IMG/VR virus record: IMGVR_UViG_3300030102_005682
Coordinates: 1-58,146 of that record
Source of the DNA: a virus
Lineage: Duplodnaviria; Caudoviricetes
DNA length: 58,146 nucleotides
Direction: 5' to 3' (one strand)
Translations under genes and position numbers: made by a program
Notes under the pieces: model-generated
Told to the model about the DNA's origin: nothing
What the model saw: the letters and a program-made list of their open reading frames with translations, nothing else
The model's database searches: none
Shown here: positions 1-58,146 of the stretch, one piece after another
Layout of the letters: each line of letters starts with the position of its first letter
How positions within the stretch are numbered: position 1 is the first letter of the stretch

Positions 1-558
1 CAATGAGTGCTCTGACTTGCTTCAAGTTAAATTAAAAAACGCAGATAAAACTGTAGATAATTACGGTGCTTTCGTAGCTGAGGATATTTATATGCAGCTT
101 ATAAATTTAGCTAAAGTTACAAACGAGCCTTTAAATAAAGTGTTTCATGAATATGGTCATGTGCCTGGAGGTTGGTTGAAGTTAGACTATGTTGACAGAG
201 CTTTGAAAAGATACAAGGAGGAAAGAAACTTATTTGATTATACAGATATGGTCATGGAATATAATAAACAAAAGCCACAGTGTAAGTTAGAGGTGTTGAT
301 AGTTGATGAGGCTCAAGACTTATCTTACATACAGTGGCAGATGATAAACAACATGAAAGATCAGGTAGAAAGGGTTTATATAGCTGGAGATGATGATCAA
401 GCCATATTCAAATGGTCAGGTGCACAGCCTGATTTTTTAATAAAATTAGAGGGAAAGAGAGAAATACTAAATCAATCATATAGAGTGCCAATAGCAGTGC
501 ATAGAGTGGCAAATAGTTTAGTGTCAAGGATAGATAATAGGGTGCCAAAAGAATACAT
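1..558. repeat. Left copy of imperfect terminal direct repeat (matches 57589-58146)
   Basis: Colinear without indels; about 42 substitutions in 558 nt by manual codon comparison. Confidence 0.95.
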
Positions 559-1249
559 GCCTAAGCCTGTGTCAGGATTTTTAGAAAGACATATACATCG
601 CTTTGACTCGGTTGACTTGAAACATGGATCATGGCTCCTCCTGGCCAGGACTAATTACATTGCTGATCAGCTCGTCATGGAGTTACGGGACATGGGTATG
701 TATTATGAGAAGTTTGACAATCCATCTGTGTCACAAAAATTAGTAGAAGCAATACGAACTTGGGAAACTTTACAAAAAGGTGATAAGGTTTCTTTTGATC
801 AAGTAAAGAATTTGTATTCATATTTTAAATTAGAGAAAGATGTAGCTAGAGGTCATAAAGGTTTGACAGGTGTAGATGAAAAGAAAATGTTTAATATCGC
901 AACACTGGGCACGGAACATGGACTTAAAGTAGAGCAACAAACGCCATGGCATTACGCACTAAGTTTAGTGTCAGAAACAATGAAAGTTTATGTATTATCC
1001 TTATTGCGTAATAATGAGGAGATAGATTTTAAACCAAGAATAAAAGTATCAACTATTCATGGTGCAAAAGGTGGTGAGGCTGACAATGTTATGTTGTTAA
1101 CTGATATTACAAAAAGAGTAGAAGAAGGTTATCTGATGAACCCAGATGACGAGAGAAGGGTATTTTACGTTGGAGCTACAAGAGCAAAACAGTCCTTGCA
1201 TCTAATAGCAAGTCAAAGTAACTTAGAATTCTCAGAAATATTTAGATGA
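2..1249 (+). CDS. UvrD/Rep-like SF1 helicase, 3' part (gene starts at 57317 and wraps)
   Basis: Motifs IVDEAQD, GDDDQAIF, LNQSYR, STIHGAKGGEAD, RRVFYVGATRAK; frame is open from base 2. Confidence 0.92.
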   Translation, partial: NECSDLLQVKLKNADKTVDNYGAFVAEDIYMQLINLAKVTNEPLNKVFHEYGHVPGGWLKLDYVDRALKRYKEERNLFDYTDMVMEYNKQKPQCKLEVLIVDEAQDLSYIQWQMINNMKDQVERVYIAGDDDQAIFKWSGAQPDFLIKLEGKREILNQSYRVPIAVHRVANSLVSRIDNRVPKEYMPKPVSGFLERHIHRFDSVDLKHGSWLLLARTNYIADQLVMELRDMGMYYEKFDNPSVSQKLVEAIRTWETLQKGDKVSFDQVKNLYSYFKLEKDVARGHKGLTGVDEKKMFNIATLGTEHGLKVEQQTPWHYALSLVSETMKVYVLSLLRNNEEIDFKPRIKVSTIHGAKGGEADNVMLLTDITKRVEEGYLMNPDDERRVFYVGATRAKQSLHLIASQSNLEFSEIFR

Positions 1250-3162
1250 ATGAATTTAATTGGATACTACCAGAATACAAAGAAGAAAGGATTGAGCCCT
1301 ACATGAGCAACCAAATACCAATGTTTCAACCACCAAGTGAATGGTTGCCACCTGAGAGCATTCCTAATTTAAGTGATGCAAAAGAAATAGCAGTAGATTT
1401 AGAAACAAGAGATGAAAAAATAAAAGAGTTAGGACCTGGTTGGGCTACTGGAGAAGGAGATGTTATTGGTGTAGCTGTGGCTGTGGAGGGTTGGAAAGGT
1501 TATTTTCCTTTGAAACATCCTGGTGGTGGTAACTTTGATGAAAAAATATTTTATAGAAATTTTAAAAAATTAATGTCTTTGCCAAATCGTAAAATTTTTC
1601 ACAATGCAATGTATGACGTGGGTTGGCTAAAGCAAAAAGATATTCAGGTAAATGGTAATTATATTGATACAATGATTGCAGCTCAAATTATTGATGAGAA
1701 TCGTATGGGTTACTCTCTCAATGCTGTTGCTAAAGATTACCTGGGTGAAAAGAAAAACGAAAATTTATTGTATGAAGCTGCAAAAGAATGGGGTGTTGAT
1801 CCAAAAGGTGAGATGTTTAAACTCCCCGCTCAGTTCGTAGGACCCTATGCAGAACAAGACGCTGACCTGACTTTACGTTTATGGCATCGTTTAGAATCAG
1901 AAATATATAAACAAGATCTAGTTTCCGTCTTCTCTCTTGAAACCAATATACTTCCTGCGTTGATAGAGATGAAGTGGAGAGGCGTGCGGGTTGACACCAG
2001 TCGTGCTACTCAAATTAAAGAGAATCTTTTGGAAGAAGAGAATGCCCTCCTTACAAAAATAAAATCTATTTCAGGAGTTTCTGTTGATGTTTGGGCAGCA
2101 CGATCCGTCGCCAAAGCCTTTGATGCTATGGGTATACCTTACAATAGAACTGAAAAAGCAAAAGAGCCAAAGTTTGATAAAAATTTTCTAGCCACACATA
2201 ATAGTGATCTTGCCAAGCTTGTAGTTCAGACTCGTGAGATAAACAAGGCCAGGACCACATTTATTGACACAATTATGAAACATCAAAAGAACGGTCGTAT
2301 ACATGCAGAGATACATCAAATGAAATCTGATGTAGGAGGCACAGTGACCGGTAGATTTTCCATGAGCAATCCAAACTTACAACAGATACCTGCTCGTAAT
2401 GAAAAAATAGGTCCTATGATTAGAAGTTTATTTATACCTGAGGAGGGAGCGAAGTGGGGTTGTTTTGATTACAATCAACAAGAGCCCAGACTTGTGGCTC
2501 ACTATGCAGCTATAACCAGGAATGGCCTGGAGGGCGCTGATAAAGTTATTGATGGTTATAATAGTGACCTGGACTTTCATGGCACCGTGGCTGAAATGGC
2601 TAACATTGATCGTAAGATTGCAAAGACAATTAACCTAGGATTGTTTTATGGTATGGGTAAAGGTAAATTAAAAAGTCAATTAGGATTAAATGATGAGCAG
2701 GCTGATGAGTTATTTAAAACTTATCATAGTAGAGTTCCTTTTGTAAAACAGCTCACGGACCAAGCGTCAAAGTCTGCACAAGAAAATGGTTTTGTTAGAA
2801 CTTTACTTGGACGTAAGTGTCGTTTTGATTTGTGGGAGCCAAACAGTTTCGGTATTCATAAACCATTGAACAGGGACCAAGCGACAAAAGAACATGGAAA
2901 AAATATTAGAAGAGCTTTTACATACAAAGCGCTCAATAGATTAATACAAGGCAGTGCAGCTGACATGACCAAGAAAGCAATTTTAGATTTATATAAAGAA
3001 GGGATAGTCCCGCACATTCAAGTTCATGATGAGTTAGACTGTTCTTTTGACTCTGAGATCCAAGCAAAGAAGATTGAGAAGCTCATGGTTGAATGTGTTA
3101 ATTTAAAAGTTCCAGTAAAGGTAGATTGTGAAATTGGCGATAATTGGGGAGAAATCAAGTAA
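1246..3162 (+). CDS. polA: Family A DNA polymerase with 3'-5' exonuclease domain
   Basis: Exo motifs DLET, HNAMYD, YAEQD; polymerase motifs TGRFS, DYNQQEPR, RKIAKTINLGLFYG, IQGSAAD, VHDE. Start could be 1303. Confidence 0.96.
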   Translation: MNEFNWILPEYKEERIEPYMSNQIPMFQPPSEWLPPESIPNLSDAKEIAVDLETRDEKIKELGPGWATGEGDVIGVAVAVEGWKGYFPLKHPGGGNFDEKIFYRNFKKLMSLPNRKIFHNAMYDVGWLKQKDIQVNGNYIDTMIAAQIIDENRMGYSLNAVAKDYLGEKKNENLLYEAAKEWGVDPKGEMFKLPAQFVGPYAEQDADLTLRLWHRLESEIYKQDLVSVFSLETNILPALIEMKWRGVRVDTSRATQIKENLLEEENALLTKIKSISGVSVDVWAARSVAKAFDAMGIPYNRTEKAKEPKFDKNFLATHNSDLAKLVVQTREINKARTTFIDTIMKHQKNGRIHAEIHQMKSDVGGTVTGRFSMSNPNLQQIPARNEKIGPMIRSLFIPEEGAKWGCFDYNQQEPRLVAHYAAITRNGLEGADKVIDGYNSDLDFHGTVAEMANIDRKIAKTINLGLFYGMGKGKLKSQLGLNDEQADELFKTYHSRVPFVKQLTDQASKSAQENGFVRTLLGRKCRFDLWEPNSFGIHKPLNRDQATKEHGKNIRRAFTYKALNRLIQGSAADMTKKAILDLYKEGIVPHIQVHDELDCSFDSEIQAKKIEKLMVECVNLKVPVKVDCEIGDNWGEIK

Positions 3163-3255
3163 ATTAAATCGGTTTTAAGGACCGTACAGGGGTGTTTTAG
3201 ATGTGCCCGTGTATGATTGCATTCGGAAAAAAATTAAGAAAATAACTAATTAGGA

Positions 3256-3288
3256 CTTGTAATTACATTATGAGATAATATATAATTA
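3256..3288 (+). promoter_or_regulatory. Sigma70-like promoter of the RAMP/array operon
   Basis: TTGTAA (3257)-N18-TATAAT (3281); same CTTGTAATT-N14-TATATAATTA frame as 52923-52955. Confidence 0.7.
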
Positions 3289-3319
3289 GTTATAAACAGA
3301 AAGTAGAAAGGAGATCGAC

Positions 3320-3397
3320 ATGGAATATACAATACCAAGTTGGATCGAACTAATATTAATACAGAACGAGGAAATGGAGAGTGAATGCTCAGAGTAA
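3320..3397 (+). CDS. 25-aa acidic peptide (MEYTIPSWIELILIQNEEMESECSE)
   Basis: GAAAGGAG RBS directly after the promoter; below ORF-track cutoff. Confidence 0.5.
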   Translation: MEYTIPSWIELILIQNEEMESECSE

Positions 3398-3450
3398 TAA
3401 TCGGTTGTTGCATTGCTATTGCCATCTTCGTATGGATGGGATGGTTGTAA
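3385..3450 (+). CDS. 21-aa hydrophobic peptide (MLRVIIGCCIAIAIFVWMGWL)
   Basis: GGAG upstream; single TM-like stretch; TAATG coupling to next gene. Confidence 0.45.
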   Translation: MLRVIIGCCIAIAIFVWMGWL

Positions 3451-3611
3451 TGACAGACACGGGTAAATACAAATCGGTAGCGGTAAAGAAACCAAGCTAC
3501 CAAAAACTCAAAAGCATGGCTGAACAAGATTACAGATCTGTTGCTAGCTTTATAGAGTTCTTAGTTGACAAGGAAGCTGAAGAAAGGAGAAAGTCAAATG
3601 CCAACAAGTAA
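3450..3611 (+). CDS. Ribbon-helix-helix (CopG/Arc-like) DNA-binding protein
   Basis: YKSVAVKKPSYQKLKSMAEQDYRSVASFIEFLV has the beta-helix-helix RHH pattern; coupled ATG at 3450 preferred over 3381. Confidence 0.65.
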   Translation: MTDTGKYKSVAVKKPSYQKLKSMAEQDYRSVASFIEFLVDKEAEERRKSNANK

Positions 3612-4230
3612 AAAGAAAGAGCCAGAGAATATTCAAGTACCTGGAATAAAACTACAAGACTGCGTAATCACAGTGAAGGGGAGTTCACCTTTAATCTGTA
3701 ACAAGTGGTCAGAAAAAGCAAAACAAGAAATCAGAGATAAGCAGATGAAAATAGCTAAAGCTGCAGGTAGAGAAGCGAAGGATCCTGAAAAGTGTTTTAA
3801 CGATTCTTTGTATAAGATGCCTGATGGTAAGGGTTATGGTTTTCCTGCAATTGCATTTAAAGCAGCTGCGGTTAACGCTTGCTCTCACATTGAGGGTTTA
3901 ACAAAAGTCTCTGCACGTGGATCATTTCACATACCTTGTGATCTTATTCCTATTAAGGGTAAGCCAATCATGAGAGAGGATATGGTTCGTGTAGGTATGG
4001 GCGCTGCTGATCTTAGATACAGAGGTGAGTTTACAGATTGGGAAGCTAGTATTCCTGTTAAGTATAACTCTAACGCTTGGTCAATTGAACAGTTGATCAA
4101 CGTATTTAACGTTGCTGGATTTGCGTCTGGTGTTGGTGAGTGGAGACCACAGAAGAATGGTAACTTCGGTATGTTCTCAGTCACTGAGGTTCAAAAGATG
4201 GAATATAATGAGGAGGTAAAAATTGCCTAG
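3598..4230 (+). CDS. Stand-alone RAMP/Cas7-like RNA-binding protein (candidate effector)
   Basis: ITVKGSSPL, YGFPAIAFKAA, RYRGEFTDW and Gly-rich loop GFASGVGEWRPQKNGNFGMF occur in RAMP order; AAGGAG RBS before ATG 3598. Confidence 0.7.
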   Translation: MPTSKKKEPENIQVPGIKLQDCVITVKGSSPLICNKWSEKAKQEIRDKQMKIAKAAGREAKDPEKCFNDSLYKMPDGKGYGFPAIAFKAAAVNACSHIEGLTKVSARGSFHIPCDLIPIKGKPIMREDMVRVGMGAADLRYRGEFTDWEASIPVKYNSNAWSIEQLINVFNVAGFASGVGEWRPQKNGNFGMFSVTEVQKMEYNEEVKIA

Positions 4231-4732
4231 AGTAAAAGTAGTAAGTGATAAAGAGTACGTTTGGAGACAAGGTACAAGATATTCAGTGGAGGCACAGGTT
4301 GCTGGAGAGCATCTTGAGTCTTTGGAATACAAGCACGGGGCTCTCACCCCAGACCTGGTTGTGCGGGAGGCTAGAAAGAAGAGTTCACCTCTCCACCCAT
4401 GCTTTACGTGGGACGATACAAAAGCAGCTGAGAGCTATCGAAGGTTTGAGGCCAGGAAACTAACAGGATCAGTCCTCGTCGTGACTCAGCAAACAACTGA
4501 ACCTGTTCGTGCTTTTCATAGTGTTCCTATAACCATAACGTCTGACGATGAGCAGGCTCGAGGTTATGTTTCACTGGACGTGGCGATTGCAGACGAAGGT
4601 CATAGAAATCATTTGTTGCAACAAGCGTTTCGTGACTTAGCGGCCTGGAGAAATAAATATGCGGAGTTGAAAGAACTTCATAGTATTTTTTCCCAGGCAG
4701 ATCGCCTTGTGGAGAAATATTCTATTAGATAA
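4223..4732 (+). CDS. Uncharacterised partner protein coupled to the RAMP-like gene
   Basis: GGAGG RBS plus TTG overlapping the upstream stop; motif LTPDLVVREARKKSSPLHPCFTWDDTKAAESYR. Confidence 0.8.
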   Translation: MPRVKVVSDKEYVWRQGTRYSVEAQVAGEHLESLEYKHGALTPDLVVREARKKSSPLHPCFTWDDTKAAESYRRFEARKLTGSVLVVTQQTTEPVRAFHSVPITITSDDEQARGYVSLDVAIADEGHRNHLLQQAFRDLAAWRNKYAELKELHSIFSQADRLVEKYSIR

Positions 4733-4743
4733 TAGAATGATTG

Positions 4744-4773
4744 GTAGCGGAGGTAATACTCCGCTACTATTTT
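4744..4773 (+). terminator. Hairpin; weak intrinsic terminator or processing site
   Basis: GTAGCGGAG-gtaata-CTCCGCTAC followed by TATTTT. Confidence 0.55.
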
Positions 4774-4788
4774 AGAAAGGAAAGAAAG

Positions 4789-4893
4789 ATGGAAAAATAT
4801 AATTTTGATCACATAATTAAAATTTTATTAACTAAAGCAGGATGGATAAGGGTTCCTTTATACCTTCCAAGAAAGGAAGAAAATGGTAAGTAA
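4789..4893 (+). CDS. 34-aa hypothetical protein
   Basis: GAAAGGA RBS; MEKYNFDHIIKILLTKAGWIRVPLYLPRKEENGK. Confidence 0.5.
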   Translation: MEKYNFDHIIKILLTKAGWIRVPLYLPRKEENGK

Positions 4894-5116
4894 AGTAGGA
4901 TGGTCGATGGAAGAAGAGTTACAGGAATATAGAGAGTTATATGATAAAGTAGAAGAGGCTGTTATTGCATTAAAAGCAGCTCAAGAGTTAAAAGCTTTTC
5001 TTTATCTTGATCCTCTGCAACAAGAACATTTTAAAGTTACAATTCATGATCTTGAAAGTTTCTTGTCTGTGATAGATGAGGCTTCGACTGTCGAGATTGA
5101 TCAGTCGCCTGTATAG
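4883..5116 (+). CDS. Acidic helical hypothetical protein
   Basis: RBS-like GAAAGGA; the stop codon overlaps the first base of the array. Confidence 0.65.
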   Translation: MVSKVGWSMEEELQEYRELYDKVEEAVIALKAAQELKAFLYLDPLQQEHFKVTIHDLESFLSVIDEASTVEIDQSPV

Positions 5117-5537
5117 GCAGGAGAGGTGGGGCTGGGTGCGTTGTTATGAGGTAGTTTACGGCAGGAGTGGTGAGGTCGGGTACGTTCTGGTGGTAGCAAG
5201 GCGTGTTGTGGCAGGCTAGGTGAGTTATGGTGAGGTGAGATTAGTTCAGGAGTGGCAGGTGTGGTGAGTTGTGTCTCGGTGGGTTACGATTGCGGACAGG
5301 TTGAGTCAGTTCGGGGCATGGTGTTGTGAGGCGTGGATTGGTGAGGCAGGCCAGGTATGCCCAGGTTTGGTATGATCCGGACGGTTTAGGCAAGGCAGGC
5401 GGGGCGAGGTCGGGCTAGTTGCGGAGGGGTAGGTCACGGCAGGCGTGGTAAGTTTGAGCGAGGTATGGTCGGTCTTGTTGCGGCAGGTGGGGTGAGGCGC
5501 TGTCAGGTGAGGAGTGGTATAGGCATGTTGAGGCTGG
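5116..5537 (+). ncRNA. Array of nine GGCA-delimited units of GGY-NN pentamers (candidate guide-RNA array)
   Basis: GGCAGG at 5116, 5160, 5210, 5254, 5345, 5394, 5438, 5482; variant GGACAGG at 5294; terminal GGCTGG at 5532. Four units are exactly 4+8x5=44 nt. Repeat structure is certain; RNA function is inferred. Confidence 0.75.
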
Positions 5538-5550
5538 AAAGGAGTTTTGA

Positions 5551-5682
5551 ATGGATGATAAAATGAAAGCGTTGCAGGTTGTAAATGATTACATAAGATT
5601 TGACCGTGCATCATCGAACGTGACCGCAGCTTGGGAGACTGTGTTACGTTACATAAAGAGTTTGGAAAAGAGTGTAAAATAA
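5551..5682 (+). CDS. 43-aa hypothetical protein
   Basis: GAAAGGAG RBS immediately after the array; MDDKMKALQVVNDYIRFDRASSNVTAAWETVLRYIKSLEKSVK. Confidence 0.6.
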   Translation: MDDKMKALQVVNDYIRFDRASSNVTAAWETVLRYIKSLEKSVK

Positions 5683-5887
5683 TTATACTTGTAAGTGGAT
5701 TCTTTATCCCACTTAGATCCAAGAAAGCCGACACCTGGCTGGCCTAGTAGTGTTAACGAACCCCCTGGTGGTGTGACTGATGGAGAGACATCTTTCAGAA
5801 AGTCAAGAAAACAATTTTAAAAAAATCTTTTGAGGTTGGGATTGTAATTTTATATATTGGAGTTTCGACACTAAATAGGAGGTCCGA

Positions 5888-6016
5888 ATGGAAAACTTAG
5901 AAGAGAAATATCAAGAAGCGTTGCAAGCGATAGCTTACCTGCACAATGAGTTACTAGCTGTAAAGCATTGTCAGTGTGGCGATGATGAAGCAACAGAAGA
6001 GGATGACGAGGCCTAA
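5888..6016 (+). CDS. 42-aa acidic hypothetical protein
   Basis: AGGAGG RBS; MENLEEKYQEALQAIAYLHNELLAVKHCQCGDDEATEEDDEA. Confidence 0.6.
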   Translation: MENLEEKYQEALQAIAYLHNELLAVKHCQCGDDEATEEDDEA

Positions 6017-6228
6017 TACAGGCCTTCGTGTCCCTGCTCGAAGTATTTATTTTTTAAGTGCCTGTCCCAGAAAGACTTTCCATTCGCTACAATGATGTTC
6101 CACTCTCGATGACTAAAGCGCTCTGTTGAGCCATCTTTGTATTCCACCTCGTAGACCATGTCATGACCTCCTGAGTCAGTCTGTTGTTCAAACACCCTTA
6201 GCTGCTTAATTATATCTTTTAGCTTCAT
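6013..6228 (-). CDS. Hypothetical protein
   Basis: Last gene of an overlapping minus-strand cluster. Confidence 0.65.
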   Translation of the reverse strand: MKLKDIIKQLRVFEQQTDSGGHDMVYEVEYKDGSTERFSHREWNIIVANGKSFWDRHLKNKYFEQGHEGLY

Positions 6229-6487
6229 GGTATTTTAAATACTTAATCTCTTTTACCATACCTTTGGGAATAATTGCAACCCTTCCTCCTTCCTGGCCAC
6301 CATCATCACACCAGTCTGCCATCAAAGATATTTGAGTTTCATCGTCTTTTACTAGCCAACCTATTGAAAAACAACCCGCAGGGGTCTTTTTTACAATGTC
6401 TTTGTATTCTACCCACCCAGAAAACGGCTCGGTAGCGTCTTCCCATCGGACTATCACAATCGGTGTAGTCTTCAGGTTAAATTTCAT
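6206..6487 (-). CDS. Conserved-looking phage hypothetical protein
   Basis: IVRWEDA..GW, SIGWLVKDD, IIPKGMVKEIK pattern; ATGA coupling at 6487. Confidence 0.7.
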   Translation of the reverse strand: MKFNLKTTPIVIVRWEDATEPFSGWVEYKDIVKKTPAGCFSIGWLVKDDETQISLMADWCDDGGQEGGRVAIIPKGMVKEIKYLKYHEAKRYN

Positions 6488-7122
6488 GCTTTCTTTCTTA
6501 AGGTATTTTGACCAGGGACCAATTTTAAACATTTAGTGTGTTCTGTTCCTTTTGATACTGCGAACCATTGCTCGTGTCCTTGTATGAAATCAATTGAGCT
6601 GTTACCTGGGCACTTTCCTTTTGAAAAAGTATCATTCACAGCCTGTTGAACTGATGCTAATGCCATGTCATCGCCGACCATGGTCCCGCCTTCTTTAAGC
6701 TTGGGCCACCAGTTTAGTATGTCTTCCATAACTGGCTCATACTCGTGGGCTCCGTCTATAATGATGGCTTGAAAATGTTTGTTATGAAATCTTTTTAATG
6801 TGTTTACATCATCTGATCTTGATTTAACAGGTGTTACTATACCTTTGTCTATGAATACTTGGCAGTTTTTTAAGAACTTGTCATAGAAACCACCTACGAT
6901 ATCTAAGTTTGCATGTTCAGAGCTACCTTCGAAAGTGTCTAATGCGTAGACATGTAGCTTTTTACCTGAGTTGATAATGCTAGTGGCCAGGTAAGATGTT
7001 GACCTGCCCATGAAACTACCTATCTCTAAGATCTCATCACCGTCTTCACATAGATCTATGAGTTGGTCGTACGCTTCGTGCATGTTAAACCATCCAGGTA
7101 TTTTAAAGTAAGTTTGTTTCAT
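6484..7122 (-). CDS. Class I SAM-dependent methyltransferase (Methyltransf_24-like)
   Basis: LEIGSFMGRST, DTFEGS, IIIDGAHEY, LKEGGTMVGDD. Confidence 0.85.
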   Translation of the reverse strand: MKQTYFKIPGWFNMHEAYDQLIDLCEDGDEILEIGSFMGRSTSYLATSIINSGKKLHVYALDTFEGSSEHANLDIVGGFYDKFLKNCQVFIDKGIVTPVKSRSDDVNTLKRFHNKHFQAIIIDGAHEYEPVMEDILNWWPKLKEGGTMVGDDMALASVQQAVNDTFSKGKCPGNSSIDFIQGHEQWFAVSKGTEHTKCLKLVPGQNTLRKKA

Positions 7123-7247
7123 TTTATTCTGTCCTTTATAAATTCTAATATTCGTCTGATACTAATGCCATAGCCGATCAAGGTCAAAGAAACTTTTTCC
7201 CCTGTGTTTTGGTCCGTGACTGTGACGGTTATATCTCTATATTTCAT
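7119..7247 (-). CDS. 42-aa hypothetical protein
   Basis: MKYRDITVTVTDQNTGEKVSLTLIGYG...; ATGA overlap with the methyltransferase start. Confidence 0.5.
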   Translation of the reverse strand: MKYRDITVTVTDQNTGEKVSLTLIGYGISIRRILEFIKDRIK

Positions 7248-7258
7248 TTCTTGGAGAC

Positions 7259-7314
7259 TTGTGGGACATTAAGTCTTTGCGGAGACATCGTTATTAGGAG
7301 GAACGGTCCCACAA
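7259..7314. ncRNA. Candidate three-way-junction RNA or cis element
   Basis: TTGTGGGAC/GTCCCACAA encloses GTCT/AGAC and CGTT/AACG hairpins; second loop is ATTAGGAGG. Confidence 0.4.
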
Positions 7315-7355
7315 ATCAGTGTACAATCCTAACATATTCTATTAGGTTTTGATAT

Positions 7356-7559
7356 ATGAAATATTTTTTAATTATATGGTTATGTGTTAACGATCCGAAC
7401 TTGCCTTTGAGCAATACCTGTCAACAACTGACCATGGACAATGAACCATTTGATACAGTGATAGGCTGTAACGAAGAAGCGGCTAAAATATACCAAAGTG
7501 TCAAACCAGCTGGTAATGTTTACTTAACAAGCTTTTGTTCATTAAAGCCTTCAACATAA
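7356..7559 (+). CDS. Small Cys-containing protein with hydrophobic N-terminus
   Basis: MKYFLIIWLC start, four spaced Cys. Confidence 0.6.
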   Translation: MKYFLIIWLCVNDPNLPLSNTCQQLTMDNEPFDTVIGCNEEAAKIYQSVKPAGNVYLTSFCSLKPST

Positions 7560-7563
7560 TGCT

Positions 7564-7802
7564 GTTACGCATATAGTTTATTAAATTAAAATAAAAAAAT
7601 AAAAAATAAAAAAATGGACCGTTTGTTACGTAACACTATATATTTATTAATATAATATATATATATCAATCGTTTTAGCTGTTACGTGGGTGTTACGTGG
7701 TTATCCCAACGTTACGTAACAGTGGGAATAATTAGGATTGATTTTACTTTAAATCTATGAGAAGTGTATCCTAATGACAAAAACAGACGTAACAGACGTA
7801 AC
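7564..7802. repeat. GTTACG iteron-like repeats around AT-rich tracts (candidate origin)
   Basis: GTTACG at 7564, 7625, 7681, 7692, 7711 (palindromic GTTACGTAAC at 7625 and 7711); inverse CGTAAC at 7788 and 7797. Confidence 0.6.
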
Positions 7803-8310
7803 AACTAAGTTACAAGAAAGATTTGATCACTTCCCAGGACTAACACCAAAGCAGGCTAAGTTTGCTCAGCTGATAGTTTTGTACGAAGGTAGAAAGACCG
7901 CAACACAAATAGCGATCGAAAGTGGTTTCTCTGAAAAGACTGCAAGACAACAAGCTAGTAACATGCAAAACCCAAAGATGTTTCCTAAAGTTGTTGATGC
8001 CATACAGCATTACAGAGTTCAATTTTATAGAAAGTATGAAACAAGTTATGATAAGCATTTAAAAAGAATGTATGAATTATCTTCAAGAGCAGAAGAGGCA
8101 GGCAATTGGAATGCTGCCGTAGCTGCTGAGAAAAATAGAGGCCAGGTGGCAGGGCTGTATATTGATAAAAAAGAAATAAAATATGGAACTATTGATAGTA
8201 TGAGTATGGAGGAAGTCGATGCAAAAATTGTTGAACTTGAGAAAAGATTATCTGGCGAATCGGCTAAAGTTATAAATGCCAGTGACGAACAAGAAACAGC
8301 TCAAAGGTAG
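7774..8310 (+). CDS. terS: Terminase small subunit
   Basis: LTPKQAKFA...ATQIAIESGFSEKTARQQAS HTH pattern; upstream of terL. Confidence 0.8.
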   Translation: MTKTDVTDVTTKLQERFDHFPGLTPKQAKFAQLIVLYEGRKTATQIAIESGFSEKTARQQASNMQNPKMFPKVVDAIQHYRVQFYRKYETSYDKHLKRMYELSSRAEEAGNWNAAVAAEKNRGQVAGLYIDKKEIKYGTIDSMSMEEVDAKIVELEKRLSGESAKVINASDEQETAQR

Positions 8311-8665
8311 TTGGGCACATCAAGCTGCCTTGTTATGGCTTTTAGATAGGGGGTATTATGTATTCAGTAATGTTTTTGGCTATGGCCCAATTGACGTTGT
8401 TGCTGTTAATGACCTGGGTGATATAGAGTTGTTTGATGTTAAGGTTGCAGGATTTAGAAACAATAAAGACACAAAGGGCTCTAAACAATTAATAAATAGA
8501 ATGTTGACTGAAGAACAGAAAGATATGGGAGTCAAATTATTATATGTTTTTGAGGATGGTACGTGTAGAGTTCAGATGGAGAGAGGCGAATGGTTGAAAA
8601 AACAAAAAGAAAAAAGAGACAAGAAAGGTAGATACATAGGCAGTGGCATCGACACCGGAGAGTAG
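8276..8665 (+). CDS. PD-(D/E)XK endonuclease
   Basis: KG...WLLDRGYYVF...GPIDVVA...LFDVK. Confidence 0.7.
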   Translation: MPVTNKKQLKGSWAHQAALLWLLDRGYYVFSNVFGYGPIDVVAVNDLGDIELFDVKVAGFRNNKDTKGSKQLINRMLTEEQKDMGVKLLYVFEDGTCRVQMERGEWLKKQKEKRDKKGRYIGSGIDTGE

Positions 8666-9077
8666 ATTATCAAAAAAAGTAAGAACTAATTTTACTAATG
8701 TACACTTCCTTAAAATAGATTCTTGGTCGACACCAGGTATGCCTGATTTATATGGTCTTTACAAATGGGGTAATAATAACCCAGGTACATTTTGGATGGA
8801 ACTCAAGTGTACAAAAATTAACAAGTTGGGACTGAGTCCACAGCAAGTTGCTATAAATCTCAAGCTATCTGAGTACAACATACCTAATTACATACTTGCC
8901 GAAAGCCTCTCTCGGCGGCAGCTCAAAATATTTCCAGGAAGCGTGGTTCAAGATTGTGCGAAGGATGGTTTTAAGTCCATGAGTCATGTTGCATGCTTCG
9001 ATGGCCCCTACGATTGGACAGCCGTGGAAAAATCCGTGGTCCAAGTCTCCCCACACCATACCGATCTTATAGTATAA
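8643..9077 (+). CDS. VRR-NUC/Holliday-junction-resolvase-like nuclease
   Basis: PESRL, GMPDL, FWMELK, LSPQQ. Confidence 0.75.
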   Translation: MASTPESRLSKKVRTNFTNVHFLKIDSWSTPGMPDLYGLYKWGNNNPGTFWMELKCTKINKLGLSPQQVAINLKLSEYNIPNYILAESLSRRQLKIFPGSVVQDCAKDGFKSMSHVACFDGPYDWTAVEKSVVQVSPHHTDLIV

Positions 9078-9900
9078 AAAGTTCCCGCGCTCCCGCTCGC
9101 GAGCAGCTTTTCTTCTCCTGAATCACGATTCAACACTACATCTTGAAAAATCCGAAGCGACTAACACCGGATCTTGTGTTATGCCTATGATAGAACTGGG
9201 AGCGGCCCAGGCAGGATGCAGCTGGAAATCCTGAAAAAATCCGAAGGTCAAGTCTCCCCATTTTTGGTATGATATATAATAAATTAACCGGATCCCGCTC
9301 GCGCCGGAGTTGGGTGAAAGTCCTTTTTTCAAGGGTTTTTGCCGAATCGTGATCCGTGATTCAGGGTAAAAGTGCCGATATACTTGAAAAATCCGAAGCT
9401 GCGGTCTCCCCATTTTTGAGATGGTATATAATATAAGTGGGAGCTCCGGGCCAGGTGAGTTGTTCGATTTTCTTCATGAAAAGGCTTGAAAAATAAGGGC
9501 AAATCACTATATATATAGCATGCAGCTGCATCCCTGGTGAAGATTAGCAGGTGATACAGCTCAGTCAGGAGAAAGATATGAATTTATTAGCAATTGCAGG
9601 TCTCATTTGGGCATTCCTCTTAGCCATTGGGTTCGAGATGAAAGGGGGGACCTTGATAATACTGGTCTTCTTGGTCATCGCTGGACTGGTCGAAGGTGCA
9701 CGTGAGGTAGGGGGTTTCATCAATGTGCTCCTATAAAATCCGAAGCACGAGTATCCCCGTTGATATGGGACGTACTAATAAAAAAAGTTCCCGCTCGCGA
9801 GCAGCGCGGGTAAAAATCTTCGGAAAATCCGAAGGTTGAGTATCCTTGATAACATAGGATCTTACCAATAGAAAATCTGGGCGCAGACCAGCTGATGCCA
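9029..9900. repeat. Degenerate multi-motif repeat region upstream of terL
   Basis: AAAATCCGAAG at 9147, 9236, 9388, 9735, 9824 (variant at 9029); CCCGCTCGCG at 9092, 9294, 9790. Confidence 0.8.
9578..9736 (+). CDS. Small two-TM membrane protein
   Basis: AGGAG RBS; two hydrophobic segments; lies between repeat copies. Confidence 0.6.
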   Translation: MNLLAIAGLIWAFLLAIGFEMKGGTLIILVFLVIAGLVEGAREVGGFINVLL

Positions 9901-10041
9901 AAAGTGAAAAAAAATTTTCGAGTTTCTTGTTTGGTTGACAAGATAAGTTGGGGTAAAAAACAATTAACATTTTTTTTATTTTGTTATTGTAATTTATCCC
10001 AACTTCATATTTAATATTAGTTAGAAAGGAGAAAGTAAGGT

Positions 10042-10317
10042 ATGTCAACTGAACTAGAACAAGTCTTACAGATAATTCAAGGTGGAAAAAAAGCAAGTAC
10101 TTCGCACCTTAATTCTGCTTGGCAAAAACAAATGCTAGGTTGGGTTTACTCAACTGCATTAGAGTCTGCCATTATGACTTATCTAACATCAAATGATATG
10201 AGTAAAGAAAATCTTATTAGAACTTTACTTACTATCATTCAGAATAAACCTAGTGATATGCAAAGTTCAATATCTGAACAAGTCCAGTCAGAACTTGAAA
10301 AAGTCCTGAACAACTAG
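10042..10317 (+). CDS. Hypothetical protein
   Basis: GAAAGGAG upstream and a TTGTAA-N17-TTTAAT promoter-like site at 9987. Confidence 0.7.
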   Translation: MSTELEQVLQIIQGGKKASTSHLNSAWQKQMLGWVYSTALESAIMTYLTSNDMSKENLIRTLLTIIQNKPSDMQSSISEQVQSELEKVLNN

Positions 10318-10581
10318 GGTTATACCTGTAAAACAATTTCCTGTGATGGTGGTTCTCTGCCATCACCAAATCCACCCCCCACATATCCACACACACAAAG
10401 TCAGCATACTAGATCTAGTAGTCCCATTGGTTTTGGAAAGTCAAAACTGTTTTTTTTTGCACCCCCCACCCCCCTTTTTTACTTAGTATAGGACAGAAGA
10501 GTGTAAAGACCAAGTTTTGCACATACACAACCTCCCATAAAAAGTTTTGAAAAAGGGGACCCAATTTGTTATACAAAGTCA

Positions 10582-12048
10582 ATGGGAATCAACATTGAGG
10601 GGCTGACCCCCTTAGAACAAGAAGAGACGTTAAAGAAACTCCTCTTAAGAAAAAAAATTTTAGAATTACAAAAAGATCAGAAAGAAGATTTTTTGACCTT
10701 TGTAAGATCTGTGTGGCCAGAGTTTATTGCTGGACGACATCATAAAATTATTGCAAAAAAATTTGAGGCTATCGCCAACAAGAAAATTAAAAGACTTATT
10801 GTCAACATGCCTCCACGACATACGAAATCTGAATTTGCATCTTACCTCTTTCCAGCGTGGATGATGGGCCGTGAACCACGGCTCAAGATAATTCAAACAT
10901 CACACACGGCAGAATTAGCACAACGCTTTGGTCGTAAAGTCAGAAACTTAATCGACACACAAGATTATCAAAATATCTTTCCTGGCATGGAATTATCGGC
11001 GGACTCCAAAGCAGCGGGTCGTTGGGAAACGAACCAAGGAGGAGAATACTTTTCTGCGGGTGTCGGTGGAGCAATAACAGGTCGTGGTGCTGATCTATTA
11101 ATTATAGACGACCCACATTCCGAACAAGACGCACTTAGTGCAACAGCGTTAGAAAATGCGTGGGAGTGGTATTCATCAGGTCCTCGTCAGCGTTTACAGC
11201 CAGGTGGTGCTATCGTCATTGTCATGACTCGTTGGAATACAAAAGATATCACTGGAGAACTGATCAAGGCCCAAGGACAACCGAAAGCGGATCAATGGGA
11301 AGTAATAGAGTTTCCAGCTATCATGCCGTCAGATAAACCAGTGTGGCCTGAGTATTGGCAAAAAGAAGAATTAGAATCTGTTAAAGCTTCTATCTCCCTT
11401 GCTAAATGGAATGCTCAGTGGCAACAGAACCCTACAGCCGAAGAAGGAGCAATCATCAAACGGGAGTGGTGGCAACCATGGGAAAGTTCCAAGATGCCTG
11501 GCCTGGCACACGTGATACAATCGTATGATACTGCATTTAGCAAAAAAGAAACGGCGGACTATTCCGCTATCACTACATGGGGTATTTTCTGCCCTGATGA
11601 AAAAACACCAAATATAATTTTACTAGATATGAAAAAAGGTAGGTGGGACTTTCCTGAGATGAAAGAGGTCGCCTATGATAGTTACAAGTATTGGGAACCG
11701 GAGTCCGTGGTCATCGAAGCAAAAGCATCGGGCACACCGTTAACGCAAGAATTACGAATGCGTGGTATTCCTGTTATCAACTTTACACCGAGCAAAGGCA
11801 ATGATAAGTTGAGCAGAGTAAACTCAGTAGCCCCTCTATTTCAATCTGGGGTCGTATGGTACCCAGAAGGGGAAGCTTGGGCGGAAGAGTTAATCGAGGA
11901 ATGTGCAGCTTTTCCTTATGGAGAGTATGATGACCTTGTTGACTCAACGACCCAAGCCTTGATGAGATTTAGACAAGGTCGTTGGATAGAGTTGTCTGAT
12001 GATTTTGATGACGAACCAATAGGTAGAAAAAAAAGGGAATATTATTAA
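10582..12048 (+). CDS. terL: Terminase large subunit
   Basis: NMPPRHTKS (Walker A variant), LLIIDDP (Walker B), SYDTAF and DDLVDS nuclease motifs. Confidence 0.96.
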   Translation: MGINIEGLTPLEQEETLKKLLLRKKILELQKDQKEDFLTFVRSVWPEFIAGRHHKIIAKKFEAIANKKIKRLIVNMPPRHTKSEFASYLFPAWMMGREPRLKIIQTSHTAELAQRFGRKVRNLIDTQDYQNIFPGMELSADSKAAGRWETNQGGEYFSAGVGGAITGRGADLLIIDDPHSEQDALSATALENAWEWYSSGPRQRLQPGGAIVIVMTRWNTKDITGELIKAQGQPKADQWEVIEFPAIMPSDKPVWPEYWQKEELESVKASISLAKWNAQWQQNPTAEEGAIIKREWWQPWESSKMPGLAHVIQSYDTAFSKKETADYSAITTWGIFCPDEKTPNIILLDMKKGRWDFPEMKEVAYDSYKYWEPESVVIEAKASGTPLTQELRMRGIPVINFTPSKGNDKLSRVNSVAPLFQSGVVWYPEGEAWAEELIEECAAFPYGEYDDLVDSTTQALMRFRQGRWIELSDDFDDEPIGRKKREYY

Positions 12049-14492
12049 TGCCAAGTAATTTTGAAAGTTTGAACTCTTTAGATTTTTTAAGAGGCTTTAA
12101 AGAGGGTGATCAAGTAGATAACGATCGTTTTAAAGAAACTTCAGACATCGTCACCGACATGGCAGAAAATAGAATAGAAGGAGTAAGTGAAGACGAGGCT
12201 CGAAGCTTAGGAGAAACTATCCGTGATTTTTTTTCTAGTAAAAATAAAATGGAGGAGTTTAGAGAAAAAAACAAAGCTAAGATCGAGGCAGATAAAAAAT
12301 TAATTGGAAAAATTTTAAACAGCACTCCTGCTGGACAAGTTAGAAAATTTATAACCAAAGCTATTGTTAAAAACTACGGTCCACAGTTTATGGACATGAC
12401 TGAAAATTTTTTCAAAAACATTCTTCCTATAGAAGATAAGTCTGTGCCAACTCAGATTAATTGGGCAGACTCATTAAGTAATCAACCTTATCAAAACAAA
12501 GCATATAACAACGATCAATATTTAGAAGCAGGAGCAGGAATCGATACAAACTTTTCCAATATCCGTGCTTATCTAAACATGCTTCCTGACAACCAACAAA
12601 TTAGCACAAAAGATTTATTAGGTGAGCTTAGAAGATTAGGGACAGAGAAATATAACGAAACCCCTTTTGGTAAATTTTATAATCCTGCTGAATTAAGAGA
12701 ATCAGGTTTTGAATATTCATTATTGCAAATGCTTAACAAAGATCCTAACGCAGCTATGACTACGACTGAGTATATAAACATGTTTAATAAAACAGATCCA
12801 AAAACAAGTTTTAAAGGATTTGAAAGCCGATTATCTACTCAGGACAACCTCTTACAAAACTATCGTGTTGGTTTAGAAAACTTAGAGGCTCAAAGGGGAG
12901 GTACAAAAGAATTTAATCAGTTTAAATTTTCGTTAACTAGCGATCTACAAAATCAGTTTGAGAAATTAAATGAAACTTTAAGAGGTCTACCTGAAGATGT
13001 AGATAAAGGAGAGTTCGTTGGTAAGATGATCAAAGATGCAGGCAAACCTATCTATGAGCAAATTAAAGCAAATACAAAACAAATTAAAAGACTTAAACAA
13101 GGTATTCTTCCTTTTAACAGAGCAGGAAGAGCAAGAGACATTGCATACTTAGAAACACAAAACCAAGAGTTACAGCAGTTGTTAAGCGCTGTGATGGATA
13201 TGGGTGGAAACACAGGATTTCAAACAGCCACTCAAGCGTATTTATCTGCGGGGCAAAGCAGTTACTCATTAGGGGGAGGTAGAAATTATACCGTTAAAGG
13301 AATAACCTTCCAACCTAGAGATGTCCCTGGATTTAGTGAAAAATTTAAGTCAAGCACTCACTTCGCAAAGAATTTTGGCGCAATGGATACTTTTCATGTT
13401 AGGAGCGCAGACTACAAAGATATATCAGGTTTAGATACAACAATTATACAAGAGGTTCAATCAGATCAAGAGGAGCCTCGAAGAAAAGAAAAAAGTGTTC
13501 AAGACCCATCAGCAGACTTAAAAATAAATACTCTTATGAAAGAAATAGAGGACTACACAGCAAACTCAGTTTTGCCTGAAATGGAAAAAAGAAATATTGA
13601 ACCTGGCATTTTAGCTGAAATAGAAACTCTTTACGCTGAAATGATGAAAGAGTTTCGACAAAATGTTCAAGAGGCTGAAGGTAAAATAGTAAACTTACCT
13701 AGTTTTGATAAATACATTAATGAGTTTTTAGCAAGGTCTGAACTAGAGGGAATAATTACTAATGATAGAAGAAAGGAAATCTATCGTTTCTATAAAAGAA
13801 TTAAACCTCTCTACAGTTTAAAAAATCAATTATACAACCTTGAACAAAAATCAGGTGGTGACTACAGCGCAATAATGCCTTTTGTGTCTAACCCACAGTT
13901 GTATGCAGAGCAGGCTATTTGGCAAACATCTTTGGACTCTTTAAAAAGAGGAGTTAATTTTTTATCTTGGTTACCTGGTGAAGTGCAAACACAGGTTCAA
14001 CATGGTAGCTCAAGTGTTGATTTTAGTAATACTGAAGAAGTTTTAGCACAATACGGTAAACAAGCTCAGGGTCATTTTAATTTTTATGGTTCAGCAAAGA
14101 ACCCTGAGAACAACACAATGTACAAAGCTGCAGAAAATGTAATTAAAAAATATGATAAAATGGCAGAGATTTTAGGATGGGAGAACTATGAGTCACCTAA
14201 ATTATACGCTCAGGGCAATGAATTTTTTAACCTTCAAGGAGATCAGTTTGGCACGGGTAATCAGTATGATCAACAGCCTATGTTGTCAAATAATCAAGTA
14301 AGAGGTAAAGTTCCTAGTTTAAAAACAGGTTATGGTTTCATAGACTTTACTCCTATGATAAACTCCTTAACTGATAAACAGAAAGAAAGGTTGGAAACGA
14401 TTAATTTAAATAACTTTCCATCTTACAAACAAGGTGGACAAGTGGATAGTCCTAGTTTAGTTTCTTTAGAAGAGGTTATAAATGGCAGTTGA
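12048..14492 (+). CDS. Large uncharacterised protein, possibly internal virion protein
   Basis: 814-aa ORF coupled to terL and portal; N-terminal RGFKEGDQV, C-terminal YKQGGQV, internal IIQEVQSD. Confidence 0.6.
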   Translation: MPSNFESLNSLDFLRGFKEGDQVDNDRFKETSDIVTDMAENRIEGVSEDEARSLGETIRDFFSSKNKMEEFREKNKAKIEADKKLIGKILNSTPAGQVRKFITKAIVKNYGPQFMDMTENFFKNILPIEDKSVPTQINWADSLSNQPYQNKAYNNDQYLEAGAGIDTNFSNIRAYLNMLPDNQQISTKDLLGELRRLGTEKYNETPFGKFYNPAELRESGFEYSLLQMLNKDPNAAMTTTEYINMFNKTDPKTSFKGFESRLSTQDNLLQNYRVGLENLEAQRGGTKEFNQFKFSLTSDLQNQFEKLNETLRGLPEDVDKGEFVGKMIKDAGKPIYEQIKANTKQIKRLKQGILPFNRAGRARDIAYLETQNQELQQLLSAVMDMGGNTGFQTATQAYLSAGQSSYSLGGGRNYTVKGITFQPRDVPGFSEKFKSSTHFAKNFGAMDTFHVRSADYKDISGLDTTIIQEVQSDQEEPRRKEKSVQDPSADLKINTLMKEIEDYTANSVLPEMEKRNIEPGILAEIETLYAEMMKEFRQNVQEAEGKIVNLPSFDKYINEFLARSELEGIITNDRRKEIYRFYKRIKPLYSLKNQLYNLEQKSGGDYSAIMPFVSNPQLYAEQAIWQTSLDSLKRGVNFLSWLPGEVQTQVQHGSSSVDFSNTEEVLAQYGKQAQGHFNFYGSAKNPENNTMYKAAENVIKKYDKMAEILGWENYESPKLYAQGNEFFNLQGDQFGTGNQYDQQPMLSNNQVRGKVPSLKTGYGFIDFTPMINSLTDKQKERLETINLNNFPSYKQGGQVDSPSLVSLEEVINGS

Positions 14493-16866
14493 TAAAGGCA
14501 TAAATCAAAACGAAACAATTGAAGTTGCAAAGGTGGGGACAGAAGTTCAAATGAGTGGTCCTGCAACTGACGATAGATTTTTAATTGAAGAGGACGGCTC
14601 TGCCGTGATGAATCCTGAACAGGTTCAAGAACAAGTTGATTTTGGTTCTAACTTAGCAGAGTTCATGGAAGACGATGAGCTAGAGATGTTATCTAATGAA
14701 TTAAAATCTGAATATGAATCAGATAAAGCATCTCGTGAAGAATGGGAGATGGGATACACTAAAGGGTTAGATCTTTTAGGATTTAAGTATGAAGAAAGAA
14801 GCAGACCATTTGATGGAGCCAGTGGTGTTTATCACCCGCTACTCTCAGAGTCTGTTGTTCAGTTTCAAGCACAAGCATATAAAGAAATGTTACCAGCTGG
14901 AGGACCAGTCAGAACACAGTTAGTTGGTGTTAGAACTCCTCAAGCAGAAGCGCAAGCAGACAGAGTTAAAGAGTTTATGAATTATTACATTACAGATGTA
15001 ATGGAAGAGTATGATCCTGAAATGGATCAAATGTTATTTCACTTACCTTTGGCAGGTTCTGCATTTAAAAAAGTTTATTATGATGGAGCAATGAATAGAG
15101 CAGTATCAAAATTTGTTGCTGCTGAGGATCTTGTTGTTCCTTACATGACAGCGGATTTAGAATCTGCTGAGCGTGTGACTCATCTTGTAAAAATGACAGA
15201 AAACGAAATTAGAAAACAACAAGTGTCAGGTTTTTATAGAGACGTAAAAATTAATCCTTATGAAGAAGAAAGTGATATTCAAGAAAAATATGATGAATTA
15301 GAGGGAAATAAAAAAGAAGAAAGTTATCAAGATTACACTTTGTTAGAAATGCACGTTTTGTTAGACTTAGATAATTTTGGTGATGTTAATGAAAAAGGCG
15401 AAAAGACAGGAATTAAAATACCGTACATTGTTACTATTGATGAAGGCTCAGGCAAAATTTTATCAATCTATAGAAACTTTGGTAGAGGTGATCCTCTTAA
15501 AAAGAAGACTCAATATTTTGTACATTACAAATTTTTACCCGGTCTTGGTTTTTATGGCTTTGGTCTTATTCATATGTTGGGTGGTCTTACACGAACTGCA
15601 ACTGCATCGCTTCGTCAACTGCTTGATGCAGGAACGTTGTCAAATTTACCTGCTGGGTTCAAGTCTCGTGGTTTCAGAATAAGAGATGATGATCAACCGA
15701 TTCAGCCTGGAGAGTTTAGAGACGTAGATGCACCTAACGGTATACTAAGAGACTCACTTCTTCCTCTACCTTATAAAGAACCGTCAGGCACATTATTTCA
15801 ATTACTAGGATTTTGTGTTGATGCAGGCAGACGCTTTGCAGCTATCGCTGATATGAAAATGCCTGAGGGCGGATCAGAGATGCCTGTTGGAACAACCATG
15901 GCACTTCTTGAGCGGGGGACAAAAGTTATGTCAGCCATTCACAAAAGATTACACAACGCTCAAAGAGCAGAGTTTAAATTATTATCAAAAATATTTGCTT
16001 CTTACTTACCACCCAACTATCCATACATGACTCCTAATGGAGATAATTTTGTTAAACAAGCAGACTTTGATAGTAGAGTAGATGTGCTTCCTGTTTCAGA
16101 TCCAAATATTTTTTCAATATCACAAAGGGTTACTATGGCTCAGATGCAATTACAATTAGCACAGAGCAAACCTGAAATGCACAATTTGTATGAAGCTTAT
16201 AGAAGAATGTATGAAGCTTTAGGTGTTCAACAAATCGAAACTATTTTACCACCTCCCTCTCAACCAATGCCTGAAGATCCTGGTGTTGAAAATTCAAAGG
16301 CTTTGAAAGGTGGTCAGCTACAAGCTTTTCCTCAACAAAACCATGATGCTCATATTGAAGCTCATAGGTCATTCATGTCGTCTCAACTTGTAAGATCTCA
16401 AGTAGCAGTGCTTGCGATCTTACAAGGACACGTATCTGAACACGTATCTTTAGCTGCAAGGGCATCAATCATGCAAGTTGTGCAACAGCAAATCACTCAG
16501 TTGTCAGAACAATTTGGTGGTCAAATACCTCCACAAGTTCAACAACAAATCATGAATGAAGCAGAATCTCAAGTTGCACAGATTGTTGCTGTGGTAACAA
16601 ACAAAATGGTGCAAGAAGAGACAGAAGGCATGTCACAACAAGCTCAAGATCCAATTATTGAATTAAAAAATAAAGAATTAGATCTAAGAGCTGCTGAGAT
16701 TCAAAGAAAAGCTCAAGAATCTATGATGCAGTTCCAAATGGATCAACAAAAATTAGATCAAGACAGAACCTTGGCGGAAAATAAGTTGCAAAGCCAAGAA
16801 GATTTGACAGAATATAGACAGGAAATGGCAATAAAAAGGGATCAATTGAAAGCAAACAGAGGATGA
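14482..16866 (+). CDS. Portal protein (P22-like, long Gln-rich C-terminus)
   Basis: HPLLSESVVQFQA, LPLAGSAFKKVYYD, FLPGLGFYGFG; position after terL. Confidence 0.9.
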   Translation: MAVDKGINQNETIEVAKVGTEVQMSGPATDDRFLIEEDGSAVMNPEQVQEQVDFGSNLAEFMEDDELEMLSNELKSEYESDKASREEWEMGYTKGLDLLGFKYEERSRPFDGASGVYHPLLSESVVQFQAQAYKEMLPAGGPVRTQLVGVRTPQAEAQADRVKEFMNYYITDVMEEYDPEMDQMLFHLPLAGSAFKKVYYDGAMNRAVSKFVAAEDLVVPYMTADLESAERVTHLVKMTENEIRKQQVSGFYRDVKINPYEEESDIQEKYDELEGNKKEESYQDYTLLEMHVLLDLDNFGDVNEKGEKTGIKIPYIVTIDEGSGKILSIYRNFGRGDPLKKKTQYFVHYKFLPGLGFYGFGLIHMLGGLTRTATASLRQLLDAGTLSNLPAGFKSRGFRIRDDDQPIQPGEFRDVDAPNGILRDSLLPLPYKEPSGTLFQLLGFCVDAGRRFAAIADMKMPEGGSEMPVGTTMALLERGTKVMSAIHKRLHNAQRAEFKLLSKIFASYLPPNYPYMTPNGDNFVKQADFDSRVDVLPVSDPNIFSISQRVTMAQMQLQLAQSKPEMHNLYEAYRRMYEALGVQQIETILPPPSQPMPEDPGVENSKALKGGQLQAFPQQNHDAHIEAHRSFMSSQLVRSQVAVLAILQGHVSEHVSLAARASIMQVVQQQITQLSEQFGGQIPPQVQQQIMNEAESQVAQIVAVVTNKMVQEETEGMSQQAQDPIIELKNKELDLRAAEIQRKAQESMMQFQMDQQKLDQDRTLAENKLQSQEDLTEYRQEMAIKRDQLKANRG

Positions 16867-17174
16867 GCATAGGAAGAAACCCAACAAAACTGTCTAGAAG
16901 ACAAATTGAACAGATTCAAAAGCTAGTAAAGAACCAAAGTCGTCAAAAAAGACTAACTCCCGAAAATTATAGGGCGGCTTTGATGAAAAATTTAGCTTTG
17001 AGAGCAAAAAATGGCGGAAAAATGTCGGTTTCAGCGGCCTTTAAAGAGTTAAAAAAGAACCCACCTAAAGTTTTAGGCAAAACGGCAAAAAAATATGGCA
17101 AAAAAAGAGCAGAAAAACAAAAAGTTGCAATCGCCCTCTCAAAAGCAGGTAAAACTCGTACCAAAAGGGCTTAA
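16863..17174 (+). CDS. Small basic protein
   Basis: Lys-rich; AKNGGKM and KQKVAIALSKAGK motifs; ATGA coupling. Confidence 0.7.
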   Translation: MSIGRNPTKLSRRQIEQIQKLVKNQSRQKRLTPENYRAALMKNLALRAKNGGKMSVSAAFKELKKNPPKVLGKTAKKYGKKRAEKQKVAIALSKAGKTRTKRA

Positions 17175-17418
17175 ACATCAACTTAAAGCAATAACACCTG
17201 AGCAATTAGAGGATTTGCAAACGGTAATCCGTGATCAAACAACAAATAGTCTTCAATATATTACAGAAGAGTTCGATCCGTTGATAGTTGCGAGTGCATA
17301 CTTGTCAATCGTCCGACAACTCTACATGTTATATCTAAATAAAGACGAGGCTGACGCATTATTCGAGTGGGCAAAGATGAATATGGACCCAAACTTCAAA
17401 AGGGAGCACTTGCATTAG
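17095..17418 (+). CDS. Hypothetical protein
   Basis: 107-aa ORF in operon context. Confidence 0.65.
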   Translation: MAKKEQKNKKLQSPSQKQVKLVPKGLKHQLKAITPEQLEDLQTVIRDQTTNSLQYITEEFDPLIVASAYLSIVRQLYMLYLNKDEADALFEWAKMNMDPNFKREHLH

Positions 17419-17443
17419 AACAAAAATAATGTAATTTTTTCGT

Positions 17444-17821
17444 ATGACTACTGACCCAAAAAAATTATCTTCATCAATGAGACCGCTCATTGAAAGTATT
17501 TTAAAAAAAGCTGTAGCTGCAGGAAATATTTCTCCAAAAGTTTTGGAACAAAGAATCAAAGATCTTGATTTAATAGATGCAGGTAAAAAACCCACTGGTA
17601 AAAAAGCAGGTGGACTAGCAGAAGCTACCGCTAAACTAAAAGCTCAAGGATTAAAAAAAGGTAGTCAGGTAAAAAAGAAGAAGAAAAAGAAAAGTTTCCC
17701 AGATTTAAATAAAGATGGCAAAGTAACAATGAAAGATATTCTTATTGGTCGTGGTGTTATTAAAAAAGCTAAAGTCGGCATGCAAATGAAGGGCACAAGC
17801 CCATTGATTAAAAAGAGATAA
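17444..17821 (+). CDS. Lys-rich protein with EF-hand-like loop
   Basis: FPDLNKDGKVTMKD (DxNxDG); KKAGGLA motif. Confidence 0.7.
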   Translation: MTTDPKKLSSSMRPLIESILKKAVAAGNISPKVLEQRIKDLDLIDAGKKPTGKKAGGLAEATAKLKAQGLKKGSQVKKKKKKKSFPDLNKDGKVTMKDILIGRGVIKKAKVGMQMKGTSPLIKKR

Positions 17822-17823
17822 TT

Positions 17824-18129
17824 ATGGCTGTACAACAACTAGCAAAAGATCAAGCAAAAAGAGAAAAGAAAAATCAAAAAAATTTAGATAAAAAGTTTCA
17901 AGAAGATGAAGAGAACGCTCTAAAGGACACAGAACGAATGATAGAGTTAATGGAAAGAATTTATAAGCAACCCGAGCAACCAACTCGCCCAACACCCTTT
18001 GGACTTCCTCCTAGAGAAAGAGGGCCTGGCGGACCAATGTTAGAAGCCAAAGCAGGCAAGCTAGTTAAATGCGGAGCACAGATTAAAGGCACGAGCCCAC
18101 TAATCAGAAAAAGAAAGGGGAAAAAGTAA
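17824..18129 (+). CDS. Small protein sharing the KGTSPLI tail with the previous gene
   Basis: GAQIKGTSPLIRKR versus GMQMKGTSPLIKKR. Confidence 0.7.
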   Translation: MAVQQLAKDQAKREKKNQKNLDKKFQEDEENALKDTERMIELMERIYKQPEQPTRPTPFGLPPRERGPGGPMLEAKAGKLVKCGAQIKGTSPLIRKRKGKK

Positions 18130-18272
18130 TGGACAAAGCTACAGATAATAGTACCGTGATTGACGGTAAAAAAGTTCCTTACAAGTCACCTGCAACTGAC
18201 CCTGCAAAATCTAAGACTCAAGGTCAAAAGCCAGTGCAAGTAAAGAAAAAACCATTTAAAGGAGTATTCTAA
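18129..18272 (+). CDS. 47-aa basic protein ending KPFKGVF
   Basis: TAATG coupling at both ends. Confidence 0.65.
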   Translation: MDKATDNSTVIDGKKVPYKSPATDPAKSKTQGQKPVQVKKKPFKGVF

Positions 18273-18397
18273 TGGACTACATTAAAATGAAATGGAACCA
18301 CCTAGTTCACTGGTGGGGTAGACTAAATAAAAAAGGAAAGATGTTAGTTGGTGGAGCAGCTGTCGTTGTTATCTACTTAATAGTTACTAATGTTTAA
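18272..18397 (+). CDS. 41-aa single-TM protein
   Basis: AAGGAG RBS; C-terminal LVGGAAVVVIYLIV; directly before the putative holin. Confidence 0.6.
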   Translation: MDYIKMKWNHLVHWWGRLNKKGKMLVGGAAVVVIYLIVTNV

Positions 18398-18785
18398 TCT
18401 TTTAGTAGGTCCCCTCTCAAACTTAGTCGGTAATGCGGTCAAAGGTTTTGTCGAGACTAAAAAGGCAAAAGCTGAATTAGCATTAACAGAAATCAAAGCA
18501 CAGAAGTCTCTCAAAGAACAGCAGATCGCAGGTAAAATTGGATGGGAGGCTTCTGCTGTCGATCAAATGAAAGGCAGCTGGAAAGACGAGCTAATTTTAA
18601 TATGCCTGTTGGTTCCGGCGGTGGCAGTCTTTATACCTGGATGGACACCACATATTAAAGCGGGTTTTGAAGCTTTACACTCACTCCCTGATTATTACAA
18701 GCATCTCTTATATATCGCCTGCTCGGCTAGCTTCGGTATCAAGGGGGCAAAAGGTGCGATGGGCCTTATCACTAAAAAGAAATAG
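18390..18785 (+). CDS. Putative holin-like membrane protein
   Basis: SWKDE followed by two TM segments and ASFG; basic C-terminus. Confidence 0.55.
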   Translation: MFNLLVGPLSNLVGNAVKGFVETKKAKAELALTEIKAQKSLKEQQIAGKIGWEASAVDQMKGSWKDELILICLLVPAVAVFIPGWTPHIKAGFEALHSLPDYYKHLLYIACSASFGIKGAKGAMGLITKKK

Positions 18786-18976
18786 TGGATATATTTCAAT
18801 TATTCACTTTGTTTAAAAAACAAATAGAAGAGCGTGAGGCAAATTTAGTTGAGACAGTAACTTCTGGTGTCAAAGATTGGGACGAATATAAGTATTTGAC
18901 AGGCAAGTTAGAAGCATTAAAGTCAACAAAATTAGAAATGCAAGAAACAATGAAGAGGTTTGAAGAACATGAGTAA
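18785..18976 (+). CDS. Hypothetical protein preceding GroES
   Basis: GVKDWDEYKYLTGKLEAL; coupled GTG start. Confidence 0.7.
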   Translation: MDIFQLFTLFKKQIEEREANLVETVTSGVKDWDEYKYLTGKLEALKSTKLEMQETMKRFEEHE

Positions 18977-19376
18977 ATTAATATTGCCTGATTATTTGGC
19001 AAAAAAAGAAGAGAAAGCAAAAGAATTATCCGATATGCAAAAACTACCTCAACCAACAGGTTGGAGGCTTTTAATAATGCCACATACTGGTATCCGAAAA
19101 ACAAAAGGTGGTGTTCACCTTACGGATAAGGCACAAGAAGAAATTCAATTGACAACTAATGTAGGATTAGTCTTGAAAGTTGGACCAGATGCGTATAAAG
19201 ATAGTAATAGATTTCCTGAGGGTCCTTGGTGCAAGGAAAAAGATTGGGTTCTTTTTGCCAAGTATGCGGGCTCTAGGATTAAGATCGAAGGTGGGGAGCT
19301 AAGACTTTTGAACGATGATGAAGTTTTAGCAGTTATAGAGGATCCAGAAGACATATTACATGCAACATATAAATAG
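18969..19376 (+). CDS. groES: Phage co-chaperonin GroES
   Basis: PTGWRLLI, TKGGVHL, VLKVGP, VLFAKYAG, LLNDDEVLAVI. Confidence 0.92.
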   Translation: MSKLILPDYLAKKEEKAKELSDMQKLPQPTGWRLLIMPHTGIRKTKGGVHLTDKAQEEIQLTTNVGLVLKVGPDAYKDSNRFPEGPWCKEKDWVLFAKYAGSRIKIEGGELRLLNDDEVLAVIEDPEDILHATYK

Positions 19377-19396
19377 ACTCATGGAGGTCATGGCCC

Positions 19397-20329
19397 ATGC
19401 CGGAAAAAATGGTAGATATAGACACATCAGGCAATCCTGTTGATGTAGATATAAAAGAAGAACAGAAACAAGAAGAAGTTGAAGTTCAGCAAGAAAAAGA
19501 ACAGGATACTTCCGTTCGTGAAGTTAAATCAGATCAACCACAAGAAGATACTGAGTTAGATGAACACTCTGACAAAGTTCAGAAGCGTATTGATAAGCTT
19601 ACTGCTAAAATGCGTGAGGCAGAACGCAGAGAAGCAGCTGCTCTTGAATATGCGGAAGGAATAAAAAAACAGTATTCTGAATTAGATAATAAATATAAAA
19701 AACTTGACGATGGTTATTTAAACGAGTTTAAAAATAGAGTAGAAGTCTCAAAGGCAGCTTTACAAGAAAAATATGCAAGCGCAGTTAAAGCAGGGGATGT
19801 CAAAGCTCAAGTTGAAGCTCAAGAAGAATTAACCAAGTTAACAATAGACTCTGAGAGGTTAAGAGCGACACAAGCTCGTCAAAGTAAAGAGGGTGAGCAA
19901 GGAACTGAAGTTAAAGCAGAAGAGCCTCAAAAAGCTCCTCAACAGAAAAAACCAGATCCAAAAGCAGAAGCTTGGGCTGAAAAGAACCCTTGGTTTGGTT
20001 CAGACGAGCCTATGACTTATACTGTGTTCTCAATACATAAGAAACTTGTGTCAGAAGAAGGGTTTGACCCAACCTCAGATGAGTATTATAGTGAGATAGA
20101 TAAACGTATGAAAAAAGAGTTTCCTCATAAATTCAGTCATGAGGCTGATGTGAATGTGTCTACTGACGACAGACCCGTGCAGGCTGTAGCCAGTGCAAAC
20201 CGTTCACAATCTAAAACTGCACGCAGCAAGACCGTGAGACTCACACCTTCACAGGTCGCTATTGCTAAGAAGCTCGGTGTGCCACTAACAGAGTACGCAA
20301 AGTACGCAAACAAAGGAGGTCAGGCATGA
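19397..20329 (+). CDS. Probable capsid scaffolding protein
   Basis: Acidic coiled coil, KVQKRIDKLT, W...NPWF, C-terminal VRLTPSQVAIAKKLGV; upstream of capsid. Confidence 0.7.
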   Translation: MPEKMVDIDTSGNPVDVDIKEEQKQEEVEVQQEKEQDTSVREVKSDQPQEDTELDEHSDKVQKRIDKLTAKMREAERREAAALEYAEGIKKQYSELDNKYKKLDDGYLNEFKNRVEVSKAALQEKYASAVKAGDVKAQVEAQEELTKLTIDSERLRATQARQSKEGEQGTEVKAEEPQKAPQQKKPDPKAEAWAEKNPWFGSDEPMTYTVFSIHKKLVSEEGFDPTSDEYYSEIDKRMKKEFPHKFSHEADVNVSTDDRPVQAVASANRSQSKTARSKTVRLTPSQVAIAKKLGVPLTEYAKYANKGGQA

Positions 20330-20784
20330 CAACTAAAACCTCAAGAACTGCTGACACGCGGGAGAAAACTCAACGTAAACGTGTTTGGCAGAGACCGTCA
20401 TCACTTGATGCACCACCTGCGCCAAATGGATATATCCATCGTTGGATAAGAGCAGAAGTCCAGGGATATCAGGACACTAAGAACGTGATTAACCGTCTTC
20501 GTGAGGGTTATGAGCTAGTAAGAGCGGACGAACATCCAGACTGGCACTTACCAACAATTGAAGATGGAAAACACGCAGGGGTCATAGGAGTAGGTGGCTT
20601 ATTGCTGGCTCGTATCCCAGAAGAGCTTATTGCTCAACGAAATGACTATTATGCTGGTCTTACTAAAGATCAGATAACAGCAGTTGACAATGATCTCATG
20701 AAGGATGCTCACCCCAGTATGCCAATCAGTAAACCTGAGAGGCAAAGTAGGGTGACTTTCGGTGGCTCACAAAAGACTGAATAA
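20326..20784 (+). CDS. Head-module conserved protein
   Basis: HRWIR, REGYELV, VGGLLLARIP; synteny. Confidence 0.7.
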   Translation: MTTKTSRTADTREKTQRKRVWQRPSSLDAPPAPNGYIHRWIRAEVQGYQDTKNVINRLREGYELVRADEHPDWHLPTIEDGKHAGVIGVGGLLLARIPEELIAQRNDYYAGLTKDQITAVDNDLMKDAHPSMPISKPERQSRVTFGGSQKTE

Positions 20785-20843
20785 GTTTTTTTAAAAGCCA
20801 TTGTTAGTTACATTTATTAACTTTACTTTTAAGGAGTAAAACA

Positions 20844-21422
20844 ATGGCAAACCAAAACGGTAATTTTGGATTTCGTCCTGTTCTAATGCAAGGTTCCGCT
20901 TACAACGGACAAGGTCAACAAGAGATGACTATTGCAAGTAACGAGACAAACTCCATATTCATGGGAGATCCTGTTGTGCTAAACGCAAACGGATCAATTT
21001 CTCGTGGTGGATCTGCTGGTGCTGAGCTTGTTGGTATATTTAATGGTTGTTTCTACACAGACCCAACCACACAAAAACCAACTTTCTCAAATCATTATCC
21101 TGGTGGCATTGTAGCTGACGATATAGTTGCAAATGTGATCAGTGATCCCGATGTAATATTCGCAGTTAAAGTGGATGATACAAACGGTGGAAGAGCACAA
21201 GTGGGTTCAACAGCGAATATCGCAACATACAGCGCAGGATCTACCAAATCAGGTATATCAAACGTAGCACTAGATGGTGGCAGTTTTGCAACCAGTAACG
21301 CTTCAAACTTTGCTGTATATGACTTATCAACAGACCCTGATAACAGTGACTATAGTTCTGCTAACGCTAACATTCTTGTTAGAATTAACAAACATCAGTA
21401 CAGGGATACTACAGGCATATAG
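20844..21422 (+). CDS. Putative capsid-associated (decoration/cement) protein
   Basis: AAGGAG RBS; beta-rich; immediately before the major capsid gene. Confidence 0.6.
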   Translation: MANQNGNFGFRPVLMQGSAYNGQGQQEMTIASNETNSIFMGDPVVLNANGSISRGGSAGAELVGIFNGCFYTDPTTQKPTFSNHYPGGIVADDIVANVISDPDVIFAVKVDDTNGGRAQVGSTANIATYSAGSTKSGISNVALDGGSFATSNASNFAVYDLSTDPDNSDYSSANANILVRINKHQYRDTTGI

Positions 21423-21433
21423 GAGGTTAAACT

Positions 21434-22357
21434 ATGGCTATATCTAGAAGTCAACTCGTTAAAGAGTTAGAGCCAGGTTTGAACGCCCTGTTCGGCTTGG
21501 AGTACGCAAGGTACGAAAATGAACACGCAGAAGTTTTCGATGAAGAAACTTCAGATCGTGCCTTCGAAGAAGAGGTAATGTTAGCTGGATTCGGTTCCGC
21601 ACCAACTAAATCAGAGGGTGCTGGTGTATCATTTGATACAGCAACCGAAGCATTCACATCACGTTACACACATGAAACAATTGCATTAGCTTTCGCAATC
21701 ACAGAGGAAGCTATCGAAGATAATCTCTACGATAGACTAGCTGCTAGATACACAAGAGCTCTTGCAAGATCAATGGCTAATACAAAACAAGTAAAAGCCA
21801 TGGATGTTTTAAACACAGCTTTTGCAGCTGCGGGTGCCGCAGGAACTAATCCTGGTGGTGACGGTGTATCACTTATCAACACAGAACACCCACTTGCACA
21901 AGGCGGTAATTTCTCAAATAGATTAGCAACAGACGCTGATCTAAACGAGACATCATTAGAACAGTCTTTAATTGACATCGCTGCATTCGTAGACGAGAGA
22001 GGTTTAAAGATTGCTGCTCAGGGTAGAAAACTAATCATTCCAAAGGAATTACAGTTTACTGCTGACAGACTAATGGCCTCTGCACTTAGAACTGGAACTG
22101 CTGACAATGACATTAACGCTATCAGAAACATGGGTATGATTCCTGACGGATACACAGTTAACCACTTCTTAACTGATACCAATGCTTTCTTTATCAAAAC
22201 TGACGTGCCTAACGGTTTCAAAATGTTTAACCGTTCACCAATCAGAACTTCTATGGAAGGTGATTTTGATACAGGAAATGTCAGATATAAAGCTAGGGAG
22301 AGATATTCTTTTGGATTCTCAGATCCTAGATGTGTGTTTGGTACATCAGGTGCATAA
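21434..22357 (+). CDS. Major capsid protein (Mu gpT-like family)
   Basis: MAISRSQLVKELEPGLNALFG, K.EG, GGDGVSL...HP, YKARERYSFG.SDPR; AGGAGG RBS; followed by a terminator. Confidence 0.9.
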   Translation: MAISRSQLVKELEPGLNALFGLEYARYENEHAEVFDEETSDRAFEEEVMLAGFGSAPTKSEGAGVSFDTATEAFTSRYTHETIALAFAITEEAIEDNLYDRLAARYTRALARSMANTKQVKAMDVLNTAFAAAGAAGTNPGGDGVSLINTEHPLAQGGNFSNRLATDADLNETSLEQSLIDIAAFVDERGLKIAAQGRKLIIPKELQFTADRLMASALRTGTADNDINAIRNMGMIPDGYTVNHFLTDTNAFFIKTDVPNGFKMFNRSPIRTSMEGDFDTGNVRYKARERYSFGFSDPRCVFGTSGA

Positions 22358-22379
22358 TCTTTAATTTAAACAATAATCT

Positions 22380-22414
22380 AAAAGGGCGGTTGTCTTTGAC
22401 TCCGCCCTTTTTTT
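22380..22414 (+). terminator. Intrinsic terminator after the capsid gene
   Basis: AAAAGGGCGG...CCGCCCTTTTTTT. Confidence 0.85.
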
Positions 22415-22424
22415 ATGCCATATT
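22396..22424 (+). promoter_or_regulatory. Promoter overlapping the terminator
   Basis: TTGACT-N17-CATATT with TG at the extended -10 position; predicted +1 near 22431. Confidence 0.45.
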
Positions 22425-22430
22425 GAAAGT

Positions 22431-22498
22431 CTAGCACTTAACAGTCATACACACTGAGCTAGCAGACGGTATAGAGACTGTATGACTATGGTCTATAC
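22431..22498 (+). ncRNA. Pseudoknotted RNA element, candidate Mu-gpT-DE motif
   Basis: Three crossing helices: CTAGC/GCTAG, AGTCATACA/TGTATGACT, GTATAGA/TCTATAC; downstream of a gpT-like gene. Confidence 0.65.
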
Positions 22499-22515
22499 AA
22501 CCAAGGAGGTTTATT

Positions 22516-23274
22516 ATGGCTACACACTTTAAAGGGCCAATATTATTTTCAGCGCAAAGAGCTGCACTAGAAAATTTAAATATTGCCAGATGGAATGATC
22601 AATTCATTCAGTTCGATGATTACGATCATGGAGCAATTGACGAGACACTAAGATGGACAATCGTTAAAGATTCAGGAGCGGCCGCAGCTATCGTTGCAGA
22701 TGCTAGATCGGGTGAGCTCAACTTAACTTCAGCGAACACAACAGATAATGACGGTGCTTCAATTCAAGGAAAGCAAGAGTATTTTTCTCTTCCTTCAACA
22801 GCAGGTAATAAGTTGTATTATGAAACAAGAATTAAAATGTCTGATGTTGATCAGATGGATGTTCTCGTTGGATTAACAGAAACTTTTACAACCAATCCTG
22901 AAGCTGCTTTAGCATCATCAAACATCATTGGTTTCTTATTAACTGATGGTAGTGCTGTTATTGCTGGTGTAACAGAGGCTTCTGATACAGCAACTACTGT
23001 AACTTTAGACACAACTTTATCAACTTTAACAAACGATACTTACGTAACTTTAGGTTTTGTTGCAACAAAAGCTAACAGTGATGGTAATAATAAGGTTGAT
23101 TTTTACATCAACAGAAAATATGCAGGAACAAGCACAACAAACATTCCAACAGCTAATATGAAAATGATGGCGATGAGTGTATCAGGTGATGCTACAGGTC
23201 AAAAGATAACAACTTTAGATTACATGATGGGTGCTCAAGATAGAGATGTAACATACTCTGACGGACCTGCGTAA
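22516..23274 (+). CDS. Virion structural protein (beta-rich)
   Basis: AAGGAGG RBS; MATHFKGP N-terminus; post-capsid position. Confidence 0.7.
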   Translation: MATHFKGPILFSAQRAALENLNIARWNDQFIQFDDYDHGAIDETLRWTIVKDSGAAAAIVADARSGELNLTSANTTDNDGASIQGKQEYFSLPSTAGNKLYYETRIKMSDVDQMDVLVGLTETFTTNPEAALASSNIIGFLLTDGSAVIAGVTEASDTATTVTLDTTLSTLTNDTYVTLGFVATKANSDGNNKVDFYINRKYAGTSTTNIPTANMKMMAMSVSGDATGQKITTLDYMMGAQDRDVTYSDGPA

Positions 23275-23284
23275 GGAGTAAACA

Positions 23285-23557
23285 ATGATTAACTATAGAT
23301 CGGCTAAAGTAACTGCTACAGGAAATGTAGGAACAGGTCCCGCAAGACTGATAGCTATTCATGCTGTCTGTGGTGGAACTGCTGGTAGTATCGTTTTAAA
23401 AGATGGTAGTGGAGGAGCAACTAAACTAGATTTGGATACTCCTGCATCAGCAACAGCAGTCATTGAAACTTACATTGGAGATACAGGTATGAGATTTGAA
23501 GATAGAATACATGCTACATTAACTAATGTAACTTCACTAACCTGTATATTTGCGTAA
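23285..23557 (+). CDS. Small structural protein
   Basis: AAGGAG RBS; beta-rich 90 aa. Confidence 0.7.
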   Translation: MINYRSAKVTATGNVGTGPARLIAIHAVCGGTAGSIVLKDGSGGATKLDLDTPASATAVIETYIGDTGMRFEDRIHATLTNVTSLTCIFA

Positions 23558-23832
23558 TGGCAGATAAACAGCCACCAAAAACTAAAAAATATTTCCGCCC
23601 CACTAAAGCAGGGGCGGGAATGACTAAGGCTGGAGTTGCTCGCTATAGACGAGAAAACCCAGGCTCTAAATTAAAAACAGCAGTCACAGGCAAAGTGAAG
23701 AAAGGTAGTAAAGCTGCAAAACGTAGAAAGTCTTTCTGTGCTAGATCTGCTGGTCAAATGAAAAAGTTTCCTAAAGCAGCAAAAGATCCAAATTCGAGAT
23801 TAAGACAAGCAAGAAGACGTTGGAGGTGTTAA
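23557..23832 (+). CDS. Highly basic protein
   Basis: KRRKSFCARSAGQ...NSRLRQARRRWRC. Confidence 0.75.
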   Translation: MADKQPPKTKKYFRPTKAGAGMTKAGVARYRRENPGSKLKTAVTGKVKKGSKAAKRRKSFCARSAGQMKKFPKAAKDPNSRLRQARRRWRC

Positions 23833-24387
23833 GTGTTCAAGGGTTATTTTTATTTATTCTGTGCTTTTCTATCTTTATGTTTTTTATTTTTTTCAATACA
23901 AAACTCATGGGCTGAAACTAATACTGTGTCTAGCACAGTAGTTAACAATACGCCACCAACAGCAAATGCACCAGTTCTGCCCAATTCTAACAGTGATATT
24001 TGTAAGGTGGGAATCGGCGGAGCAGTTCAAAATAATGTTTTAGGTATTGCTACAGGCGTTCTTATAGACGACGAGCTGTGTCAGCTTCTTAAGCTTTCTC
24101 GCTCCCAGTACGCATTTGGCATGAAAGTGTCGGCGGTGGCAATCTTGTGTCAGGATGCTCGTGTTTGGGACAGCATGGCTGATGCGGGGACTCCGTGTCC
24201 TGTGCGTGGGCTCATTGGAGCCGAGGCAGAACAATACTGGTTAGATCATCCTCAAGAAATTCCTGAGGGTAGTAGATATAAAGCAGGATATGTTGCGCAA
24301 GTTAAAGTAGAAGAACAACCAAAAGGGGATGTAAATGCTATTAAGAATTTTGGTCTTATTGCTCTCTCTATGCTACTCTTACTCTAA
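23833..24387 (+). CDS. Exported/membrane-anchored Cys-containing protein
   Basis: Signal-like N-terminus, AGTPCP motif, hydrophobic C-terminus. Confidence 0.7.
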   Translation: MFKGYFYLFCAFLSLCFLFFSIQNSWAETNTVSSTVVNNTPPTANAPVLPNSNSDICKVGIGGAVQNNVLGIATGVLIDDELCQLLKLSRSQYAFGMKVSAVAILCQDARVWDSMADAGTPCPVRGLIGAEAEQYWLDHPQEIPEGSRYKAGYVAQVKVEEQPKGDVNAIKNFGLIALSMLLLL

Positions 24388-25771
24388 AGCAGATTGTTTA
24401 CCTGACGTTACAGGTCTTTGCACTCCAGGTGTAACTATTACAGAAGAAGAGAATGTTGTTGTCACTGAAGAGGACAAAGGCACAGAAATAATTACAACCA
24501 CCACAACTACAACTACGACTACTACCACGACTGTTACTAACGAGGACTCGGGTAATATTCTAGATAGCTCTAATGGTTATGTGACCTCTGCTGATGATGG
24601 TAATATGAATATTGATTGGGGTGGGCAAGGTCCCGCCACTATGCCTAGCGGTAATACTTGTGGTGAGTTAGGAGCAGATAAATGTGCACAGATTACAGGA
24701 TCAGGTAACAGTACATCAACGATGGGTGTCTCAGGCATGGGCACAACCTTCATAATTAATAATATTAATATTTCTGATTTAGAAATAGACAGAGGTGGTC
24801 AAGTAAGATACTCAATTGAAGTCGAAAAACGAGATGCTCAAGATAGAATATACATGCACATTACAGGACGTAATGGATCTAACACAGTCTTTCAAGGAAC
24901 TGATATCTTGTCTGAATCTGGCATTGCATCAGGTTACCAATCATACACTGGGTCTTTCGATTTCAGTGGTGTTTTAAATAGAATTACTGTTGAGGTAGGC
25001 GGGAGAGATATTAATCTTGCTATAGGTCCTTTGTTTGACGATGTCACAGTTAATGTTTTTTATAATGTCATCAACACAATTATCACACAGCAAATAACCT
25101 CTATTGAAGAAATATATTATTTAAATCTTTTTGACTCTGTTGAGTTAGATTTTGTGGAAGAAGTTTTTGAATTTAACGATGTAAGCATGAATGACGGAGA
25201 AATAGAGTTTGTGCCTATCGAAGCTCCTGTAGAAGAGATAACTGTTGCCAGTGTTGAAATAGAAATAGCTGAGATTGAAATAAATTTACCCGAGCCTGAG
25301 GTTGAAATCATTGAGGTTGAAACCGAAGTAGAATTAGAAATTGAGATGGAGATGGAAGAAATCGTGGTCGTAGAGGCTGAACCTGAGGAAGAAGTTATCG
25401 AAGAATCTCAAGAAGAACCACAGGAATCAGAACCAGAGCAACCACAGACACCACAAAAAGAAGAAGATTCAAAAGAAACGGTAGAAGAAGAGAAACCATC
25501 AGAACCTAAAATATCAAAGAAAGAAAAAGCAGCTACTCAAATCGTAAAGAAAATTGATGATAAGGCCAGGTATGATGACGCTGCTCAAACTAAAACTTTA
25601 ATTGTTATGCAAATATTAGGCAATACAAAAACTTTTTTTGATTCTCAATCTTTCATACAAGATACAAATGTTACTGAGTATTTAAACAAGACAATAGATG
25701 ATCAGTATGGTATGCTGTTTGACATGGCTCAAAATAATACACTTCAGGAGATGATAGATGCCCAGTATTGA
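24335..25771 (+). CDS. Exported protein with Thr run and very acidic linker
   Basis: Signal-like N-terminus, poly-Thr, Glu/Ile-rich tract. Confidence 0.75.
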   Translation: MLLRILVLLLSLCYSYSKADCLPDVTGLCTPGVTITEEENVVVTEEDKGTEIITTTTTTTTTTTTTVTNEDSGNILDSSNGYVTSADDGNMNIDWGGQGPATMPSGNTCGELGADKCAQITGSGNSTSTMGVSGMGTTFIINNINISDLEIDRGGQVRYSIEVEKRDAQDRIYMHITGRNGSNTVFQGTDILSESGIASGYQSYTGSFDFSGVLNRITVEVGGRDINLAIGPLFDDVTVNVFYNVINTIITQQITSIEEIYYLNLFDSVELDFVEEVFEFNDVSMNDGEIEFVPIEAPVEEITVASVEIEIAEIEINLPEPEVEIIEVETEVELEIEMEMEEIVVVEAEPEEEVIEESQEEPQESEPEQPQTPQKEEDSKETVEEEKPSEPKISKKEKAATQIVKKIDDKARYDDAAQTKTLIVMQILGNTKTFFDSQSFIQDTNVTEYLNKTIDDQYGMLFDMAQNNTLQEMIDAQY

Positions 25772-26219
25772 GTATTCGGGGATGAAGATAACTGGAGGCA
25801 AGGTCTTCGCTATCTTCACTTTATTAGGTGCACTAGGTGGTGCTGCATGGACTGGCTTCACTTTTTACCAGGACTACCTTGATATGAAGGAAAAGATAAC
25901 TCTGTATACTGAGCCAGACCTCTCTCAATATGATGAGGGCATGGCTGTATTAAAATCAGAGATAGATATGATATTGCAAGAAATAACCATAATCAGTGAC
26001 GTAGCTCGTGATATGCGTTCAGATATGAAGGCCGATCTTCGTCAAATGAATGGTGATATAAGACACATAACAGAGATTGTGAATGACGTGGAAGACAGGC
26101 AAAAAGAAGATGCAAGAGAGCTTCTTGATGAGATGAAATTGTTAGAAGAAAGCCTTGACTTAAAGATAGATAAGGCTTTAAATAATCCATTGAGTGGGAT
26201 GAATGCGAAGACAAAGTAA
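25758..26219 (+). CDS. Single-TM coiled-coil protein
   Basis: AGGAG RBS; TM segment then heptads; ends ALNNPL. Confidence 0.75.
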   Translation: MPSIEYSGMKITGGKVFAIFTLLGALGGAAWTGFTFYQDYLDMKEKITLYTEPDLSQYDEGMAVLKSEIDMILQEITIISDVARDMRSDMKADLRQMNGDIRHITEIVNDVEDRQKEDARELLDEMKLLEESLDLKIDKALNNPLSGMNAKTK

Positions 26220-26229
26220 GGAGTGTGCC

Positions 26230-26283
26230 ATGTGCGATTGTAAAACAGATGAGGATTGTGTATGTCGTTTAAGATCGAAGTAA
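26230..26283 (+). CDS. 17-aa Cys-rich peptide (MCDCKTDEDCVCRLRSK)
   Basis: AAGGAG RBS 7 nt upstream; two CxC motifs. Confidence 0.4.
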   Translation: MCDCKTDEDCVCRLRSK

Positions 26284-26489
26284 AAACAGTATTGCCTTAC
26301 GTAGTGCTGATAGCTACTATCGGCATGACGTGGGGTATGTGGTCCGAAAGATTAAATGCAGTCGAAAAGAAGGCAGACAGTGTTTCTGAAATGCAACAGG
26401 ATATTGCTATAATTAAATCTAAAATATTAGATATGGATGATAGAATAGCCTGGATAGAAGAGTTTTTGATTAAAACTACGGATTATTGA
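26259..26489 (+). CDS. Small TM plus coiled-coil protein
   Basis: GAGGA upstream; hydrophobic segment then heptads; exact start uncertain. Confidence 0.65.
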   Translation, partial: CMSFKIEVKTVLPYVVLIATIGMTWGMWSERLNAVEKKADSVSEMQQDIAIIKSKILDMDDRIAWIEEFLIKTTDY

Positions 26490-26544
26490 TGGAAGATGAA
26501 CTTGACATTATTTGGGAACCTGACTTTGAGATTGGGACATTACA

Positions 26545-26679
26545 TTGAATTGCGAAATTTGTGGATGTATATGTCACTGTTCCTTAGGAACACCTTGTAT
26601 CTGCGAATGTCCGAGGTGTTTACATGGTGATCAGTCGAGCCCAAATGAGACAACAAATAACGAAACCGAAGAGGAGTAA
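26545..26679 (+). CDS. 44-aa metallothionein-like Cys-rich protein
   Basis: MNCEICGCICHCSLGTPCICECPRCLH...; 9 Cys in 25 residues; TTG start. Confidence 0.55.
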   Translation: MNCEICGCICHCSLGTPCICECPRCLHGDQSSPNETTNNETEEE

Positions 26680-26734
26680 AAAAAATGACAAAACTATGTC
26701 CAAGAGGAAAAGCCGCCGCAAAAAGAAAATTTAA
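26624..26734 (+). CDS. 36-aa basic peptide (MVISRAQMRQQI...)
   Basis: GAGGTG RBS; N-terminus resembles the capsid N-terminus. Confidence 0.45.
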   Translation: MVISRAQMRQQITKPKRSKKNDKTMSKRKSRRKKKI

Positions 26735-27005
26735 AGTATACCCTTCGGCTTATGCTAATGCTTATGCTTCAAAAGTTTGCGCTGGTAAAATTAAAGATGA
26801 TAGGGGCACAAAAAGAAAAGACTTTAGAGGTCCTAAACCATCAGGAAAAGCAGACGGAGGAATGATTAACGGTGTTTCTCAACAAAGAAAACAAGTTTCT
26901 GCTCAGAGAATGTCTAACGGTGGTAGAATTGTGGCAGCTGGTTGCGGTATGGTAGAGGGTAGTAGACGTAAGAAAACTAAATTACCTCGAAGTATTTATG
27001 CCTAA
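26685..27005 (+). CDS. Basic protein
   Basis: KVYPSAYAN; KADGGMI and MSNGGRI motifs; GAGGAG RBS. Confidence 0.75.
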   Translation: MTKLCPRGKAAAKRKFKVYPSAYANAYASKVCAGKIKDDRGTKRKDFRGPKPSGKADGGMINGVSQQRKQVSAQRMSNGGRIVAAGCGMVEGSRRKKTKLPRSIYA

Positions 27006-27288
27006 AGACCCAGTAAAAGGAACTGGTAAAAAACCTAAAGGTTCAGGAAGAAGATTATACACAGATGAGAATCCGAAAGACACTGTGCGCATTAAGTTCG
27101 CTACTCCTGCTGATGCACGGGCAACGGTTTCGAAAGTGCGAAAAGTTAAAAAGCCGTTTGCAAGAAAAATTCAAATCCTTACTGTTGCTGAGCAACGTGC
27201 TAAAGTAATGGGTAAAACACAAGTTGCTAGTATCTTTAAAAAAGGTAAAAATAGTATAAGGAAACAACATGGCAAAAAGCGGACTTAA
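26998..27288 (+). CDS. Basic protein
   Basis: GRRLYTDENPKDTV; overlapping operon gene. Confidence 0.75.
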   Translation: MPKDPVKGTGKKPKGSGRRLYTDENPKDTVRIKFATPADARATVSKVRKVKKPFARKIQILTVAEQRAKVMGKTQVASIFKKGKNSIRKQHGKKRT

Positions 27289-27553
27289 AGAGTGGTTTAA
27301 GCAGGACTGGGTTGATATCGGTTCTAGGAAAAAAGGTGGGGGCTTTGCTAAATGTGGTAGGTCCAAGCAAAAGAAAGATGCTAAACGAAAGTATCCTAAG
27401 TGTGTCCCTAGAGCGAAAGCTAATAGAATGAGTAAAGCTCAAATTAAATCAGCAGTATCTAGAAAAAGATCAGTAGCACAAGGAGTTGGTGGTAAGCCAA
27501 CTAATGTAAAAACAATTGTCTCGAAAAAAACAAGCAGAAAAAATAAAAGATGA
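27269..27553 (+). CDS. Basic protein
   Basis: WFKQDWVDIG, CGRS, YPKCVP. Confidence 0.75.
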   Translation: MAKSGLKEWFKQDWVDIGSRKKGGGFAKCGRSKQKKDAKRKYPKCVPRAKANRMSKAQIKSAVSRKRSVAQGVGGKPTNVKTIVSKKTSRKNKR

Positions 27554-28133
27554 TGTAATTCAATGGTCTAAGCAAGTCTTAGAGCCAATGAATAAACACA
27601 TAGGGTTTCCGGCCTGTCCGTTTGCAGCTAAATGGAGAAAAGATAATAAATTACGAATTGAAGTTCGTATGGATAAATCTAAGTACGAAAAGCATGTCAA
27701 TGCTGTTTTGAGAGATTGGAATAAAAAGAAACATGATATTATTATATTTTGTGACCCTTTTTGGGATCAATATTCTTTCGATCAGTTTCAAGACAAGATA
27801 AATTTCTATAATAAATTATATAACAAAAGAGATGTGTATTTTATGGGATTTCATCCTGAAGTGCCCGCTAACGAAGAGGAGCATGAGTTTTTGGTGGATC
27901 CGACAGATAATTGCACCTATGAGGGTAACATCGAATATTCCATGATGTTAATACAAAAATTTAAACAGTTATATGATGCAAGTTGCAAACTACATAAGAT
28001 AGGTTATTATGATAAGTGGCCGACCGAGTATTACAACGAGGTTGTGAAAACTCGACAAGACAAATACGAACAACTTTTTAAAAAGGAGAAAAAAAATGCC
28101 AGGTATGAAAAAAACAAAAAACATAGTAGGTAA
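27516..28133 (+). CDS. DUF1415-like hypothetical protein
   Basis: CPFA and FHP motifs. Confidence 0.55.
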   Translation: MSRKKQAEKIKDDVIQWSKQVLEPMNKHIGFPACPFAAKWRKDNKLRIEVRMDKSKYEKHVNAVLRDWNKKKHDIIIFCDPFWDQYSFDQFQDKINFYNKLYNKRDVYFMGFHPEVPANEEEHEFLVDPTDNCTYEGNIEYSMMLIQKFKQLYDASCKLHKIGYYDKWPTEYYNEVVKTRQDKYEQLFKKEKKNARYEKNKKHSR

Positions 28134-28254
28134 GATGCGTGGTGGCGGTAAAGTCAACAAAATGCGTGGTGGTGGAAAAGTCATGATGGCTAAAGCAGGC
28201 AAAATGATGAAAAAGGGAAAGAAGAAATCTGTAGTTAAGAAAAAACGAGGATAA
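28096..28254 (+). CDS. 52-aa Lys/Met/Gly-rich peptide with tandem KMRGGGKV
   Basis: AAGGAG RBS; MPGMKKTKNIVGKMRGGGKVNKMRGGGKVMMAKAGKMM... Confidence 0.65.
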   Translation: MPGMKKTKNIVGKMRGGGKVNKMRGGGKVMMAKAGKMMKKGKKKSVVKKKRG

Positions 28255-28259
28255 CCTGA

Positions 28260-28931
28260 ATGGCCACATCTGGAACAACAACTTTTAATTTAGAGCTTGA
28301 TGACATCATACAAGATGCGTATGAAAGATGTGGCATGTCAGGAAGCAGAACTGGTTATCAATTACAGTCTGCAAGAAGAAGTTTAAATCTTTTGTTGTCT
28401 GAATGGGGCAACAGAGGTGTTCACATTTGGAAGGTTGAGAATCACACTCAAAATCTTACTGCTGGGTCCACTACTTATACAGCCCCTTCAGATGCAAGTG
28501 ACGTTTTAGAAATGGTTTTTAGAAACGGTGATACTGATACTACAATGACAAAAATTTCAAGATCAGAGTATCAAGCTATACCAAATAAAAGTTCTCAAGG
28601 TCAACCAACACAATATTTTATTCAAAGAAATTTATCTAATGTTCAAATTAATTTATATCTAACTCCTAGTACAACAGATACTCAAATTAATTATTATTAT
28701 TTAGGAAGAATTGAAGATGCGGGTGATTATACAAACACACCAGATGCTCCTTATAGATTTTTACCTTGCATGGTTTCAGGGTTAGCTTATTTCTTATCAC
28801 AAAAGATATCCCCCGATAGAACACAGGCTCTAAAATTATATTATGAAGATGAAATGCAAAGAGCTCTTACAGAAGACAGTCAATCAACTTCTGTTCACAT
28901 AGTTCCTCAAAATTATTTCATAGGAAGTTAA
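28260..28931 (+). CDS. Head-tail adaptor / tail tubular-like protein
   Basis: ARRSLNLLLSEWGNRG, GQPTQY, GLAY; start of tail module. Confidence 0.65.
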   Translation: MATSGTTTFNLELDDIIQDAYERCGMSGSRTGYQLQSARRSLNLLLSEWGNRGVHIWKVENHTQNLTAGSTTYTAPSDASDVLEMVFRNGDTDTTMTKISRSEYQAIPNKSSQGQPTQYFIQRNLSNVQINLYLTPSTTDTQINYYYLGRIEDAGDYTNTPDAPYRFLPCMVSGLAYFLSQKISPDRTQALKLYYEDEMQRALTEDSQSTSVHIVPQNYFIGS

Positions 28932-28932
28932 A

Positions 28933-29265
28933 ATGGGAAATTTTGCTACTGGTAAACATGCCATAGCGCTATGCGATCGTTGTGGTCAACAATATAAATT
29001 TCATAGATTACGTCAGGAGTGGAATGGTCTTAAAACCTGTCCTTCATGTTTTGAGCCTAAACATCCACAACTCGATCCACCTCACCATAAAGCGGATGCT
29101 CAAGCGTTACCTTGGTCAAGACCCGCAAGACAAGAACCTATGACTGTGTTTGTTGGAGCACCAGGCGATACTGCTTTTGAATCTAATGGAATGCAACCAG
29201 CTCAAGAAAGCAGAGAGTTGATTATTGGATCAAGTGTTGGTATTGTTACAGTGGTAATATCATGA
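28933..29265 (+). CDS. Zn-ribbon (CDRC...CPSC) tail-module protein
   Basis: Two CxxC pairs then KHPQ. Confidence 0.7.
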   Translation: MGNFATGKHAIALCDRCGQQYKFHRLRQEWNGLKTCPSCFEPKHPQLDPPHHKADAQALPWSRPARQEPMTVFVGAPGDTAFESNGMQPAQESRELIIGSSVGIVTVVIS

Positions 29266-29957
29266 ATTATTCTGAACTTTTAGACAATGTAAGAAATTAT
29301 ACAGAGGTAACTTCTGATGTATTATCTAACACTGTAATAAATGTTTTTTTAACTAATATAGAAAATAGAATAGATAGGGCTGTTGATGGCGATTATCAAA
29401 GAAGGTATGCCACCAGTGTTTTTGAAGCTAACAATGCTTTTTTAGATATATCAGGTCCTGAGGGTGGGTTTAGGTTTGCAAGAGGTTTAGAGCTTGTTGA
29501 ATCTGATAACACTAGAACTTGGTTAGAACAAAAAGATACAACATTTATTGATGAGTATATTCCTAAGAGATCTATTGCAAATACAAGTTTTACAGGTAAG
29601 CCAAAATATTGGGCTAATTGGGATGCAACCACTTTAATAGTGGCACCCACACCAAATTTAGCTTACACAGTTGAAATGTGGTATCAGGAAACTCCTGAAA
29701 GACTTGGAAACGGGTCAGGCACTACAAGCACAACCACTTTTATATCAAACAAAGCACCTGAGGTTCTTCTGTATGGAACTCTCGCAGAAGCATATTCTTA
29801 CTTGAAAAATACACAGGATATGCAAATATACGAACAGAAGTTCCAAACTGCTTTAAGTGAATTTGCACAAGAGCAGATGGGACGTAAACGTAGAGACGAG
29901 TATGTAGACGGTGTGTTACGACTCCCTCTAAGATCAGTAGACCCAGGAGGTAAATAA
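29262..29957 (+). CDS. Second adaptor-like virion protein
   Basis: GKPKYW, APTP, LLYGTLAEA. Confidence 0.6.
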   Translation: MNYSELLDNVRNYTEVTSDVLSNTVINVFLTNIENRIDRAVDGDYQRRYATSVFEANNAFLDISGPEGGFRFARGLELVESDNTRTWLEQKDTTFIDEYIPKRSIANTSFTGKPKYWANWDATTLIVAPTPNLAYTVEMWYQETPERLGNGSGTTSTTTFISNKAPEVLLYGTLAEAYSYLKNTQDMQIYEQKFQTALSEFAQEQMGRKRRDEYVDGVLRLPLRSVDPGGK

Positions 29958-29959
29958 AC

Positions 29960-30403
29960 ATGGCAATAAATCAAGCAGTCTGTGCTTCCTTTAAAAAGGA
30001 GTTATTGGCAGGGGATCACGATATTGATGGTGACACAATCAATCTTGCTCTTTACACAAACTCTGCAACATTAAACGGAAACACTACAGCATTTTCAGCA
30101 ACTAACGAAGTTCCAAACTCTGGCACATACGCTAGTGGTGGGGCAACCCTAACTGGTGCAACCATTGGATTAACAGCAACTAGCGCAACAGCATCAACAG
30201 CATTTGTTGACTTTGCAAACGTAAGCTTCACTTCAGCAACAATATCTGCTCAAGCGGCTTTAATTTACAATAGATCATCAAGTAATACTAATGCAGCTAT
30301 TGCGGTTCTAGACTTTGGTAGTGTTAAGACATCAACAAACGGAACATTTACGATTGCATTTCCAACTAACGATGCTTCAAGTGCTATACTAAGACTTTCA
30401 TAG
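29960..30403 (+). CDS. Tail structural protein
   Basis: SFKKELL, LALYT, YASGG, VLDFG; AGGAGG RBS. Confidence 0.7.
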   Translation: MAINQAVCASFKKELLAGDHDIDGDTINLALYTNSATLNGNTTAFSATNEVPNSGTYASGGATLTGATIGLTATSATASTAFVDFANVSFTSATISAQAALIYNRSSSNTNAAIAVLDFGSVKTSTNGTFTIAFPTNDASSAILRLS

Positions 30404-30412
30404 GAGGTCTAA

Positions 30413-31891
30413 ATGACCACCTACACTGTTACTGTTGTAAGCACCGGGGGTGGTAATAAGTATTTCATTAACGGTGTCCAACAGGACACAGTATATTTAG
30501 ACACTAACGGATCATTTGTTTTTGATCAGAGTGCAGGCTCTAACGATGGGCACCCTCTACAACTTAGTACTACATCAGGGGGAACTCATAGTGGCGGCAC
30601 TCGATATGATACAGGAGTAGTCTATACAGGAGATGGATCTACTGTAAGCGCTTCTGATTACATAAGTAATTTTAACACTTATACAACTAGAAGTGTTACG
30701 ATATCTCCAACAGCTTCAACACCTAATTTATTTTACTATTGTGCTATTCATCCAGCTATGGGTGGATCTGCTCCTGTGAGCGACAGGAACAGTTGGGGCA
30801 GACAGGCTTGGGGTAATGGTCAGTGGGGTGATCAAGCAGATGTAGATGAAACCTTAGGTTCTTTAACAGCATCTACAGCAGTGTCGTCTGCAACTGTAGA
30901 GGCAACAATAGGTTCGGGTTGGGGTAGAGATGCTTGGAGTAGTCTTGCTTGGGGCGTATCTCACTCTGCGGAGTTAGAATCATTACAATCAACATTTGCG
31001 GCAGGAACTCTCTCTGTAGAGGCCGATGCTTTAGTTCAACCAACAGGTGTATCAGCAACAACAGCTTTAGGCACCGCTACAGGCGAGCCCGAACATAGAA
31101 TATTTCCAACAGGAGTTTCTTCAACTACATCATTAGGTTCTGTAACCATTTTAGAGGGAGCGGGCACTATCTTAAATAGTCTTGCCATGACTTTTGCAAC
31201 TGGTGATGAAACAGGGTCTGGTACAGTCGATGTAGGTTGGGGTAGAAATACTTGGGGTTCATTCGCATGGAATGAAAATATAGAGTTTTTTGCAAACGTA
31301 ACTAGCGTTTCAATGACTTCAAATTTAGGAAATTTGACTGTGCCTGTTGCAGGTACGGGTGTCATAGTCAACGCTACAAGTTTAAGTATGACTGCAACTG
31401 CCGGAACATTATCAGTTTCAGGTGCATCAGCCTTAGTTGAACCAACTTCTCTTACAATAAGCGCCGCTCTTTCAGGAGTTACAGTTTCAGGTGAGGGTAG
31501 TGTTGGTGTTGTGGCTCCTTCAGATCAATTAGATTTTGCTATTGGAACACCTGTCATTGATATATTTACACAAGCAGACGTTACTGGTGTAGCACTGACA
31601 ACTAACTTAGGAGCTATAGGTACGGTTTCTGACGCATTAGTATCAGTTACGGGAGTGAGCTCTAGTTTTGCCTCAGGAACACCAAGCACAAACGTTGGAA
31701 CTGGTGTTATTGTGAACGTTTCAACAGTTGCGTTAAGTTTTAGTCCTGGTAGCGTTACACCAATCGCAGCTGCAGTGGTAAATTTAACAGGTTTAGAAAC
31801 AACCGCTACATTAGGAGATACCTTTGAAACACCATGGGCAAATGTGGTTACAGGAGCAAGTAATACATGGACAGAGGTAGATGCAGCATAA
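30413..31891 (+). CDS. Tail fibre/spike-like protein with cupredoxin-like N-domain and WG repeats
   Basis: GHPL...YYCAIHPAMG; three WG-rich repeats; Thr/Ser/Val-rich body. Confidence 0.65.
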   Translation: MTTYTVTVVSTGGGNKYFINGVQQDTVYLDTNGSFVFDQSAGSNDGHPLQLSTTSGGTHSGGTRYDTGVVYTGDGSTVSASDYISNFNTYTTRSVTISPTASTPNLFYYCAIHPAMGGSAPVSDRNSWGRQAWGNGQWGDQADVDETLGSLTASTAVSSATVEATIGSGWGRDAWSSLAWGVSHSAELESLQSTFAAGTLSVEADALVQPTGVSATTALGTATGEPEHRIFPTGVSSTTSLGSVTILEGAGTILNSLAMTFATGDETGSGTVDVGWGRNTWGSFAWNENIEFFANVTSVSMTSNLGNLTVPVAGTGVIVNATSLSMTATAGTLSVSGASALVEPTSLTISAALSGVTVSGEGSVGVVAPSDQLDFAIGTPVIDIFTQADVTGVALTTNLGAIGTVSDALVSVTGVSSSFASGTPSTNVGTGVIVNVSTVALSFSPGSVTPIAAAVVNLTGLETTATLGDTFETPWANVVTGASNTWTEVDAA

Positions 31892-32381
31892 TTCAAATTT
31901 GTTTGACGTAATCGATAATTTTTTACCACAAGACTATTTTAAACAACTACAAGATTTACTTATTTATAATGATAATTTTCCTTATTATTTAATAAAAGGT
32001 AAGGTCATTGAGGAAGACGATGACTATCAATTTACACATCTTATAGTTGATAGAGGAAATGTAAACTCTGCTTATTTAGATAAATTTATTCCAGTTTTTG
32101 AAAAATTAAATGCAAAAAGAATACAAAGAGCTAAAATTAATTTACAACCAAGATCTGCAAATATTGAATTAAGCCGTGCTCATAAAGACTATGATGAGGG
32201 GGACATAAAAGCATGTGTATTGTATTTAAATACTAATAATGGATTTACTTATTTTGGTGAAGAAAAGGTGTACTCGGTGGAAAATAGAGTTGTGTTATTT
32301 AATGGAAATCATTTACACGGAGGTAGCACTTGCACCGATCATAATGTTAGAGTAGTATTAAATATCAACTATTTTGATTAA
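31881..32381 (+). CDS. 2OG-Fe(II) oxygenase
   Basis: HKD...YLNTNNGFT...H...RVVLNINY. Confidence 0.8.
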   Translation: MQHNSNLFDVIDNFLPQDYFKQLQDLLIYNDNFPYYLIKGKVIEEDDDYQFTHLIVDRGNVNSAYLDKFIPVFEKLNAKRIQRAKINLQPRSANIELSRAHKDYDEGDIKACVLYLNTNNGFTYFGEEKVYSVENRVVLFNGNHLHGGSTCTDHNVRVVLNINYFD

Positions 32382-32445
32382 ATATCATTATAAAAAAAGT
32401 GTTGCTAGGATATTAAAAAAGGATATATTTTAGAGAGGTAAAAAG

Positions 32446-33462
32446 ATGAGCACATACTCAAGCAGACTTAAATTCGAACTCATGGCAACTGGCGCTAATG
32501 CCAATACATGGGGTACTAGAACAAATAATAATTTAGATGTTGCAGATGCCTTTATTGGTGGATATTTATCAAAATCTGTTGCTGGTTCAGCTGATGTAAC
32601 ATTAACAACTGCAAATTCAGATCCGTCTGCGGAAGCCTCTAACAAAGTAATTGAACTTACAGGTGCTTTAACAGGAGATATAAAAGTTTTAATTCCTGCT
32701 GCTGAGTCTAATTACCTTATTTATAACAATACTTCTGGCACACAAACCTTAACCATAGCTGCCACAGGACACACTGCGAATGGAACTACAATTTCTCAAG
32801 GTGGTTGGCATTGGGTTTATTGTAAAGGTTCATCAAATTTCAACGTGGTTGAAGCAGCTTTTACAACAACAGATGCCTCTGCTTTAACTTCAGGAACATT
32901 AGCTAACGCTAGATTAGATGCACAACTTCAAGACGTTGCTGGACTAGCCACTACTGATGGTGGTGTTATAGTCGGTGATGGCGCTAACTTTGTTTTAGAA
33001 ACTGGGGCAACATTACGAACAAGCTTAGGTTTAGGAACAGCATCTGATGTTCAGTTTAATGACATGCAAGTAGATTCACTCGGTGTCGCCACAGCCGCAT
33101 CAGGCACAAGTGGTGAGATTAGAGCTACGAATGATATTACTGCTTTTTATTCTTCAGACGTTGCATTGAAAGAAAATATTGAAAATATTTCATCACCAAT
33201 GGATAAAGTTCAAAATCTTAATGGTGTATTGTTTGACTGGAAACAAGAGTTTATTGACGCAAAAGGTGGCGAAGACGGATACTTTGTTCGTAAAAGAGAT
33301 GTCGGTGTTGTAGCACAAGACGTAGAAAAAGTTTTACCAGAGGTTGTGGGTACACGACCAGATGGTGTTAAAGCAGTCAAATATGATAGATTATGCGCTT
33401 TATTAATAGAGTGCGTAAAGGATTTACAAGATCAGGTTAACGATATAAAAAAGGATAACTAA
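32446..33462 (+). CDS. Tail fibre with C-terminal intramolecular chaperone (Peptidase S74-like)
   Basis: SSDVALKENI, GVVAQDVEKVLPEVV, VKYDRL, terminal coiled coil. Confidence 0.85.
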   Translation: MSTYSSRLKFELMATGANANTWGTRTNNNLDVADAFIGGYLSKSVAGSADVTLTTANSDPSAEASNKVIELTGALTGDIKVLIPAAESNYLIYNNTSGTQTLTIAATGHTANGTTISQGGWHWVYCKGSSNFNVVEAAFTTTDASALTSGTLANARLDAQLQDVAGLATTDGGVIVGDGANFVLETGATLRTSLGLGTASDVQFNDMQVDSLGVATAASGTSGEIRATNDITAFYSSDVALKENIENISSPMDKVQNLNGVLFDWKQEFIDAKGGEDGYFVRKRDVGVVAQDVEKVLPEVVGTRPDGVKAVKYDRLCALLIECVKDLQDQVNDIKKDN

Positions 33463-34745
33463 TGCCTACTCCTTCAGGACAAATAGGGTTATCAGACGTT
33501 AATGACGAAATAGGCAACGCTACCACAGCACAAATTAATATGAACAACGCCGATGTTAGAAGTTTGGCGGGTGTTTCTTCTGGTGCTATTAGCATGTCAG
33601 ATCTTCAAGACAAAGCGTTTAATCCAACTATTAGTTCAATTACAGGTACAATATTAACGGGAATCGCAACTAGTTTAACAATTGCGGGCACTAGATTTAA
33701 CGCACCAAATAACGTTACAGTTAATTTCACTCAATCATCTGATAGCATAAACGAAAATGTTGTAGTGACACCTGCAAGTGATACCTCTCTTACAGTTGCT
33801 GTTCCTGCAAATGTTTATAACAATGTTACCGCAGGTAATGACGTAACTCTTACAGTGACTAACTCTGATGCTAAAACATCATCAGGTTCAAACACTACTG
33901 CTGTTGCTTCACCTAGTGGTGGTTCAATTACCACAAGTGGTGATTTCAGAATTCATACTTTCACGTCTTCAGGGACTTTCACCAACACTATTTCAAACTT
34001 AGAGGTTGAATATCTTGTTATTGCTGGTGGTGGCGGTGGTTCACAGTCAAGAGACGCTACTGGTGGTGGCGGCGGTGGAGCAGGTGGTTATCGTACCTCT
34101 GTTGTCGGTCAGACATCAGGTGGCGGTTCATCTGCTGAATCAAAATTAACTCTATCAACTGGAGGTAAGACAGTTACTATCGGCGCTGGTGGTGGAAACC
34201 AAGCTAACGGTAATGACTCTGTTTTTGACTCAGTCACATCATTAGGTGGTGGACGTGGTGCAGGATACAGCAGAAACAACGGTGGTAATGGTGGCTCAGG
34301 CGGTGGATGGGCGTACAATCAGTCTCAAGGTTCAGGAACATCAGGTCAAGGAACTGATGGTCAAGGAAACATTGGCGTAGCTGGTGGAGGAGGCGGTGGT
34401 GCCTCTTCAACTGGATCAGGCGGTGGAGGAAGTACTGGTGGTAACGGCGGTGCAGGACAATCATCAAACATAACTGGCTCATCTGTTACTAGAGCTGGCG
34501 GAGGAGGCGGTGGATCAAGTACAGGATATGGCACTATCGGAAGAGGTCAAGGCGGATCCGGTGGTGGAGGCGCAGGTGGCTGTGAAGGTCAGCCAGGCGG
34601 TGACTCACCTCAAAACGGCTCAGCTAACACTGGTGGCGGTGGCGGAGGCCCAATCGGTAATGGTGGCACAAACAGTGGTGGTCAAAGCGGAGCCACTGGT
34701 GGATCAGGTATCGTTATTGTAAGGTATGATGTAACAAGTATATAG
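33462..34745 (+). CDS. Glycine-rich fibre/adhesin protein
   Basis: IHTFTSSG, YLVIAGGG, ANTGGGGG, GGSGIVIVRY. Confidence 0.8.
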   Translation: MPTPSGQIGLSDVNDEIGNATTAQINMNNADVRSLAGVSSGAISMSDLQDKAFNPTISSITGTILTGIATSLTIAGTRFNAPNNVTVNFTQSSDSINENVVVTPASDTSLTVAVPANVYNNVTAGNDVTLTVTNSDAKTSSGSNTTAVASPSGGSITTSGDFRIHTFTSSGTFTNTISNLEVEYLVIAGGGGGSQSRDATGGGGGGAGGYRTSVVGQTSGGGSSAESKLTLSTGGKTVTIGAGGGNQANGNDSVFDSVTSLGGGRGAGYSRNNGGNGGSGGGWAYNQSQGSGTSGQGTDGQGNIGVAGGGGGGASSTGSGGGGSTGGNGGAGQSSNITGSSVTRAGGGGGGSSTGYGTIGRGQGGSGGGGAGGCEGQPGGDSPQNGSANTGGGGGGPIGNGGTNSGGQSGATGGSGIVIVRYDVTSI

Positions 34746-34753
34746 GATAACAA

Positions 34754-35119
34754 ATGGCACATTTTGCATTAGTAGAAAATAATTTAGTAGTAAAAGTAAT
34801 AGTTGCAGAACAAGAATATATAAACACTCTTGAAGGAACCTGGGTTCAAACTTCATATAATACTAGAGGTGGTATTCACTACCAACCCAACACTAATACT
34901 CCTAGTGAGGATCAGTCAAAAGCATTGAGAAAAAACTTTGCAGGTATTGGAGATACTTATGACTCTACAAGAGATGCTTTTTATGCACCAAAACCTTTTG
35001 ATTCATGGGTGCTAAGAGAAGATGACTGCGTATGGCACGCACCAGTAGAGTACCCATCAGACGGTAAAAATTATAAGTGGGACGAAGAAAATAAACAATG
35101 GATAGAAATAGAAAGTTAG
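34754..35119 (+). CDS. Fibre-associated small protein
   Basis: MAHFA, WVQTSYN, RKNFAGIG, WDE...W. Confidence 0.7.
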   Translation: MAHFALVENNLVVKVIVAEQEYINTLEGTWVQTSYNTRGGIHYQPNTNTPSEDQSKALRKNFAGIGDTYDSTRDAFYAPKPFDSWVLREDDCVWHAPVEYPSDGKNYKWDEENKQWIEIES

Positions 35120-35135
35120 TAACAAACTAACTCAA

Positions 35136-35723
35136 TTGAGCGATACTTACGACATATTTCGCATACCTGTTTTTGCAGAGTATACAGATTTAGATAATAA
35201 AGCCATGAGTGATTATTCTTTATCGCTTATGGAAAAAGATGAAGGACGTAAACTTTCTAACGAAGGAGGATGGCAGTCCAAAGATTTGACAGGTGTGCAC
35301 ATGCCTCTCAACGATTTATTTAAAAACATTACTACCGCAAGTAATAACTTTGCATCACAATTATTCTTACCTAAACAACAAATAAGTAATATTTGGATTA
35401 ATATAAATGGCTACAAAGATTTTAATACAAGTCATAGACATCCTAATTCTTTTTTGTCAGGTGTTTACTATTTACAAACACATGAAAATTGTGGTTGCAT
35501 ATCAATGACTAATCCTTGTGCATCTCTTATTGAAGGCTATTGGTCCCCACATTTAACTGTTGTTAATGAAAATAAACTTAATTTAAAATGGGAGTTTCTA
35601 GCGGAAACAGGCAGAATGTTTATCTTTCCGAGTTGGATGGAGCATGAAGTAAAACCCAACTTAGACAAAGATAAAAAAAGAATTTCAATATCTTGGAACA
35701 CATGTGTTGATAAAGGAGAATAG
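35136..35723 (+). CDS. 2OG-Fe(II) oxygenase (TIGR02466-like)
   Basis: HRHPNSFLSGVYY, FPSWMEHEV, RISISWN. Confidence 0.85.
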   Translation: MSDTYDIFRIPVFAEYTDLDNKAMSDYSLSLMEKDEGRKLSNEGGWQSKDLTGVHMPLNDLFKNITTASNNFASQLFLPKQQISNIWININGYKDFNTSHRHPNSFLSGVYYLQTHENCGCISMTNPCASLIEGYWSPHLTVVNENKLNLKWEFLAETGRMFIFPSWMEHEVKPNLDKDKKRISISWNTCVDKGE

Positions 35724-36542
35724 ATGATAAAACCAGAAGAATTAAAAGAAAAAGATTTTAGAATATATTTAGGAATGCCAATGTATGGGGGAATGTTATG
35801 TGAAGCCACATTACATGGTCTTCTTGAGGTACAGCAATGGAGTATGGCTAAGGGAGTAGGATTACGTTTTCAATCCATGGGTAATGAAAGTTTAATAACT
35901 AGAGCGAGAAATACAATTGTTTCAATGATGTTTGACGATAAAGATTTTATAGGAACTCATCTTTTATTTATTGATGCAGATATAGGTTTCTCTTGGAGAA
36001 ATATTGAGAGGCTATTGTGTGCAGATAAAGATGTTGTGTGTGGTATTTATCCAAGAAAACATTTGCATCTTGAAAAAGCATCTAAATGGATAAATGAAAA
36101 CCCTAATATTAAACCTGATGAATTAGAAGCAAAGATGTTAGGATATAATCTTAACTTTGATGATCCTAATAACCTAAGAGGTGAGAATGGTTTTTTTAGA
36201 GTTAATGAAGCTGCAACAGGTATGATGTTAGTTAAGAGAGAAGTTTTTAGAACTATGTTTAAAAAGTTTCCTGAGAGAAAATATGAATCTGATCAAATAG
36301 TTAATGGTGAGTATCTTAAGTCTGATAATTGTTATGACTTGTTTGCTGTTGGTCCTTATGAAACACAACACGTTGATGGCACACCAATGATTAGATATCT
36401 ATCAGAAGATTATTACTTTTCAAGATTATGGCAAGAGTGTGGCGGGGAGATATGGGCTGACCTGGCCATGCCATTAACACACTTTGGTAACAGAGCATTT
36501 AAAGGTCATGTTGGATCTTTAGTGGCAGCTAAAAATGCGTGA
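35724..36542 (+). CDS. GT-A fold glycosyltransferase
   Basis: SLITRARN, LFIDADI (DxD), TGMML, SEDYYF. Confidence 0.8.
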   Translation: MIKPEELKEKDFRIYLGMPMYGGMLCEATLHGLLEVQQWSMAKGVGLRFQSMGNESLITRARNTIVSMMFDDKDFIGTHLLFIDADIGFSWRNIERLLCADKDVVCGIYPRKHLHLEKASKWINENPNIKPDELEAKMLGYNLNFDDPNNLRGENGFFRVNEAATGMMLVKREVFRTMFKKFPERKYESDQIVNGEYLKSDNCYDLFAVGPYETQHVDGTPMIRYLSEDYYFSRLWQECGGEIWADLAMPLTHFGNRAFKGHVGSLVAAKNA

Positions 36543-37113
36543 GTTTAATTTACCAAAAAACACTCTCATGGGTGGTTGGTTTATCAATGGTAAAATTTGT
36601 GATGACATCATCAAGTCTTATAAAGATAATAGTATAAGAGCTAAAGAGGGTAAGGTATATGATGAACAACAAAACTCTATTGTTGAAAAAAAAACTAAAG
36701 AAAGTTTTGATTTACACTTTGAGGCAAGCATGCTTTTTTCACCCTATAGAGATTATTTAGATGAATTACAAAAAGCCTTAGATCTTTATCATAACAAATA
36801 TCCCATGCTTAATGAGATACAAAGGTTTACCATTAGAGAGTTTATTTACATACAAAAGTATCCACCAGGAGGGGGTTTTAAAAAGTGGCATTTTGAAGAA
36901 CCAGGAAATTTGAGAAGATGTCTCGTTTTTATGACTTTCTTAAATGACTTGACTGATGAAGGAGGAACTGAGTTTCTTTATCAAGACTTAAAAGTAGAAC
37001 CTAAAAAAGGATTAACTCTAATATGGCCATCTTACTGGACTCACACTCATCGTGGTGTTATTAGTAAAACTCAAGAAAAATACATTGTTACTGGTTGGTA
37101 CAGTAATTTTTAA
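36535..37113 (+). CDS. 2OG-Fe(II) oxygenase (prolyl-hydroxylase-like)
   Basis: WHFE, FLND..GGTEF, HTHRG, KYIVTGW. Confidence 0.85.
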   Translation: MREFNLPKNTLMGGWFINGKICDDIIKSYKDNSIRAKEGKVYDEQQNSIVEKKTKESFDLHFEASMLFSPYRDYLDELQKALDLYHNKYPMLNEIQRFTIREFIYIQKYPPGGGFKKWHFEEPGNLRRCLVFMTFLNDLTDEGGTEFLYQDLKVEPKKGLTLIWPSYWTHTHRGVISKTQEKYIVTGWYSNF

Positions 37114-37150
37114 TATAGAAAAATGACTGTTTATATATTATTTTAACACC

Positions 37151-38977
37151 ATGCCATTAGTAAATTTTAGACCAGCACCAGGAATCAATAAGGAAGTCAC
37201 TGATTATACAGGTCAGGGCAAGTGGACTGATGGAGATATGGTGCGTTTTTTTCAAGGATCTGCACAAAAAATCAAAGGATGGGAGAAATTTCTTAGCACG
37301 ACTTTAGTGGGTGTTGCTAGAGATATGCACGCTTGGGTAGCATTAGATGGCACAAGGTATAACGCCATAGGAACAGACAGAAAGCTCTATGTCATAGAAG
37401 AGGGACTGGCATCAGATATAACACCTCTAAGAAGAACGCAAGCAAGAACAAACCCTTTCACAACAAATGCAACAACTTCTGTTTTAGTTTCAGATGCAGG
37501 TCATGAGGCTGTAGCAGGTAGTTTTGTTACGTTTGATTCATTTAGTGCTATTGATGGTTTAGATATGAACAAAGAGTTTGAAGTTACATCTGTTGTTAAC
37601 ACAGCTGCCTATGTTGTAACACACACTAGTGCCGCATCAGGCTCCACTTCAGGCGGTGGTGGAACAGGTAATATGAAATATCAAATCAATCCAGGTCCTG
37701 AGTTTTCTACTCCTGCTTTTGGATGGGGAACAGATGGTTATGGAGCAGGAGGTTGGGGATCTCCTTCCACAACATCTAATGTTACTCTAGAGGCCAGGAA
37801 CTGGTCACTTGATAACTTTGGTGAGGATCTTATTGCAACCGCTCTTAATGGTGGAGCTTTTAAATGGGATACATCAGCAGGTGTATCTACTAGATGTGTG
37901 GCTATTACTAACGCTCCAACTAAATCTAGAATAAGTTTAGTATCCACACCTGACAGGCATTTATTATTTATGGGCACACAACCGACTATCGGTGGTCTTA
38001 ATCCACAAGATGATTTGTTAATTAGATTCTCAAGTCAAGAAGACATTGAAACCTATCAACCGACAGCAGAAAATACTGCGGGTTCTTTAAGAATTGCTGA
38101 TGGATCACGGATCGTGGCAGCAGAACGATCAAGAGGTCAGATACTTGTTTGGACAGACACCTCATTACACTCTTTACAATTTATTGGTCCTCCTTTTACT
38201 TTTGGTTTAAGACAATTAGGTCAAAACTGTGGAATAGTAGGAAGTCATGCGGGTGTAGATATTAATGGTGTCAGTTATTGGATGTCACAGGATTCTTTCT
38301 TCTTATTTGATGGTTCGGTTAAGAAGCTACCGTGCACCGTGGAACAATTCATTTTTAATAATCTTAACGTTACTGGAGCAGAAAATGCCATCGCAGGACA
38401 CAACGGTGAATTTAACGAGATAATGTGGTTTTATCCTAGAACAGGCTCAGATCAAATAAACGCAATCGTAGCTTACAATTACTTAGAACAAACATGGTGG
38501 ACAGGAACACTATCAAGAACCACTTGGATAGATAGAGAAGTTTATGATAACCCTGTGGCTACCGAATATTCAAGCACAACTACAGCAAACAACGAAGTAA
38601 TTTTAGGTTTGACTGATGGTGCTACACAAGTGTTCTCACATGAGATTGGCACTAATGCTGACGGTGCTGCCATAACAGCCTTTGTAAAGTCAGGAGTTGT
38701 ACAGATCGGTGAGGGTAATGATTTTGCTTTTGTATCAAAATTAATACCTGATATTGAGGATCAAGAAGGCACATTGAATGCAAAGCTTGAATTTAAGAAT
38801 TATCCAAACAACAGTACAAGTGTAACAAAAACAGTTTCGTTTCAAGACAATACAGACTTTGTAAGTCTTCGTGGCAGAGGTAGAGAGTTTACTGTAAACG
38901 TAGTTTCTAACACGACAGGAACAGCGTGGAGATTAGGAACACAACGTTTTGACATACAGCCAGATGGTAGAAGATAA
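37151..38977 (+). CDS. Tail nozzle/stabilisation protein (podovirus-type)
   Basis: 608-aa beta-rich protein ending DIQPDGRR; precedes the ejection-protein block. Confidence 0.65.
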   Translation: MPLVNFRPAPGINKEVTDYTGQGKWTDGDMVRFFQGSAQKIKGWEKFLSTTLVGVARDMHAWVALDGTRYNAIGTDRKLYVIEEGLASDITPLRRTQARTNPFTTNATTSVLVSDAGHEAVAGSFVTFDSFSAIDGLDMNKEFEVTSVVNTAAYVVTHTSAASGSTSGGGGTGNMKYQINPGPEFSTPAFGWGTDGYGAGGWGSPSTTSNVTLEARNWSLDNFGEDLIATALNGGAFKWDTSAGVSTRCVAITNAPTKSRISLVSTPDRHLLFMGTQPTIGGLNPQDDLLIRFSSQEDIETYQPTAENTAGSLRIADGSRIVAAERSRGQILVWTDTSLHSLQFIGPPFTFGLRQLGQNCGIVGSHAGVDINGVSYWMSQDSFFLFDGSVKKLPCTVEQFIFNNLNVTGAENAIAGHNGEFNEIMWFYPRTGSDQINAIVAYNYLEQTWWTGTLSRTTWIDREVYDNPVATEYSSTTTANNEVILGLTDGATQVFSHEIGTNADGAAITAFVKSGVVQIGEGNDFAFVSKLIPDIEDQEGTLNAKLEFKNYPNNSTSVTKTVSFQDNTDFVSLRGRGREFTVNVVSNTTGTAWRLGTQRFDIQPDGRR

Positions 38978-39111
38978 TGGCGCAACGTAAAAACGCTAAG
39001 TATTTAAGTGTTGTAGCAGGCGTGCCAGTTGGTATGATTAACAATGCTATTAAAGAAATAGCTAAAACACGTAAAGTGTTAAAGAAAAAAAGAGTTGGTA
39101 AAAAAAGATAA
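38977..39111 (+). CDS. 44-aa basic peptide
   Basis: TAATG coupling at both ends. Confidence 0.5.
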   Translation: MAQRKNAKYLSVVAGVPVGMINNAIKEIAKTRKVLKKKRVGKKR

Positions 39112-39284
39112 TGGCTAAATTAACGATAACTAGATTTCCCGATCCTAGACCTGAATACGATGCACAACAGTCTGCTGAGTTGATAAGACAATTGGAGGAT
39201 CTTATCCAACAGCTAAATAGTTCTTACACTCAAGACACACAAGAGGAGTCAACAAGAAGGAGTTGGTTTTTAAGTAATGGCTGA
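39111..39284 (+). CDS. 57-aa hypothetical protein
   Basis: MAKLTITRFPDPRPEYD...; coupled to neighbours. Confidence 0.6.
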   Translation: MAKLTITRFPDPRPEYDAQQSAELIRQLEDLIQQLNSSYTQDTQEESTRRSWFLSNG

Positions 39285-39633
39285 CGTATTTAGAAGATTT
39301 ATAACAAATGTTACAACTACAGATTTAACGACTGTTTTTACTGTGCCAACTGCTAATGTTGCAGCTACGCCTCCAGTTCCTGTTTCGACATTTATAGTAA
39401 AAACTATAAATGTTCATAACTATGATGGGTCCTCGTCCGTAACTTTAGATATAGATCATAATGATGGTAGCTCTGACTTACAAATATTTCAGGTTGACGT
39501 ATCCGCTACAAATACAAACACCATTAGTACAAGCATGGTGTATGAAGAAGGAGACGCTATGAAAGTGCAGGCTAATGCAGCATCAAGAGCAATGATAGAA
39601 GTATCAGTGTTGGAGGTAAAACAACAACTGTAA
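39277..39633 (+). CDS. Small beta-rich structural protein
   Basis: AAGGAG upstream; operon context. Confidence 0.65.
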   Translation: MADVFRRFITNVTTTDLTTVFTVPTANVAATPPVPVSTFIVKTINVHNYDGSSSVTLDIDHNDGSSDLQIFQVDVSATNTNTISTSMVYEEGDAMKVQANAASRAMIEVSVLEVKQQL

Positions 39634-40223
39634 TGTACGTTTTAGGTAAATTACCACAAGAAATAATTACTAAACTAGATGAGATTGTAAGTAAGAAACA
39701 TACAGTCAAAGCAAATTACGACTTAGCGGGAAACATAAAAAAAGAATTTATGATACCTGATGCAAAACCATATGTATGGCCTATGCTTGATGCTCTAATA
39801 AAAGAGTGGAAAGATAGATATCCTCATGAGTTTGCGTATATAGGTAGCATGTCAAACTCAAAAGAATTTAAATTAAGACTTTTCAACACTTGGGTTAATT
39901 TTCAAGAAAAATATGAATTTAATCCTATACATACTCATGATGGTATATTTAGTTTTGTTATTTGGCATAAGGTGCCATTCACTAAAAAAGATGAATATGC
40001 TAGGTTTCCTAACATGAAAGAAGACCAAATAAAAGCAGGACACTTTGCTTTTGTGATGACTGATCAAATGGGAGGTATAAAACAACACGACATTTGTGTT
40101 GATAAAGAGTGGGAGGGTAAGATAGCTTTATTTCCTGCAAAATTAAATCATCTCGTTTACCCTTTTTATACTTCTGATGAGCCTAGAATATCTATATCTG
40201 GTAACATAGGCTTCGCTACTTAA
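39633..40223 (+). CDS. 2OG-Fe(II) oxygenase
   Basis: FNPIHTHDG..SFV, FPAKLNHLVYPF, RISISGN. Confidence 0.85.
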   Translation: MYVLGKLPQEIITKLDEIVSKKHTVKANYDLAGNIKKEFMIPDAKPYVWPMLDALIKEWKDRYPHEFAYIGSMSNSKEFKLRLFNTWVNFQEKYEFNPIHTHDGIFSFVIWHKVPFTKKDEYARFPNMKEDQIKAGHFAFVMTDQMGGIKQHDICVDKEWEGKIALFPAKLNHLVYPFYTSDEPRISISGNIGFAT

Positions 40224-40261
40224 CTGTTGATTTCATAGCTTTTCGCCTATAAAACTATACT

Positions 40262-40513
40262 ATGGCGAAAATTGTAGATGAACCCGTTCTATTACGTCAT
40301 GACGTAATTGACGGTAAAAAAGTTCCTGTTTACAGTGCAAAGGTAGAAACAACAGTAACCAACACTAAAACAGGCAAAGAGTATAGTTCACATGAGGAGT
40401 GTCAGGCAGATATTGACGATCCTAATACAGAAACAAAAGAAGAAGACATTAGAAGAGATGTCAACGTAATAGCTCCTAACTTATTTAGTGGAGCAGCTAC
40501 AGGCGAGGAATAA
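40262..40513 (+). CDS. Hypothetical protein
   Basis: 83 aa; TNTKTGKEY motif. Confidence 0.7.
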   Translation: MAKIVDEPVLLRHDVIDGKKVPVYSAKVETTVTNTKTGKEYSSHEECQADIDDPNTETKEEDIRRDVNVIAPNLFSGAATGEE

Positions 40514-40515
40514 AA

Positions 40516-41973
40516 ATGTTAAAAAACTTTATCAAAGGTATTAAAGAAGCCTTACCTGCCGTAGGCGGTATTATTGGTTACAGCGTTGCTGGACCACTTG
40601 GTGCTGGTATTGGTTCAGGTATTGGTTCTTTAGCTGCTGGTAAAGAAGCTGACGATGCTTTTAGAGATGCCCTTGTAGGTGGAGCGATAGGTTATGGCGG
40701 TCAAACATTCTTTGGTAGAGACCCGTCTAGAAATACTTTAGGTCTAGGATCTTTCTTTAGAGAAGGTAAAATACCTGGAGTAAGTAATATCATAACACCG
40801 TTCAGTCAAAGAGGAACTGAATCTACTCTTGCAAAGATGGCTAGTCTAACTGCCCCAAAAGCAAAAGTCGGTGCAACAACAATGTCTGTTGATGATTTTA
40901 TAGCTCAAAGAGTTGCTGAAGTGGGTTCAACTGATCCTGAGGTATTAGAATATGCTAAGGACGAGGCGATAAAAGATTTTTACGGTCAAAAAGATAAGTT
41001 TGATGTTAGTGACTTTTTTGTAAACAACGCAGGATATATTATTCCTGCTGCAATCGTAGCAGGTGCTACTGGAGGCTTCGATGAAAAGACAGAAACTTTA
41101 GATCTGCCTATGATAGAAGCAGGTAGTCAAGGAGCATTGCCCACGGGTCTTGCAACATTAATCAATCCTATGATGAACCCTGACGGAACATATACTTATA
41201 ATGTTAATCAAGGTGGTATCATGACTGCTAAAGAAGGTAAGCAAGCTAAGAAGTTTGTAGTAGGTCCAGATGATCTTGAAGAGTTTTTAAATGATTCAAG
41301 TAGGTTTATTCAAACTTCTCCTAATGCCCCTAAAATTTATGATAGAGACCAAAAATTTAAGATTCTTGAAAAGCTAGGTGTTGTAGGTAGAGCCAAAGAC
41401 GGTGGTATCATGAATGCTGCAGAAGGTACGCAGGCTAAGTCCCCTGTAGTTCCTAGATTTAATGAAACTTATGAAGAATTTCAACAAAGAAAACAAGAGG
41501 CTGAGGGTGGTTTAACTGATAGGCAAAAAGAACTTCTTAAAATGTTGGAAGAACAGCGTATGCAAGAGATACTTGAAATGATGCAAAATGAAAAATTTAA
41601 AATGGATCAGTTTCAAAACCCTAAGATTATTCCTACTGGTCCAGGAAAAGGTGTTCTAACAATAGGAGCTGCAGAGGGTATGATGATGGACGGCAGTATA
41701 AGTAATTTTCAAATGAATAGTCCAAGAAGAGATTTATTTTTAGAGAGAGAAGGTCCGATATCCGATGACCGTGGATCACCGGACAAGGACACTGTTTACG
41801 CAAAACTAGCTGACGGAGAGTTTGTAGTTAATGCTGACACGGTGGCTGATATAGGTTATGGTATGGGTGCAAAAAGTTTAGATCAGGCAAAAGAAATGGG
41901 TGGATCTTTCTTTTACGGATTACAAGATGCACAGAAAAAAGGTATATTAGGTAACATGGTAGGTAGGGCGTAA
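40516..41973 (+). CDS. Putative internal virion/ejection protein
   Basis: Gly-zipper N-terminus, repeated GGIM..A.EG, LADGEFVVNA. Confidence 0.65.
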   Translation: MLKNFIKGIKEALPAVGGIIGYSVAGPLGAGIGSGIGSLAAGKEADDAFRDALVGGAIGYGGQTFFGRDPSRNTLGLGSFFREGKIPGVSNIITPFSQRGTESTLAKMASLTAPKAKVGATTMSVDDFIAQRVAEVGSTDPEVLEYAKDEAIKDFYGQKDKFDVSDFFVNNAGYIIPAAIVAGATGGFDEKTETLDLPMIEAGSQGALPTGLATLINPMMNPDGTYTYNVNQGGIMTAKEGKQAKKFVVGPDDLEEFLNDSSRFIQTSPNAPKIYDRDQKFKILEKLGVVGRAKDGGIMNAAEGTQAKSPVVPRFNETYEEFQQRKQEAEGGLTDRQKELLKMLEEQRMQEILEMMQNEKFKMDQFQNPKIIPTGPGKGVLTIGAAEGMMMDGSISNFQMNSPRRDLFLEREGPISDDRGSPDKDTVYAKLADGEFVVNADTVADIGYGMGAKSLDQAKEMGGSFFYGLQDAQKKGILGNMVGRA

Positions 41974-42875
41974 TGGCGGTTCAAGAACAATTAATTAGAC
42001 AACCACAGTTTATAGAACAAAGAACAGAGCAACTTCTCGAGTCTGTGTTTGGTCCTCAAGGTGTTGCAAATACTGCAATGACAGTGCCCACTGCTCAAGT
42101 GGCACAATTTACAGCGCCTCAACAAACAGCAGCTAATTTAGCTACAGCAGGTGTCGGTTCTTATTCACCTTTCTTACAAGCAGCGGCTAACACACAGGTT
42201 ATGGCAGCTAATACTGCGTTAGGTGCTACTCAAATGTATGACCCTAATATTACGTCACAGTTTATGAATCCGTATCAGCAACAGGTTACACAACAAGCCT
42301 TGGCTGAGATGGACAGACAAGCCGCTATCGCACAAAATCAAGCAGCTGCTCAGGCTGTAGGCGCTGGAGCGTTTGGTGGTGGTCGTGAGGGTGTTGTTCA
42401 AGCAGAACTTGCTAGAAACTTACAAGATATAAAAACAAGAAGAATATTTGAAGATCAATCAAGAAATTTTTTACAAGCACAACAAGCTGGATTAGCTGCA
42501 CAACAAGCTCAGCAAGCAAGACAATTACAAGCTGCAGGTATATTAGGTGGTGTAGGAGCACAACAATTAGGATTAGGTCAGTTTGCTCAACAGGGATTAC
42601 AAGGCGATATCAGTCAATTGTTAGGTATTGGCGGAATGCAACAAGCACAAGATCAAGCACAGTTAGATGTTGCACGTCAAAACGTATTAGAGGCTCAAAG
42701 AGAGCCTTTTGGTAGAATACAGTTTGCTTCTGACATATTAAGAGGAGTTCCTTCGGGTCAACAAGTCTTCACAACACAGCCGTCTCCTTCACCATTATCT
42801 CAATTACTAGGTGCTGGAGTTAGTTTAGCGGGTATCGGCTCGTTGTTTGGCGGTGGCTCAGGAATACAGTTGTGA
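41973..42875 (+). CDS. Putative DNA-ejection (pilot) protein
   Basis: Gln/Ala-rich; MNPYQQQV, GAFGGGR; Gly-rich hydrophobic C-terminus. Confidence 0.65.
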   Translation: MAVQEQLIRQPQFIEQRTEQLLESVFGPQGVANTAMTVPTAQVAQFTAPQQTAANLATAGVGSYSPFLQAAANTQVMAANTALGATQMYDPNITSQFMNPYQQQVTQQALAEMDRQAAIAQNQAAAQAVGAGAFGGGREGVVQAELARNLQDIKTRRIFEDQSRNFLQAQQAGLAAQQAQQARQLQAAGILGGVGAQQLGLGQFAQQGLQGDISQLLGIGGMQQAQDQAQLDVARQNVLEAQREPFGRIQFASDILRGVPSGQQVFTTQPSPSPLSQLLGAGVSLAGIGSLFGGGSGIQL

Positions 42876-42876
42876 T

Positions 42877-45546
42877 ATGGCAAATGATATACTTAAACGA
42901 AAAATGTTTGTCAGAGGGTTTCAACCCGGTGGCACTGTAGGCGGACCAGGATCTACAATAAATCAAATTATTGAAGGTAGCTTTCCTTTTCAAATGGGTC
43001 AGACTTTTGGCCAGGAGATGAAGCAAGGGTTTGAACCAGGTTATTTAGCTAACGTAGCTGGAGCAGGTATAGGTTCCGCTTATGAAAATTTAGCTAATAT
43101 TCAAAACTATTTTATTTCTCCTGTTCTTGATCTAGGTAAAAGGGGGCTAAACGAGTTAAGTACAGGTTTTTTAGGAACCGATAGAACAGAGTTTGCTCCA
43201 ACACCTAGAGTTGTAACGGGTAGTAACCCTTTTGGTTTACCCGTTAACATATTAAATGAAATAACTCCAAATACTTTTAACACATACTATCCACCAGGAA
43301 CTCAGGTTAGAATATCAAAAATAGCTGATATTTACGCTAAAGGCGGTGGAAGTTATCTTAGAAACGTATTAGGTGTTGACGCTGAAGAATTACGAGAAGC
43401 AGGTCTTCTAAAACTACCAAACACACCACCTCCAGGAACTGAGATGAGAATAGCTACTGCTAATGATATTTTAGATAGTGAAATGATTTTAGCTCAGGCA
43501 ACTGACACCACTAAGCCAAACGATCAGATTGAAGCTGAAACAAAAGCAACCATAGAGCAAACTGGCGGTGATGCCTCTGTCATGGAGGAAGTGATGGCGG
43601 AACGAGCCCGACAAGAACAGTTTTTAAGAGAGCCTGGTTCAGGTTATCAAGCAGGAGGAGATAACTCTGTTGCAAATATGGAGGCAGAGCAACAAAACAA
43701 ACAAGACAATCAAAACAAACAAGAAGAAGAATTTAACTTTGGCGCAGAGGTTGAGAAATTAAGAGAAGAATTAAAAAAAGTTACAGGTCCTGAAAATTCT
43801 CAAGATGCTGCCCTACTCTTATTAAAGTTAGGTTCAAACTTAATGAGTGGTAAAACATCTGAAAAGGGACTAACTGGTTTCTTAGATGTATTAGGCCAGG
43901 CTTCAGCTCCTGTTGTAGACACAGCGATTGCTTTAGCAGATAAAAGAAGAACTGAGGAAAGAGAGCTTGGTTTGACTGCTGCAGGTATTGTTGAAGATAG
44001 AAGACAAAAACAATTAGACAGAGAGTATAGTCTGTTGGAAGCACAAGCTAAGAACCTTGGTGAAATAGGAGACAATAGCTATGTGTATGAAATACAGTAT
44101 GACACGGACCCAAGCTCACCCACTTACGGTCAAAAAATAGCAGATACAAACATTGGTATGAGAATAGATAACCCAAATGATTTACTTGGTTATAAAAGAG
44201 CAAATATTGTTTTTGAAATACCACAACCTGACGGATCAACGATGATGGTAGAAAAACCAAGATATAATGTATTAGATACACCGCCATGGGAAATGAAATA
44301 CAATTTTGCTGGTTTGATGAACCCTGAGGGTGATAAATGGAACACCGATCAAACAAGGTTAGGTAGAATTGATAGTTCTATTGGTAAGATAGATCAAGTA
44401 TTGGCTATGTTTGGTGATGGTAATGAAATTGGTTTTTTCTACAATCCAAAGGCTGCGGTTTATACAATCGGAACAATATGGAATCAATTAGCTGGTAAGT
44501 ATCAGGAAGCGGGTAAAGAGTTACCTAATCTTAAGGCAGAAGAAGTAGAGATGGCATATAACCAAATAGCTAATGACCCTGACTTAGGAGAAGAAGAGAA
44601 AGCAATAGCTTTACAAAACTTAGAGCAAATAGTTACAGGTAAAGGTATCTTTGGTGACCAAAACTATTTTGGAAATAAGGATTTCATATCTTATCAAGAA
44701 GAATTAGCAAATTATCTTAACGCTGAATTGAATGACAAACTTGATGTGGCAGGAGGTTTTTCTATTAATGATTTAAGAATAGAGAGCACCACTGGTTATA
44801 TTGTAGGTCAGTTACCTGTCTTGGGTGATGATGCTCTGAAAGATATCAGAGCGATCAGAAACAAGGGTTATTCAGGAACATATTTCGATGTTAACTCAGG
44901 TCAAAATGTTCCTTACGATGGTGGAGAAACAATTGGTGAATTAGCCGATGATAAGTTTGATTATCTAAATGACACAGCAGAAAAGTTTGGATTAGTCTAT
45001 GACCCATCAACAAGAAGATTTGTACCTAGTTTTGATTCTGTTACCGCTCCAGGTGCTGATAGATCTATTACACTTAACTTAGCTGGCAAAGAAGTTGTCA
45101 TACCTTCAACAATCGCAGCTGTTGATATTTACGCAACAATTCTTGGTTTTGATTTTGCTAGATACATACAGCCTGAACAACGATTATTGAAAGATACGAT
45201 TCAATCTTCTGTCGGTAAGTTTGATTTAACTGGTCAGTTCTCTTCACCACAAGTTTTATTATCAAGGGTTAAAGGTTTTAAAAATCAATTAATTCAAGAA
45301 TACAATGAAATAATAAATCAAAACTTCTTACCTGCATATCGTCAAAGACATTTTTATAAACCAAGTGGTTATTTACCTACTACTACTTACGATTATTCAA
45401 ACCCTGAAATAAGATATGATGGACAAATAGAGTCAAGCGCCTCAGGTTCAAATGCAGCATCAGACCCTAGCAACTTATTGAAGTTCTATGATGTTGATGT
45501 AGAATTAAACTTAAATCCAGTAGAAGGGGCTGTATTACCTAATTAA
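42877..45546 (+). CDS. Large putative ejection protein
   Basis: ATG at 42877 after upstream stop; ILKRKMF...RGFQPGG N-terminus; position. Confidence 0.6.
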   Translation: MANDILKRKMFVRGFQPGGTVGGPGSTINQIIEGSFPFQMGQTFGQEMKQGFEPGYLANVAGAGIGSAYENLANIQNYFISPVLDLGKRGLNELSTGFLGTDRTEFAPTPRVVTGSNPFGLPVNILNEITPNTFNTYYPPGTQVRISKIADIYAKGGGSYLRNVLGVDAEELREAGLLKLPNTPPPGTEMRIATANDILDSEMILAQATDTTKPNDQIEAETKATIEQTGGDASVMEEVMAERARQEQFLREPGSGYQAGGDNSVANMEAEQQNKQDNQNKQEEEFNFGAEVEKLREELKKVTGPENSQDAALLLLKLGSNLMSGKTSEKGLTGFLDVLGQASAPVVDTAIALADKRRTEERELGLTAAGIVEDRRQKQLDREYSLLEAQAKNLGEIGDNSYVYEIQYDTDPSSPTYGQKIADTNIGMRIDNPNDLLGYKRANIVFEIPQPDGSTMMVEKPRYNVLDTPPWEMKYNFAGLMNPEGDKWNTDQTRLGRIDSSIGKIDQVLAMFGDGNEIGFFYNPKAAVYTIGTIWNQLAGKYQEAGKELPNLKAEEVEMAYNQIANDPDLGEEEKAIALQNLEQIVTGKGIFGDQNYFGNKDFISYQEELANYLNAELNDKLDVAGGFSINDLRIESTTGYIVGQLPVLGDDALKDIRAIRNKGYSGTYFDVNSGQNVPYDGGETIGELADDKFDYLNDTAEKFGLVYDPSTRRFVPSFDSVTAPGADRSITLNLAGKEVVIPSTIAAVDIYATILGFDFARYIQPEQRLLKDTIQSSVGKFDLTGQFSSPQVLLSRVKGFKNQLIQEYNEIINQNFLPAYRQRHFYKPSGYLPTTTYDYSNPEIRYDGQIESSASGSNAASDPSNLLKFYDVDVELNLNPVEGAVLPN

Positions 45547-45548
45547 CA

Positions 45549-48404
45549 ATGAAAACTTTTACACAATTACCTGACCTATTAAGAGCTCGAATGGAGTTCA
45601 TGCAACAAAATAACAACCCTGAGGTATTTCCTTCTTATACTTTTGATGATGTTGCCAAGATATCAGACGCTGGATTTGATCAAGTCAGAGGTTTTCAAGA
45701 GGGAGATCAAGTAAAAACAGAAGAAGAAGACACACCTAAAATCTCACCCGATCTTCCACCAGGAGCACCTTTACCGACTTTTATGGGTATGACTCAAGCT
45801 GCAGAATCTTATGGTGGCACCACAAGAGAAACAGGAGCTTCTATACCTATTAATCAAATGCAATCTATTCTTGTGCAAATGGCAGAGAACGGTTTGAAAA
45901 AAGGATTACCACAGGCTCAGATTATTAATGATATGGAAAGAATAAAATCTGAATATGGATATACAGATGCCATGATGTATCCACAAACAGCCACTGTTGA
46001 TGACATTAATGATACAGGAGGTTACTTAAACGGTAGACCTAATCCTTTTCCAATGTTGAAATTATCTACTTCTGTGCTTTCAAGCATAGCGGGGACTCTG
46101 AAGGGCGCTAGGATAGGAGCTTTAGCAGGACCATTAGGTGCTGTTTTTGGTGGATTGATAGGCGGAACTGCCGCTTACGTTTCCAACTTAGCAGGCTATG
46201 AAGGATTATTGTCATACTTAAATGGTAAAGGTTTATTATACACACCAACTTACAATGAGTATGGTGAGTTTATGGGACAACAAAAAGGTATTTATAGACC
46301 AAGTGTTGACGAACAAATAGATTATTTAAAAAGAGAGGCTTTGATTGATTTAGCTTTTGGTGGTGCTTTCTTATCAGCAAGACCTGCCTTAGGTCTAATG
46401 AAAGCAACTTTAAATAAAGCTACTGGAGTTAACAAAGAGGCTTACCAACAACTAAAAAATTTAGGCATAGATCCAGGTCGCTCTGAAGTATCAAACATGT
46501 TTATATTTAATTCTTTACCTAACTCTATAGGTAGAACCCCTTTCTTTGGTACAGTATTTAGAAAAGCTTATGAAAAGAACGTTGAGAAATATTTAAAAAA
46601 TGTAGATAAAAACGTCATTCCTGGATTTGATCAACTAGTTAACGCCATGAATGGTGGTGGTCTTGCACCGAAAAGTATGATTGCTGACATGGGTTATGAT
46701 ATGGCAACAACAGTCAGTAAGTATACCAAACAGGCAGTTAATGACATTAATAAAAATTACACCAAAGCAATAGGTTTGGCTGAAAGTTTGGGAGATGTTT
46801 TTAGTATTAAAGGTGCAGGTAATCAAGCAAGAGAACTAGCTAAGTCAATATTTAAAAATGCACCTAAAGACGATGCTGGAAAGTTTATTAACAAAGCAGA
46901 TGAAAGCGTTTTTAGATTCCTAAAAGGATTAGAGGCAGACGCTTTAGCAACAGGTACAGTAAACTTTGGTAAGGTAAAAGGTTATATGAATCAAATTGAT
47001 AATTACATGCAACCTGATTTTAAGTTAAAAACATCCGCAAAAGATATTTCACAAAAAGTAAAAGTCGTTTTAACAGAATTGGAAAAAGGATTGGGTGCCC
47101 CTATACCTTCATTAAAAAGCATTACAGGTAGTTCAAACACAGCCATGAAAGAATACATGAACGCTTTGAAGATCGCTGACGACACTTATCAAAAGTACGC
47201 TGTGTTGTTTGGTGGACCTGATGGTAAACATTTCAAAGGAATAACAAAGTTTCAATTCTTTAATGAGTTTCAACAACAAGGCAGTAAGTATGTTGAAGAT
47301 GTATTTAAAAAAGCTTTTAGACTAGAAACTAAAACATCTGTCGAGAACATGTCTAAAATGATGGGTCCTGAAAAATTTAGAGATGCAGTTAGACTAAGAA
47401 TAGCAGATGCTTTTCAAAATTCTTTTGAAGGTGCACCAGGTTTCATGAGGTCTGCAAAAGATCGAACAGATGACTTTTTTGGTCAGTTAGCAGATATGAA
47501 ATTTAACGTAAATTCTTTTAAAAGTAATTTAGGTCTTGATCAAATTATGAAGTTTGATGCTAACAAGTTAGTAGCTATGGATGAGGCTTTAAAAAGAGCT
47601 GGCTTAGGTATCGGTGTTGAAGATTTAAAGAAATTTGCAGATGCCTCTGAACAATTTTTTAATAATAAAAACTTTAACTTATCAACTTACTTGGCTCGTA
47701 GAACACAGTTGGGTGGTATTAAGTCTACCTTACGTGCTATATCAGGTGGCTTCTTGTTCCCTGGTGGAGCAGCTGCAGGTGCGGCCGCAGTGTCTGGTAG
47801 TGTTGGTTTAATAAACGCTGTTACTTTCTTGGTTCTTGGTAAATATGCCACTAAGATATTTTCTAACCCCTTTAGCATCACTCCTATTAGAGATGCAATA
47901 ACTACACAAGCAACAAACCTAAAAGGTATCCGTAAAAATTATTTAGAGTTGGCCAGGACATTAGAAAAACTTTTAAATGAAAACCCTGATTTAGAAGAAA
48001 ACTTAGAAAACGATTTCAATTCTATACAAAGAAGAATTAATACAACAGTGGGTAACTTAGCTCCTTTAAGTCAAGGATTTATGGATTTTCAAAAAGGTAA
48101 TAGTCAAGATCTAATGGAGTTTTTAGATGGTTTTAAAGACATACCTGACACTAACATTGAAACACCAACCGTGCCCGCAGAAGATAGTCAAGAGCCTGAG
48201 TTCAGAGAACAAACCACAACTGTTCCTCAAGAAATAGGCGTAGCGAGTAACGTTAGACAGCCTGACGAAGCAAATTTTAACGATACTAGATTAGCTTCTG
48301 TTGATGATTTAATATCTCCACCAACAGGAACGTCTGTTCAAAACGCACAAGATTTGTTTCCACAAGATTCTTTATTACAGGCAGCACTTAGAAGGAGGGC
48401 ATAA
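45549..48404 (+). CDS. Large putative ejection protein with TM-like Gly zippers
   Basis: RGFQEGDQV; GARIGALAGPLGAVFGGLIGG. Confidence 0.6.
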   Translation: MKTFTQLPDLLRARMEFMQQNNNPEVFPSYTFDDVAKISDAGFDQVRGFQEGDQVKTEEEDTPKISPDLPPGAPLPTFMGMTQAAESYGGTTRETGASIPINQMQSILVQMAENGLKKGLPQAQIINDMERIKSEYGYTDAMMYPQTATVDDINDTGGYLNGRPNPFPMLKLSTSVLSSIAGTLKGARIGALAGPLGAVFGGLIGGTAAYVSNLAGYEGLLSYLNGKGLLYTPTYNEYGEFMGQQKGIYRPSVDEQIDYLKREALIDLAFGGAFLSARPALGLMKATLNKATGVNKEAYQQLKNLGIDPGRSEVSNMFIFNSLPNSIGRTPFFGTVFRKAYEKNVEKYLKNVDKNVIPGFDQLVNAMNGGGLAPKSMIADMGYDMATTVSKYTKQAVNDINKNYTKAIGLAESLGDVFSIKGAGNQARELAKSIFKNAPKDDAGKFINKADESVFRFLKGLEADALATGTVNFGKVKGYMNQIDNYMQPDFKLKTSAKDISQKVKVVLTELEKGLGAPIPSLKSITGSSNTAMKEYMNALKIADDTYQKYAVLFGGPDGKHFKGITKFQFFNEFQQQGSKYVEDVFKKAFRLETKTSVENMSKMMGPEKFRDAVRLRIADAFQNSFEGAPGFMRSAKDRTDDFFGQLADMKFNVNSFKSNLGLDQIMKFDANKLVAMDEALKRAGLGIGVEDLKKFADASEQFFNNKNFNLSTYLARRTQLGGIKSTLRAISGGFLFPGGAAAGAAAVSGSVGLINAVTFLVLGKYATKIFSNPFSITPIRDAITTQATNLKGIRKNYLELARTLEKLLNENPDLEENLENDFNSIQRRINTTVGNLAPLSQGFMDFQKGNSQDLMEFLDGFKDIPDTNIETPTVPAEDSQEPEFREQTTTVPQEIGVASNVRQPDEANFNDTRLASVDDLISPPTGTSVQNAQDLFPQDSLLQAALRRRA

Positions 48405-49222
48405 TGGCACCAAGAAATTTTCCAAGAGGCGGTAAGGGTAGAACTTTAAGCAGATCAGGCATAAAAAGAATTATGGATGCTTCTGATAGCAGTGTACCAG
48501 GTGGTTCTTTTTCTGACTTAGCAAGAGCAGACAGACAGATTCAAGTTAAATACGATAGACCCGCAGACTTACAAAAGTTTGTAGATAGATCACGAAAATT
48601 TCAAGAGGGTATTGATGCAGGAGGTAGGCTTGATGACAGTGGCGTACTACAATTAATTGGCACAGATGTGAAAGACGCACAGGGCAGAACTTTATTGTCT
48701 ATGTCAACACCAAGAGTGACTGCACAGGCACCCACTTTAAGTCAGTTGGCGGGAGACGCAAAAAGATTTTTAACTGGTTATAATACTTTATCTTTTGATC
48801 CTGAAGCCAGGACAAGTCAAAACCCCGAAGGTAGTGTTATTAGTCGTGAACCAGGTATACTAGGTTTGATAGCAAAAGTGGCTCCTTCTCCAGTTTCTTT
48901 CATACCTGGAGCGTCTGCAATTTCAAAAGGTCTTGACATTTTTAGAAATATATTTTTCCCTCCTCCACCAAAAGTTACTTATGGTAGTAAAGTAACAGGC
49001 ACAGTTACTGAAGAACCACTTGATAGTGGTGTGTTTAGCGGATTAAATATTGAACTAAAAGATAAACCTGAACCACCGCCCGTTGAAAACTTTCAATCTA
49101 TTTTAGATCCAACAATGAATCCTGCTTTATATGGTGATGGAACTTTCTTTAATAGATTTGATGAACAACTAGATCAATTAGGAATAGACAGAGATGTTCT
49201 TGAAAATCAAACGCCTGTTTGA
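48404..49222 (+). CDS. Hypothetical protein
   Basis: TAATG coupling with AAGGAG RBS. Confidence 0.7.
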   Translation: MAPRNFPRGGKGRTLSRSGIKRIMDASDSSVPGGSFSDLARADRQIQVKYDRPADLQKFVDRSRKFQEGIDAGGRLDDSGVLQLIGTDVKDAQGRTLLSMSTPRVTAQAPTLSQLAGDAKRFLTGYNTLSFDPEARTSQNPEGSVISREPGILGLIAKVAPSPVSFIPGASAISKGLDIFRNIFFPPPPKVTYGSKVTGTVTEEPLDSGVFSGLNIELKDKPEPPPVENFQSILDPTMNPALYGDGTFFNRFDEQLDQLGIDRDVLENQTPV

Positions 49223-49282
49223 TAGAATTCTGTTTCAGAAAGGAGAACCTGATGAACATGAAATACATTGGGGAATAGGATC

Positions 49283-49732
49283 ATGATGAAAATTACAGAC
49301 GAACTTCGAGCACGGGTACAGGACCATGAAGGCCTACGCACTCAAATGTACTTGGATAGTTTGGGAAAGGCCACGATCGGAATCGGGCACCTTATTCAGC
49401 CTCACGAACGAGAAAGATACGCAGAGGGCGTAGAGATCTCTATGGACGAAGTAAATGAATTATTTGATATTGACTTAAATAAAGCGGCTGCGGGGGCTGA
49501 CCATCTTATAGACGAGTGCATTGGACATGATTTACCACAACACATATCAGAAGTGATTCTTGAAATGGTGTTTCAGCTAGGCACAAACGGCGTTAGAAAG
49601 TTTGCCAAGATGTGGAAAGCGATGAGAGTTAAGGACTGGAAGAAAGCAGCAGAAGAAATGAAAGATTCTAGATGGCATTCACAGACCCCAAAACGTTGTG
49701 AGTCTTTAGCTGAAATTGTGGCAAACACTTAG
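49283..49732 (+). CDS. T4-like lysozyme (GH24)
   Basis: HEGLR..MYLDSLGKATIGIGH (E-D-T triad spacing), MVFQLG, DSRWHSQTPKR. Confidence 0.9.
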   Translation: MMKITDELRARVQDHEGLRTQMYLDSLGKATIGIGHLIQPHERERYAEGVEISMDEVNELFDIDLNKAAAGADHLIDECIGHDLPQHISEVILEMVFQLGTNGVRKFAKMWKAMRVKDWKKAAEEMKDSRWHSQTPKRCESLAEIVANT

Positions 49733-49740
49733 ATTCTGCG

Positions 49741-50205
49741 TTGAGTATAATTATTTCTCAAATTGAGAATCCTTATCACTCTTCGTACATAGATTTAATT
49801 CATAAAGAATACGCTGTAAAAAACACTGAGTTTAATAAAAATAAAAAAACAGTTGGTTATGAAACAATAACAACAAATAGTCTTTATTTACATCTTTCTC
49901 ATGAATCTTGTTCGTATATCGCCGATTATGCCTGCTCTCTTTTAAAGTCTAATTACACCACTGTTAATTGCTGGGGAGTGCACTACATGCCTAATTTTGA
50001 ATTTGATAGGCACGACCACGCAGGCTACGATTACACTTTTGTGTATTATGTTTCTGTCCCTGAGAACTCACCTATAATTTTTGATTATTTTTCTTACGCT
50101 CCAAGAAACCGTGATCTCATTATATTTCCAGCCTCTCTTCATCATTGGGTTGAACCAGTGCCTCATGATCGATATATCATCGCTGGTAATTTAAAATCTT
50201 TATAA
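49741..50205 (+). CDS. 2OG-Fe(II) oxygenase
   Basis: HDH...FVYYV, FPASLHHWV, RYIIAGN. Confidence 0.8.
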   Translation: MSIIISQIENPYHSSYIDLIHKEYAVKNTEFNKNKKTVGYETITTNSLYLHLSHESCSYIADYACSLLKSNYTTVNCWGVHYMPNFEFDRHDHAGYDYTFVYYVSVPENSPIIFDYFSYAPRNRDLIIFPASLHHWVEPVPHDRYIIAGNLKSL

Positions 50206-50367
50206 TTTACGTCTAGGAAAATTAGGTAAGGTGCCCTCTTCTAAATACCAATAATAAGCGGCTTTCCAATCTTTTTTATATTCAGCTCTTAAAAAATCTT
50301 TTAATGCTTTGTCAGAATCGTGCTCTAAACTAATAAAGTTAGTTAATCTTTTTAAAAATTCTATCAT
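50200..50367 (-). CDS. 55-aa hypothetical protein
   Basis: GAAAGGA RBS; MIEFLKRLTNFISLEHDSDKALKDFLRAEYKKDW... Confidence 0.55.
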   Translation of the reverse strand: MIEFLKRLTNFISLEHDSDKALKDFLRAEYKKDWKAAYYWYLEEGTLPNFPRRKL

Positions 50368-50398
50368 TGTCATATCCTTTCGAAAAAGAATATAACGA

Positions 50399-50629
50399 TT
50401 ATTTTTTAAGTTTAGATTTGCTTTTTTGAGACTCTAGATGATCTTCTATTGCATCCCATACCTCTACATTAGACCAATGATTTAGAACAGCTTTAGACAC
50501 GTCTTCATGTAAAACTTTTAAAGTTCTAACGCCTATTGGTACAGGTTTTCCTTTGTTTTCATAAAGATGATCAATCTCTTCTCCAGTTAAACTTAAATAA
50601 ACTTCACCGCTTTGATACATTATTCTCAT
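50399..50629 (-). CDS. Hypothetical protein
   Basis: ATGA coupling to the upstream gene at 50626-50629. Confidence 0.65.
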   Translation of the reverse strand: MRIMYQSGEVYLSLTGEEIDHLYENKGKPVPIGVRTLKVLHEDVSKAVLNHWSNVEVWDAIEDHLESQKSKSKLKK

Positions 50630-51468
50630 ACTCCACACATCCCTTCGCAATCGTTAATGGCAACGCCACCTAGCTCGTCAAACATTGATATTTGTTTGTC
50701 TTCTGCCTTTTTATCTATATCTATTTCGCTTAAAGGCTTACCCTCTTTGGTAACAAACACGGTATAGCCTTCACGCATACCTTTGAACCCACCATTGATT
50801 TTCTTTTCAAATTCAATGACGTGTTGAAACTCTTCAGGTGAATTATCTTTTAAATATTTCCATTCTTTCCATGTTTTATAAGGACAAAAGGTACAGGCTG
50901 ATCTTGGTGGTTTTGGCATTTCGTGGTCATCAAACCATTTTTTACACATCGCTCTAGTTATGTTTCTTTCAACCAAAGGATATACATTTCTAATCCAAGG
51001 TTTCCTGGCCTCTTTAACACGATACATCTCGTCACGAGATATACCCATGATCATATCAACAACAACGCCTTTCTTAACACGTTGTCCTTTTTTATATCCC
51101 ATGTGAGTTCTAATAAATTTATGAATAGGTTCTATTTTGTAATGACCTGTACACTGCCTGGTAAGAATACCCATGCTATTTTTCTTTGGATCTTTTGTAA
51201 AAAAAGGAGGGGTTCTTGAAGTATGTAAACCCTGCGCAGCTTCTATAGAATCTTGTTCTATATCTCCTGCACTGATTACATGAATAGGATAATTTTTTAT
51301 TTTACTCTTCATCCAATCGAACCAATCATAAACTTCTTTTGGTTCTGCCATGGTGTCAGCAAACACAGCAAAATCAGGCATGGGACCTATCTCACCATAC
51401 TCATACATAAATGCCAAAGTGCTTGATTGCACTCCCGCTCCTAAAGATAATACGTTCAAATCAGCCAT
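50626..51468 (-). CDS. PP-loop (PAPS-reductase/adenine-nucleotide alpha-hydrolase-like) protein
   Basis: VLSLGAGVQS, FADT..E, RQCT..YKI.P, SACTFCPY, terminal CEGMCGV. Confidence 0.75.
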   Translation of the reverse strand: MADLNVLSLGAGVQSSTLAFMYEYGEIGPMPDFAVFADTMAEPKEVYDWFDWMKSKIKNYPIHVISAGDIEQDSIEAAQGLHTSRTPPFFTKDPKKNSMGILTRQCTGHYKIEPIHKFIRTHMGYKKGQRVKKGVVVDMIMGISRDEMYRVKEARKPWIRNVYPLVERNITRAMCKKWFDDHEMPKPPRSACTFCPYKTWKEWKYLKDNSPEEFQHVIEFEKKINGGFKGMREGYTVFVTKEGKPLSEIDIDKKAEDKQISMFDELGGVAINDCEGMCGV

Positions 51469-52898
51469 TGTTTTAGCTCCTCTCCCATGACCTCTGTCGC
51501 CAAGTTAATCTTATTTCTTAAACTTTGTACAATCTTCTCATCCACAGTGCCTTCAGTTACTAAGTCAACATAAGTGACTTTTGATGTTTGTCCTATGCGG
51601 TGCACTCTATCCTCCGATTGTAACCGGACTTCTAAGTCATAAGAGTTACTGTAATATATCACAGTGTGGCTCTTGGTTAAAGTTAAACCATAGCCTCCTG
51701 TTTTAGGATTACCCACAAAATAACGAAGCTCTTCGCCATTTTGAAACTCATCCACAATTTGTTGTCTTTCTTCGCTCGGTGTGTCTCCATAAAAAGTAGC
51801 AACTGATCGTGGACCGTGCACCTTTGAAATTTCTGTTGCAATTGTTTGAATGTCATGTCTATAGTTTGCCCAAATCAAAACTTTGCCTGATGTCTCATCT
51901 AATATATTCATTAATTCTTTTAACCTGTTATTCTCTACTGCTTTTACTTCTCCGTTATCTAGCTTCACATGGCCACAAACTATCTGGTGTAGCCTTAGTA
52001 TTTGTGTTAATGCTGATAGCGCTGTCAATCTTTCTCCCTCTAATTCTGCTATGGCCATTCTTTTCATAGTTACATACATCTCTAATTGTTTTGGAGTCAT
52101 TGATACATTACGAACTTGATATATTTTCTCAGGTAGATCTAAACAATCATCTTTTAAAACTCTGTATGAAAAATTATCTAACTTATCGGCTAACTCACCA
52201 AGTCTTTGATAACTGACTATCATACTAAACTGATGTGTAGGCATATTTCTTTTTACCATTACACAATATCTATTCTTAAATGTCCAAAAGGAACTAAACC
52301 CTAGTAAGTCCTCACTTAAAAAAGCACATTGTGCATATAGATCTATTGGTGAACGAGTGACAGGAGAGCCTGTCATAATACGTCTGTATTTGATTAGCGG
52401 GGATAATTTTAAAATATTTTTAGTCCTGGCCGCAGTAGGATTTTTTATAGTAGTGCTTTCATCTACAGCCACCATGGCTTTGTGTGATAACAAAAACTTC
52501 TTTGCAAAATCAACACCTTTCTTTGTGCTGAAAGCCTCCACGTTCATTAGCAAAATTTTAAAATTATCATTAGGTAAAAAAACTTTTTCTAATTTTTTTC
52601 TGTCCTCTGCTTTATTGTCTGACCCCCACACGAATATGTCAGGAGTTATGTGCTCAGGTAAATGACTTTTAAGTTCTCTTTTCCAATTTTTATAAACAGT
52701 CTTAGGCGCTATGACCATTAGCGTTTCAATATCGCCTCTATCCCACAACCAGCTAGCGTTATATATTGCAACTAATGTTTTACCTGTGCCCATCTCCATA
52801 AACCAAGCAAACTCCTCCTTATCAAGGGCAGCGCCCAGTGCAGCTAATTGATGAGCAAAAGGCTCAGTCTTAAACGGATAGTCCTGTAATTTTTTCAT
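51456..52898 (-). CDS. SNF2-family SF2 helicase
   Basis: MEMGTGKT, VDEST, TGSP, GYGLTL, QSEDRVHRIGQ. Confidence 0.92.
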   Translation of the reverse strand: MKKLQDYPFKTEPFAHQLAALGAALDKEEFAWFMEMGTGKTLVAIYNASWLWDRGDIETLMVIAPKTVYKNWKRELKSHLPEHITPDIFVWGSDNKAEDRKKLEKVFLPNDNFKILLMNVEAFSTKKGVDFAKKFLLSHKAMVAVDESTTIKNPTAARTKNILKLSPLIKYRRIMTGSPVTRSPIDLYAQCAFLSEDLLGFSSFWTFKNRYCVMVKRNMPTHQFSMIVSYQRLGELADKLDNFSYRVLKDDCLDLPEKIYQVRNVSMTPKQLEMYVTMKRMAIAELEGERLTALSALTQILRLHQIVCGHVKLDNGEVKAVENNRLKELMNILDETSGKVLIWANYRHDIQTIATEISKVHGPRSVATFYGDTPSEERQQIVDEFQNGEELRYFVGNPKTGGYGLTLTKSHTVIYYSNSYDLEVRLQSEDRVHRIGQTSKVTYVDLVTEGTVDEKIVQSLRNKINLATEVMGEELKQWLI

Positions 52899-52922
52899 TT
52901 CTTTCTAATTTAGAATATAGTG

Positions 52923-52955
52923 CTTGTAATTCTAATATCAAGTACTATATAATTA
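52923..52955 (+). promoter_or_regulatory. Sigma70-like promoter of the replication operon
   Basis: TTGTAA (52924)-N18-TATAAT (52948) in the divergent intergenic gap. Confidence 0.7.
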
Positions 52956-52975
52956 CGTTAGAAAGAAGGTAAACA

Positions 52976-53293
52976 TTGAGTAAAGTATATGTAGTACAAG
53001 AAATGCCTGGTAAGGACATTTTATCTGCTGATAAGTATGGTGAACTTGTCCCTGTCATGCCACCCAACTATCAAGTTATCCTGAGTCCAGGACCAGCTGT
53101 TGCTAAGATGAAGCGTGCAATCAAGTCGTTTACAGATGATGATTACATACTTTGTATGGGCGACCCTTCTTTGATAGGCATTGTTTGTGCATATTGCTCA
53201 GAGTTGAATGGTGGTAAATTTAATCTGTTGAAGTGGGATAAAAAACATCAAAAGTATTATCCTATATCAATAGATCTCTATAGGAGAACGTAA
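52976..53293 (+). CDS. Replication-module hypothetical protein
   Basis: VYVVQE, YGEL, DDYILCMGDP; first gene after the promoter. Confidence 0.75.
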   Translation: MSKVYVVQEMPGKDILSADKYGELVPVMPPNYQVILSPGPAVAKMKRAIKSFTDDDYILCMGDPSLIGIVCAYCSELNGGKFNLLKWDKKHQKYYPISIDLYRRT

Positions 53294-53859
53294 TGACTAA
53301 CGCATCTATACTTGAGTCTTTAGAAGAATCATCTAAGGATTTAGGTAAACTTGACGATGGATCTTTGTCCTCATTGGGCTCGAAGTGTCATGAAATCGAA
53401 TCAACTGTAGCTGAACTTGAAAATATTGAGTCACATAAAAAAGGTCTCAATCAAAAGTTACAGAAGTTGTACGATGAGACAGCCGAGTTGCTTAGGGCTA
53501 AGAATCTATCTTCACTTACCTTGGCTAATGGATCAAAAGTCACTGCATCAGAAAAAGTAGTAGCACATATCAAAAAAGATATTCAATCTGAAGCTTTTGA
53601 TATACTACGAAAAAAAGGATTCGGTGATCTGATTAAGCGTGAGGTAAAAGCAAACTTCGCTAAGGGCGAAGATTCTCAAGCAGAAATGTTCATACGTGCG
53701 ATCGAAGAGCAAGGACTTCAACCGGTGGATGATGCCAAAATACATCCAAGCACTCTTAAAGCTTTCTTTAAAGAGCAGCTGGATAAAGGCAACCCGCACG
53801 AATTACCTTTAGATCTTTTCGGGGTACATGTTTTGAACGAAATAAAGATAAGGAGATAA
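53293..53859 (+). CDS. Replication-module hypothetical protein
   Basis: GFGDLIK, IHPSTLKAF; AGGAG RBS. Confidence 0.75.
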   Translation: MTNASILESLEESSKDLGKLDDGSLSSLGSKCHEIESTVAELENIESHKKGLNQKLQKLYDETAELLRAKNLSSLTLANGSKVTASEKVVAHIKKDIQSEAFDILRKKGFGDLIKREVKANFAKGEDSQAEMFIRAIEEQGLQPVDDAKIHPSTLKAFFKEQLDKGNPHELPLDLFGVHVLNEIKIRR

Positions 53860-53861
53860 TT

Positions 53862-54695
53862 ATGCGTAAGAGAAAAACCGTAAATAAGAAAAAACTGTCT
53901 GCTAATAAAGCAGTGCAGGAAACTAAGACACAGGCAGTTGCAGCTGTGACTCTTGACAGTCTTGAGGCACTCAGTGGTAGAGGGCTTCAGAATGTATCAA
54001 ATGATACTATGGCTACGCCAAGAATTAAAATATTAATGCAACTATCACCAGAACTAGAAGAGATAGAAGGTGCTAAGGCAGGAATGATTTACAACACAGT
54101 AACTCAAGAACTCTATAAATCTGATGAAGGTTTAAGAGTCGTGCCTTGTTATTTTCAGCTTCAATATGTTGAGTGGGCGGACCGTGGCCAGGGGTCAGGT
54201 GCACCTATAAATGTGTATGATGCTAACTCTGATATTCTGATGAAAACAAAAAGAGACGATCAGAATAAGGATAGGCTCGACACTGGTAATTACATTGACA
54301 CTTGTCATAATCATTTTGTTTTGGTTATTGGCAAAGACGATGTGCCATCACCTGCTGTTATCACATTTAAGTCTACACAGCTTAAACACAGTAAGCGTTG
54401 GAATACCATGATGAAGAGACAATTCCTCAAGGGAAAAAACGGAAACTTGTTCGCAGCTCCTGCGTTTGCTCACGTTTATAAGTGGACGACAATGAAGGAG
54501 TCTAATGATAAAGGCACTTGGTATGGTTGGAATGGTCCTACCAAGGAAGCAGTTCTCACTGAACTACCTAACGGTGGTGAGTTGCTAAGCATGGCGAAAG
54601 AGTTTGAAGAGAGTTGTAGAAAAGGTGAAAGAAATGTTTCTTATGAAGAAGCAGAGACATCATCTGGTGACTCAGATTCAAGCATACCATTTTAA
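53862..54695 (+). CDS. Putative ssDNA-binding/annealing protein
   Basis: Acidic tail ending SSIPF; NDKGTWYGW; position before primase. Confidence 0.6.
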   Translation: MRKRKTVNKKKLSANKAVQETKTQAVAAVTLDSLEALSGRGLQNVSNDTMATPRIKILMQLSPELEEIEGAKAGMIYNTVTQELYKSDEGLRVVPCYFQLQYVEWADRGQGSGAPINVYDANSDILMKTKRDDQNKDRLDTGNYIDTCHNHFVLVIGKDDVPSPAVITFKSTQLKHSKRWNTMMKRQFLKGKNGNLFAAPAFAHVYKWTTMKESNDKGTWYGWNGPTKEAVLTELPNGGELLSMAKEFEESCRKGERNVSYEEAETSSGDSDSSIPF

Positions 54696-54702
54696 ATTAA
54701 CT

Positions 54703-54729
54703 AGGGGGCGATAAGCCCCCTTTATTTTT
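54703..54729 (+). terminator. Intrinsic terminator
   Basis: AGGGGGC-gataa-GCCCCCT then TTATTTTT. Confidence 0.7.
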
Positions 54730-54739
54730 GGGAGTGCAT

Positions 54740-56242
54740 TTGAAATACGAGAAATTTAGAGAGATATTTAAAGGTTTAGATAGAGCCTATGGTGTCTATT
54801 ATAAAGGTGAAACAAAGGAGAATGGAAAGCTTTCTGGTAAAGCCTACATTAAAAAAGAGCCTTTGTTTGATCAATACTATGATGCTCATCTAGACGGTAA
54901 GGACCCTGGACTAGGGGTAATTCCTATCATGGACGACTCCAATTGTTTTTGGGGTTGCTGTGATATTGATAAGTATCCTCTAGATTTCAAAGCTATAATA
55001 AAAAAATTAAGAAACAAAAATATTCCTATGATTGTGTGTCGTTCTAAGAGTGGCGGGGCACATCTATTTCTTTTTACTAAACAGCCTGTGCCTGCATCTT
55101 TAATGAGAACTAAGTTATCAGAGATAGCTGCCTCTTTAGGATATGCAGATTGTGAAATATTTCCAAAGCAAGAAGAGATAAAAAAAGATAGAGGAGACAC
55201 AGGTAATTTTTTAAACCTACCTTATCACGGTGGTGATGAGAGTATGAGATATGCCATGGATGATGAGGGTAATTCATTATCTGTGGAAGAGTTTTATCAA
55301 CTATATGATAAATATGTTTTGACTCCAAAAGAACTAAAAGATGTAAAGGTTGTTGAAGAGTCAAGAGAGTTAAAGGATGGTCCACCTTGTTTGGAAACTT
55401 TGATGGCTGAGGGTTTCCCTGAAGGTACAAGAGACAATGCTTTGTATCAATATGCAGTGTATGCAAAGAAAGCTTTTCCTGATCACTGGCAAGATAAGAT
55501 ATCTGAGTTCAATCATAAATATATGGACCCAGCTTTATCTGTTAACCAGGTAAATAAAACAATCAGACAGCATGAAAAGAAAGAGTATGCGTACAAATGT
55601 AAAGATCAACCAATGTGTTCACATTGTAATTCTAATTTATGTCGTCAAAGACAGTTTGGTATTGGTGTAGATTATGAACATAAGTTTGGTGATTTAACGA
55701 AGTATCAATCCGATGAATCTGTTTGGTTTCTAAACGTTGATGGTAGGCGTTTAGAGTTAACCACAGATAGCCTGTTCGAGCAGTCTAAGTTTCGAAAAGC
55801 TTGTATGGATAATTTGAATGTACTCCCAAATCCATTGAGTAATAGAGACTGGACTGCTCGTATTCAGCAGCTACTACAATCAGTCGAAATAATAGAAATG
55901 CCCAAAGAGGTTAGAAAGGAAGGTCGCTTTGAACAACATCTCGATAATTTCATTAATGATCAAGGTAAGGCACTCAATATTGAAGAAATTCTTATTGGAA
56001 AAGCCTGGTCAGAAGACGGAAAAATCTACTTCAAAATGTCTTCACTAGAAGAATATTTAATGAAGAAGAGGTTTACTGAGTTTACTACAACTCAGATGGG
56101 AGCACGTATCAAACAAATAGGTGGTGGCGATACTCGTAAGAGAGTTCGTGGTCGCTTGGTTTACATGTGGTACGTGCCCGACCAAGAGAAAGAAGAGGTA
56201 AACTTAGACTTACCTTCTATGAAGGAGGAGATACCATTTTAA
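54740..56242 (+). CDS. AEP-superfamily primase with PriCT-like and Cys-cluster regions
   Basis: WGCCDID, RSKSGGAHLF, EIFPKQ, GNFLNLPY, PPCL, EGTRDNAL; GGGAG RBS favours TTG 54740. Confidence 0.8.
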   Translation: MKYEKFREIFKGLDRAYGVYYKGETKENGKLSGKAYIKKEPLFDQYYDAHLDGKDPGLGVIPIMDDSNCFWGCCDIDKYPLDFKAIIKKLRNKNIPMIVCRSKSGGAHLFLFTKQPVPASLMRTKLSEIAASLGYADCEIFPKQEEIKKDRGDTGNFLNLPYHGGDESMRYAMDDEGNSLSVEEFYQLYDKYVLTPKELKDVKVVEESRELKDGPPCLETLMAEGFPEGTRDNALYQYAVYAKKAFPDHWQDKISEFNHKYMDPALSVNQVNKTIRQHEKKEYAYKCKDQPMCSHCNSNLCRQRQFGIGVDYEHKFGDLTKYQSDESVWFLNVDGRRLELTTDSLFEQSKFRKACMDNLNVLPNPLSNRDWTARIQQLLQSVEIIEMPKEVRKEGRFEQHLDNFINDQGKALNIEEILIGKAWSEDGKIYFKMSSLEEYLMKKRFTEFTTTQMGARIKQIGGGDTRKRVRGRLVYMWYVPDQEKEEVNLDLPSMKEEIPF

Positions 56243-57324
56243 AACATTTAGATTTATTTTCAGGTATAGGTGGGTTTAGTCTTGGTTTAGAAGAAGCAGG
56301 ATTAGTTGATACGGTAGCTTTTTGTGATTGGGAGGCTTACTGTCAAGAAGTTTTAAGAAAACATTGGCCAGGCGTGCCAGTGTATGGAGATATAAAGGAG
56401 CTAACACATGAAAGACTCAGAGCAGATGGAATTAATTCCATCGACATCATCACAGGAGGATACCCCTGTCAGCCTTTCTCAGTCGCTGGACGACAAAAAG
56501 CTGAAAAGGATCCGAGACATCTCTGGCCAGAGTATTTTAGGCTTGTCAAAGAACTCAGGCCAACTTGGGTCATTGGAGAAAACGTTAGTGGACACGTTAA
56601 ACTCGGTCTCGACACCGTACTCGAGAACTTGGAGAGTGAAGGTTACTCAACAAGGACGTTTAGTATTTCAGCTTCGAGCATCGGTGCCAACCATCAACGG
56701 GAAAGGATCTGGGTTATTGCCCACGCCAACGACACAGGAGATAGAACATCACGACATCAATTTAACAAAGACAGGGAGAAGATTATCAAAGGACGGGAAG
56801 AGCAGTCACAGTTTGAACTTAGCAGATACGGTGAGGGTTTGGAGAACTCCAGATGCTCACAGTGGCCGTGGAGCTTCGAGCAAGGAAAGAATGAAGATGA
56901 AATTAGAGAAGGGTATGCCAATCAGCCTGAACGATCAGGTGGCACATCCGAACTTGATGTGGCCGACTCCAAGAGCATCAGCAGCGATGGCAGAGGACAT
57001 CAAGAATATACAGAAGCGGGGCACGGAGAGGGGCAGGTTAGAGGAGAGAGTGGCTTTAAGATGGCCGACTCCAACTACAAACGACAGCAAGAACAACGGG
57101 GGAGCATCTCAACTACGAGCAGGCAGGAGAGGTTTTGGAAAGAATCTGAATGCCGTAGTAGCGCAGAGATCTCAAAATGGTGGGAGTCTGAACCCGACGT
57201 GGGTCGAGTGGCTCATGGCTTACCCAAAAGGGTGGACAGACTTAAGTGCTTAGGTAATGCAGTTGTACCTATTATTCCTTATCTGATCGGTAAAAGTATT
57301 CTAGAGACATACGACATTGAGTAA
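56236..57324 (+). CDS. C5 cytosine DNA methyltransferase, alpha chain (motifs I-VIII and X)
   Basis: DLFSGIGG, GGYPCQPFS, GENV, HQRERIW, LKCLGNAV; start proposed at ATT 56236 (ORF track gives 56167). Confidence 0.9.
   Translation: MLKHLDLFSGIGGFSLGLEEAGLVDTVAFCDWEAYCQEVLRKHWPGVPVYGDIKELTHERLRADGINSIDIITGGYPCQPFSVAGRQKAEKDPRHLWPEYFRLVKELRPTWVIGENVSGHVKLGLDTVLENLESEGYSTRTFSISASSIGANHQRERIWVIAHANDTGDRTSRHQFNKDREKIIKGREEQSQFELSRYGEGLENSRCSQWPWSFEQGKNEDEIREGYANQPERSGGTSELDVADSKSISSDGRGHQEYTEAGHGEGQVRGESGFKMADSNYKRQQEQRGSISTTSRQERFWKESECRSSAEISKWWESEPDVGRVAHGLPKRVDRLKCLGNAVVPIIPYLIGKSILETYDIE
56408..57253 (+). CDS. Overlapping +1-frame methyltransferase beta chain (TRD-like repeats and motif IX)
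   Basis: AAGGAG 7 nt before ATG; four (L/W)(P/R)TP repeats; LNPTWVEWLMAYPKGWT. Confidence 0.75.
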   Translation: MKDSEQMELIPSTSSQEDTPVSLSQSLDDKKLKRIRDISGQSILGLSKNSGQLGSLEKTLVDTLNSVSTPYSRTWRVKVTQQGRLVFQLRASVPTINGKGSGLLPTPTTQEIEHHDINLTKTGRRLSKDGKSSHSLNLADTVRVWRTPDAHSGRGASSKERMKMKLEKGMPISLNDQVAHPNLMWPTPRASAAMAEDIKNIQKRGTERGRLEERVALRWPTPTTNDSKNNGGASQLRAGRRGFGKNLNAVVAQRSQNGGSLNPTWVEWLMAYPKGWTDLSA

Positions 57325-58146
57325 TACAAACATTATCTTTGGTCCACCAGGGACAGGTAAGACGACTAGGTTATTGCGTATCGTGGAAGAAGAATTGGAA
57401 CGTGGAACACCGCCCGACCGCATAGGATATTTTGCATTTACCCGCAAAGCTTCTCGTGAAGCGATTGATCGAGCCTGCACAAAATTTAATTTACAAAGAA
57501 AAGATTTTTCTAATTTTAGAACTTTACATAGTCTTGCCTATCACTCTTTATCTTTAGATAAAACAAATGTTATGAAAGATGAGCATTACAATGAGTGCTC
57601 TGACTTACTTCAAGTTAAATTAAAAAACGCAGATAAAACTGTAGACAATTACGGTGCCTTTGTAGCTGAGGATGTTTATATGCAACTCATAAATTTAGCT
57701 AAGGTTACAAACGAGCCTTTAAATAAAGTGTTTCATGAGTATGGTCACGTGCCTGGGGGTTGGTTGAAACTGGACTATGTTGATAGGGCTTTAAAAAAAT
57801 ATAAAGAAGAAAGAAACTTATTTGATTATACAGATATGGTTATGGAATATAACAAACAAAAGCCACAGTGTAAGTTAGAAGTATTGATTGTTGATGAGGC
57901 TCAGGACTTATCTTACATACAGTGGGAGATGATAAACAATATGAAAGATCAAGTAGAAAGAGTTTACATAGCTGGAGATGACGATCAAGCCATATTCAAA
58001 TGGTCAGGTGCACAGCCTGACTTTCTAATAAATTTAGAAGGTAAAAGAGAAATACTCAATCAATCATATAGAGTGCCGATAGCAGTGCATCGAGTGGCAA
58101 ATAGTTTAGTGTCAAGGATAGATAATAGGGTGCCAAAAGAATACAT
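57317..58146 (+). CDS. UvrD/Rep-like helicase, 5' part (runs off the end)
   Basis: TTG start; GPPGTGKTT Walker A, FAFTRKA, FRTLHSL; in frame with the repeat of 1-558. Confidence 0.92.
   Translation, partial: MSNTNIIFGPPGTGKTTRLLRIVEEELERGTPPDRIGYFAFTRKASREAIDRACTKFNLQRKDFSNFRTLHSLAYHSLSLDKTNVMKDEHYNECSDLLQVKLKNADKTVDNYGAFVAEDVYMQLINLAKVTNEPLNKVFHEYGHVPGGWLKLDYVDRALKKYKEERNLFDYTDMVMEYNKQKPQCKLEVLIVDEAQDLSYIQWEMINNMKDQVERVYIAGDDDQAIFKWSGAQPDFLINLEGKREILNQSYRVPIAVHRVANSLVSRIDNRVPKEY
57589..58146. repeat. Right copy of imperfect terminal direct repeat
   Basis: Aligns to 1-558 at about 92% identity. Confidence 0.95.

Follow-up and report, generated by a model that had tools for sequence, protein, structure and literature searches.

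VIPR (Viral Interference Programmable Repeat) systems, including their pentamer code, filament mechanism and array variants, have already been described in four 2026 preprints. The type II system of Escherichia phage SUSP1 (NC_028808.2) comprises Vipr, Vap1 and four vrRNAs (10.64898/2026.04.26.720920, 10.64898/2026.04.26.720927, 10.64898/2026.10.15.759431), with one Vipr protomer per 5-nt unit, a GGY trinucleotide gripped by the protein, and NN dinucleotides that spell out a discontinuous code (10.64898/2026.04.26.720920, 10.64898/2026.04.26.720927). The residues of SUSP1 Vipr contacting the GG bases are R138, D177, W178, and R179 (VIPR preprints on SUSP1, including 10.64898/2026.04.26.720920 and 10.64898/2026.04.26.720927). 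In type II (the SUSP1/P. fulva clade) every vrRNA terminates in an invariant structured 3' tail, folded as a pseudoknot in the case of SUSP1, and vap1 serves as the accessory gene (10.64898/2026.04.26.720920). The same preprint classifies 667 VIPR systems; its array search threshold is at least 4 units, with 9–16 per vrRNA and internal degeneracy permitted; its Methods name the array variants NNNGG, YNNNG, and NNNNG, and its fig. S18 depicts 'staggered' arrays, i.e., head-to-tail vrRNAs with ends overlapping by 1 nt (10.64898/2026.04.26.720920). A further survey reports 99 period-5 clusters as non-canonical VIPR-like arrays, 21 of them with non-GGY motifs, some degenerate at one fixed position (10.64898/2026.10.21.760802).

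Here, we describe a locus that is very probably a VIPR system of a marine lytic podophage. The initial annotation had likened it to recently reported VIPR-type viral systems, and correctly so, the system being in print; there is therefore little new in the kind of system, and with VIPR published in 2026 the locus is a new example rather than a new kind. As a data point, it contributes a complete VIPR system from a marine podophage of 58 kb.

Locus organization and core genes

The window, i.e., the whole 58,146-nt stretch of DNA that was analysed, belongs to a marine lytic podophage related to the Pelagibacter phages HTVC023P and HTVC027P, whose terminases are 63–68% identical to its own. The stretch recurs in ~11 studies, in runs of marine, seawater, and estuary origin, and four of these runs, from three of the studies, were compared at the sequence level. 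The features of the locus are as follows:

3257..3286 (+): promoter-like sequence preceding the operon, TTGTAA-18-TATAAT (sigma-70 consensus match only)
3450..3611 (+): RHH-like (Arc/CopG-like) ORF, 53 aa, overlapping the vipr start
3598..4230 (+): vipr, coding for a 210-aa Cas7-like RAMP
4223..4732 (+): vap-like accessory (partner) gene, 169 aa, with an 8-nt overlap with vipr
4742..4769 (+): terminator-like hairpin followed by UAUUUU, separating the partner gene from the small ORFs
4789..4893 (+): clade-specific 34-aa ORF; tblastn match in 15/84 loci
4883..5116 (+): 77-aa ORF with a TAG stop adjoining the first array unit; tblastn match in 6/84 loci
5117..5545 (+), end approximate: vrRNA array of nine staggered Y-N-N-G-K units
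5346..5395 (+): array unit U5, whose NN code yields a histidine-triad motif
5439..5483 (+): array unit U7, the most widespread unit of the clade
5551..5682 (+): 43-aa ORF with its ribosome-binding site inside the last array unit; tblastn match in 14/84 loci

The initial annotation had seen a promoter, an RHH gene, a 210-aa and a 169-aa protein, two small ORFs, and a nine-unit array, and had joined them into a single co-oriented unit. The parts are all present, with the ORFs at the coordinates given above, but only the vipr–partner–array core is conserved, whereas the RHH-like ORF is restricted to close relatives (14/84 loci) and the pair of small ORFs recurs in just 15/84 and 6/84. The promoter-like site agrees with 10/12 consensus positions and is the top sigma-70-like match within 3100–6000. 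The RHH-like product matches RHH_5 (E 0.0017) and RHH_7 (E 0.0071), both weaker than the Pfam cut-offs, as well as the Arc-like repressors of phrog_3180 (E 0.006), and is a possible regulator of the operon. Family searches (Pfam, PHROG) with the 34-aa ORF gave none, the 77-aa ORF has no family better than cut-off, and no family was found for the 43-aa ORF. In close relatives too, the array begins right after a TAG. The hairpin, which has an 11-bp stem (–19.7 kcal/mol, z –6.2 versus 200 shuffles), was not picked up by a consensus terminator scan; this strong element separates the genes from the array and was counted against the VIPR reading.

No DNA similarity match to 3200–5700 was recovered among 50,697 phage records, an Rfam search of 3000–6200 returned nothing relevant, leaving the array without an Rfam family, and a tRNA scan of the whole window found none. 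The earlier statement that the locus lacks other cas genes holds: Cas families are absent among the 69 window ORFs scanned against PHROGs, and Tandem Repeats Finder detects no CRISPR-like repeats in the window.

The AF2 model of the 210-aa protein (pLDDT 80.6) displays the order beta1-alpha1-beta-hairpin-alpha2-Gloop-beta4, with the beta-hairpin 123–145 corresponding to the thumb hairpin (~residues 123–145, including R142), and a G-loop, S177–G191, that includes GVGEWRP. Among the solved structures of the library searched, Csm3 and type VII Cas7 come nearest to it in fold, and in sequence it matches the 'SUSP1 Vipr protein' of PDB 36pp (36pp_D) with E 4.7e-5 as a single sequence and 4.4e-8 as a profile; these results, together with the order of the fold, bear out the RAMP/Cas7-like call made from the sequence at the outset. 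Comparison with the SUSP1 gene by hhalign gives a probability of 96.7% (E 3.3e-10, 64 columns). The detectable homology to SUSP1 Vipr is confined to the C-terminal ~65 residues (the C-terminal third), wherein both HMMER and hhalign align R138, D177, W178, and R179 of SUSP1 with R142, E181, W182, and R183, respectively; thus, three of the four GG-contact residues are identical and the fourth is a conservative D to E change. Across a 32-homologue alignment R142, E181, and R183 do not vary at all, and W182 hardly does (at least 90% conserved). The SUSP1 contacts H17 and K33, and likewise E71/M72, have no counterpart placed in the 210-aa protein. The protein hence combines the G-loop and thumb contact residues with sequence homology to an established Vipr.

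The 169-aa partner matches phrog_15946 (E 1.8e-24), and its gene adjoins vipr in 75/84 loci and lies beside it in 33 of the 34 phage records containing a vipr homologue. Searches of Pfam, NCBIfam, PADLOC, and PDB returned no match for it, and a fold search with its AF2 model (pLDDT 81.8, pTM 0.46) was uninformative. The partner shows neither a relationship to SUSP1 Vap1 nor a recognisable DNA-binding fold, and both points weigh against the VIPR reading. The locus accordingly has the minimal VIPR composition of vipr plus one accessory gene, without cas genes or a CRISPR array.

The pentamer array and its relatives

The array (5117–~5545; 46% G) consists of nine units of 9–10 pentamers each, spaced 44–50 nt. 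Eight GGCAGG junctions place unit starts at 5117, 5161, 5211, 5255, 5346, 5395, 5439, and 5483, and the ninth unit has a variant junction, GACAGG, near 5300. Each unit opens with GCAGG and has one G in common with the unit before it, giving a spacing of 5n-1; the 4-nt GG-CA-GG junction breaks the 5-nt register and therefore marks the guide boundaries. With the register anchored on these junctions, 41 in-phase pentamers show Y in 90% and G in 0% at position 1, a mixture at positions 2–3, G in 38/41 (93%) at position 4, and G in 66% and T in 24% at position 5, about one third being without the second G. Tested against the array's own G content, position 4 has a binomial P of 3e-10 and position 1 one of 9e-12. 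Hence, the nine-unit G-rich pentamer array reported initially stands, but its fixed part is G-K-Y and not the strict GGY of the GGY-NN formula; tandem pentamers adjoin the genes as in VIPR, with the second G relaxed to T in 24%.

In the whole window, searched on both strands, only five NNNGG runs score at least 4, all inside 5117–5517 (scores 4–4.5; two comprise four perfect pentamers and three comprise seven pentamers with one break), and the top seven of ~1,160 sliding 200-nt windows ranked by period-5 G power all begin at 5051–5451. Taken over the entire array, period-5 Fourier power comes out weak (0.66), since the register changes from unit to unit; a 1-nt phase slip is also present within three units. 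Tandem Repeats Finder leaves the array uncalled, and a crude count of GG-to-GG distances of 5 gives 31 versus 18.9 (sd 4.3) in mononucleotide shuffles (z ~2.8; highest shuffle 39). No PHROG matches the ORFs that overlap the array, whichever strand they are on. In two RNA libraries from a single study, contigs are confined to 4278–4663, within the partner gene, and none lies over the array, which counts against the VIPR reading; DNA carry-over is a possible source of these contigs.

Co-occurrence of vipr homologues with adjoining 5-periodic arrays, which had been named as a check on the initial reading, is observed: in 79/84 homologous loci the gene strand bears a 5-periodic GG array (runs with a summed score of 2922.5), with opposite-strand runs in 14/84 (summed score 65), and two of the five loci without an array end just past the genes. 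Clean GCAGG-CNNGG arrays are seen next to Mycobacterium, Gordonia, and cyanophage homologues, with which the present array shares its relaxed G-K-Y handle, and the staggered 5n-1 form recurs in Mycobacterium phage Donkeykong. Parts of the mycobacteriophage, Gordonia-phage, and cyanophage arrays are labelled as hypothetical proteins in GenBank. From strain to strain, units are shared, reordered, and swapped, and near-identical phages differ by guides that have been gained, lost, or reshuffled like cassettes.

The irregularities of the array might alternatively mean that a genuine Vipr pair is accompanied by a decaying or orphaned array, a relic whose relaxed fifth position, slips, and short units yield RNAs that no longer load. 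Such decay would fit with only 66% of the pentamers ending in GG, with a longest perfect run of 4 pentamers versus 11–12 in the mycobacteriophage homologues, with the 1-nt slips in three units, and with most guides being without an identifiable target (see below); indeed, with a third of the pentamers lacking the second G and three units slipped, some units may bind poorly. However, the Y-N-N-G-K profile is constant over 425 pentamers of distinct units from ten related arrays, with G in 90% at position 4 and either G (69%) or T (24%) in most cases at position 5, and holds also in the more distant L046, and between phages with Vipr 85–99% identical the 'broken' pentamers are kept unit by unit and the slipped units at equal length. 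Moreover, VIPR repeats that tolerate degeneracy at one of their fixed positions have already been published (10.64898/2026.10.21.760802), and the stretch recurs in the marine, seawater, and estuary runs of the ~11 studies mentioned above. We accordingly consider decay improbable. Less credible still, and already disfavoured, is the proposal that the G-rich tract, instead of encoding guides, has a structural or regulatory role as DNA or RNA (e.g., by forming a G-quadruplex), or is a leader for the 43-aa ORF, and lies near a RAMP gene by chance: its G content, several GGG/GGGG runs, and the ribosome-binding site of the ORF 5551–5682 in the last unit speak for it, but it is at odds with a 5-nt register from which G is excluded at position 1 and in which it is fixed at position 4, with the strand-specific association with vipr homologues in 79/84 loci of unrelated phages, with NN strings that decode in frame to conserved protein motifs, and with a predicted array RNA structure no stronger than shuffles (z +1.42).

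Decoded guides and candidate targets

Reading the tract as a VIPR array, we decoded its units by the published rule, with one target base skipped per unit, and used the results in exact-pattern scans. The NN code of U5, CA AT CA TT AT CC CG TA AA, gives HIHLIPRYK, a histidine-triad motif. Its exact pattern has two matches in viral contigs, both in-frame in HIT genes, and at least 120 matching loci in species genomes, with 116/120 among the matches listed being in-frame and in a HIT-motif context; Pfam HIT was confirmed in 10/10 of the matching genes tested. The unit is common to five related arrays, in one of which it is lengthened by a matching D/E codon. The U5-matching gene family spans >120 species of many phyla, and therefore no host can be named. 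A guide of the relatives likewise decodes to Y[KN]Q[MI]GNAVTV, motif X of C5 DNA methylases, in 131/131 matches across 121 viral loci, with PF00145 found in 4/4 of the matches tested.

Self-targets at up to 3 mismatches are absent for the five guides of 16–18 specified bases. Of the six window guides scanned, the five others (the ambiguous U1, U3, U6, U7, and U8) gave no convincing target. The U7 code is identical in 8 arrays of the clade and its exact pattern has 10 viral and at least 118 metagenome matches, in all six frames with no dominant family; a virion/ejection-protein family with 'ANRISQFT' was rejected as its target, accounting for too few of them (4/10 viral and 3/118 of the metagenome matches listed). 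Candidates for U3 (19 matches, in unrelated proteins) and U6 (6 matches, short ORFs) were similarly set aside, and U8 had 0 matches. The 29 matches of U1 are near chance numbers; 11 share an identical 23-mer, 10 of these in phage tRNA-Ser genes, and ~10 lie in a capsid-like ~330-aa protein, nine of these in a reading that puts the skipped base first in the codon.

The guides corresponding to the HIT active site and methylase motif X suggest, from their decoded sequence, that invariant catalytic codons are chosen as targets. Going further, we tentatively raise a possibility that we think unlikely but worth stating, namely that the phage's guide silences a host HIT-family nucleotide hydrolase gene, and not one of a rival phage or satellite, and that the guides of the clade are aimed at invariant catalytic-site codons. 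If so, skipping the wobble base would let one 45-nt guide cover the same enzyme in many genomes and make synonymous escape impossible, and VIPR would also be an RNA-guided host-takeover or anti-defence tool with family-wide rather than only strain-specific targeting. Were the HIT target the host's own gene, the known VIPR target range (satellites, prophages, other VIPRs) would extend to host genes. The main texts of 10.64898/2026.04.26.720920 and 10.64898/2026.10.15.759431 contain no mention of methylase/methyltransferase, histidine triad, marine, or tRNA, and 'host gene' is absent from the main text of the former.

Proposed mode of action and comparison with known systems

By homology to the SUSP1 system, we propose that transcription of the array and cleavage of the product yield nine guide RNAs of ~45–50 nt, and that on every guide Vipr assembles into a filament with one protomer to a pentamer. 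Each protomer would hold the fixed G-K-Y via the G-loop (E181, W182, R183) and the thumb (R142), thereby exposing the two variable bases, and the filament might then bind double-stranded DNA matching NN-x-NN-x..., with one base skipped per unit, and block transcription. The GG-CA-GG junctions would delimit the guides, in the published 'staggered' form without a 3' tail, and the partner protein may assist; at least one guide, 5346–5395, would be aimed at the histidine-triad codons of a HIT-family hydrolase gene, its skipped bases falling on wobble positions. The initial annotation had arrived at the 5-nt footprint, the gripped GGY, and the discontinuous NN code, which is the mechanism published for SUSP1 VIPR, and its reading is in essence right; the code is discontinuous as it supposed, with the correction that, in the rule as published, every unit passes over one base of the target.

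That Csm3 and type VII Cas7 are the closest solved folds in the library searched might point to a minimal or degenerate type III or VII-like CRISPR-Cas remnant in place of VIPR, but the similarity to class 1 (type III/VII) systems is of fold only, with sequence identity of 6–14% to Csm3 (type III-A) and type VII Cas7, and the locus has neither CRISPR repeats by Tandem Repeats Finder nor Cas10, Cas5, Cas6, or any other cas gene among the 69 ORFs, nor a second RRM, but instead a single-RRM 210-aa protein directly matching SUSP1 Vipr and an array of period 5, with a footprint of 5 nt versus 6 nt for CRISPR Cas7-family RAMPs, which leaves this the least credible of the readings.

In its overall plan the locus resembles the SUSP1 VIPR: both are phage-borne, with a core of two genes, a single-RRM RAMP that has a thumb arginine and the G-loop GVG[DE]WRP, and 5-nt guide units that combine a fixed G-rich trinucleotide with variable NN. 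Both lack cas genes, and self-targets were not seen, here at up to 3 mismatches for the five guides of 16–18 specified bases; the decoded targets, here the candidate HIT match of U5, lie in coding sequence with the skipped base at the wobble position. Unlike in SUSP1, the units are 44–50 nt rather than ~100 nt and overlap by 1 nt, the fifth repeat position is relaxed (G/T), every unit is downstream of the genes with none upstream, and the host is marine and not enterobacterial. Further, in contrast to type II, the array is without a 3' tail or pseudoknot and the partner is unrelated to SUSP1 Vap1; given the missing tail, the unstructured array RNA, and this unrelated partner, we do not file the locus under type II. 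Its unit spacing of 5n-1, in which neighbouring units have one G in common wherever they meet at GGCAGG, is instead that of the 'staggered' arrays of fig. S18, whose legend names no VIPR type or taxa (10.64898/2026.04.26.720920). It is also like the non-canonical arrays of 10.64898/2026.10.21.760802 in having period 5, an adjoining Vipr-like fold, and degeneracy inside the fixed trinucleotide, whereas its G-K-Y profile, with the second G replaced by T in about a quarter of the pentamers, is not among the motifs named in the available portions of that survey or of 10.64898/2026.04.26.720920. The locus thus documents a tail-less, staggered array with a relaxed G-K-Y handle.

Organization of the locus and its period-five array

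The promoter-like site, both genes, a hairpin, small ORFs and a G-rich tract form one co-oriented unit, with the DNA polymerase gene on one side and a cluster of genes on the minus strand on the other. The components named in the initial annotation, viz., a promoter, an RHH gene, the 210-aa and 169-aa genes, two small ORFs and a nine-unit G-rich array, lie where it placed them, the promoter as a consensus match and the RHH gene by weak matches.

Features of the locus (coordinates, strand, description)
3257-3286, +, promoter-like site (consensus match 10/12)
3450-3611, +, RHH-like ORF, 53 aa (weak matches only)
3598-4230, +, vipr ORF, 210 aa
4223-4732, +, partner ORF, 169 aa (8-nt overlap with the 210-aa ORF)
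4742-4769, +, strong hairpin and U-tract (z -6.2)
3' of the hairpin and 5' of the array, +, small ORFs of 34 aa and 77 aa
5117-5545, +, G-rich tract, 429 nt, 46% G, starting directly after the TAG of the 77-aa ORF

Junctions with the sequence GGCAGG (eight) or the variant GACAGG (one) cut the tract into nine units with a spacing of 44-50 nt; as this spacing equals 5n-1, the last G of each unit is shared with the GCAGG opening the next. When the tract is read in fives from each junction (n=41 pentamers), position 1 is a pyrimidine in 90% and never G (P = 9e-12 versus the tract's own composition), positions 2-3 are mixed, and position 4 is G in 38/41 (P = 3e-10 versus the same composition). The 5-nt period of the GGY-NN pentamers proposed in the initial annotation stands for these 41 pentamers, but a strict GG does not, position 5 being G in 66% and T in 24%. 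Three units show a 1-nt slip. In period-5 G power, the top seven of about 1,160 sliding 200-nt windows all lie at the array, and a scan of both strands of the 58 kb found no NNNGG run of score ≥4 outside it. The tract has no Rfam family, ORFs overlapping it have no PHROG, and its RNA fold is no better than that of shuffles (z +1.42). The array is real and periodic.

The Vipr family and its linked arrays

The 210-aa protein has no match in Pfam or NCBIfam and only an unnamed family in PHROGs. A PDB sequence search matched it to 36pp, the "SUSP1 Vipr protein" of an Escherichia phage (E 4.7e-5 with the single sequence; 4.4e-8 with a 32-sequence profile), and hhalign against the SUSP1 Vipr gene, found via the accession printed in 10.64898/2026.10.15.759431, gave 96.7% probability over 64 columns. 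The G-loop falls inside the aligned part. According to the cryo-EM study of the filament and its contact residues (10.64898/2026.04.26.720927), SUSP1 R138 (thumb) and D177, W178 and R179 (G-loop) grip two guanines and the pyrimidine; opposite these align R142, E181, W182 and R183, with R142, E181 and R183 invariant and W182 nearly so in the family alignment of 32 sequences. By these sequence relationships, the 210-aa protein is a Vipr.

The family comprises 4,242 proteins at E≤1e-3. Among GenBank phages, the 169-aa gene accompanies the 210-aa gene in 33 of the 34 records having the latter (27 Mycobacterium, 5 Gordonia, 1 cyanophage and 1 Pseudomonas, the last matching the 210-aa gene only in part). 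A survey of 84 loci (4 GenBank, 80 IMG/VR) bore out the expectation that homologues adjoin 5-periodic GG arrays: gene-strand NNNGG runs occur in 79 (summed score 2922.5) versus just 14 with opposite-strand runs (summed score 65), and two of the five loci lacking the former stop just past the genes. The partner gene adjoins vipr in 75/84 loci; fewer have the RHH gene (14), the 34-aa ORF (15) or the 77-aa ORF (6). Distant homologues have textbook GCAGG CNNGG arrays with a spacing of 54 or 59 nt. The layout of the window recurs in fifteen close relatives (Vipr 85-99% identical), and a relaxed Y-N-N-G-K profile is common to the arrays of ten (425 pentamers).

GenBank "hypothetical protein" CDSs overlie clean GCAGG-CNNGG arrays beside a vipr homologue in Mycobacterium phage Donkeykong (locus L001; gp48 at 2480-2866 and the start of gp49 at 2833-3000) and Gordonia phage Pipp (L003; gp43 at 3611-3880). 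Here, guide-RNA arrays have probably been annotated as genes in error.

Decoded guides and their turnover

The one-base-skip rule was applied to six in-phase window units. The unit at 5346-5395 carries the code CA-AT-CA-TT-AT-CC-CG-TA-AA, which reads H-I-H-L-I-P-R-Y-K. Among 2.9 million viral contigs, two contain this exact pattern, each time in-frame within a HIT gene. It is also present in at least 120 species genomes, against a rough chance expectation of 17-40; of the 120 matches listed, 116 are in-frame in a "...GQ.V.H.H[IM]HLIPRY[KN]" context, and Pfam HIT was found in 10/10 tested. The unit is common to five related arrays, one of which extends it by a tenth dinucleotide, GA, fitting the D/E codon that comes next in many HIT genes. 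Phage HIT genes are rare (13/50,697 records at E≤1e-10), and the window has none. We consider HIT a convincing predicted target of this guide at the family level, and the targeted genome would be that of the host or a rival. As matches of the remaining scanned guides are chance-like or ambiguous, one of the six has a convincing family-level target. Within the window, no self-target at ≤3 mismatches exists for the five guides that specify 16-18 bases; the 14-base guides U4 and U8 have 2 and 7 near-matches, respectively, at 2-3 mismatches.

The pattern of the first unit, U1 (5117-5161), matches, in 10 viral contigs, bases 6-28 of a phage-encoded tRNA-Ser gene in the sense orientation of the tRNA; it also matches about 10 capsid-like gene copies, in nine of which the skipped base falls on codon position 1 (open frame). 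Both sets may reflect chance amplified by conserved sequences.

The arrays of close relatives (L011, L012, L016, L017, L018, L006, L009, L013, L014) hold several guides decoding to variants of Y-K-Q-I-G-N-A-V-x-V, motif X of C5 DNA methylases. One such guide has matches at no fewer than 121 viral loci, and each of the 131 matches listed reads Y[KN]Q[MI]GNAVTV after QGFPD, which is motif IX-X of C5 cytosine methylases; PF00145 was found in 4/4 tested. The window has neither a guide of this type nor a C5 methylase bearing that motif. One IMG/VR contig (L251/L252) carries a tandem series of C5-methylase genes or gene fragments, with three methylase-guide matches within 1.3 kb.

Guide content differs between arrays: the 51 in-phase units of eleven arrays comprise 36 distinct codes, the commonest present in 8 arrays at differing positions, and the HIT guide is replaced by another unit in the phage whose Vipr is 99% identical. 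Relative to the window, a marine strain on a 3.1-kb contig (sequencing run X5) has 38 extra nt at 5482-5487, between U7 and U8, and 35 extra letters at 4883-4895, between the two small ORFs, indicating that array material was gained or lost between strains. In one relative (L012), a tRNA-Cys gene (4753-4830) ends 5 nt 5' of the first unit, which is the HIT guide. An 88-nt seawater contig (run X8, depth 689), covering window positions 5345-5399, joins a tRNA-like 3' end and TTTTT to an exact copy of unit 5346-5395. Enzymes of tRNA processing could set the guide 5' end, and the HIT unit may occur elsewhere as a solo guide.

The phage and its relation to published VIPR systems

The window spans the whole 58,146-bp record, a phage genome encoding DNA polymerase, helicases, primase, terminase, portal, capsid, tail fibre, ejection proteins and lysozyme. 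The large terminase shares 63-68% identity with its counterparts in Pelagibacter phages HTVC023P and HTVC027P and in "phage 023Pt_psg01", and near-identical DNA occurs in marine, seawater and estuary runs from about 11 studies. The genome also holds four 2OG-Fe(II) oxygenase-family genes (35136-35723, 36535-37113, 39633-40223, 49741-50205), a GroES-like gene (18960-19376), an endonuclease V gene (31881-32381), a PAPS-reductase-like gene adjoining a helicase (50626-52898, minus strand) and methyltransferase-like genes (6484-7122, 56408-57253); the PAPS-reductase-like, helicase and methyltransferase-like genes may form a DNA-modification module.

The initial annotation's comparison with VIPR-type systems was right, such systems having been published in 2026. 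As described in bioRxiv 10.64898/2026.04.26.720920, VIPR consists of a RAMP, Vipr, together with a vap gene and vrRNAs built from 9-16 YNNGG units, with the target read as xNN, one base being skipped. That study defines seven types, records the repeat variants NNNGG, YNNNG and NNNNG, and, in the legend of fig. S18, "staggered arrays" of vrRNAs with a 1-nt overlap. Related reports describe phage-satellite competition via VIPR (10.64898/2026.10.15.759431) and the recovery of 99 period-5 clusters, degenerate handles among them (10.64898/2026.10.21.760802). The RNA-guided mechanism that had been proposed is supported, and the predicted function, guide-RNA silencing, rests on homology with VIPR. 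Of the features defining VIPR, the locus has the Vipr contact residues and homology, an adjacent pentamer array, co-occurrence of gene and array across homologues and a minimal two-gene core, but the 3' tail and Vap1 of type II are both absent; hence, it is a further example of the systems published in 2026, with the staggered array that has no tail.

Follow-up and report, generated by a model that had tools for sequence, protein, structure and literature searches.

The window analysed here is the whole 58,146-nucleotide stretch of DNA from a tailed phage, and because the genome, at 58 kb, is about 98% complete, the phage is mid-sized rather than small, as a sequence-only reading of the same DNA had described it. 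On its + strand lies a compact module in which vipr (3598..4230), a gene for a 210-aa minimal Cas7-like RAMP to which we assign, by analogy, the putative role of guide-RNA-binding filament subunit, is followed by a 169-aa accessory gene, vap (4223..4732), and, 0.9 kb downstream of vipr and on the same strand, by a non-coding array of candidate guide RNAs, the vrRNA array (5116..5540). Very probably the locus is a VIPR (Viral Interference Programmable Repeat) system, one of the CRISPR-related, RNA-guided silencers of DNA that were first described in 2026, carried by a marine phage related to the HTVC023P-type pelagiphages.

The vipr frame is free of stop codons from 3598 to 4230 (+) and begins with an ATG preceded at 8 nt by AGGAG; the ORF listing begins the same frame upstream, at the TTG at 3565. 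Homologues are numerous (4242 at E≤0.001, the best of them about 60% identical), an alignment of 27 sequences contains 55 invariant columns, and metatranscriptome contigs from two studies span the 3′ end of vipr, the vipr/vap junction and vap, which together show that vipr is a real gene and not a chance frame. The RNA data are contigs of four metatranscriptome runs, and the array at 5116-5540 is outside their coverage, so that they are silent on array expression. The four strings to which the sequence-only reading had drawn attention are all present in the product: ITVKGSSPL at residues 24-32, FPAIAFKAA at 82-90, MREDMVRVGMGAADLRYR at 125-142 and GVGEWRPQKNGNFG at 178-191.

That reading had proposed a RAMP fold from the order of these motifs, with a thumb-like segment and a glycine-rich terminal loop, and structural modelling bears it out. 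In the AlphaFold2 model of Vipr (pLDDT 80.4, pTM 0.75) the motifs fall on strand 1 (19-28), a helix (84-97), a β-hairpin (123-145) in the position of the thumb, and a loop (178-192) in the position of the G-loop, which precedes the last strand; residues 183-186 within this loop are modelled at low confidence, with pLDDT under 50. Foldseek returns 73 matches to the monomer model at E≤0.001, with E values down to 4e-6 and with every one of the matches listed being a Cas7-group effector chain, and the best structural matches are type VII Cas7, Csm3, Cmr4 and Cas7-11. Alignment by VIA gives a Z score of 11.3 against Cmr4 (6s6b_I; rmsd 3.5, 154 residues aligned), and of 11.1 and 10.5 against Csm3 chains. 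The model thus supports a Cas7/Csm3-type RAMP fold for Vipr, equipped with a thumb and a glycine-rich loop. The RRM core, β-hairpin thumb and glycine-rich loop are common to Vipr and the class 1 Cas7-group RAMPs (Csm3, Cmr4, type VII Cas7, Csf2), yet with VIA Z scores of 9-11 over 130-160 residues the sequence identity is just 6-15%.

Sequence comparison leads to a different and more specific relative. Searched by sequence, the solved structures yield one significant match, the SUSP1 Vipr protein (36pp_D), with an E value of 4.7e-5 from the single sequence and 5e-8 from the profile; the detectable similarity is confined to about 65 C-terminal residues. In this alignment GVGEWRP is paired with GVGDWRP of SUSP1 Vipr. 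The SUSP1 residues D177-W178-R179 and R138, reported in section 5 of the structural description to hold the GG of each repeat (10.64898/2026.04.26.720927), correspond to E181-W182-R183 and R142 here. Across the 27 homologues these G-loop and thumb contact residues are invariant or nearly so. Position 35 is asparagine here and histidine in 24 of the 27 homologues, and no alignment to SUSP1 H17 was obtained; prediction of a homo-trimer without RNA scored 0.31 against a mark of 0.42, which speaks neither for nor against binding. Its sequence thus places the protein in the Vipr family, that of the VIPR systems.

An alternative would be that this is an orphan Cas7, the remnant of a class 1 CRISPR-Cas system, lacking its own guide RNA, and that the G-rich tract downstream has nothing to do with it. 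The best structural matches are indeed CRISPR Cas7 proteins and a CRISPR array is absent nearby: no array of 25-40-nt repeats and spacers is present anywhere in the genome, where only two unrelated two-copy repeats were found. Scans of 74 ORFs or ORF pieces with PHROGs, Pfam and NCBIfam likewise reveal no cas family, Cas5, Cas6, Cas8, Cas10, Cas1, Cas2 and Cas3 included, in agreement with the sequence-only reading, which had recognised no cas genes. Class 1 CRISPR-Cas systems comprise an array and other cas genes, both of which are absent here. But the sole sequence match among solved structures is to Vipr and not to Cas7. Moreover, this is a large family, which occurs together with vap and a pentamer array in unrelated phages, and the tract, as described below, is constrained with a period of 5 and matches real genes in phase; we regard the orphan Cas7 as highly improbable. 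The gene had also been described as solo, and this holds insofar as there are no cas genes or CRISPR array, but vap adjoins it and a pentamer guide array lies 0.9 kb downstream.

The genes and signals around vipr complete the module. The best promoter-like site upstream of the operon (3257..3286, +) is TTGTAA-18-TATAAT, a match to the consensus at 10 of 12 positions and no other kind of evidence. It is followed by a small ribbon-helix-helix (RHH)-like ORF (3441..3611, +) whose end overlaps the start of vipr and which is a candidate regulator of the module; its matches to Pfam RHH_5 and RHH_7 are weak and below the cut-off (E 0.004-0.014), and in each of the 16 related loci that extend to this region it lies directly upstream of vipr (70-100% identity). 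The start of vap overlaps the vipr stop by 8 nt, and vap is translationally coupled to vipr. It matches phrog_15946, adjoins vipr in 17 of 17 related loci, and is matched by hhalign to homologues in Mycobacterium phage Donkeykong (probability 99.3%) and Gordonia phage Ecliptus (99.7%). In a VIPR system the vap product would be expected to be a DNA-interacting protein of winged-helix, HTH, nuclease or helicase type. The vap model (pLDDT 83.7) has an α/β domain and a long C-terminal helix, and VIA finds weak, winged-helix-like matches to it (Z 6.2), while there is no Foldseek match at E≤0.001 and no match to Pfam, NCBIfam or PADLOC; Vipr, too, is matched by none of the PADLOC (2023) or NCBIfam (2026) models. 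Just past vap is a terminator-like hairpin (4742..4769, +) with an 11-bp stem followed by UAUUUU, whose folding energy of -19.7 kcal/mol (z -6.55) is equalled by none of 200 shuffles. A small ORF of 77 aa (4883..5116, +) has a TAG stop that overlaps the first GGCAGG of the array; it has no family match and is kept in eight of the 17 related loci, and four other relatives have a tRNA-Cys gene instead.

The array itself contains nine GRCAGG marks, spaced 41-50 nt apart, which delimit eight guides and a conserved terminal unit. Each guide consists of 8-9 pentamers of the form YNNG[G/T], where a VIPR vrRNA is expected to have at least four in tandem, and a 4-nt CAGG, and the step between guides (GG-CA-GG) is one base short of a pentamer. 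Period-5 runs of GG are confined to 5164-5520 (+), and shuffled windows reach at most 3-6 units. The sequence-only reading had proposed modelling the protein with a (GGUNN)n RNA, which pointed in the right direction, although it did not link an array to the RAMP finding. Of 17 related marine viral loci, 15 have such an array at 0.9-1.2 kb downstream of vipr and the other two end too early; 73 distinct units could be compared. Their lengths of 44, 49, 54 and 64 nt correspond to 8, 9, 10 and 12 pentamers plus CAGG, some with one extra base, and 12-pentamer terminal units stand beside the short guides. The logo of the 73 units has a pyrimidine at position 1 (76-96%), variable positions 2 and 3, G at position 4 (73-95%), and G or T at position 5. 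The units can be sorted into 33 families, which follow one another in different orders in different phages.

Comparison of units within families indicates which positions are free to change. Variable columns number 23 of 128 at Y and 18 of 128 at the G/T position (K), but 6 of 128 at G, 7 of 128 at the first N and 3 of 128 at the second, and among orthologous guides the NN letters vary in 10 of 256 columns, whereas Y and K vary in 41 of 256. The changes allowed by the period-5 constraint spare the NN letters, which would confer specificity. Could the tract nonetheless lack any function as RNA and be an artefact of coding (a Gly/Trp/Val-rich ORF) or of composition (a G-rich spacer)? Two ORFs in the mechanical listing, 5076-5219 (+) and 5306-5734 (-), do cross the array, and Tandem Repeats Finder reports nothing between 3000 and 6500, although this blank is explained by array copies that are too dissimilar. 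A search of Rfam with 3100-6000 also gave no match at E≤1, and the array has no excess of RNA structure. The periodicity is 5 and not 3, however, and unit lengths step by five; units are shuffled between phages as cassettes, and substitutions track the pentamer register. Furthermore, a CAGG-punctuated array and a vap homologue adjoin vipr in both Donkeykong and Ecliptus, and the array architecture is identical at 38% and 62% GC. We give the artefact practically no credence, and take the tract as a guide array in what follows.

The locus is a further example of a VIPR kind already published. Staggered-array VIPR, as described in section 9 and the legend to fig. S18 of one report (10.64898/2026.04.26.720920), has in common with it a Vipr RAMP, vap and back-to-back vrRNAs of YNNGG type; neither spacer nor tail intervenes between guides, each of which starts where the one before it ends, a layout that fits the 4-nt CAGG step seen here. 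As far as the text of that report covers these arrays, it makes no mention of three features of the present ones: the choice of G or T at pentamer position 5, the shortness of the guides (8-9 NN, up to 10 in relatives), and the conservation of GRCAGG from marine phages to actinophages. The type II VIPR of Escherichia phage SUSP1 (36pp; 10.64898/2026.04.26.720927, 10.64898/2026.10.15.759431) is also similar in that both Vipr proteins are about 200 aa with GVG[D/E]WRP and a thumb arginine, vap adjoins vipr, the 1-nt skip falls on the codon wobble position, and there is no self-targeting. It differs in that sequence similarity of the two proteins is limited to the C-terminal third (E 5e-8), and in its vrRNAs, which are separate units, each about 100 nt long, comprising 9-16 repeats and closed by a pseudoknot tail at the 3′ end, whereas those here form a tail-less array of eight guides and a terminal unit. 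VIPR has been proposed as the ancestor of CRISPR RAMP effectors, from which its RNA register is distinct: 5 nt, of which three are held and two exposed, as opposed to the 6 nt of Cas7, with five paired and one flipped.

By analogy with SUSP1, the array would be transcribed and then cut at or near the CAGG steps to yield vrRNAs of about 44-50 nt, of the 'staggered array' type. One Vipr protomer would bind each pentamer, with the G-loop residues E181-W182-R183 and thumb R142 gripping the G-G/T-Y bases and leaving the two N bases exposed. The NN pairs may then read double-stranded DNA with every third base skipped, forming a gapped R-loop triplex by which transcription would be blocked. We infer array cleavage, filament formation, DNA binding and silencing alike from type II SUSP1. 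Because the skipped base is the codon wobble position, a guide in codon phase would recognise a peptide motif whatever the synonymous codons used.

We have examined the guides for targets, applying the 1-nt skip rule to outside collections and skips of 0-2 to the window and its relatives. No site for a guide of the window with ≤1 mismatch at skips of 0-2 occurs in the window or in the 17 related loci. The clearest signal comes from guide 6 (5351..5399, +; family F04), whose nine NN pairs spell the HIT catalytic motif H-I-H-L-I-P-R-Y-K. With 18 fixed bases it has two viral matches, both on the HIHLIPRYK of HIT proteins and in codon phase 0, and a 10-NN variant in one relative (L009) agrees at 19 of 20 bases. 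There are at least 120 cellular matches; among those listed, 116 of 120 read H[IM]H[LF]IPRY[KN] and 111 of 120 are inside an open phase-0 frame, and all 73 of the ORFs scanned at such sites are PF01230. In 401 genomes of one phylum, at ≤1 mismatch, 10 were matched, as against none for a reversed-pattern control. A guide of another relative (family F02 in L004; 20 fixed bases) has a single match, to THIGNAVPVE of a PF00145 C-5 methylase, again in phase 0, and seven variant guides in relatives spell the C-5 methylase motif ..QIGNAVP...

Guide 1 (5122..5165, +; family F09) behaves differently, its NN code matching the D-arm region of tRNA-Ser genes. Eleven of its 29 viral matches have one common 23-mer, and in 10 of these 11 a tRNA-Ser gene lies over the match (eight with anticodon UGA), at about positions 6-28 and in the same sense. 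The match involves 16 fixed bases, and the rough chance of some tRNA match among the five guides scanned is of the order of 1%. The tRNA-Ser sequence gives no clue to the host, since its identity to cultured phages is at most 86%; blastn of 3100-5600 against cultured phages also gives no match. Two of the six window guides tested (F04 and F09) have convergent targets. The locus provides independent support, drawn from sequence only, for the 1-nt skip rule outside type II.

The other four guides gave no target that we would put forward. The guide of family F01 (5444-5487) has 10 viral matches without clear convergence and at least 118 in metagenomes, where the largest in-phase cluster among those listed numbers eight (VNC[DE]MRFA) and stands beside other redundant clusters, so that it is a lead only. 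The six matches of the F03 guide (5400-5443) are scattered, and the F00 guide (5166-5215), read through its 6-nt unit, has one match, which is chance level. Of the 19 matches of the F08 guide (5216-5259), nine are in the sense direction and in phase 0, but the ORFs concerned belong to unrelated families or to none (Pfam having been run on seven of the nine), and we discount them because GA-rich patterns are enriched in that phase anyway.

What might such guides be for? Natural VIPR targets named so far in the published descriptions are satellites, prophages and other VIPR loci, and the main text of these descriptions makes no mention of HIT, C-5 methylase or tRNA-Ser; the SUSP1 guides converge on one satellite, whereas the readable guides here lead to widely distributed motifs. 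The likely use of the guides is to silence genes of the matched kinds, be it in rival phages, in other mobile elements that share the cell, or in the host. A search for one rival hit by both guides found no HIT-guide site at ≤3 mismatches in any of nine tRNA-Ser viral records, most of which are fragments.

We consider it possible, though with considerable doubt, that the system is aimed at the host and not at rival phages, conserved cellular genes (a HIT hydrolase, tRNA-Ser and, for sister phages, C-5 DNA methylases of restriction or defence systems) being silenced for takeover or counter-defence. Exact sites for the HIT guide number at least 120 in cellular genomes and two in the viral collection, but the raw counts do not discriminate, because the cellular collection exceeds the effective viral one, by estimate, about 35-fold. 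HIT domains are present in 14 of 14 control genomes, and the phage itself encodes no HIT protein; it does encode a C-5 methylase, but the guides of its relatives do not match that gene. Comparison with PADLOC shows a resemblance of the targeted C-5 methylase to DISARM DrmMII, Druantia DruM and type II methylases, and PADLOC also includes a defence component of the HIT family, ThsC, although this match is generic (E 1e-10 to 1e-16). On the other hand, HIT, C-5 methylase and tRNA-Ser genes occur on viral contigs too, and the natural targets published so far are, as noted, satellites, prophages and other VIPR loci.

A related suggestion, which we offer tentatively and would not favour over its negation, is that the guides of this widespread Vipr clade, which spans marine pelagiphage-like phages and actinophages, are directed not at one rival but at the codon strings that are best conserved in widely distributed genes, namely the HIT catalytic triad, motif ..QIGNAVP.. 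of C-5 DNA methylases and the tRNA-Ser D-arm. If this is true, one short guide could silence a gene family wherever it occurs, in a host, a prophage or a co-infecting phage, irrespective of codon usage. VIPR would then serve host takeover or counter-defence at the level of motifs, with modification methylases, for example, being switched off, and its role would extend beyond the satellites and prophages so far published as targets. Whichever the purpose, naming HIT, C-5 methylase and tRNA-Ser as concrete natural target motifs makes motif-level targeting of host or rival accessory genes testable.

VIPR is a newly described RNA-guided mode of DNA recognition, and the present locus is a complete compact module of it (RHH ORF, vipr, vap, eight guides and terminal unit) in an abundant marine phage type. 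Since the tail-less, CAGG-punctuated array and vap are common to these marine phages and to cultured Mycobacterium and Gordonia phages, the latter are possible laboratory models; in both Donkeykong and Ecliptus the arrays fall inside ORFs annotated as hypothetical proteins.

The open reading frame at 3598-4230 (+), vipr, encodes a 210-residue product, Vipr, which contains all of the short motifs quoted in the sequence-only reading. An AGGAG lies 8 nt upstream of its ATG, a homology search at E≤0.001 yields 4242 sequences (the best about 60% identical, and all without a name), and 55 columns are invariant in a 27-sequence alignment; on this sequence evidence vipr is a genuine gene. Vipr has no match in Pfam or NCBIfam, and its PHROGs family, phrog_4652 (E 9e-25), is one of unknown function. 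An AlphaFold2 model built from the 27-sequence alignment (pLDDT 80.4, pTM 0.75) combines an RRM-like core with a beta-hairpin spanning residues 123-145 and a Gly-rich loop spanning 178-192. In the PDB, Foldseek gives 73 matches to this model at E≤0.001, those listed all being effector entries that contain Cas7-group RAMPs (type VII Cas7, Csm3, Cmr4, Cas7-11), and a VIA-align search of 48,161 representative chains is headed by Cmr4 (Z 11.3), Csm3 (Z 11.1 and 10.5) and type VII Cas7 (Z 9.7). Because the top matches in both searches are Cas7-group RAMPs, the Cas7-group fold proposed from motif order is borne out by the model. Also as that reading had it, a genome-wide search reveals no cas gene. 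The genome has no CRISPR array.

When Vipr is searched by sequence against every solved chain, one match is significant: 36pp, the 'SUSP1 Vipr protein', at E 4.7e-5 for the sequence alone and 5e-8 for a profile. As described in the text of the published reports, in VIPR (Viral Interference Programmable Repeat) Vipr, a minimal RAMP, assembles into a polymer along a vrRNA of YNNGG pentamers, gripping each GGY, and the exposed NN pairs read double-stranded DNA with every third base skipped, the outcome being silenced transcription (10.64898/2026.04.26.720920, 10.64898/2026.04.26.720927, 10.64898/2026.10.15.759431). The two guanines are described as held in SUSP1 Vipr by D177, W178, R179 and R138 (10.64898/2026.04.26.720927). 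Its GVGDWRP aligns with GVGEWRP of the window protein and its R138 with R142, so that the four residues correspond to E181, W182, R183 and R142, which are invariant or almost so in the 27-sequence alignment.

A scan for period-5 GG runs on both strands of the 58-kb window finds them confined to 5164-5520 (+), with shuffled windows reaching a maximum of 3-6 units; the guide array containing them (5116-5540, +) is the sole tract of its kind in the genome. Nine GRCAGG marks, at 5116, 5160, 5210, 5254, 5295, 5345, 5394, 5438 and 5482 (+), divide this GT-rich tract into eight units 41-50 nt long; beyond them, a terminal unit extends into the ribosome-binding site of the following small ORF. The same array type is present 0.9-1.2 kb 3′ of vipr in 15 of 17 related IMG/VR loci with Vipr 85-99% identical, the other two loci stopping short of that distance. 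The 119 units compared, of which 84 are distinct, measure 44, 49, 54 or 64 nt: each has 8, 9, 10 or 12 pentamers and a 4-nt CAGG, and some have one base more. The CAGG step, one base short, fits the published 'staggered' type, in which each vrRNA's end doubles as the start of its successor, as described in the text and fig. S18 legend of 10.64898/2026.04.26.720920.

The register logo from 73 units reads pyrimidine (76-96%), N, N, G (73-95%) and G/T. These units fall into 33 families whose order differs among the phages, in the manner of cassettes; the window carries F09 F00 F08 F11 F12 F04 F03 F01 followed by the terminal unit. Columns that vary within families are frequent at the pyrimidine (23/128) and at the G/T position (18/128) and rare at G (6/128), N1 (7/128) and N2 (3/128), a pattern of drift tolerated at scaffold letters and avoided at both specificity letters. 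Protein coding was considered as the source of the array pattern and rejected, since it cannot yield such period-5 variation. The array RNA has no structure beyond that of shuffles (z +1.45) and no match in Rfam.

The accessory gene vap (4223-4732, +) and the end of vipr share 8 nt, and vap adjoins vipr in all 17 related loci. A strong hairpin with a U-run lies 3′ of vap, and a small RHH-like ORF lies 5′ of vipr in 16/16 related loci extending that far. The vap model (pLDDT 83.7) has an alpha/beta domain and a long helix, with weak winged-helix-like matches. In Mycobacterium phage Donkeykong and Gordonia phage Ecliptus, vap homologues (gp50 and gp20, with hhalign probabilities of 99.3% and 99.7% respectively) sit beside vipr homologues, and in both phages CAGG-punctuated CNNGG/YNNGG arrays adjoin vipr. 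The Donkeykong array (4531-4820 of the locus from NC_051648.1, L037) has five units of 12 CNNGG pentamers, with CAGG steps; it lies immediately 5′ of gp49, the vipr homologue, and within gp47 and gp48, both annotated 'hypothetical protein'. These CDSs are probably a mis-annotation common to the 27 Mycobacterium phage records with the gene. In four relatives a tRNA-Cys (L005 3092-3165, L007 3299-3372, L009 5753-5824, L011 5508-5581) stops 5-6 nt short of the first GGCAGG, which suggests co-transcription, with the first guide freed by tRNA processing. Marine RNA-library contigs from two studies span the vipr/vap junction and cover vap; the array is uncovered in them, and they are uninformative on small RNAs.

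Apart from a DNA-interacting nature of vap, for which the winged-helix-like matches are weak, the locus shows every defining feature of VIPR that can be tested in sequence. As VIPR is already published, with 99 VIPR-like period-5 clusters reported in the text of 10.64898/2026.10.21.760802, this is one more case and not a new kind. Word searches of the main texts of 10.64898/2026.04.26.720920 and 10.64898/2026.10.15.759431 turned up no mention of T as well as G being tolerated at position 5 of the pentamer, of a GRCAGG mark common to marine phages and actinophages, of the shuffling of guide cassettes, or of guides on HIT and C-5 methylase catalytic motifs and tRNA-Ser, any of which their supplements may contain.

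Guides in clean register were rewritten as patterns for scanning in the published manner, with one wildcard between successive NN pairs. No sites with ≤1 mismatch at skips of 0-2 occur in the window and the 17 related loci, and a local scan at skip 3 matches only the arrays themselves. F04 (5351-5399, 18 fixed bases) has two exact matches in the viral collection, in viruses of 43% and 28% GC, and at both the guide falls, in codon phase 0, on the H-I-H-L-I-P-R-Y-K stretch of a gene for a HIT-domain protein (PF01230, E 1e-22). We estimate the chance expectation for an 18-base guide at about 0.5 matches, because 16-base guides without convergence gave 6-10 viral matches each. A 10-NN variant of the F04 guide in L009 lengthens the match to 19/20. 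A second F04 site (16/18) lies at 1101-1126 of L020, a 360-kb viral record, 400 nt upstream of the exact match, and may be a tandem HIT paralogue. Cellular genomes contain at least 120 F04 matches; among those listed, 111/120 are in an open phase-0 frame of ≥80 aa, 116/120 read H[IM]H[LF]IPRY[KN], and Pfam finds a HIT domain in all 73 of the 111 ORFs that had full flanks and were scanned. Within one phylum, sites with ≤1 mismatch occur in 10 of 401 genomes versus 0 for the reversed pattern, about half of the ten having the HIT motif on inspection by eye. That the guides are directed at host genes is a possible but less likely reading.

Seven guides of the relatives decode as x-Q-I/F-G-N-A-V-P/A/T, and the one viral match of a 20-base guide in L004 lies, in phase 0, on the THIGNAVPVE codons of a gene for a C-5 cytosine methylase (PF00145, E 1e-59). 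The window has its own C-5 methylase (56167-57321, +; PF00145, E 5e-44; motif CLGNAVVPIIP), which these guides do not match. Guide 1 (5122-5165) has 29 viral matches, of which 11 share one 23-mer; a tRNA-Ser gene in the same sense covers 10 of these 11 sites, eight with anticodon UGA. Each of the remaining clusters comes from one phage lineage and falls in a non-wobble phase, which is what chance matches multiplied by redundancy of the collection would give. The guides may be directed at rival phages bearing HIT, C-5 methylase and tRNA-Ser accessory genes. No viral record is matched by both readable guides, F04 and guide 1: none of nine records with the tRNA-Ser match, most of them fragments, has an F04 site with ≤3 mismatches. 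No convergent targets were found for F01, F03, F08 and F00. The largest in-phase cluster for F01 (5444-5487), eight among 118 metagenome matches listed (L211, L238, L244, L249, L254, L283, L291 and L317), has varied wobble bases and reads VNC[DE]MRFA within ...HKQYSHYAKTVNCDMRFAIYLPPQ..., which we take to resemble the N-terminus of esterase D / S-formylglutathione hydrolase.

The window is an entire IMG/VR record, 98% complete. One UvrD-type helicase gene is divided between its ends (57317-58144 and 2-1249; the stretch at the 3′ end of the record matches positions 168-454 of the phrog_1967 profile, and that at the 5′ end positions 318-674), and the genome is therefore complete and circularly permuted. 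It encodes terminase, portal, head and tail proteins, PolA, primase and methylases. Its nearest cultured relatives are the Pelagibacter phages HTVC027P and HTVC023P (TerL 63-65% and PolA 51-53% identical), and on the strength of this relationship the host is probably a marine bacterium, possibly SAR11; neither phage is among the 34 phage records bearing a Vipr homologue. A second SAM methyltransferase (Methyltransf_24) is encoded at 6484-7119 (-), and two overlapping genes at 50626-52895 (-), one PAPS-reductase-like (phrog_424) and the other a large helicase gene (phrog_62), may be a DNA-modification or auxiliary module. Among the structural genes are a GroES-like co-chaperonin (18960-19373, +; best E 1e-13, under curated cut-offs) and a TIGR02466-family protein (35136-35720, +; E 4e-27). 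Upstream of the terminase region is an imperfect 36-nt direct repeat (9735-9770 and 9824-9859) with 75% identity and 89-nt spacing.

What the first reader, a model, noticed from the sequence alone, without database searches (positions are those of the whole stretch)
5116..5537. Two-level grammar of the array: GGCA delimiter plus about 8 pentamers with constant GGY and free NN
Seen: units of 44, 50, 44, 40, 51, 49, 44, 44 and 50 nt. Unit 3 reads GGCA GGCTA GGTGA GTTAT GGTGA GGTGA GATTA GTTCA GGAGT. Unit 7 reads GGCA GGCGG GGCGA GGTCG GGCTA GTTGC GGAGG GGTAG GTCAC. Positions 1-3 are mostly GGT/GGC/GTT/GGA, positions 4-5 vary, and no two units share an NN string. A slippage satellite would be homogenised and a coding repeat would have period 3. 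Inference: each unit is a separate guide and the 4-nt GGCA phase break marks a processing or filament boundary.
Basis: seen in the sequence. Interest (0 to 1): 0.9.

Follow-up and report, generated by a model that had tools for sequence, protein, structure and literature searches.

The report
Phage VIPR guide-RNA array

Summary
Window 5116-5537 is 46% G. It has a strong 5-nt period with a -1 phase break at each GGCA, and units of 44, 50, 44, 40, 51, 49, 44, 44 and about 51-56 nt.

It is the guide (vrRNA) array of a VIPR system, as described in three 2026 bioRxiv preprints.
- The 221-aa gene upstream (3565-4230) matches the solved SUSP1 Vipr protein (profile E 1.2e-13). It keeps the GG-binding G-loop and the thumb arginine, and folds as a Cas7/Csm3-like RAMP.
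- Over 55 regular units from 14 related arrays, pentamer positions 1-3 read G, G/T, not-G. Positions 4-5 are free.
- Within one guide family the NN positions are the most conserved. Between families they are the most variable.
- Read by the published one-base-skip rule, unit 6 (5345-5393) spells HIHLIPRYK, the catalytic motif of HIT-domain genes. It matches exactly in 2 viral and at least 117 metagenome stretches.
- A relative's guide matches motif X of C5 DNA methylases in at least 120 viral contigs.

Unlike SUSP1, the units have no 3' tail and abut directly. This fits the "staggered" arrays that the preprint mentions. Transcription and processing are not shown. Verdict: a new member of a known kind.

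The parts
3257..3286 (+). promoter-like site upstream of the operon
   Evidence: TTGTAA-18-TATAAT, 10 of 12 matches, the best of 12 consensus sites in 3150-6150. This is a consensus match only.
3381..3611 (+). small ribbon-helix-helix-like ORF (76 aa) ahead of vipr; whether it belongs to the system is unknown
   Evidence: Weak Pfam RHH_5 match (E 0.0037, below the cut-off) and weak NCBIfam VapB match (E 0.0044).
3565..4230 (+). vipr: RAMP-fold guide-binding protein (221 aa from TTG 3565; 210 aa from ATG 3598)
   Evidence: Profile A2 against PDB 36pp_D 'SUSP1 Vipr protein' gives E 1.2e-13 over 23-194/5-188. The single sequence gives E 5e-5, with GVGEWRP aligned to GVGDWRP and R153 to R138. AF2 pLDDT 93.1. 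Foldseek top hits are Csm3/Cas7 of type III and VII, E 2.7e-6, prob 1.00. phrog_4652. 3449 representative clusters at E <= 0.001.
4223..4732 (+). vap-like accessory gene (169 aa); its start overlaps the vipr stop
   Evidence: Adjacent to vipr in 25 of 26 related loci. phrog_15946. AF2 pLDDT 82. The N-terminal domain resembles winged-helix proteins only weakly (Foldseek E >= 0.47; VIA Z about 6). A long C-terminal helix spans 124-169.
4744..4775 (+). hairpin plus T-run after vap (terminator-like)
   Evidence: Read directly: 9-bp stem 4744-4752/4759-4767, then TATTTTAG. The consensus scan did not list it.
4883..5116 (+). 77-aa ORF whose stop codon TAG overlaps the first GGCA
   Evidence: No family match. 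Role unknown.
5116..5159 (+). unit 1 (44 nt): GGCA + 8 pentamers
5160..5209 (+). unit 2 (50 nt): GGCA + 6 pentamers, one extra base, 3 pentamers. Its family is found in the most arrays (13 of 14).
5210..5253 (+). unit 3 (44 nt)
5254..5293 (+). unit 4 (40 nt), followed by a degenerate junction GGACAGG
5294..5344 (+). unit 5 (51 nt), with one extra base in the middle
   Evidence: register read by hand.
5345..5393 (+). unit 6 (49 nt): its NN string spells H-I-H-L-I-P-R-Y-K, the HIT catalytic motif
   Evidence: Exact matches in 2 viral contigs, both in frame in PF01230 genes. At least 117 metagenome stretches also match; 89 of the 92 held matches carry HxHxH in frame. The family is present in 9 of 14 arrays.
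5394..5437 (+). unit 7 (44 nt)
   Evidence: Its 6 viral hits lie in mixed frames and look like chance.
5438..5481 (+). unit 8 (44 nt), present in 11 of 14 arrays
   Evidence: One lead: an exact in-frame match VNCDMRFA in S-formylglutathione hydrolase genes of 7 of 55 genomes of one marine genus.
5482..5537 (+). unit 9 (about 51-56 nt). It runs into the ribosome-binding site of the next ORF (ATG 5551).

Best explanation
Window 5116-5537 is the vrRNA array of a VIPR (Viral Interference Programmable Repeat) system of an uncultivated marine phage.

Proposed mechanism: the array is transcribed on the + strand, together with or just after vipr (3565-4230) and a vap-like gene (4223-4732). Vipr protomers bind one per GGYNN pentamer. 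They hold G, G/U and the non-G base, and present the two free bases. Those free bases pair with double-stranded DNA, skipping every third target base. The skipped base is usually the codon wobble position. The bound gene is silenced. Each GGCA-delimited unit of 8-10 pentamers is one guide. The 4-nt junction shifts the register by -1 and separates neighbouring guides.

Shown here: Vipr homology and fold, the grammar, the selection pattern on NN, and exact in-frame matches to conserved enzyme motifs in other elements.

Taken from the preprints on the SUSP1 system, not tested here: filament formation, DNA pairing and silencing.

Inferred: transcription, cutting or filament ending at the junction, and the role of the 169-aa protein.
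For: (1) Protein.
- Profile hit to the solved SUSP1 Vipr, E 1.2e-13.
- The G-loop E192-W193-R194 aligns with D177-W178-R179, and R153 with R138. The preprint reports these residues as contacting G1, G2 and Y3. R153 and R194 are invariant in 50 homologues.
- The model has pLDDT 93, and its best fold matches are Csm3/Cas7.

(2) Grammar.
- 55 regular distinct units were used, out of 89 distinct and 110 units in all, from 14 arrays.
- Position 1 is G 89%. Position 2 is G 69% or T 25%. Position 3 is G 2%. Positions 4 and 5 carry 0.13 and 0.14 bits.
- The same xGCA + n x GGYNN layout, with spacings of 39-64 nt that are all 4 mod 5, is seen in high-GC relatives whose vap is only 33-44% identical.

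(3) Selection.
- Within 14 multi-member guide families, 10 of 256 NN columns vary against 48 of 384 GGY columns (Fisher p 1.3e-4).
- Between 28 families the mismatch by position is 0.18, 0.41, 0.51, 0.70, 0.68.
- All variants of a family keep one NN string.

(4) Code.
- NN dinucleotide usage (264 NN) fits sense codon positions 1-2 of this phage's genes, r 0.81. The antisense reading gives -0.02, and other frames give 0.41 or less.

(5) Targets.
- Unit 6 matches HIT genes.
- A relative's 54-nt guide matches at least 120 viral stretches. All 85 held matches read RY[KN]Q[MI]GNAVTV, and 3 of 3 ORFs tested are PF00145.
- A second family hits a C5 methylase at THIGNAVPVE.
- A third matches 14 of 16 bases at VDDYETW in 14 of the same contigs.

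(6) No self-target.
- The best scores are 11-13 of 16-18, no better than shuffled guides.
- The window has no HIT gene.

(7) Structure.
- The RNA folds no better than shuffles, z +1.83. That suits an RNA held single-stranded.

(8) Whole-unit change.
- A near-identical strain has one extra 44-nt unit and a 5-nt loss.
- The 14 arrays share 18 of 34 unit families, in different orders.
Against: - No direct evidence of transcription, strand or processing. Three short contigs from RNA libraries of one seawater study cover 4913-5172, 5482-5752 and 5736-5949. Contigs show neither strand nor ends, and DNA carry-over is not excluded.
- There is no conserved 3' tail or pseudoknot such as caps SUSP1 vrRNAs. 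A 44-nt unit is pentamers throughout.
- Units have 7-10 pentamers in the window (8-12 in relatives). That is at or below the published 9-16.
- The residue equivalent to SUSP1 H17, which contacts G1, is Asn46 here.
- Three units (2, 5, 9) carry one extra base inside, which the published rule does not cover.
- Only one of the window's nine units (unit 6) has a convincing target. Units 7 and 8 gave 6 and 10 viral hits in mixed frames, about the chance level for 16 specified bases.
- An 18-base control pattern from a relative also gave one chance-like hit.
- The 169-aa protein's resemblance to winged-helix DNA binders is weak.
Confidence: 0.9

Rival explanations
1. It is a VIPR array, but the units are not separate guides. 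The whole 420 nt acts as one long RNA coated by Vipr, with the GGCA junctions as kinks and not as ends. Alternatively, only some units are functional.
For: No processing site or ribozyme is recognisable. The preprint says only the ribozyme-interspersed and single-vrRNA architectures were confirmed by sRNA-seq, not the staggered one (passage). Units 2, 5 and 9 have internal register slips.
Against: Exact target matches span exactly one unit: 9 of 9 and 10 of 10 pentamers. Relatives gain, lose and reorder whole units. The junction is conserved across distant relatives.
Confidence: 0.07
2. It is a sponge or wrapping RNA for a sequence-specific ring or filament protein with no guide function. Examples of the kind are TRAP with its (G/U)AG repeats and CsrA with its GGA sites. 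On this reading it titrates a host or phage RNA-binding protein.
For: The 5-nt spacing of a short G-rich motif resembles TRAP sites (recalled knowledge). The RNA is predicted to be unstructured.
Against: The NN positions would then be free to drift. In fact they are the most conserved positions within a family. They also spell in-frame conserved protein motifs found exactly in many other contigs. The neighbouring protein is a Vipr homologue.
Confidence: 0.01
3. It is a DNA-level element: a replication origin with iterons or R-loop priming, G-quadruplex DNA, or a Rho loading site on the C-rich antisense transcript.
For: It lies in the replication module next to a family A DNA polymerase gene. 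It has an extreme G/C skew. The 169-aa neighbour weakly resembles winged-helix proteins, including RctB domains.
Against: None of these explains a non-G position 3, NN conservation within families, steps of 5 nt in unit length, or exact codon-phased matches to foreign genes. A quarter of pentamers have GT rather than GG, which breaks G-tracts.
Confidence: 0.01
4. It is a decaying slippage satellite without function.
For: It is non-coding and repetitive.
Against: Tandem Repeats Finder finds no homogenised repeat. The grammar is kept next to vipr/vap in 24 of 26 related loci, and the other two end before the array position. This includes relatives at 28-38% Vipr identity.
Confidence: 0.01

Closest known systems
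VIPR type II system of Escherichia phage SUSP1 (bioRxiv 10.64898/2026.04.26.720920 and 10.64898/2026.04.26.720927; PDB 36pp)
   Same: A small RAMP-fold Vipr protein with the G-loop (D/E)WR and the thumb Arg. An accessory gene lies directly downstream. The guides are GGYNN pentamer repeats on the same strand. NN read with a one-base skip matches coding sequences in codon phase. There is no self-target.
   Different: SUSP1 vrRNAs are about 100 nt, with 9-16 repeats followed by a conserved ~40-nt pseudoknot tail. Here the units are 40-56 nt, made of pentamers only, with no tail, and they abut at a 4-nt junction. Protein identity is low (single-sequence E 5e-5, C-terminal third only). H17 of SUSP1 is Asn here. 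The predicted targets are catalytic motifs of widespread enzyme families, not one satellite.
'Staggered vrRNA arrays' mentioned in the same preprint (legend of fig. S18, read)
   Same: The legend says that individual vrRNAs derive from positions overlapping by 1 nt, and that the end of one marks the start of the next. This fits a -1 phase break at each junction and the lack of tails.
   Different: I could not see the figure or data S4, because supplements are closed. The identity of the architecture and the VIPR type (I-VII) are therefore not established. The text states that sRNA-seq confirmed the other two architectures, not this one.
Class 1 CRISPR-Cas backbone (Cas7/Csm3 on crRNA)
   Same: RAMP fold (Foldseek prob 1.00 to Csm3 and type VII Cas7). 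One protomer binds per fixed step of guide RNA. Guide length varies in whole steps.
   Different: The step is 5 nt and not 6. Three of every five guide bases are fixed and read by the protein. There are no long direct repeats, and no Cas5, Cas6, Cas8 or Cas10 was noted in the operon. The system is phage-borne.
TRAP bound to (G/U)AG repeats in Bacillus trp leader RNA (recalled, not from a call)
   Same: A protein oligomer reads a short G-rich triplet repeated about every 5 nt in single-stranded RNA.
   Different: TRAP is a closed 11-mer that regulates its own RNA, and the spacers carry no information. Here the spacers are the information.

Membership tests
VIPR system | A Vipr protein: a small RAMP homologue (RRM core, G-loop, thumb) related to described Vipr proteins | tested here: met
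   Profile against PDB 36pp_D 'SUSP1 Vipr protein', E 1.2e-13. AF2 pLDDT 93. Csm3/Cas7 are the best fold matches.
VIPR system | GG- and Y-contacting residues reported for SUSP1 Vipr (R138, D177, W178, R179; H17) | tested here: met
   R153, E192, W193 and R194 align with R138, D177, W178 and R179, with D replaced by E. The H17 position is Asn46, so 4 of 5 are kept or conservatively replaced.
VIPR system | Tandem GGYNN (YNNGG) repeats, at least 4 in a row, with GGY conserved and NN variable, in the intergenic DNA beside vipr | tested here: met
   The array starts 886 nt after the vipr stop, on the same strand.
VIPR system | An accessory (vap) gene next to vipr | tested here: inconclusive
   A coupled 169-aa gene is present in 25 of 26 related loci. 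Its equivalence to vap1-6 could not be checked because supplements are closed. The winged-helix likeness is weak.
VIPR system | Guides match natural DNA targets when NN is read with a one-base skip, mostly in codon phase | tested here: met
   Unit 6. Relatives' guides. NN usage fits codon positions 1-2. Units 7 and 8 are unresolved.
VIPR system | No self-targeting at 80% NN match or more | tested here: met
   The five regular guides score at most 75% in the window, no better than shuffled guides.
VIPR system | vrRNAs are expressed, processed and co-purify with Vipr | not testable with these tools
   Only three short contigs from RNA libraries touch the two ends of the array. They show no strand, no ends and no protein binding.
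VIPR type II (SUSP1 clade) | A conserved ~40-nt structured 3' tail (pseudoknot) after each repeat tract | tested here: not met
   44-nt units consist of GGCA + 8 pentamers. There is no excess folding, z +1.83. Rfam finds nothing.
CRISPR-Cas | An array of identical direct repeats of 23 nt or more, separated by spacers | tested here: not met
   No tandem or direct repeat is reported in 5116-5537. The units share only the 6-nt GGCAGG and a biased first two pentamers.

The most novel reading that the evidence does not exclude
In this marine phage lineage VIPR is not aimed at one satellite. It is aimed at invariant catalytic motifs of enzyme families that many rival elements carry. The motifs are the HIT triad HIHLIPRYK (unit 6 of this window) and motif X and a second site of C5 DNA methylases (relatives' guides). 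One guide would then silence a whole gene family across diverged competitors, for instance stripping rivals of protective DNA methylation. One common guide (unit 8) may even address a host chromosomal gene, S-formylglutathione hydrolase. In addition, a bare 4-nt xGCA junction would be enough to separate guides, with no tail and no ribozyme.
Probability: 0.35. Interest if true: 0.65.

Novelty: new member of a known kind. Interest (0 to 1): 0.5.

Why it matters
VIPR was described only in 2026, and all experiments so far are on the tailed type II system of one coliphage family. This locus and its 13 related arrays offer three things.
- A natural series of the tail-less, abutting architecture, for which no expression data are reported in the main text I read.
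- Selection evidence from natural variation that NN carries the information. This evidence does not depend on the published experiments.
- Concrete target predictions, namely the HIT triad and C5 methylase motif X. These words do not occur in the main text of two of the three VIPR preprints; the third was not checked. If confirmed, they would show guides aimed at protein motifs that cannot mutate away. They would also point to a contest over DNA modification between marine phages.

For the scan, it shows that a reader without tools can recover this grammar from sequence alone.

Tried and rejected
Early ideas, dropped once the Vipr match appeared:
- A TRAP-like or CsrA-like sponge RNA.
- An immunoglobulin-switch-like R-loop origin.
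- G-quadruplex DNA.
- A Rho loading site on the antisense strand.
- Iterons for a winged-helix initiator.

The reasons are given under the rival explanations.

Searches that gave nothing useful:
- Rfam at E <= 10.
- blastn of 4700-5900 against phage records.
- A first literature search on pentanucleotide repeats.
- Pfam, NCBIfam and PDB sequence searches for the 169-aa protein.
- Foldseek for the 169-aa protein, with no match at E <= 0.001.

Target searches that look like chance:
- Unit 7: 6 viral stretches, none in the sense frame. There was 1 one-mismatch hit in 55 genomes of the marine genus.
- Unit 8 in viral contigs: 10 stretches. Four read ANRISQFT on the antisense strand, but in proteins that share nothing else.
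- The first 9 pentamers of a relative's 64-nt guide: 1 hit in a 65% GC contig, with only 2 of 6 further positions matching.
- Unit 6 in the marine genus: 30 two-mismatch hits against 24 for the reversed control.

Other limits:
- Scanning all 38 NN patterns against the held target loci is partly circular, because those loci were fetched with some of the same patterns.
- RNA runs: the middle of the array has no cover in the three RNA libraries. That is no evidence either way.
- Tools not used: complex prediction and the protein-atlas search.
- Supplements of the preprints (figs S16-S18, data S3 and S4) could not be seen. They may already list this architecture's type, or methylase and HIT targets.
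Full report
**What is there.**
- The window is a 58,146-base virus record, about 98% complete, with 38% G+C.
- Between a 77-aa ORF (4883-5116) and a 43-aa ORF (5551-5682) lies a 422-nt non-coding stretch. It has G 46.4% and C 12.6%, against 21.5% and 16.8% in the window.
- GGCAGG occurs 8 times here and 10 times in the rest of the window.
- Autocorrelation against 500 shuffles peaks at lags 5, 10, 15 and 20 (z 4.3-6.1). It then peaks at 24-44 (z 6.5 at 44) and at 49. This is a 5-nt period whose phase slips by -1 once per unit.
- The period-5 signal is confined to about 5120-5530. No second tract of this kind exists in the window.
- Tandem Repeats Finder and Rfam report nothing here.

**Relatives.**
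- Searching viral contigs with the two upstream proteins gave 26 loci.
- 24 of them carry a G-rich GGCAGG array downstream. The other two (L013, L020) end about 300 nt after the second gene, before the place where the array would start.
- The two genes are adjacent in 25 of 26 loci. L009 begins too late to show the first gene.
- Unit lengths are 44, 49/50, 54, 59/60 and 64, that is, steps of 5.
- High-GC relatives whose second protein is only 33-44% identical show very regular pentamers (GGCAA GGCGA GGCTT ...). Their junctions read xGCA, and their spacings are 39-64 nt, all 4 mod 5.

**Identification.**
- The 221-aa protein has no Pfam or NCBIfam match. It belongs to phrog_4652 and to a large family, with 3449 representative clusters at E <= 0.001.
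- A profile of 50 homologues hits one solved structure, 36pp_D 'SUSP1 Vipr protein', at E 1.2e-13.
- That name led to three bioRxiv preprints of 2026 on VIPR systems.
  - From the first I read the outline, the results, the discussion and four methods sections, plus searched passages.
  - From the second I read the outline and two results sections.
  - From the third I read the outline and searched passages.
- They describe a phage-borne RAMP protein, Vipr, that polymerises one protomer per GGYNN repeat along a guide RNA (vrRNA). It holds GGY and presents NN. NN pairs with double-stranded DNA while every third target base is skipped. The result is transcriptional silencing of competing mobile elements.
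- A fourth preprint recovers VIPR arrays by their 5-nt period (passages).

**Membership.**
- The model of the 221-aa protein has pLDDT 93.1. Its best Foldseek matches are Csm3/Cas7 subunits of type III and type VII complexes (E 2.7e-6, prob 1.00).
- In the alignment with SUSP1 Vipr, GVGEWRP lies on GVGDWRP and R153 on R138. D177, W178, R179 and R138 are the residues that the structure preprint reports to hold G1, G2 and Y3.
- The H17 position is Asn46 here.
- The pentamer logo over 55 regular units reads as follows:
  - position 1: G 89%;
  - position 2: G 69%, T 25%;
  - position 3: T 59%, C 24%, A 15%, G 2%;
  - positions 4 and 5: nearly free, 0.13 and 0.14 bits.

**A test from natural variation.**
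- I grouped the 55 units into 28 families (same length, at most 20% different).
- Between families, mismatches rise along the pentamer: 0.18, 0.41, 0.51, 0.70, 0.68.
- Within the 14 families that have several members, the order is reversed. Variable columns number 6, 18, 24, 7 and 3 of 128 at positions 1-5. That is 48 of 384 at GGY against 10 of 256 at NN (Fisher p 1.3e-4).
- Every variant of a family keeps the same NN string.
- So NN is what selection holds once a guide exists, while G/T at position 2 and T/C at position 3 drift. This is what the published code predicts.

**The code and the targets.**
- The 264 NN dinucleotides of the 28 families are used like codon positions 1-2 of this phage's own genes: r 0.81 and log-likelihood -1004 bits. 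The uniform model gives -1056 bits and the antisense reading -1114 bits.
- Unit 6 of the window, read with one skipped base, is CAnATnCAnTTnATnCCnCGnTAnAA, that is H-I-H-L-I-P-R-Y-K.
  - It matches exactly in 2 viral contigs, both in frame in HIT-domain genes (PF01230, E 1e-21 and 1e-22).
  - It also matches in at least 117 metagenome stretches; the scan stopped at its limit. Of the 92 matches in the loci held, 89 carry HxHxH in frame, and in 77 the longest open frame is the sense frame.
  - The window has no HIT gene.
- A 54-nt guide found in three relatives (L021, L023, L024) matches at least 120 viral stretches; again the limit was reached.
  - All 85 held matches read RY[KN]Q[MI]GNAVTV.
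  - 75 of the 85 lie in sense open frames of 300 nt or more.
  - 3 of 3 ORFs tested are C5 DNA methylases (PF00145, E 5e-60 to 5e-73).
- For scale, 16-base patterns gave 6 and 10 stretches in the same collection. A 20-base pattern should therefore give about 0.03 by chance.
- A second guide family hits a methylase at THIGNAVPVE. The motif names here are recalled.
- A third matches 14 of 16 bases at VDDYETW in 14 of the methylase-bearing contigs.
- The window carries its own C5 methylase (56140-57324). Its motif reads LGNAVVP, and the relatives' guides do not match it at 80% or more.
- No guide of the window matches the window itself better than shuffled guides do.

**What stays open for the window's other guides.**
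- Units 7 and 8 (16 specified bases) gave chance-like viral hits.
- In genome contigs, unit 8 gave 108 stretches spread over all frames. The largest cluster, about ten, reads VNCDMRFA in S-formylglutathione hydrolase genes (TIGR02821, E 1e-119).
  - Five of these hits carry Colwellia titles in the visible part.
  - 7 of 55 genomes of that genus have the exact string.
- Units 6 and 7 are at chance level in that genus.
- I rate this a lead on target or host, not a finding.

**Architecture.**
- A 44-nt unit is GGCA plus eight pentamers, so there is no room for the ~40-nt pseudoknot tail of SUSP1 vrRNAs.
- The RNA folds no better than its shuffles: z +1.83, and 97 of 100 shuffles fold at least as well.
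- The legend of fig. S18 of the first preprint speaks of 'staggered' arrays, in which vrRNAs derive from positions overlapping by 1 nt and the end of one marks the start of the next. That fits the -1 break.
- I could not see the figure. The text says sRNA-seq confirmed the other two architectures.
- Exact matches span all pentamers of one unit: 9 of 9 and 10 of 10.
- A near-identical strain in a public run has one more 44-nt unit at 5482 and lacks 5 nt at 5388-5392.
- The 14 arrays hold 34 unit families, of which 18 are shared, in different orders.
- These facts support one unit = one guide.

**Expression.**
- A promoter-like site (10 of 12) lies at 3257-3286.
- A hairpin with a T-run follows the second gene (4744-4775, read).
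- Three short contigs from seawater RNA libraries of one study cover 4913-5172, 5482-5752 and 5736-5949 at 90-99% likeness.
- They show no strand and no ends, and DNA carry-over is possible. This is a weak hint at most.

**The second gene.**
- The 169-aa protein (pLDDT 82) has an N-terminal domain that resembles winged-helix proteins only weakly, followed by a long C-terminal helix.
- The preprint says that vap genes of types II, VI and VII encode predicted DNA binders.
- Equivalence is not shown.

**Verdict.**
- The thing is a VIPR vrRNA array of the tail-less kind, beside its vipr and a vap-like gene.
- It is a new member of a kind described in 2026.
- The earlier notes I saw are all on this same window. 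I did not ask whether the scan met such arrays on other DNA.
- The searches behind 'not in print' for methylase or HIT targets are (main texts only). The second preprint was not checked, and supplements were closed.

Noticed in passing
window 56140-57324 (+): The phage has its own C5 DNA methylase (PF00145, E 1.8e-44 over model positions 2-182). A long Gly/Glu/Ser/Gln-rich insert lies before motif X, which reads LGNAVVP. Relatives of this phage carry guides against motif X of other methylases (RYKQMGNAVTV, THIGNAVPVE).
   Followed up: partly
window 5438-5481; L302, L313, L319, L331, L354 and others: The NN string of unit 8 matches exactly and in frame (VNCDMRFA) in S-formylglutathione hydrolase genes of 7 of 55 genomes of one marine gammaproteobacterial genus, with about 37% G+C like the phage. 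This is a possible host or host-gene lead. With 16 specified bases it could be chance.
   Followed up: partly
run X4 laid on window 5388-5392 and 5482-5487: A near-identical strain has an extra 44-nt unit inserted at a GGCAGG junction and one pentamer fewer in unit 6.
   Followed up: partly
L017, L018, L022 arrays; L051, L055, L072, L082 and others: A 44-nt guide of relatives matches 14 of 16 bases at VDDYETW. The match lies near the start of short open frames, and in 7 of 14 cases the same open frame also holds the GNAV motif. Two guides therefore converge on one gene.
   Followed up: partly
phage records H1-H34: Vipr homologues (34-40% identical for the actinophage records; 25% and 35% for the other two) are annotated as hypothetical proteins in 27 Mycobacterium and 5 Gordonia phage records, one cyanophage and one Pseudomonas phage. 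I did not look for their arrays.
   Followed up: no
window 4744-4775: A 9-bp hairpin followed by TATTTTAG lies between the vap-like gene and the 77-aa ORF. If it terminates, the array would need its own promoter.
   Followed up: no
window 4883-5116 and 5551-5682: Two small ORFs (77 and 43 aa) frame the array exactly. The stop of the first overlaps the first GGCA, and the ribosome-binding site of the second follows the last unit. Neither has a family match.
   Followed up: no
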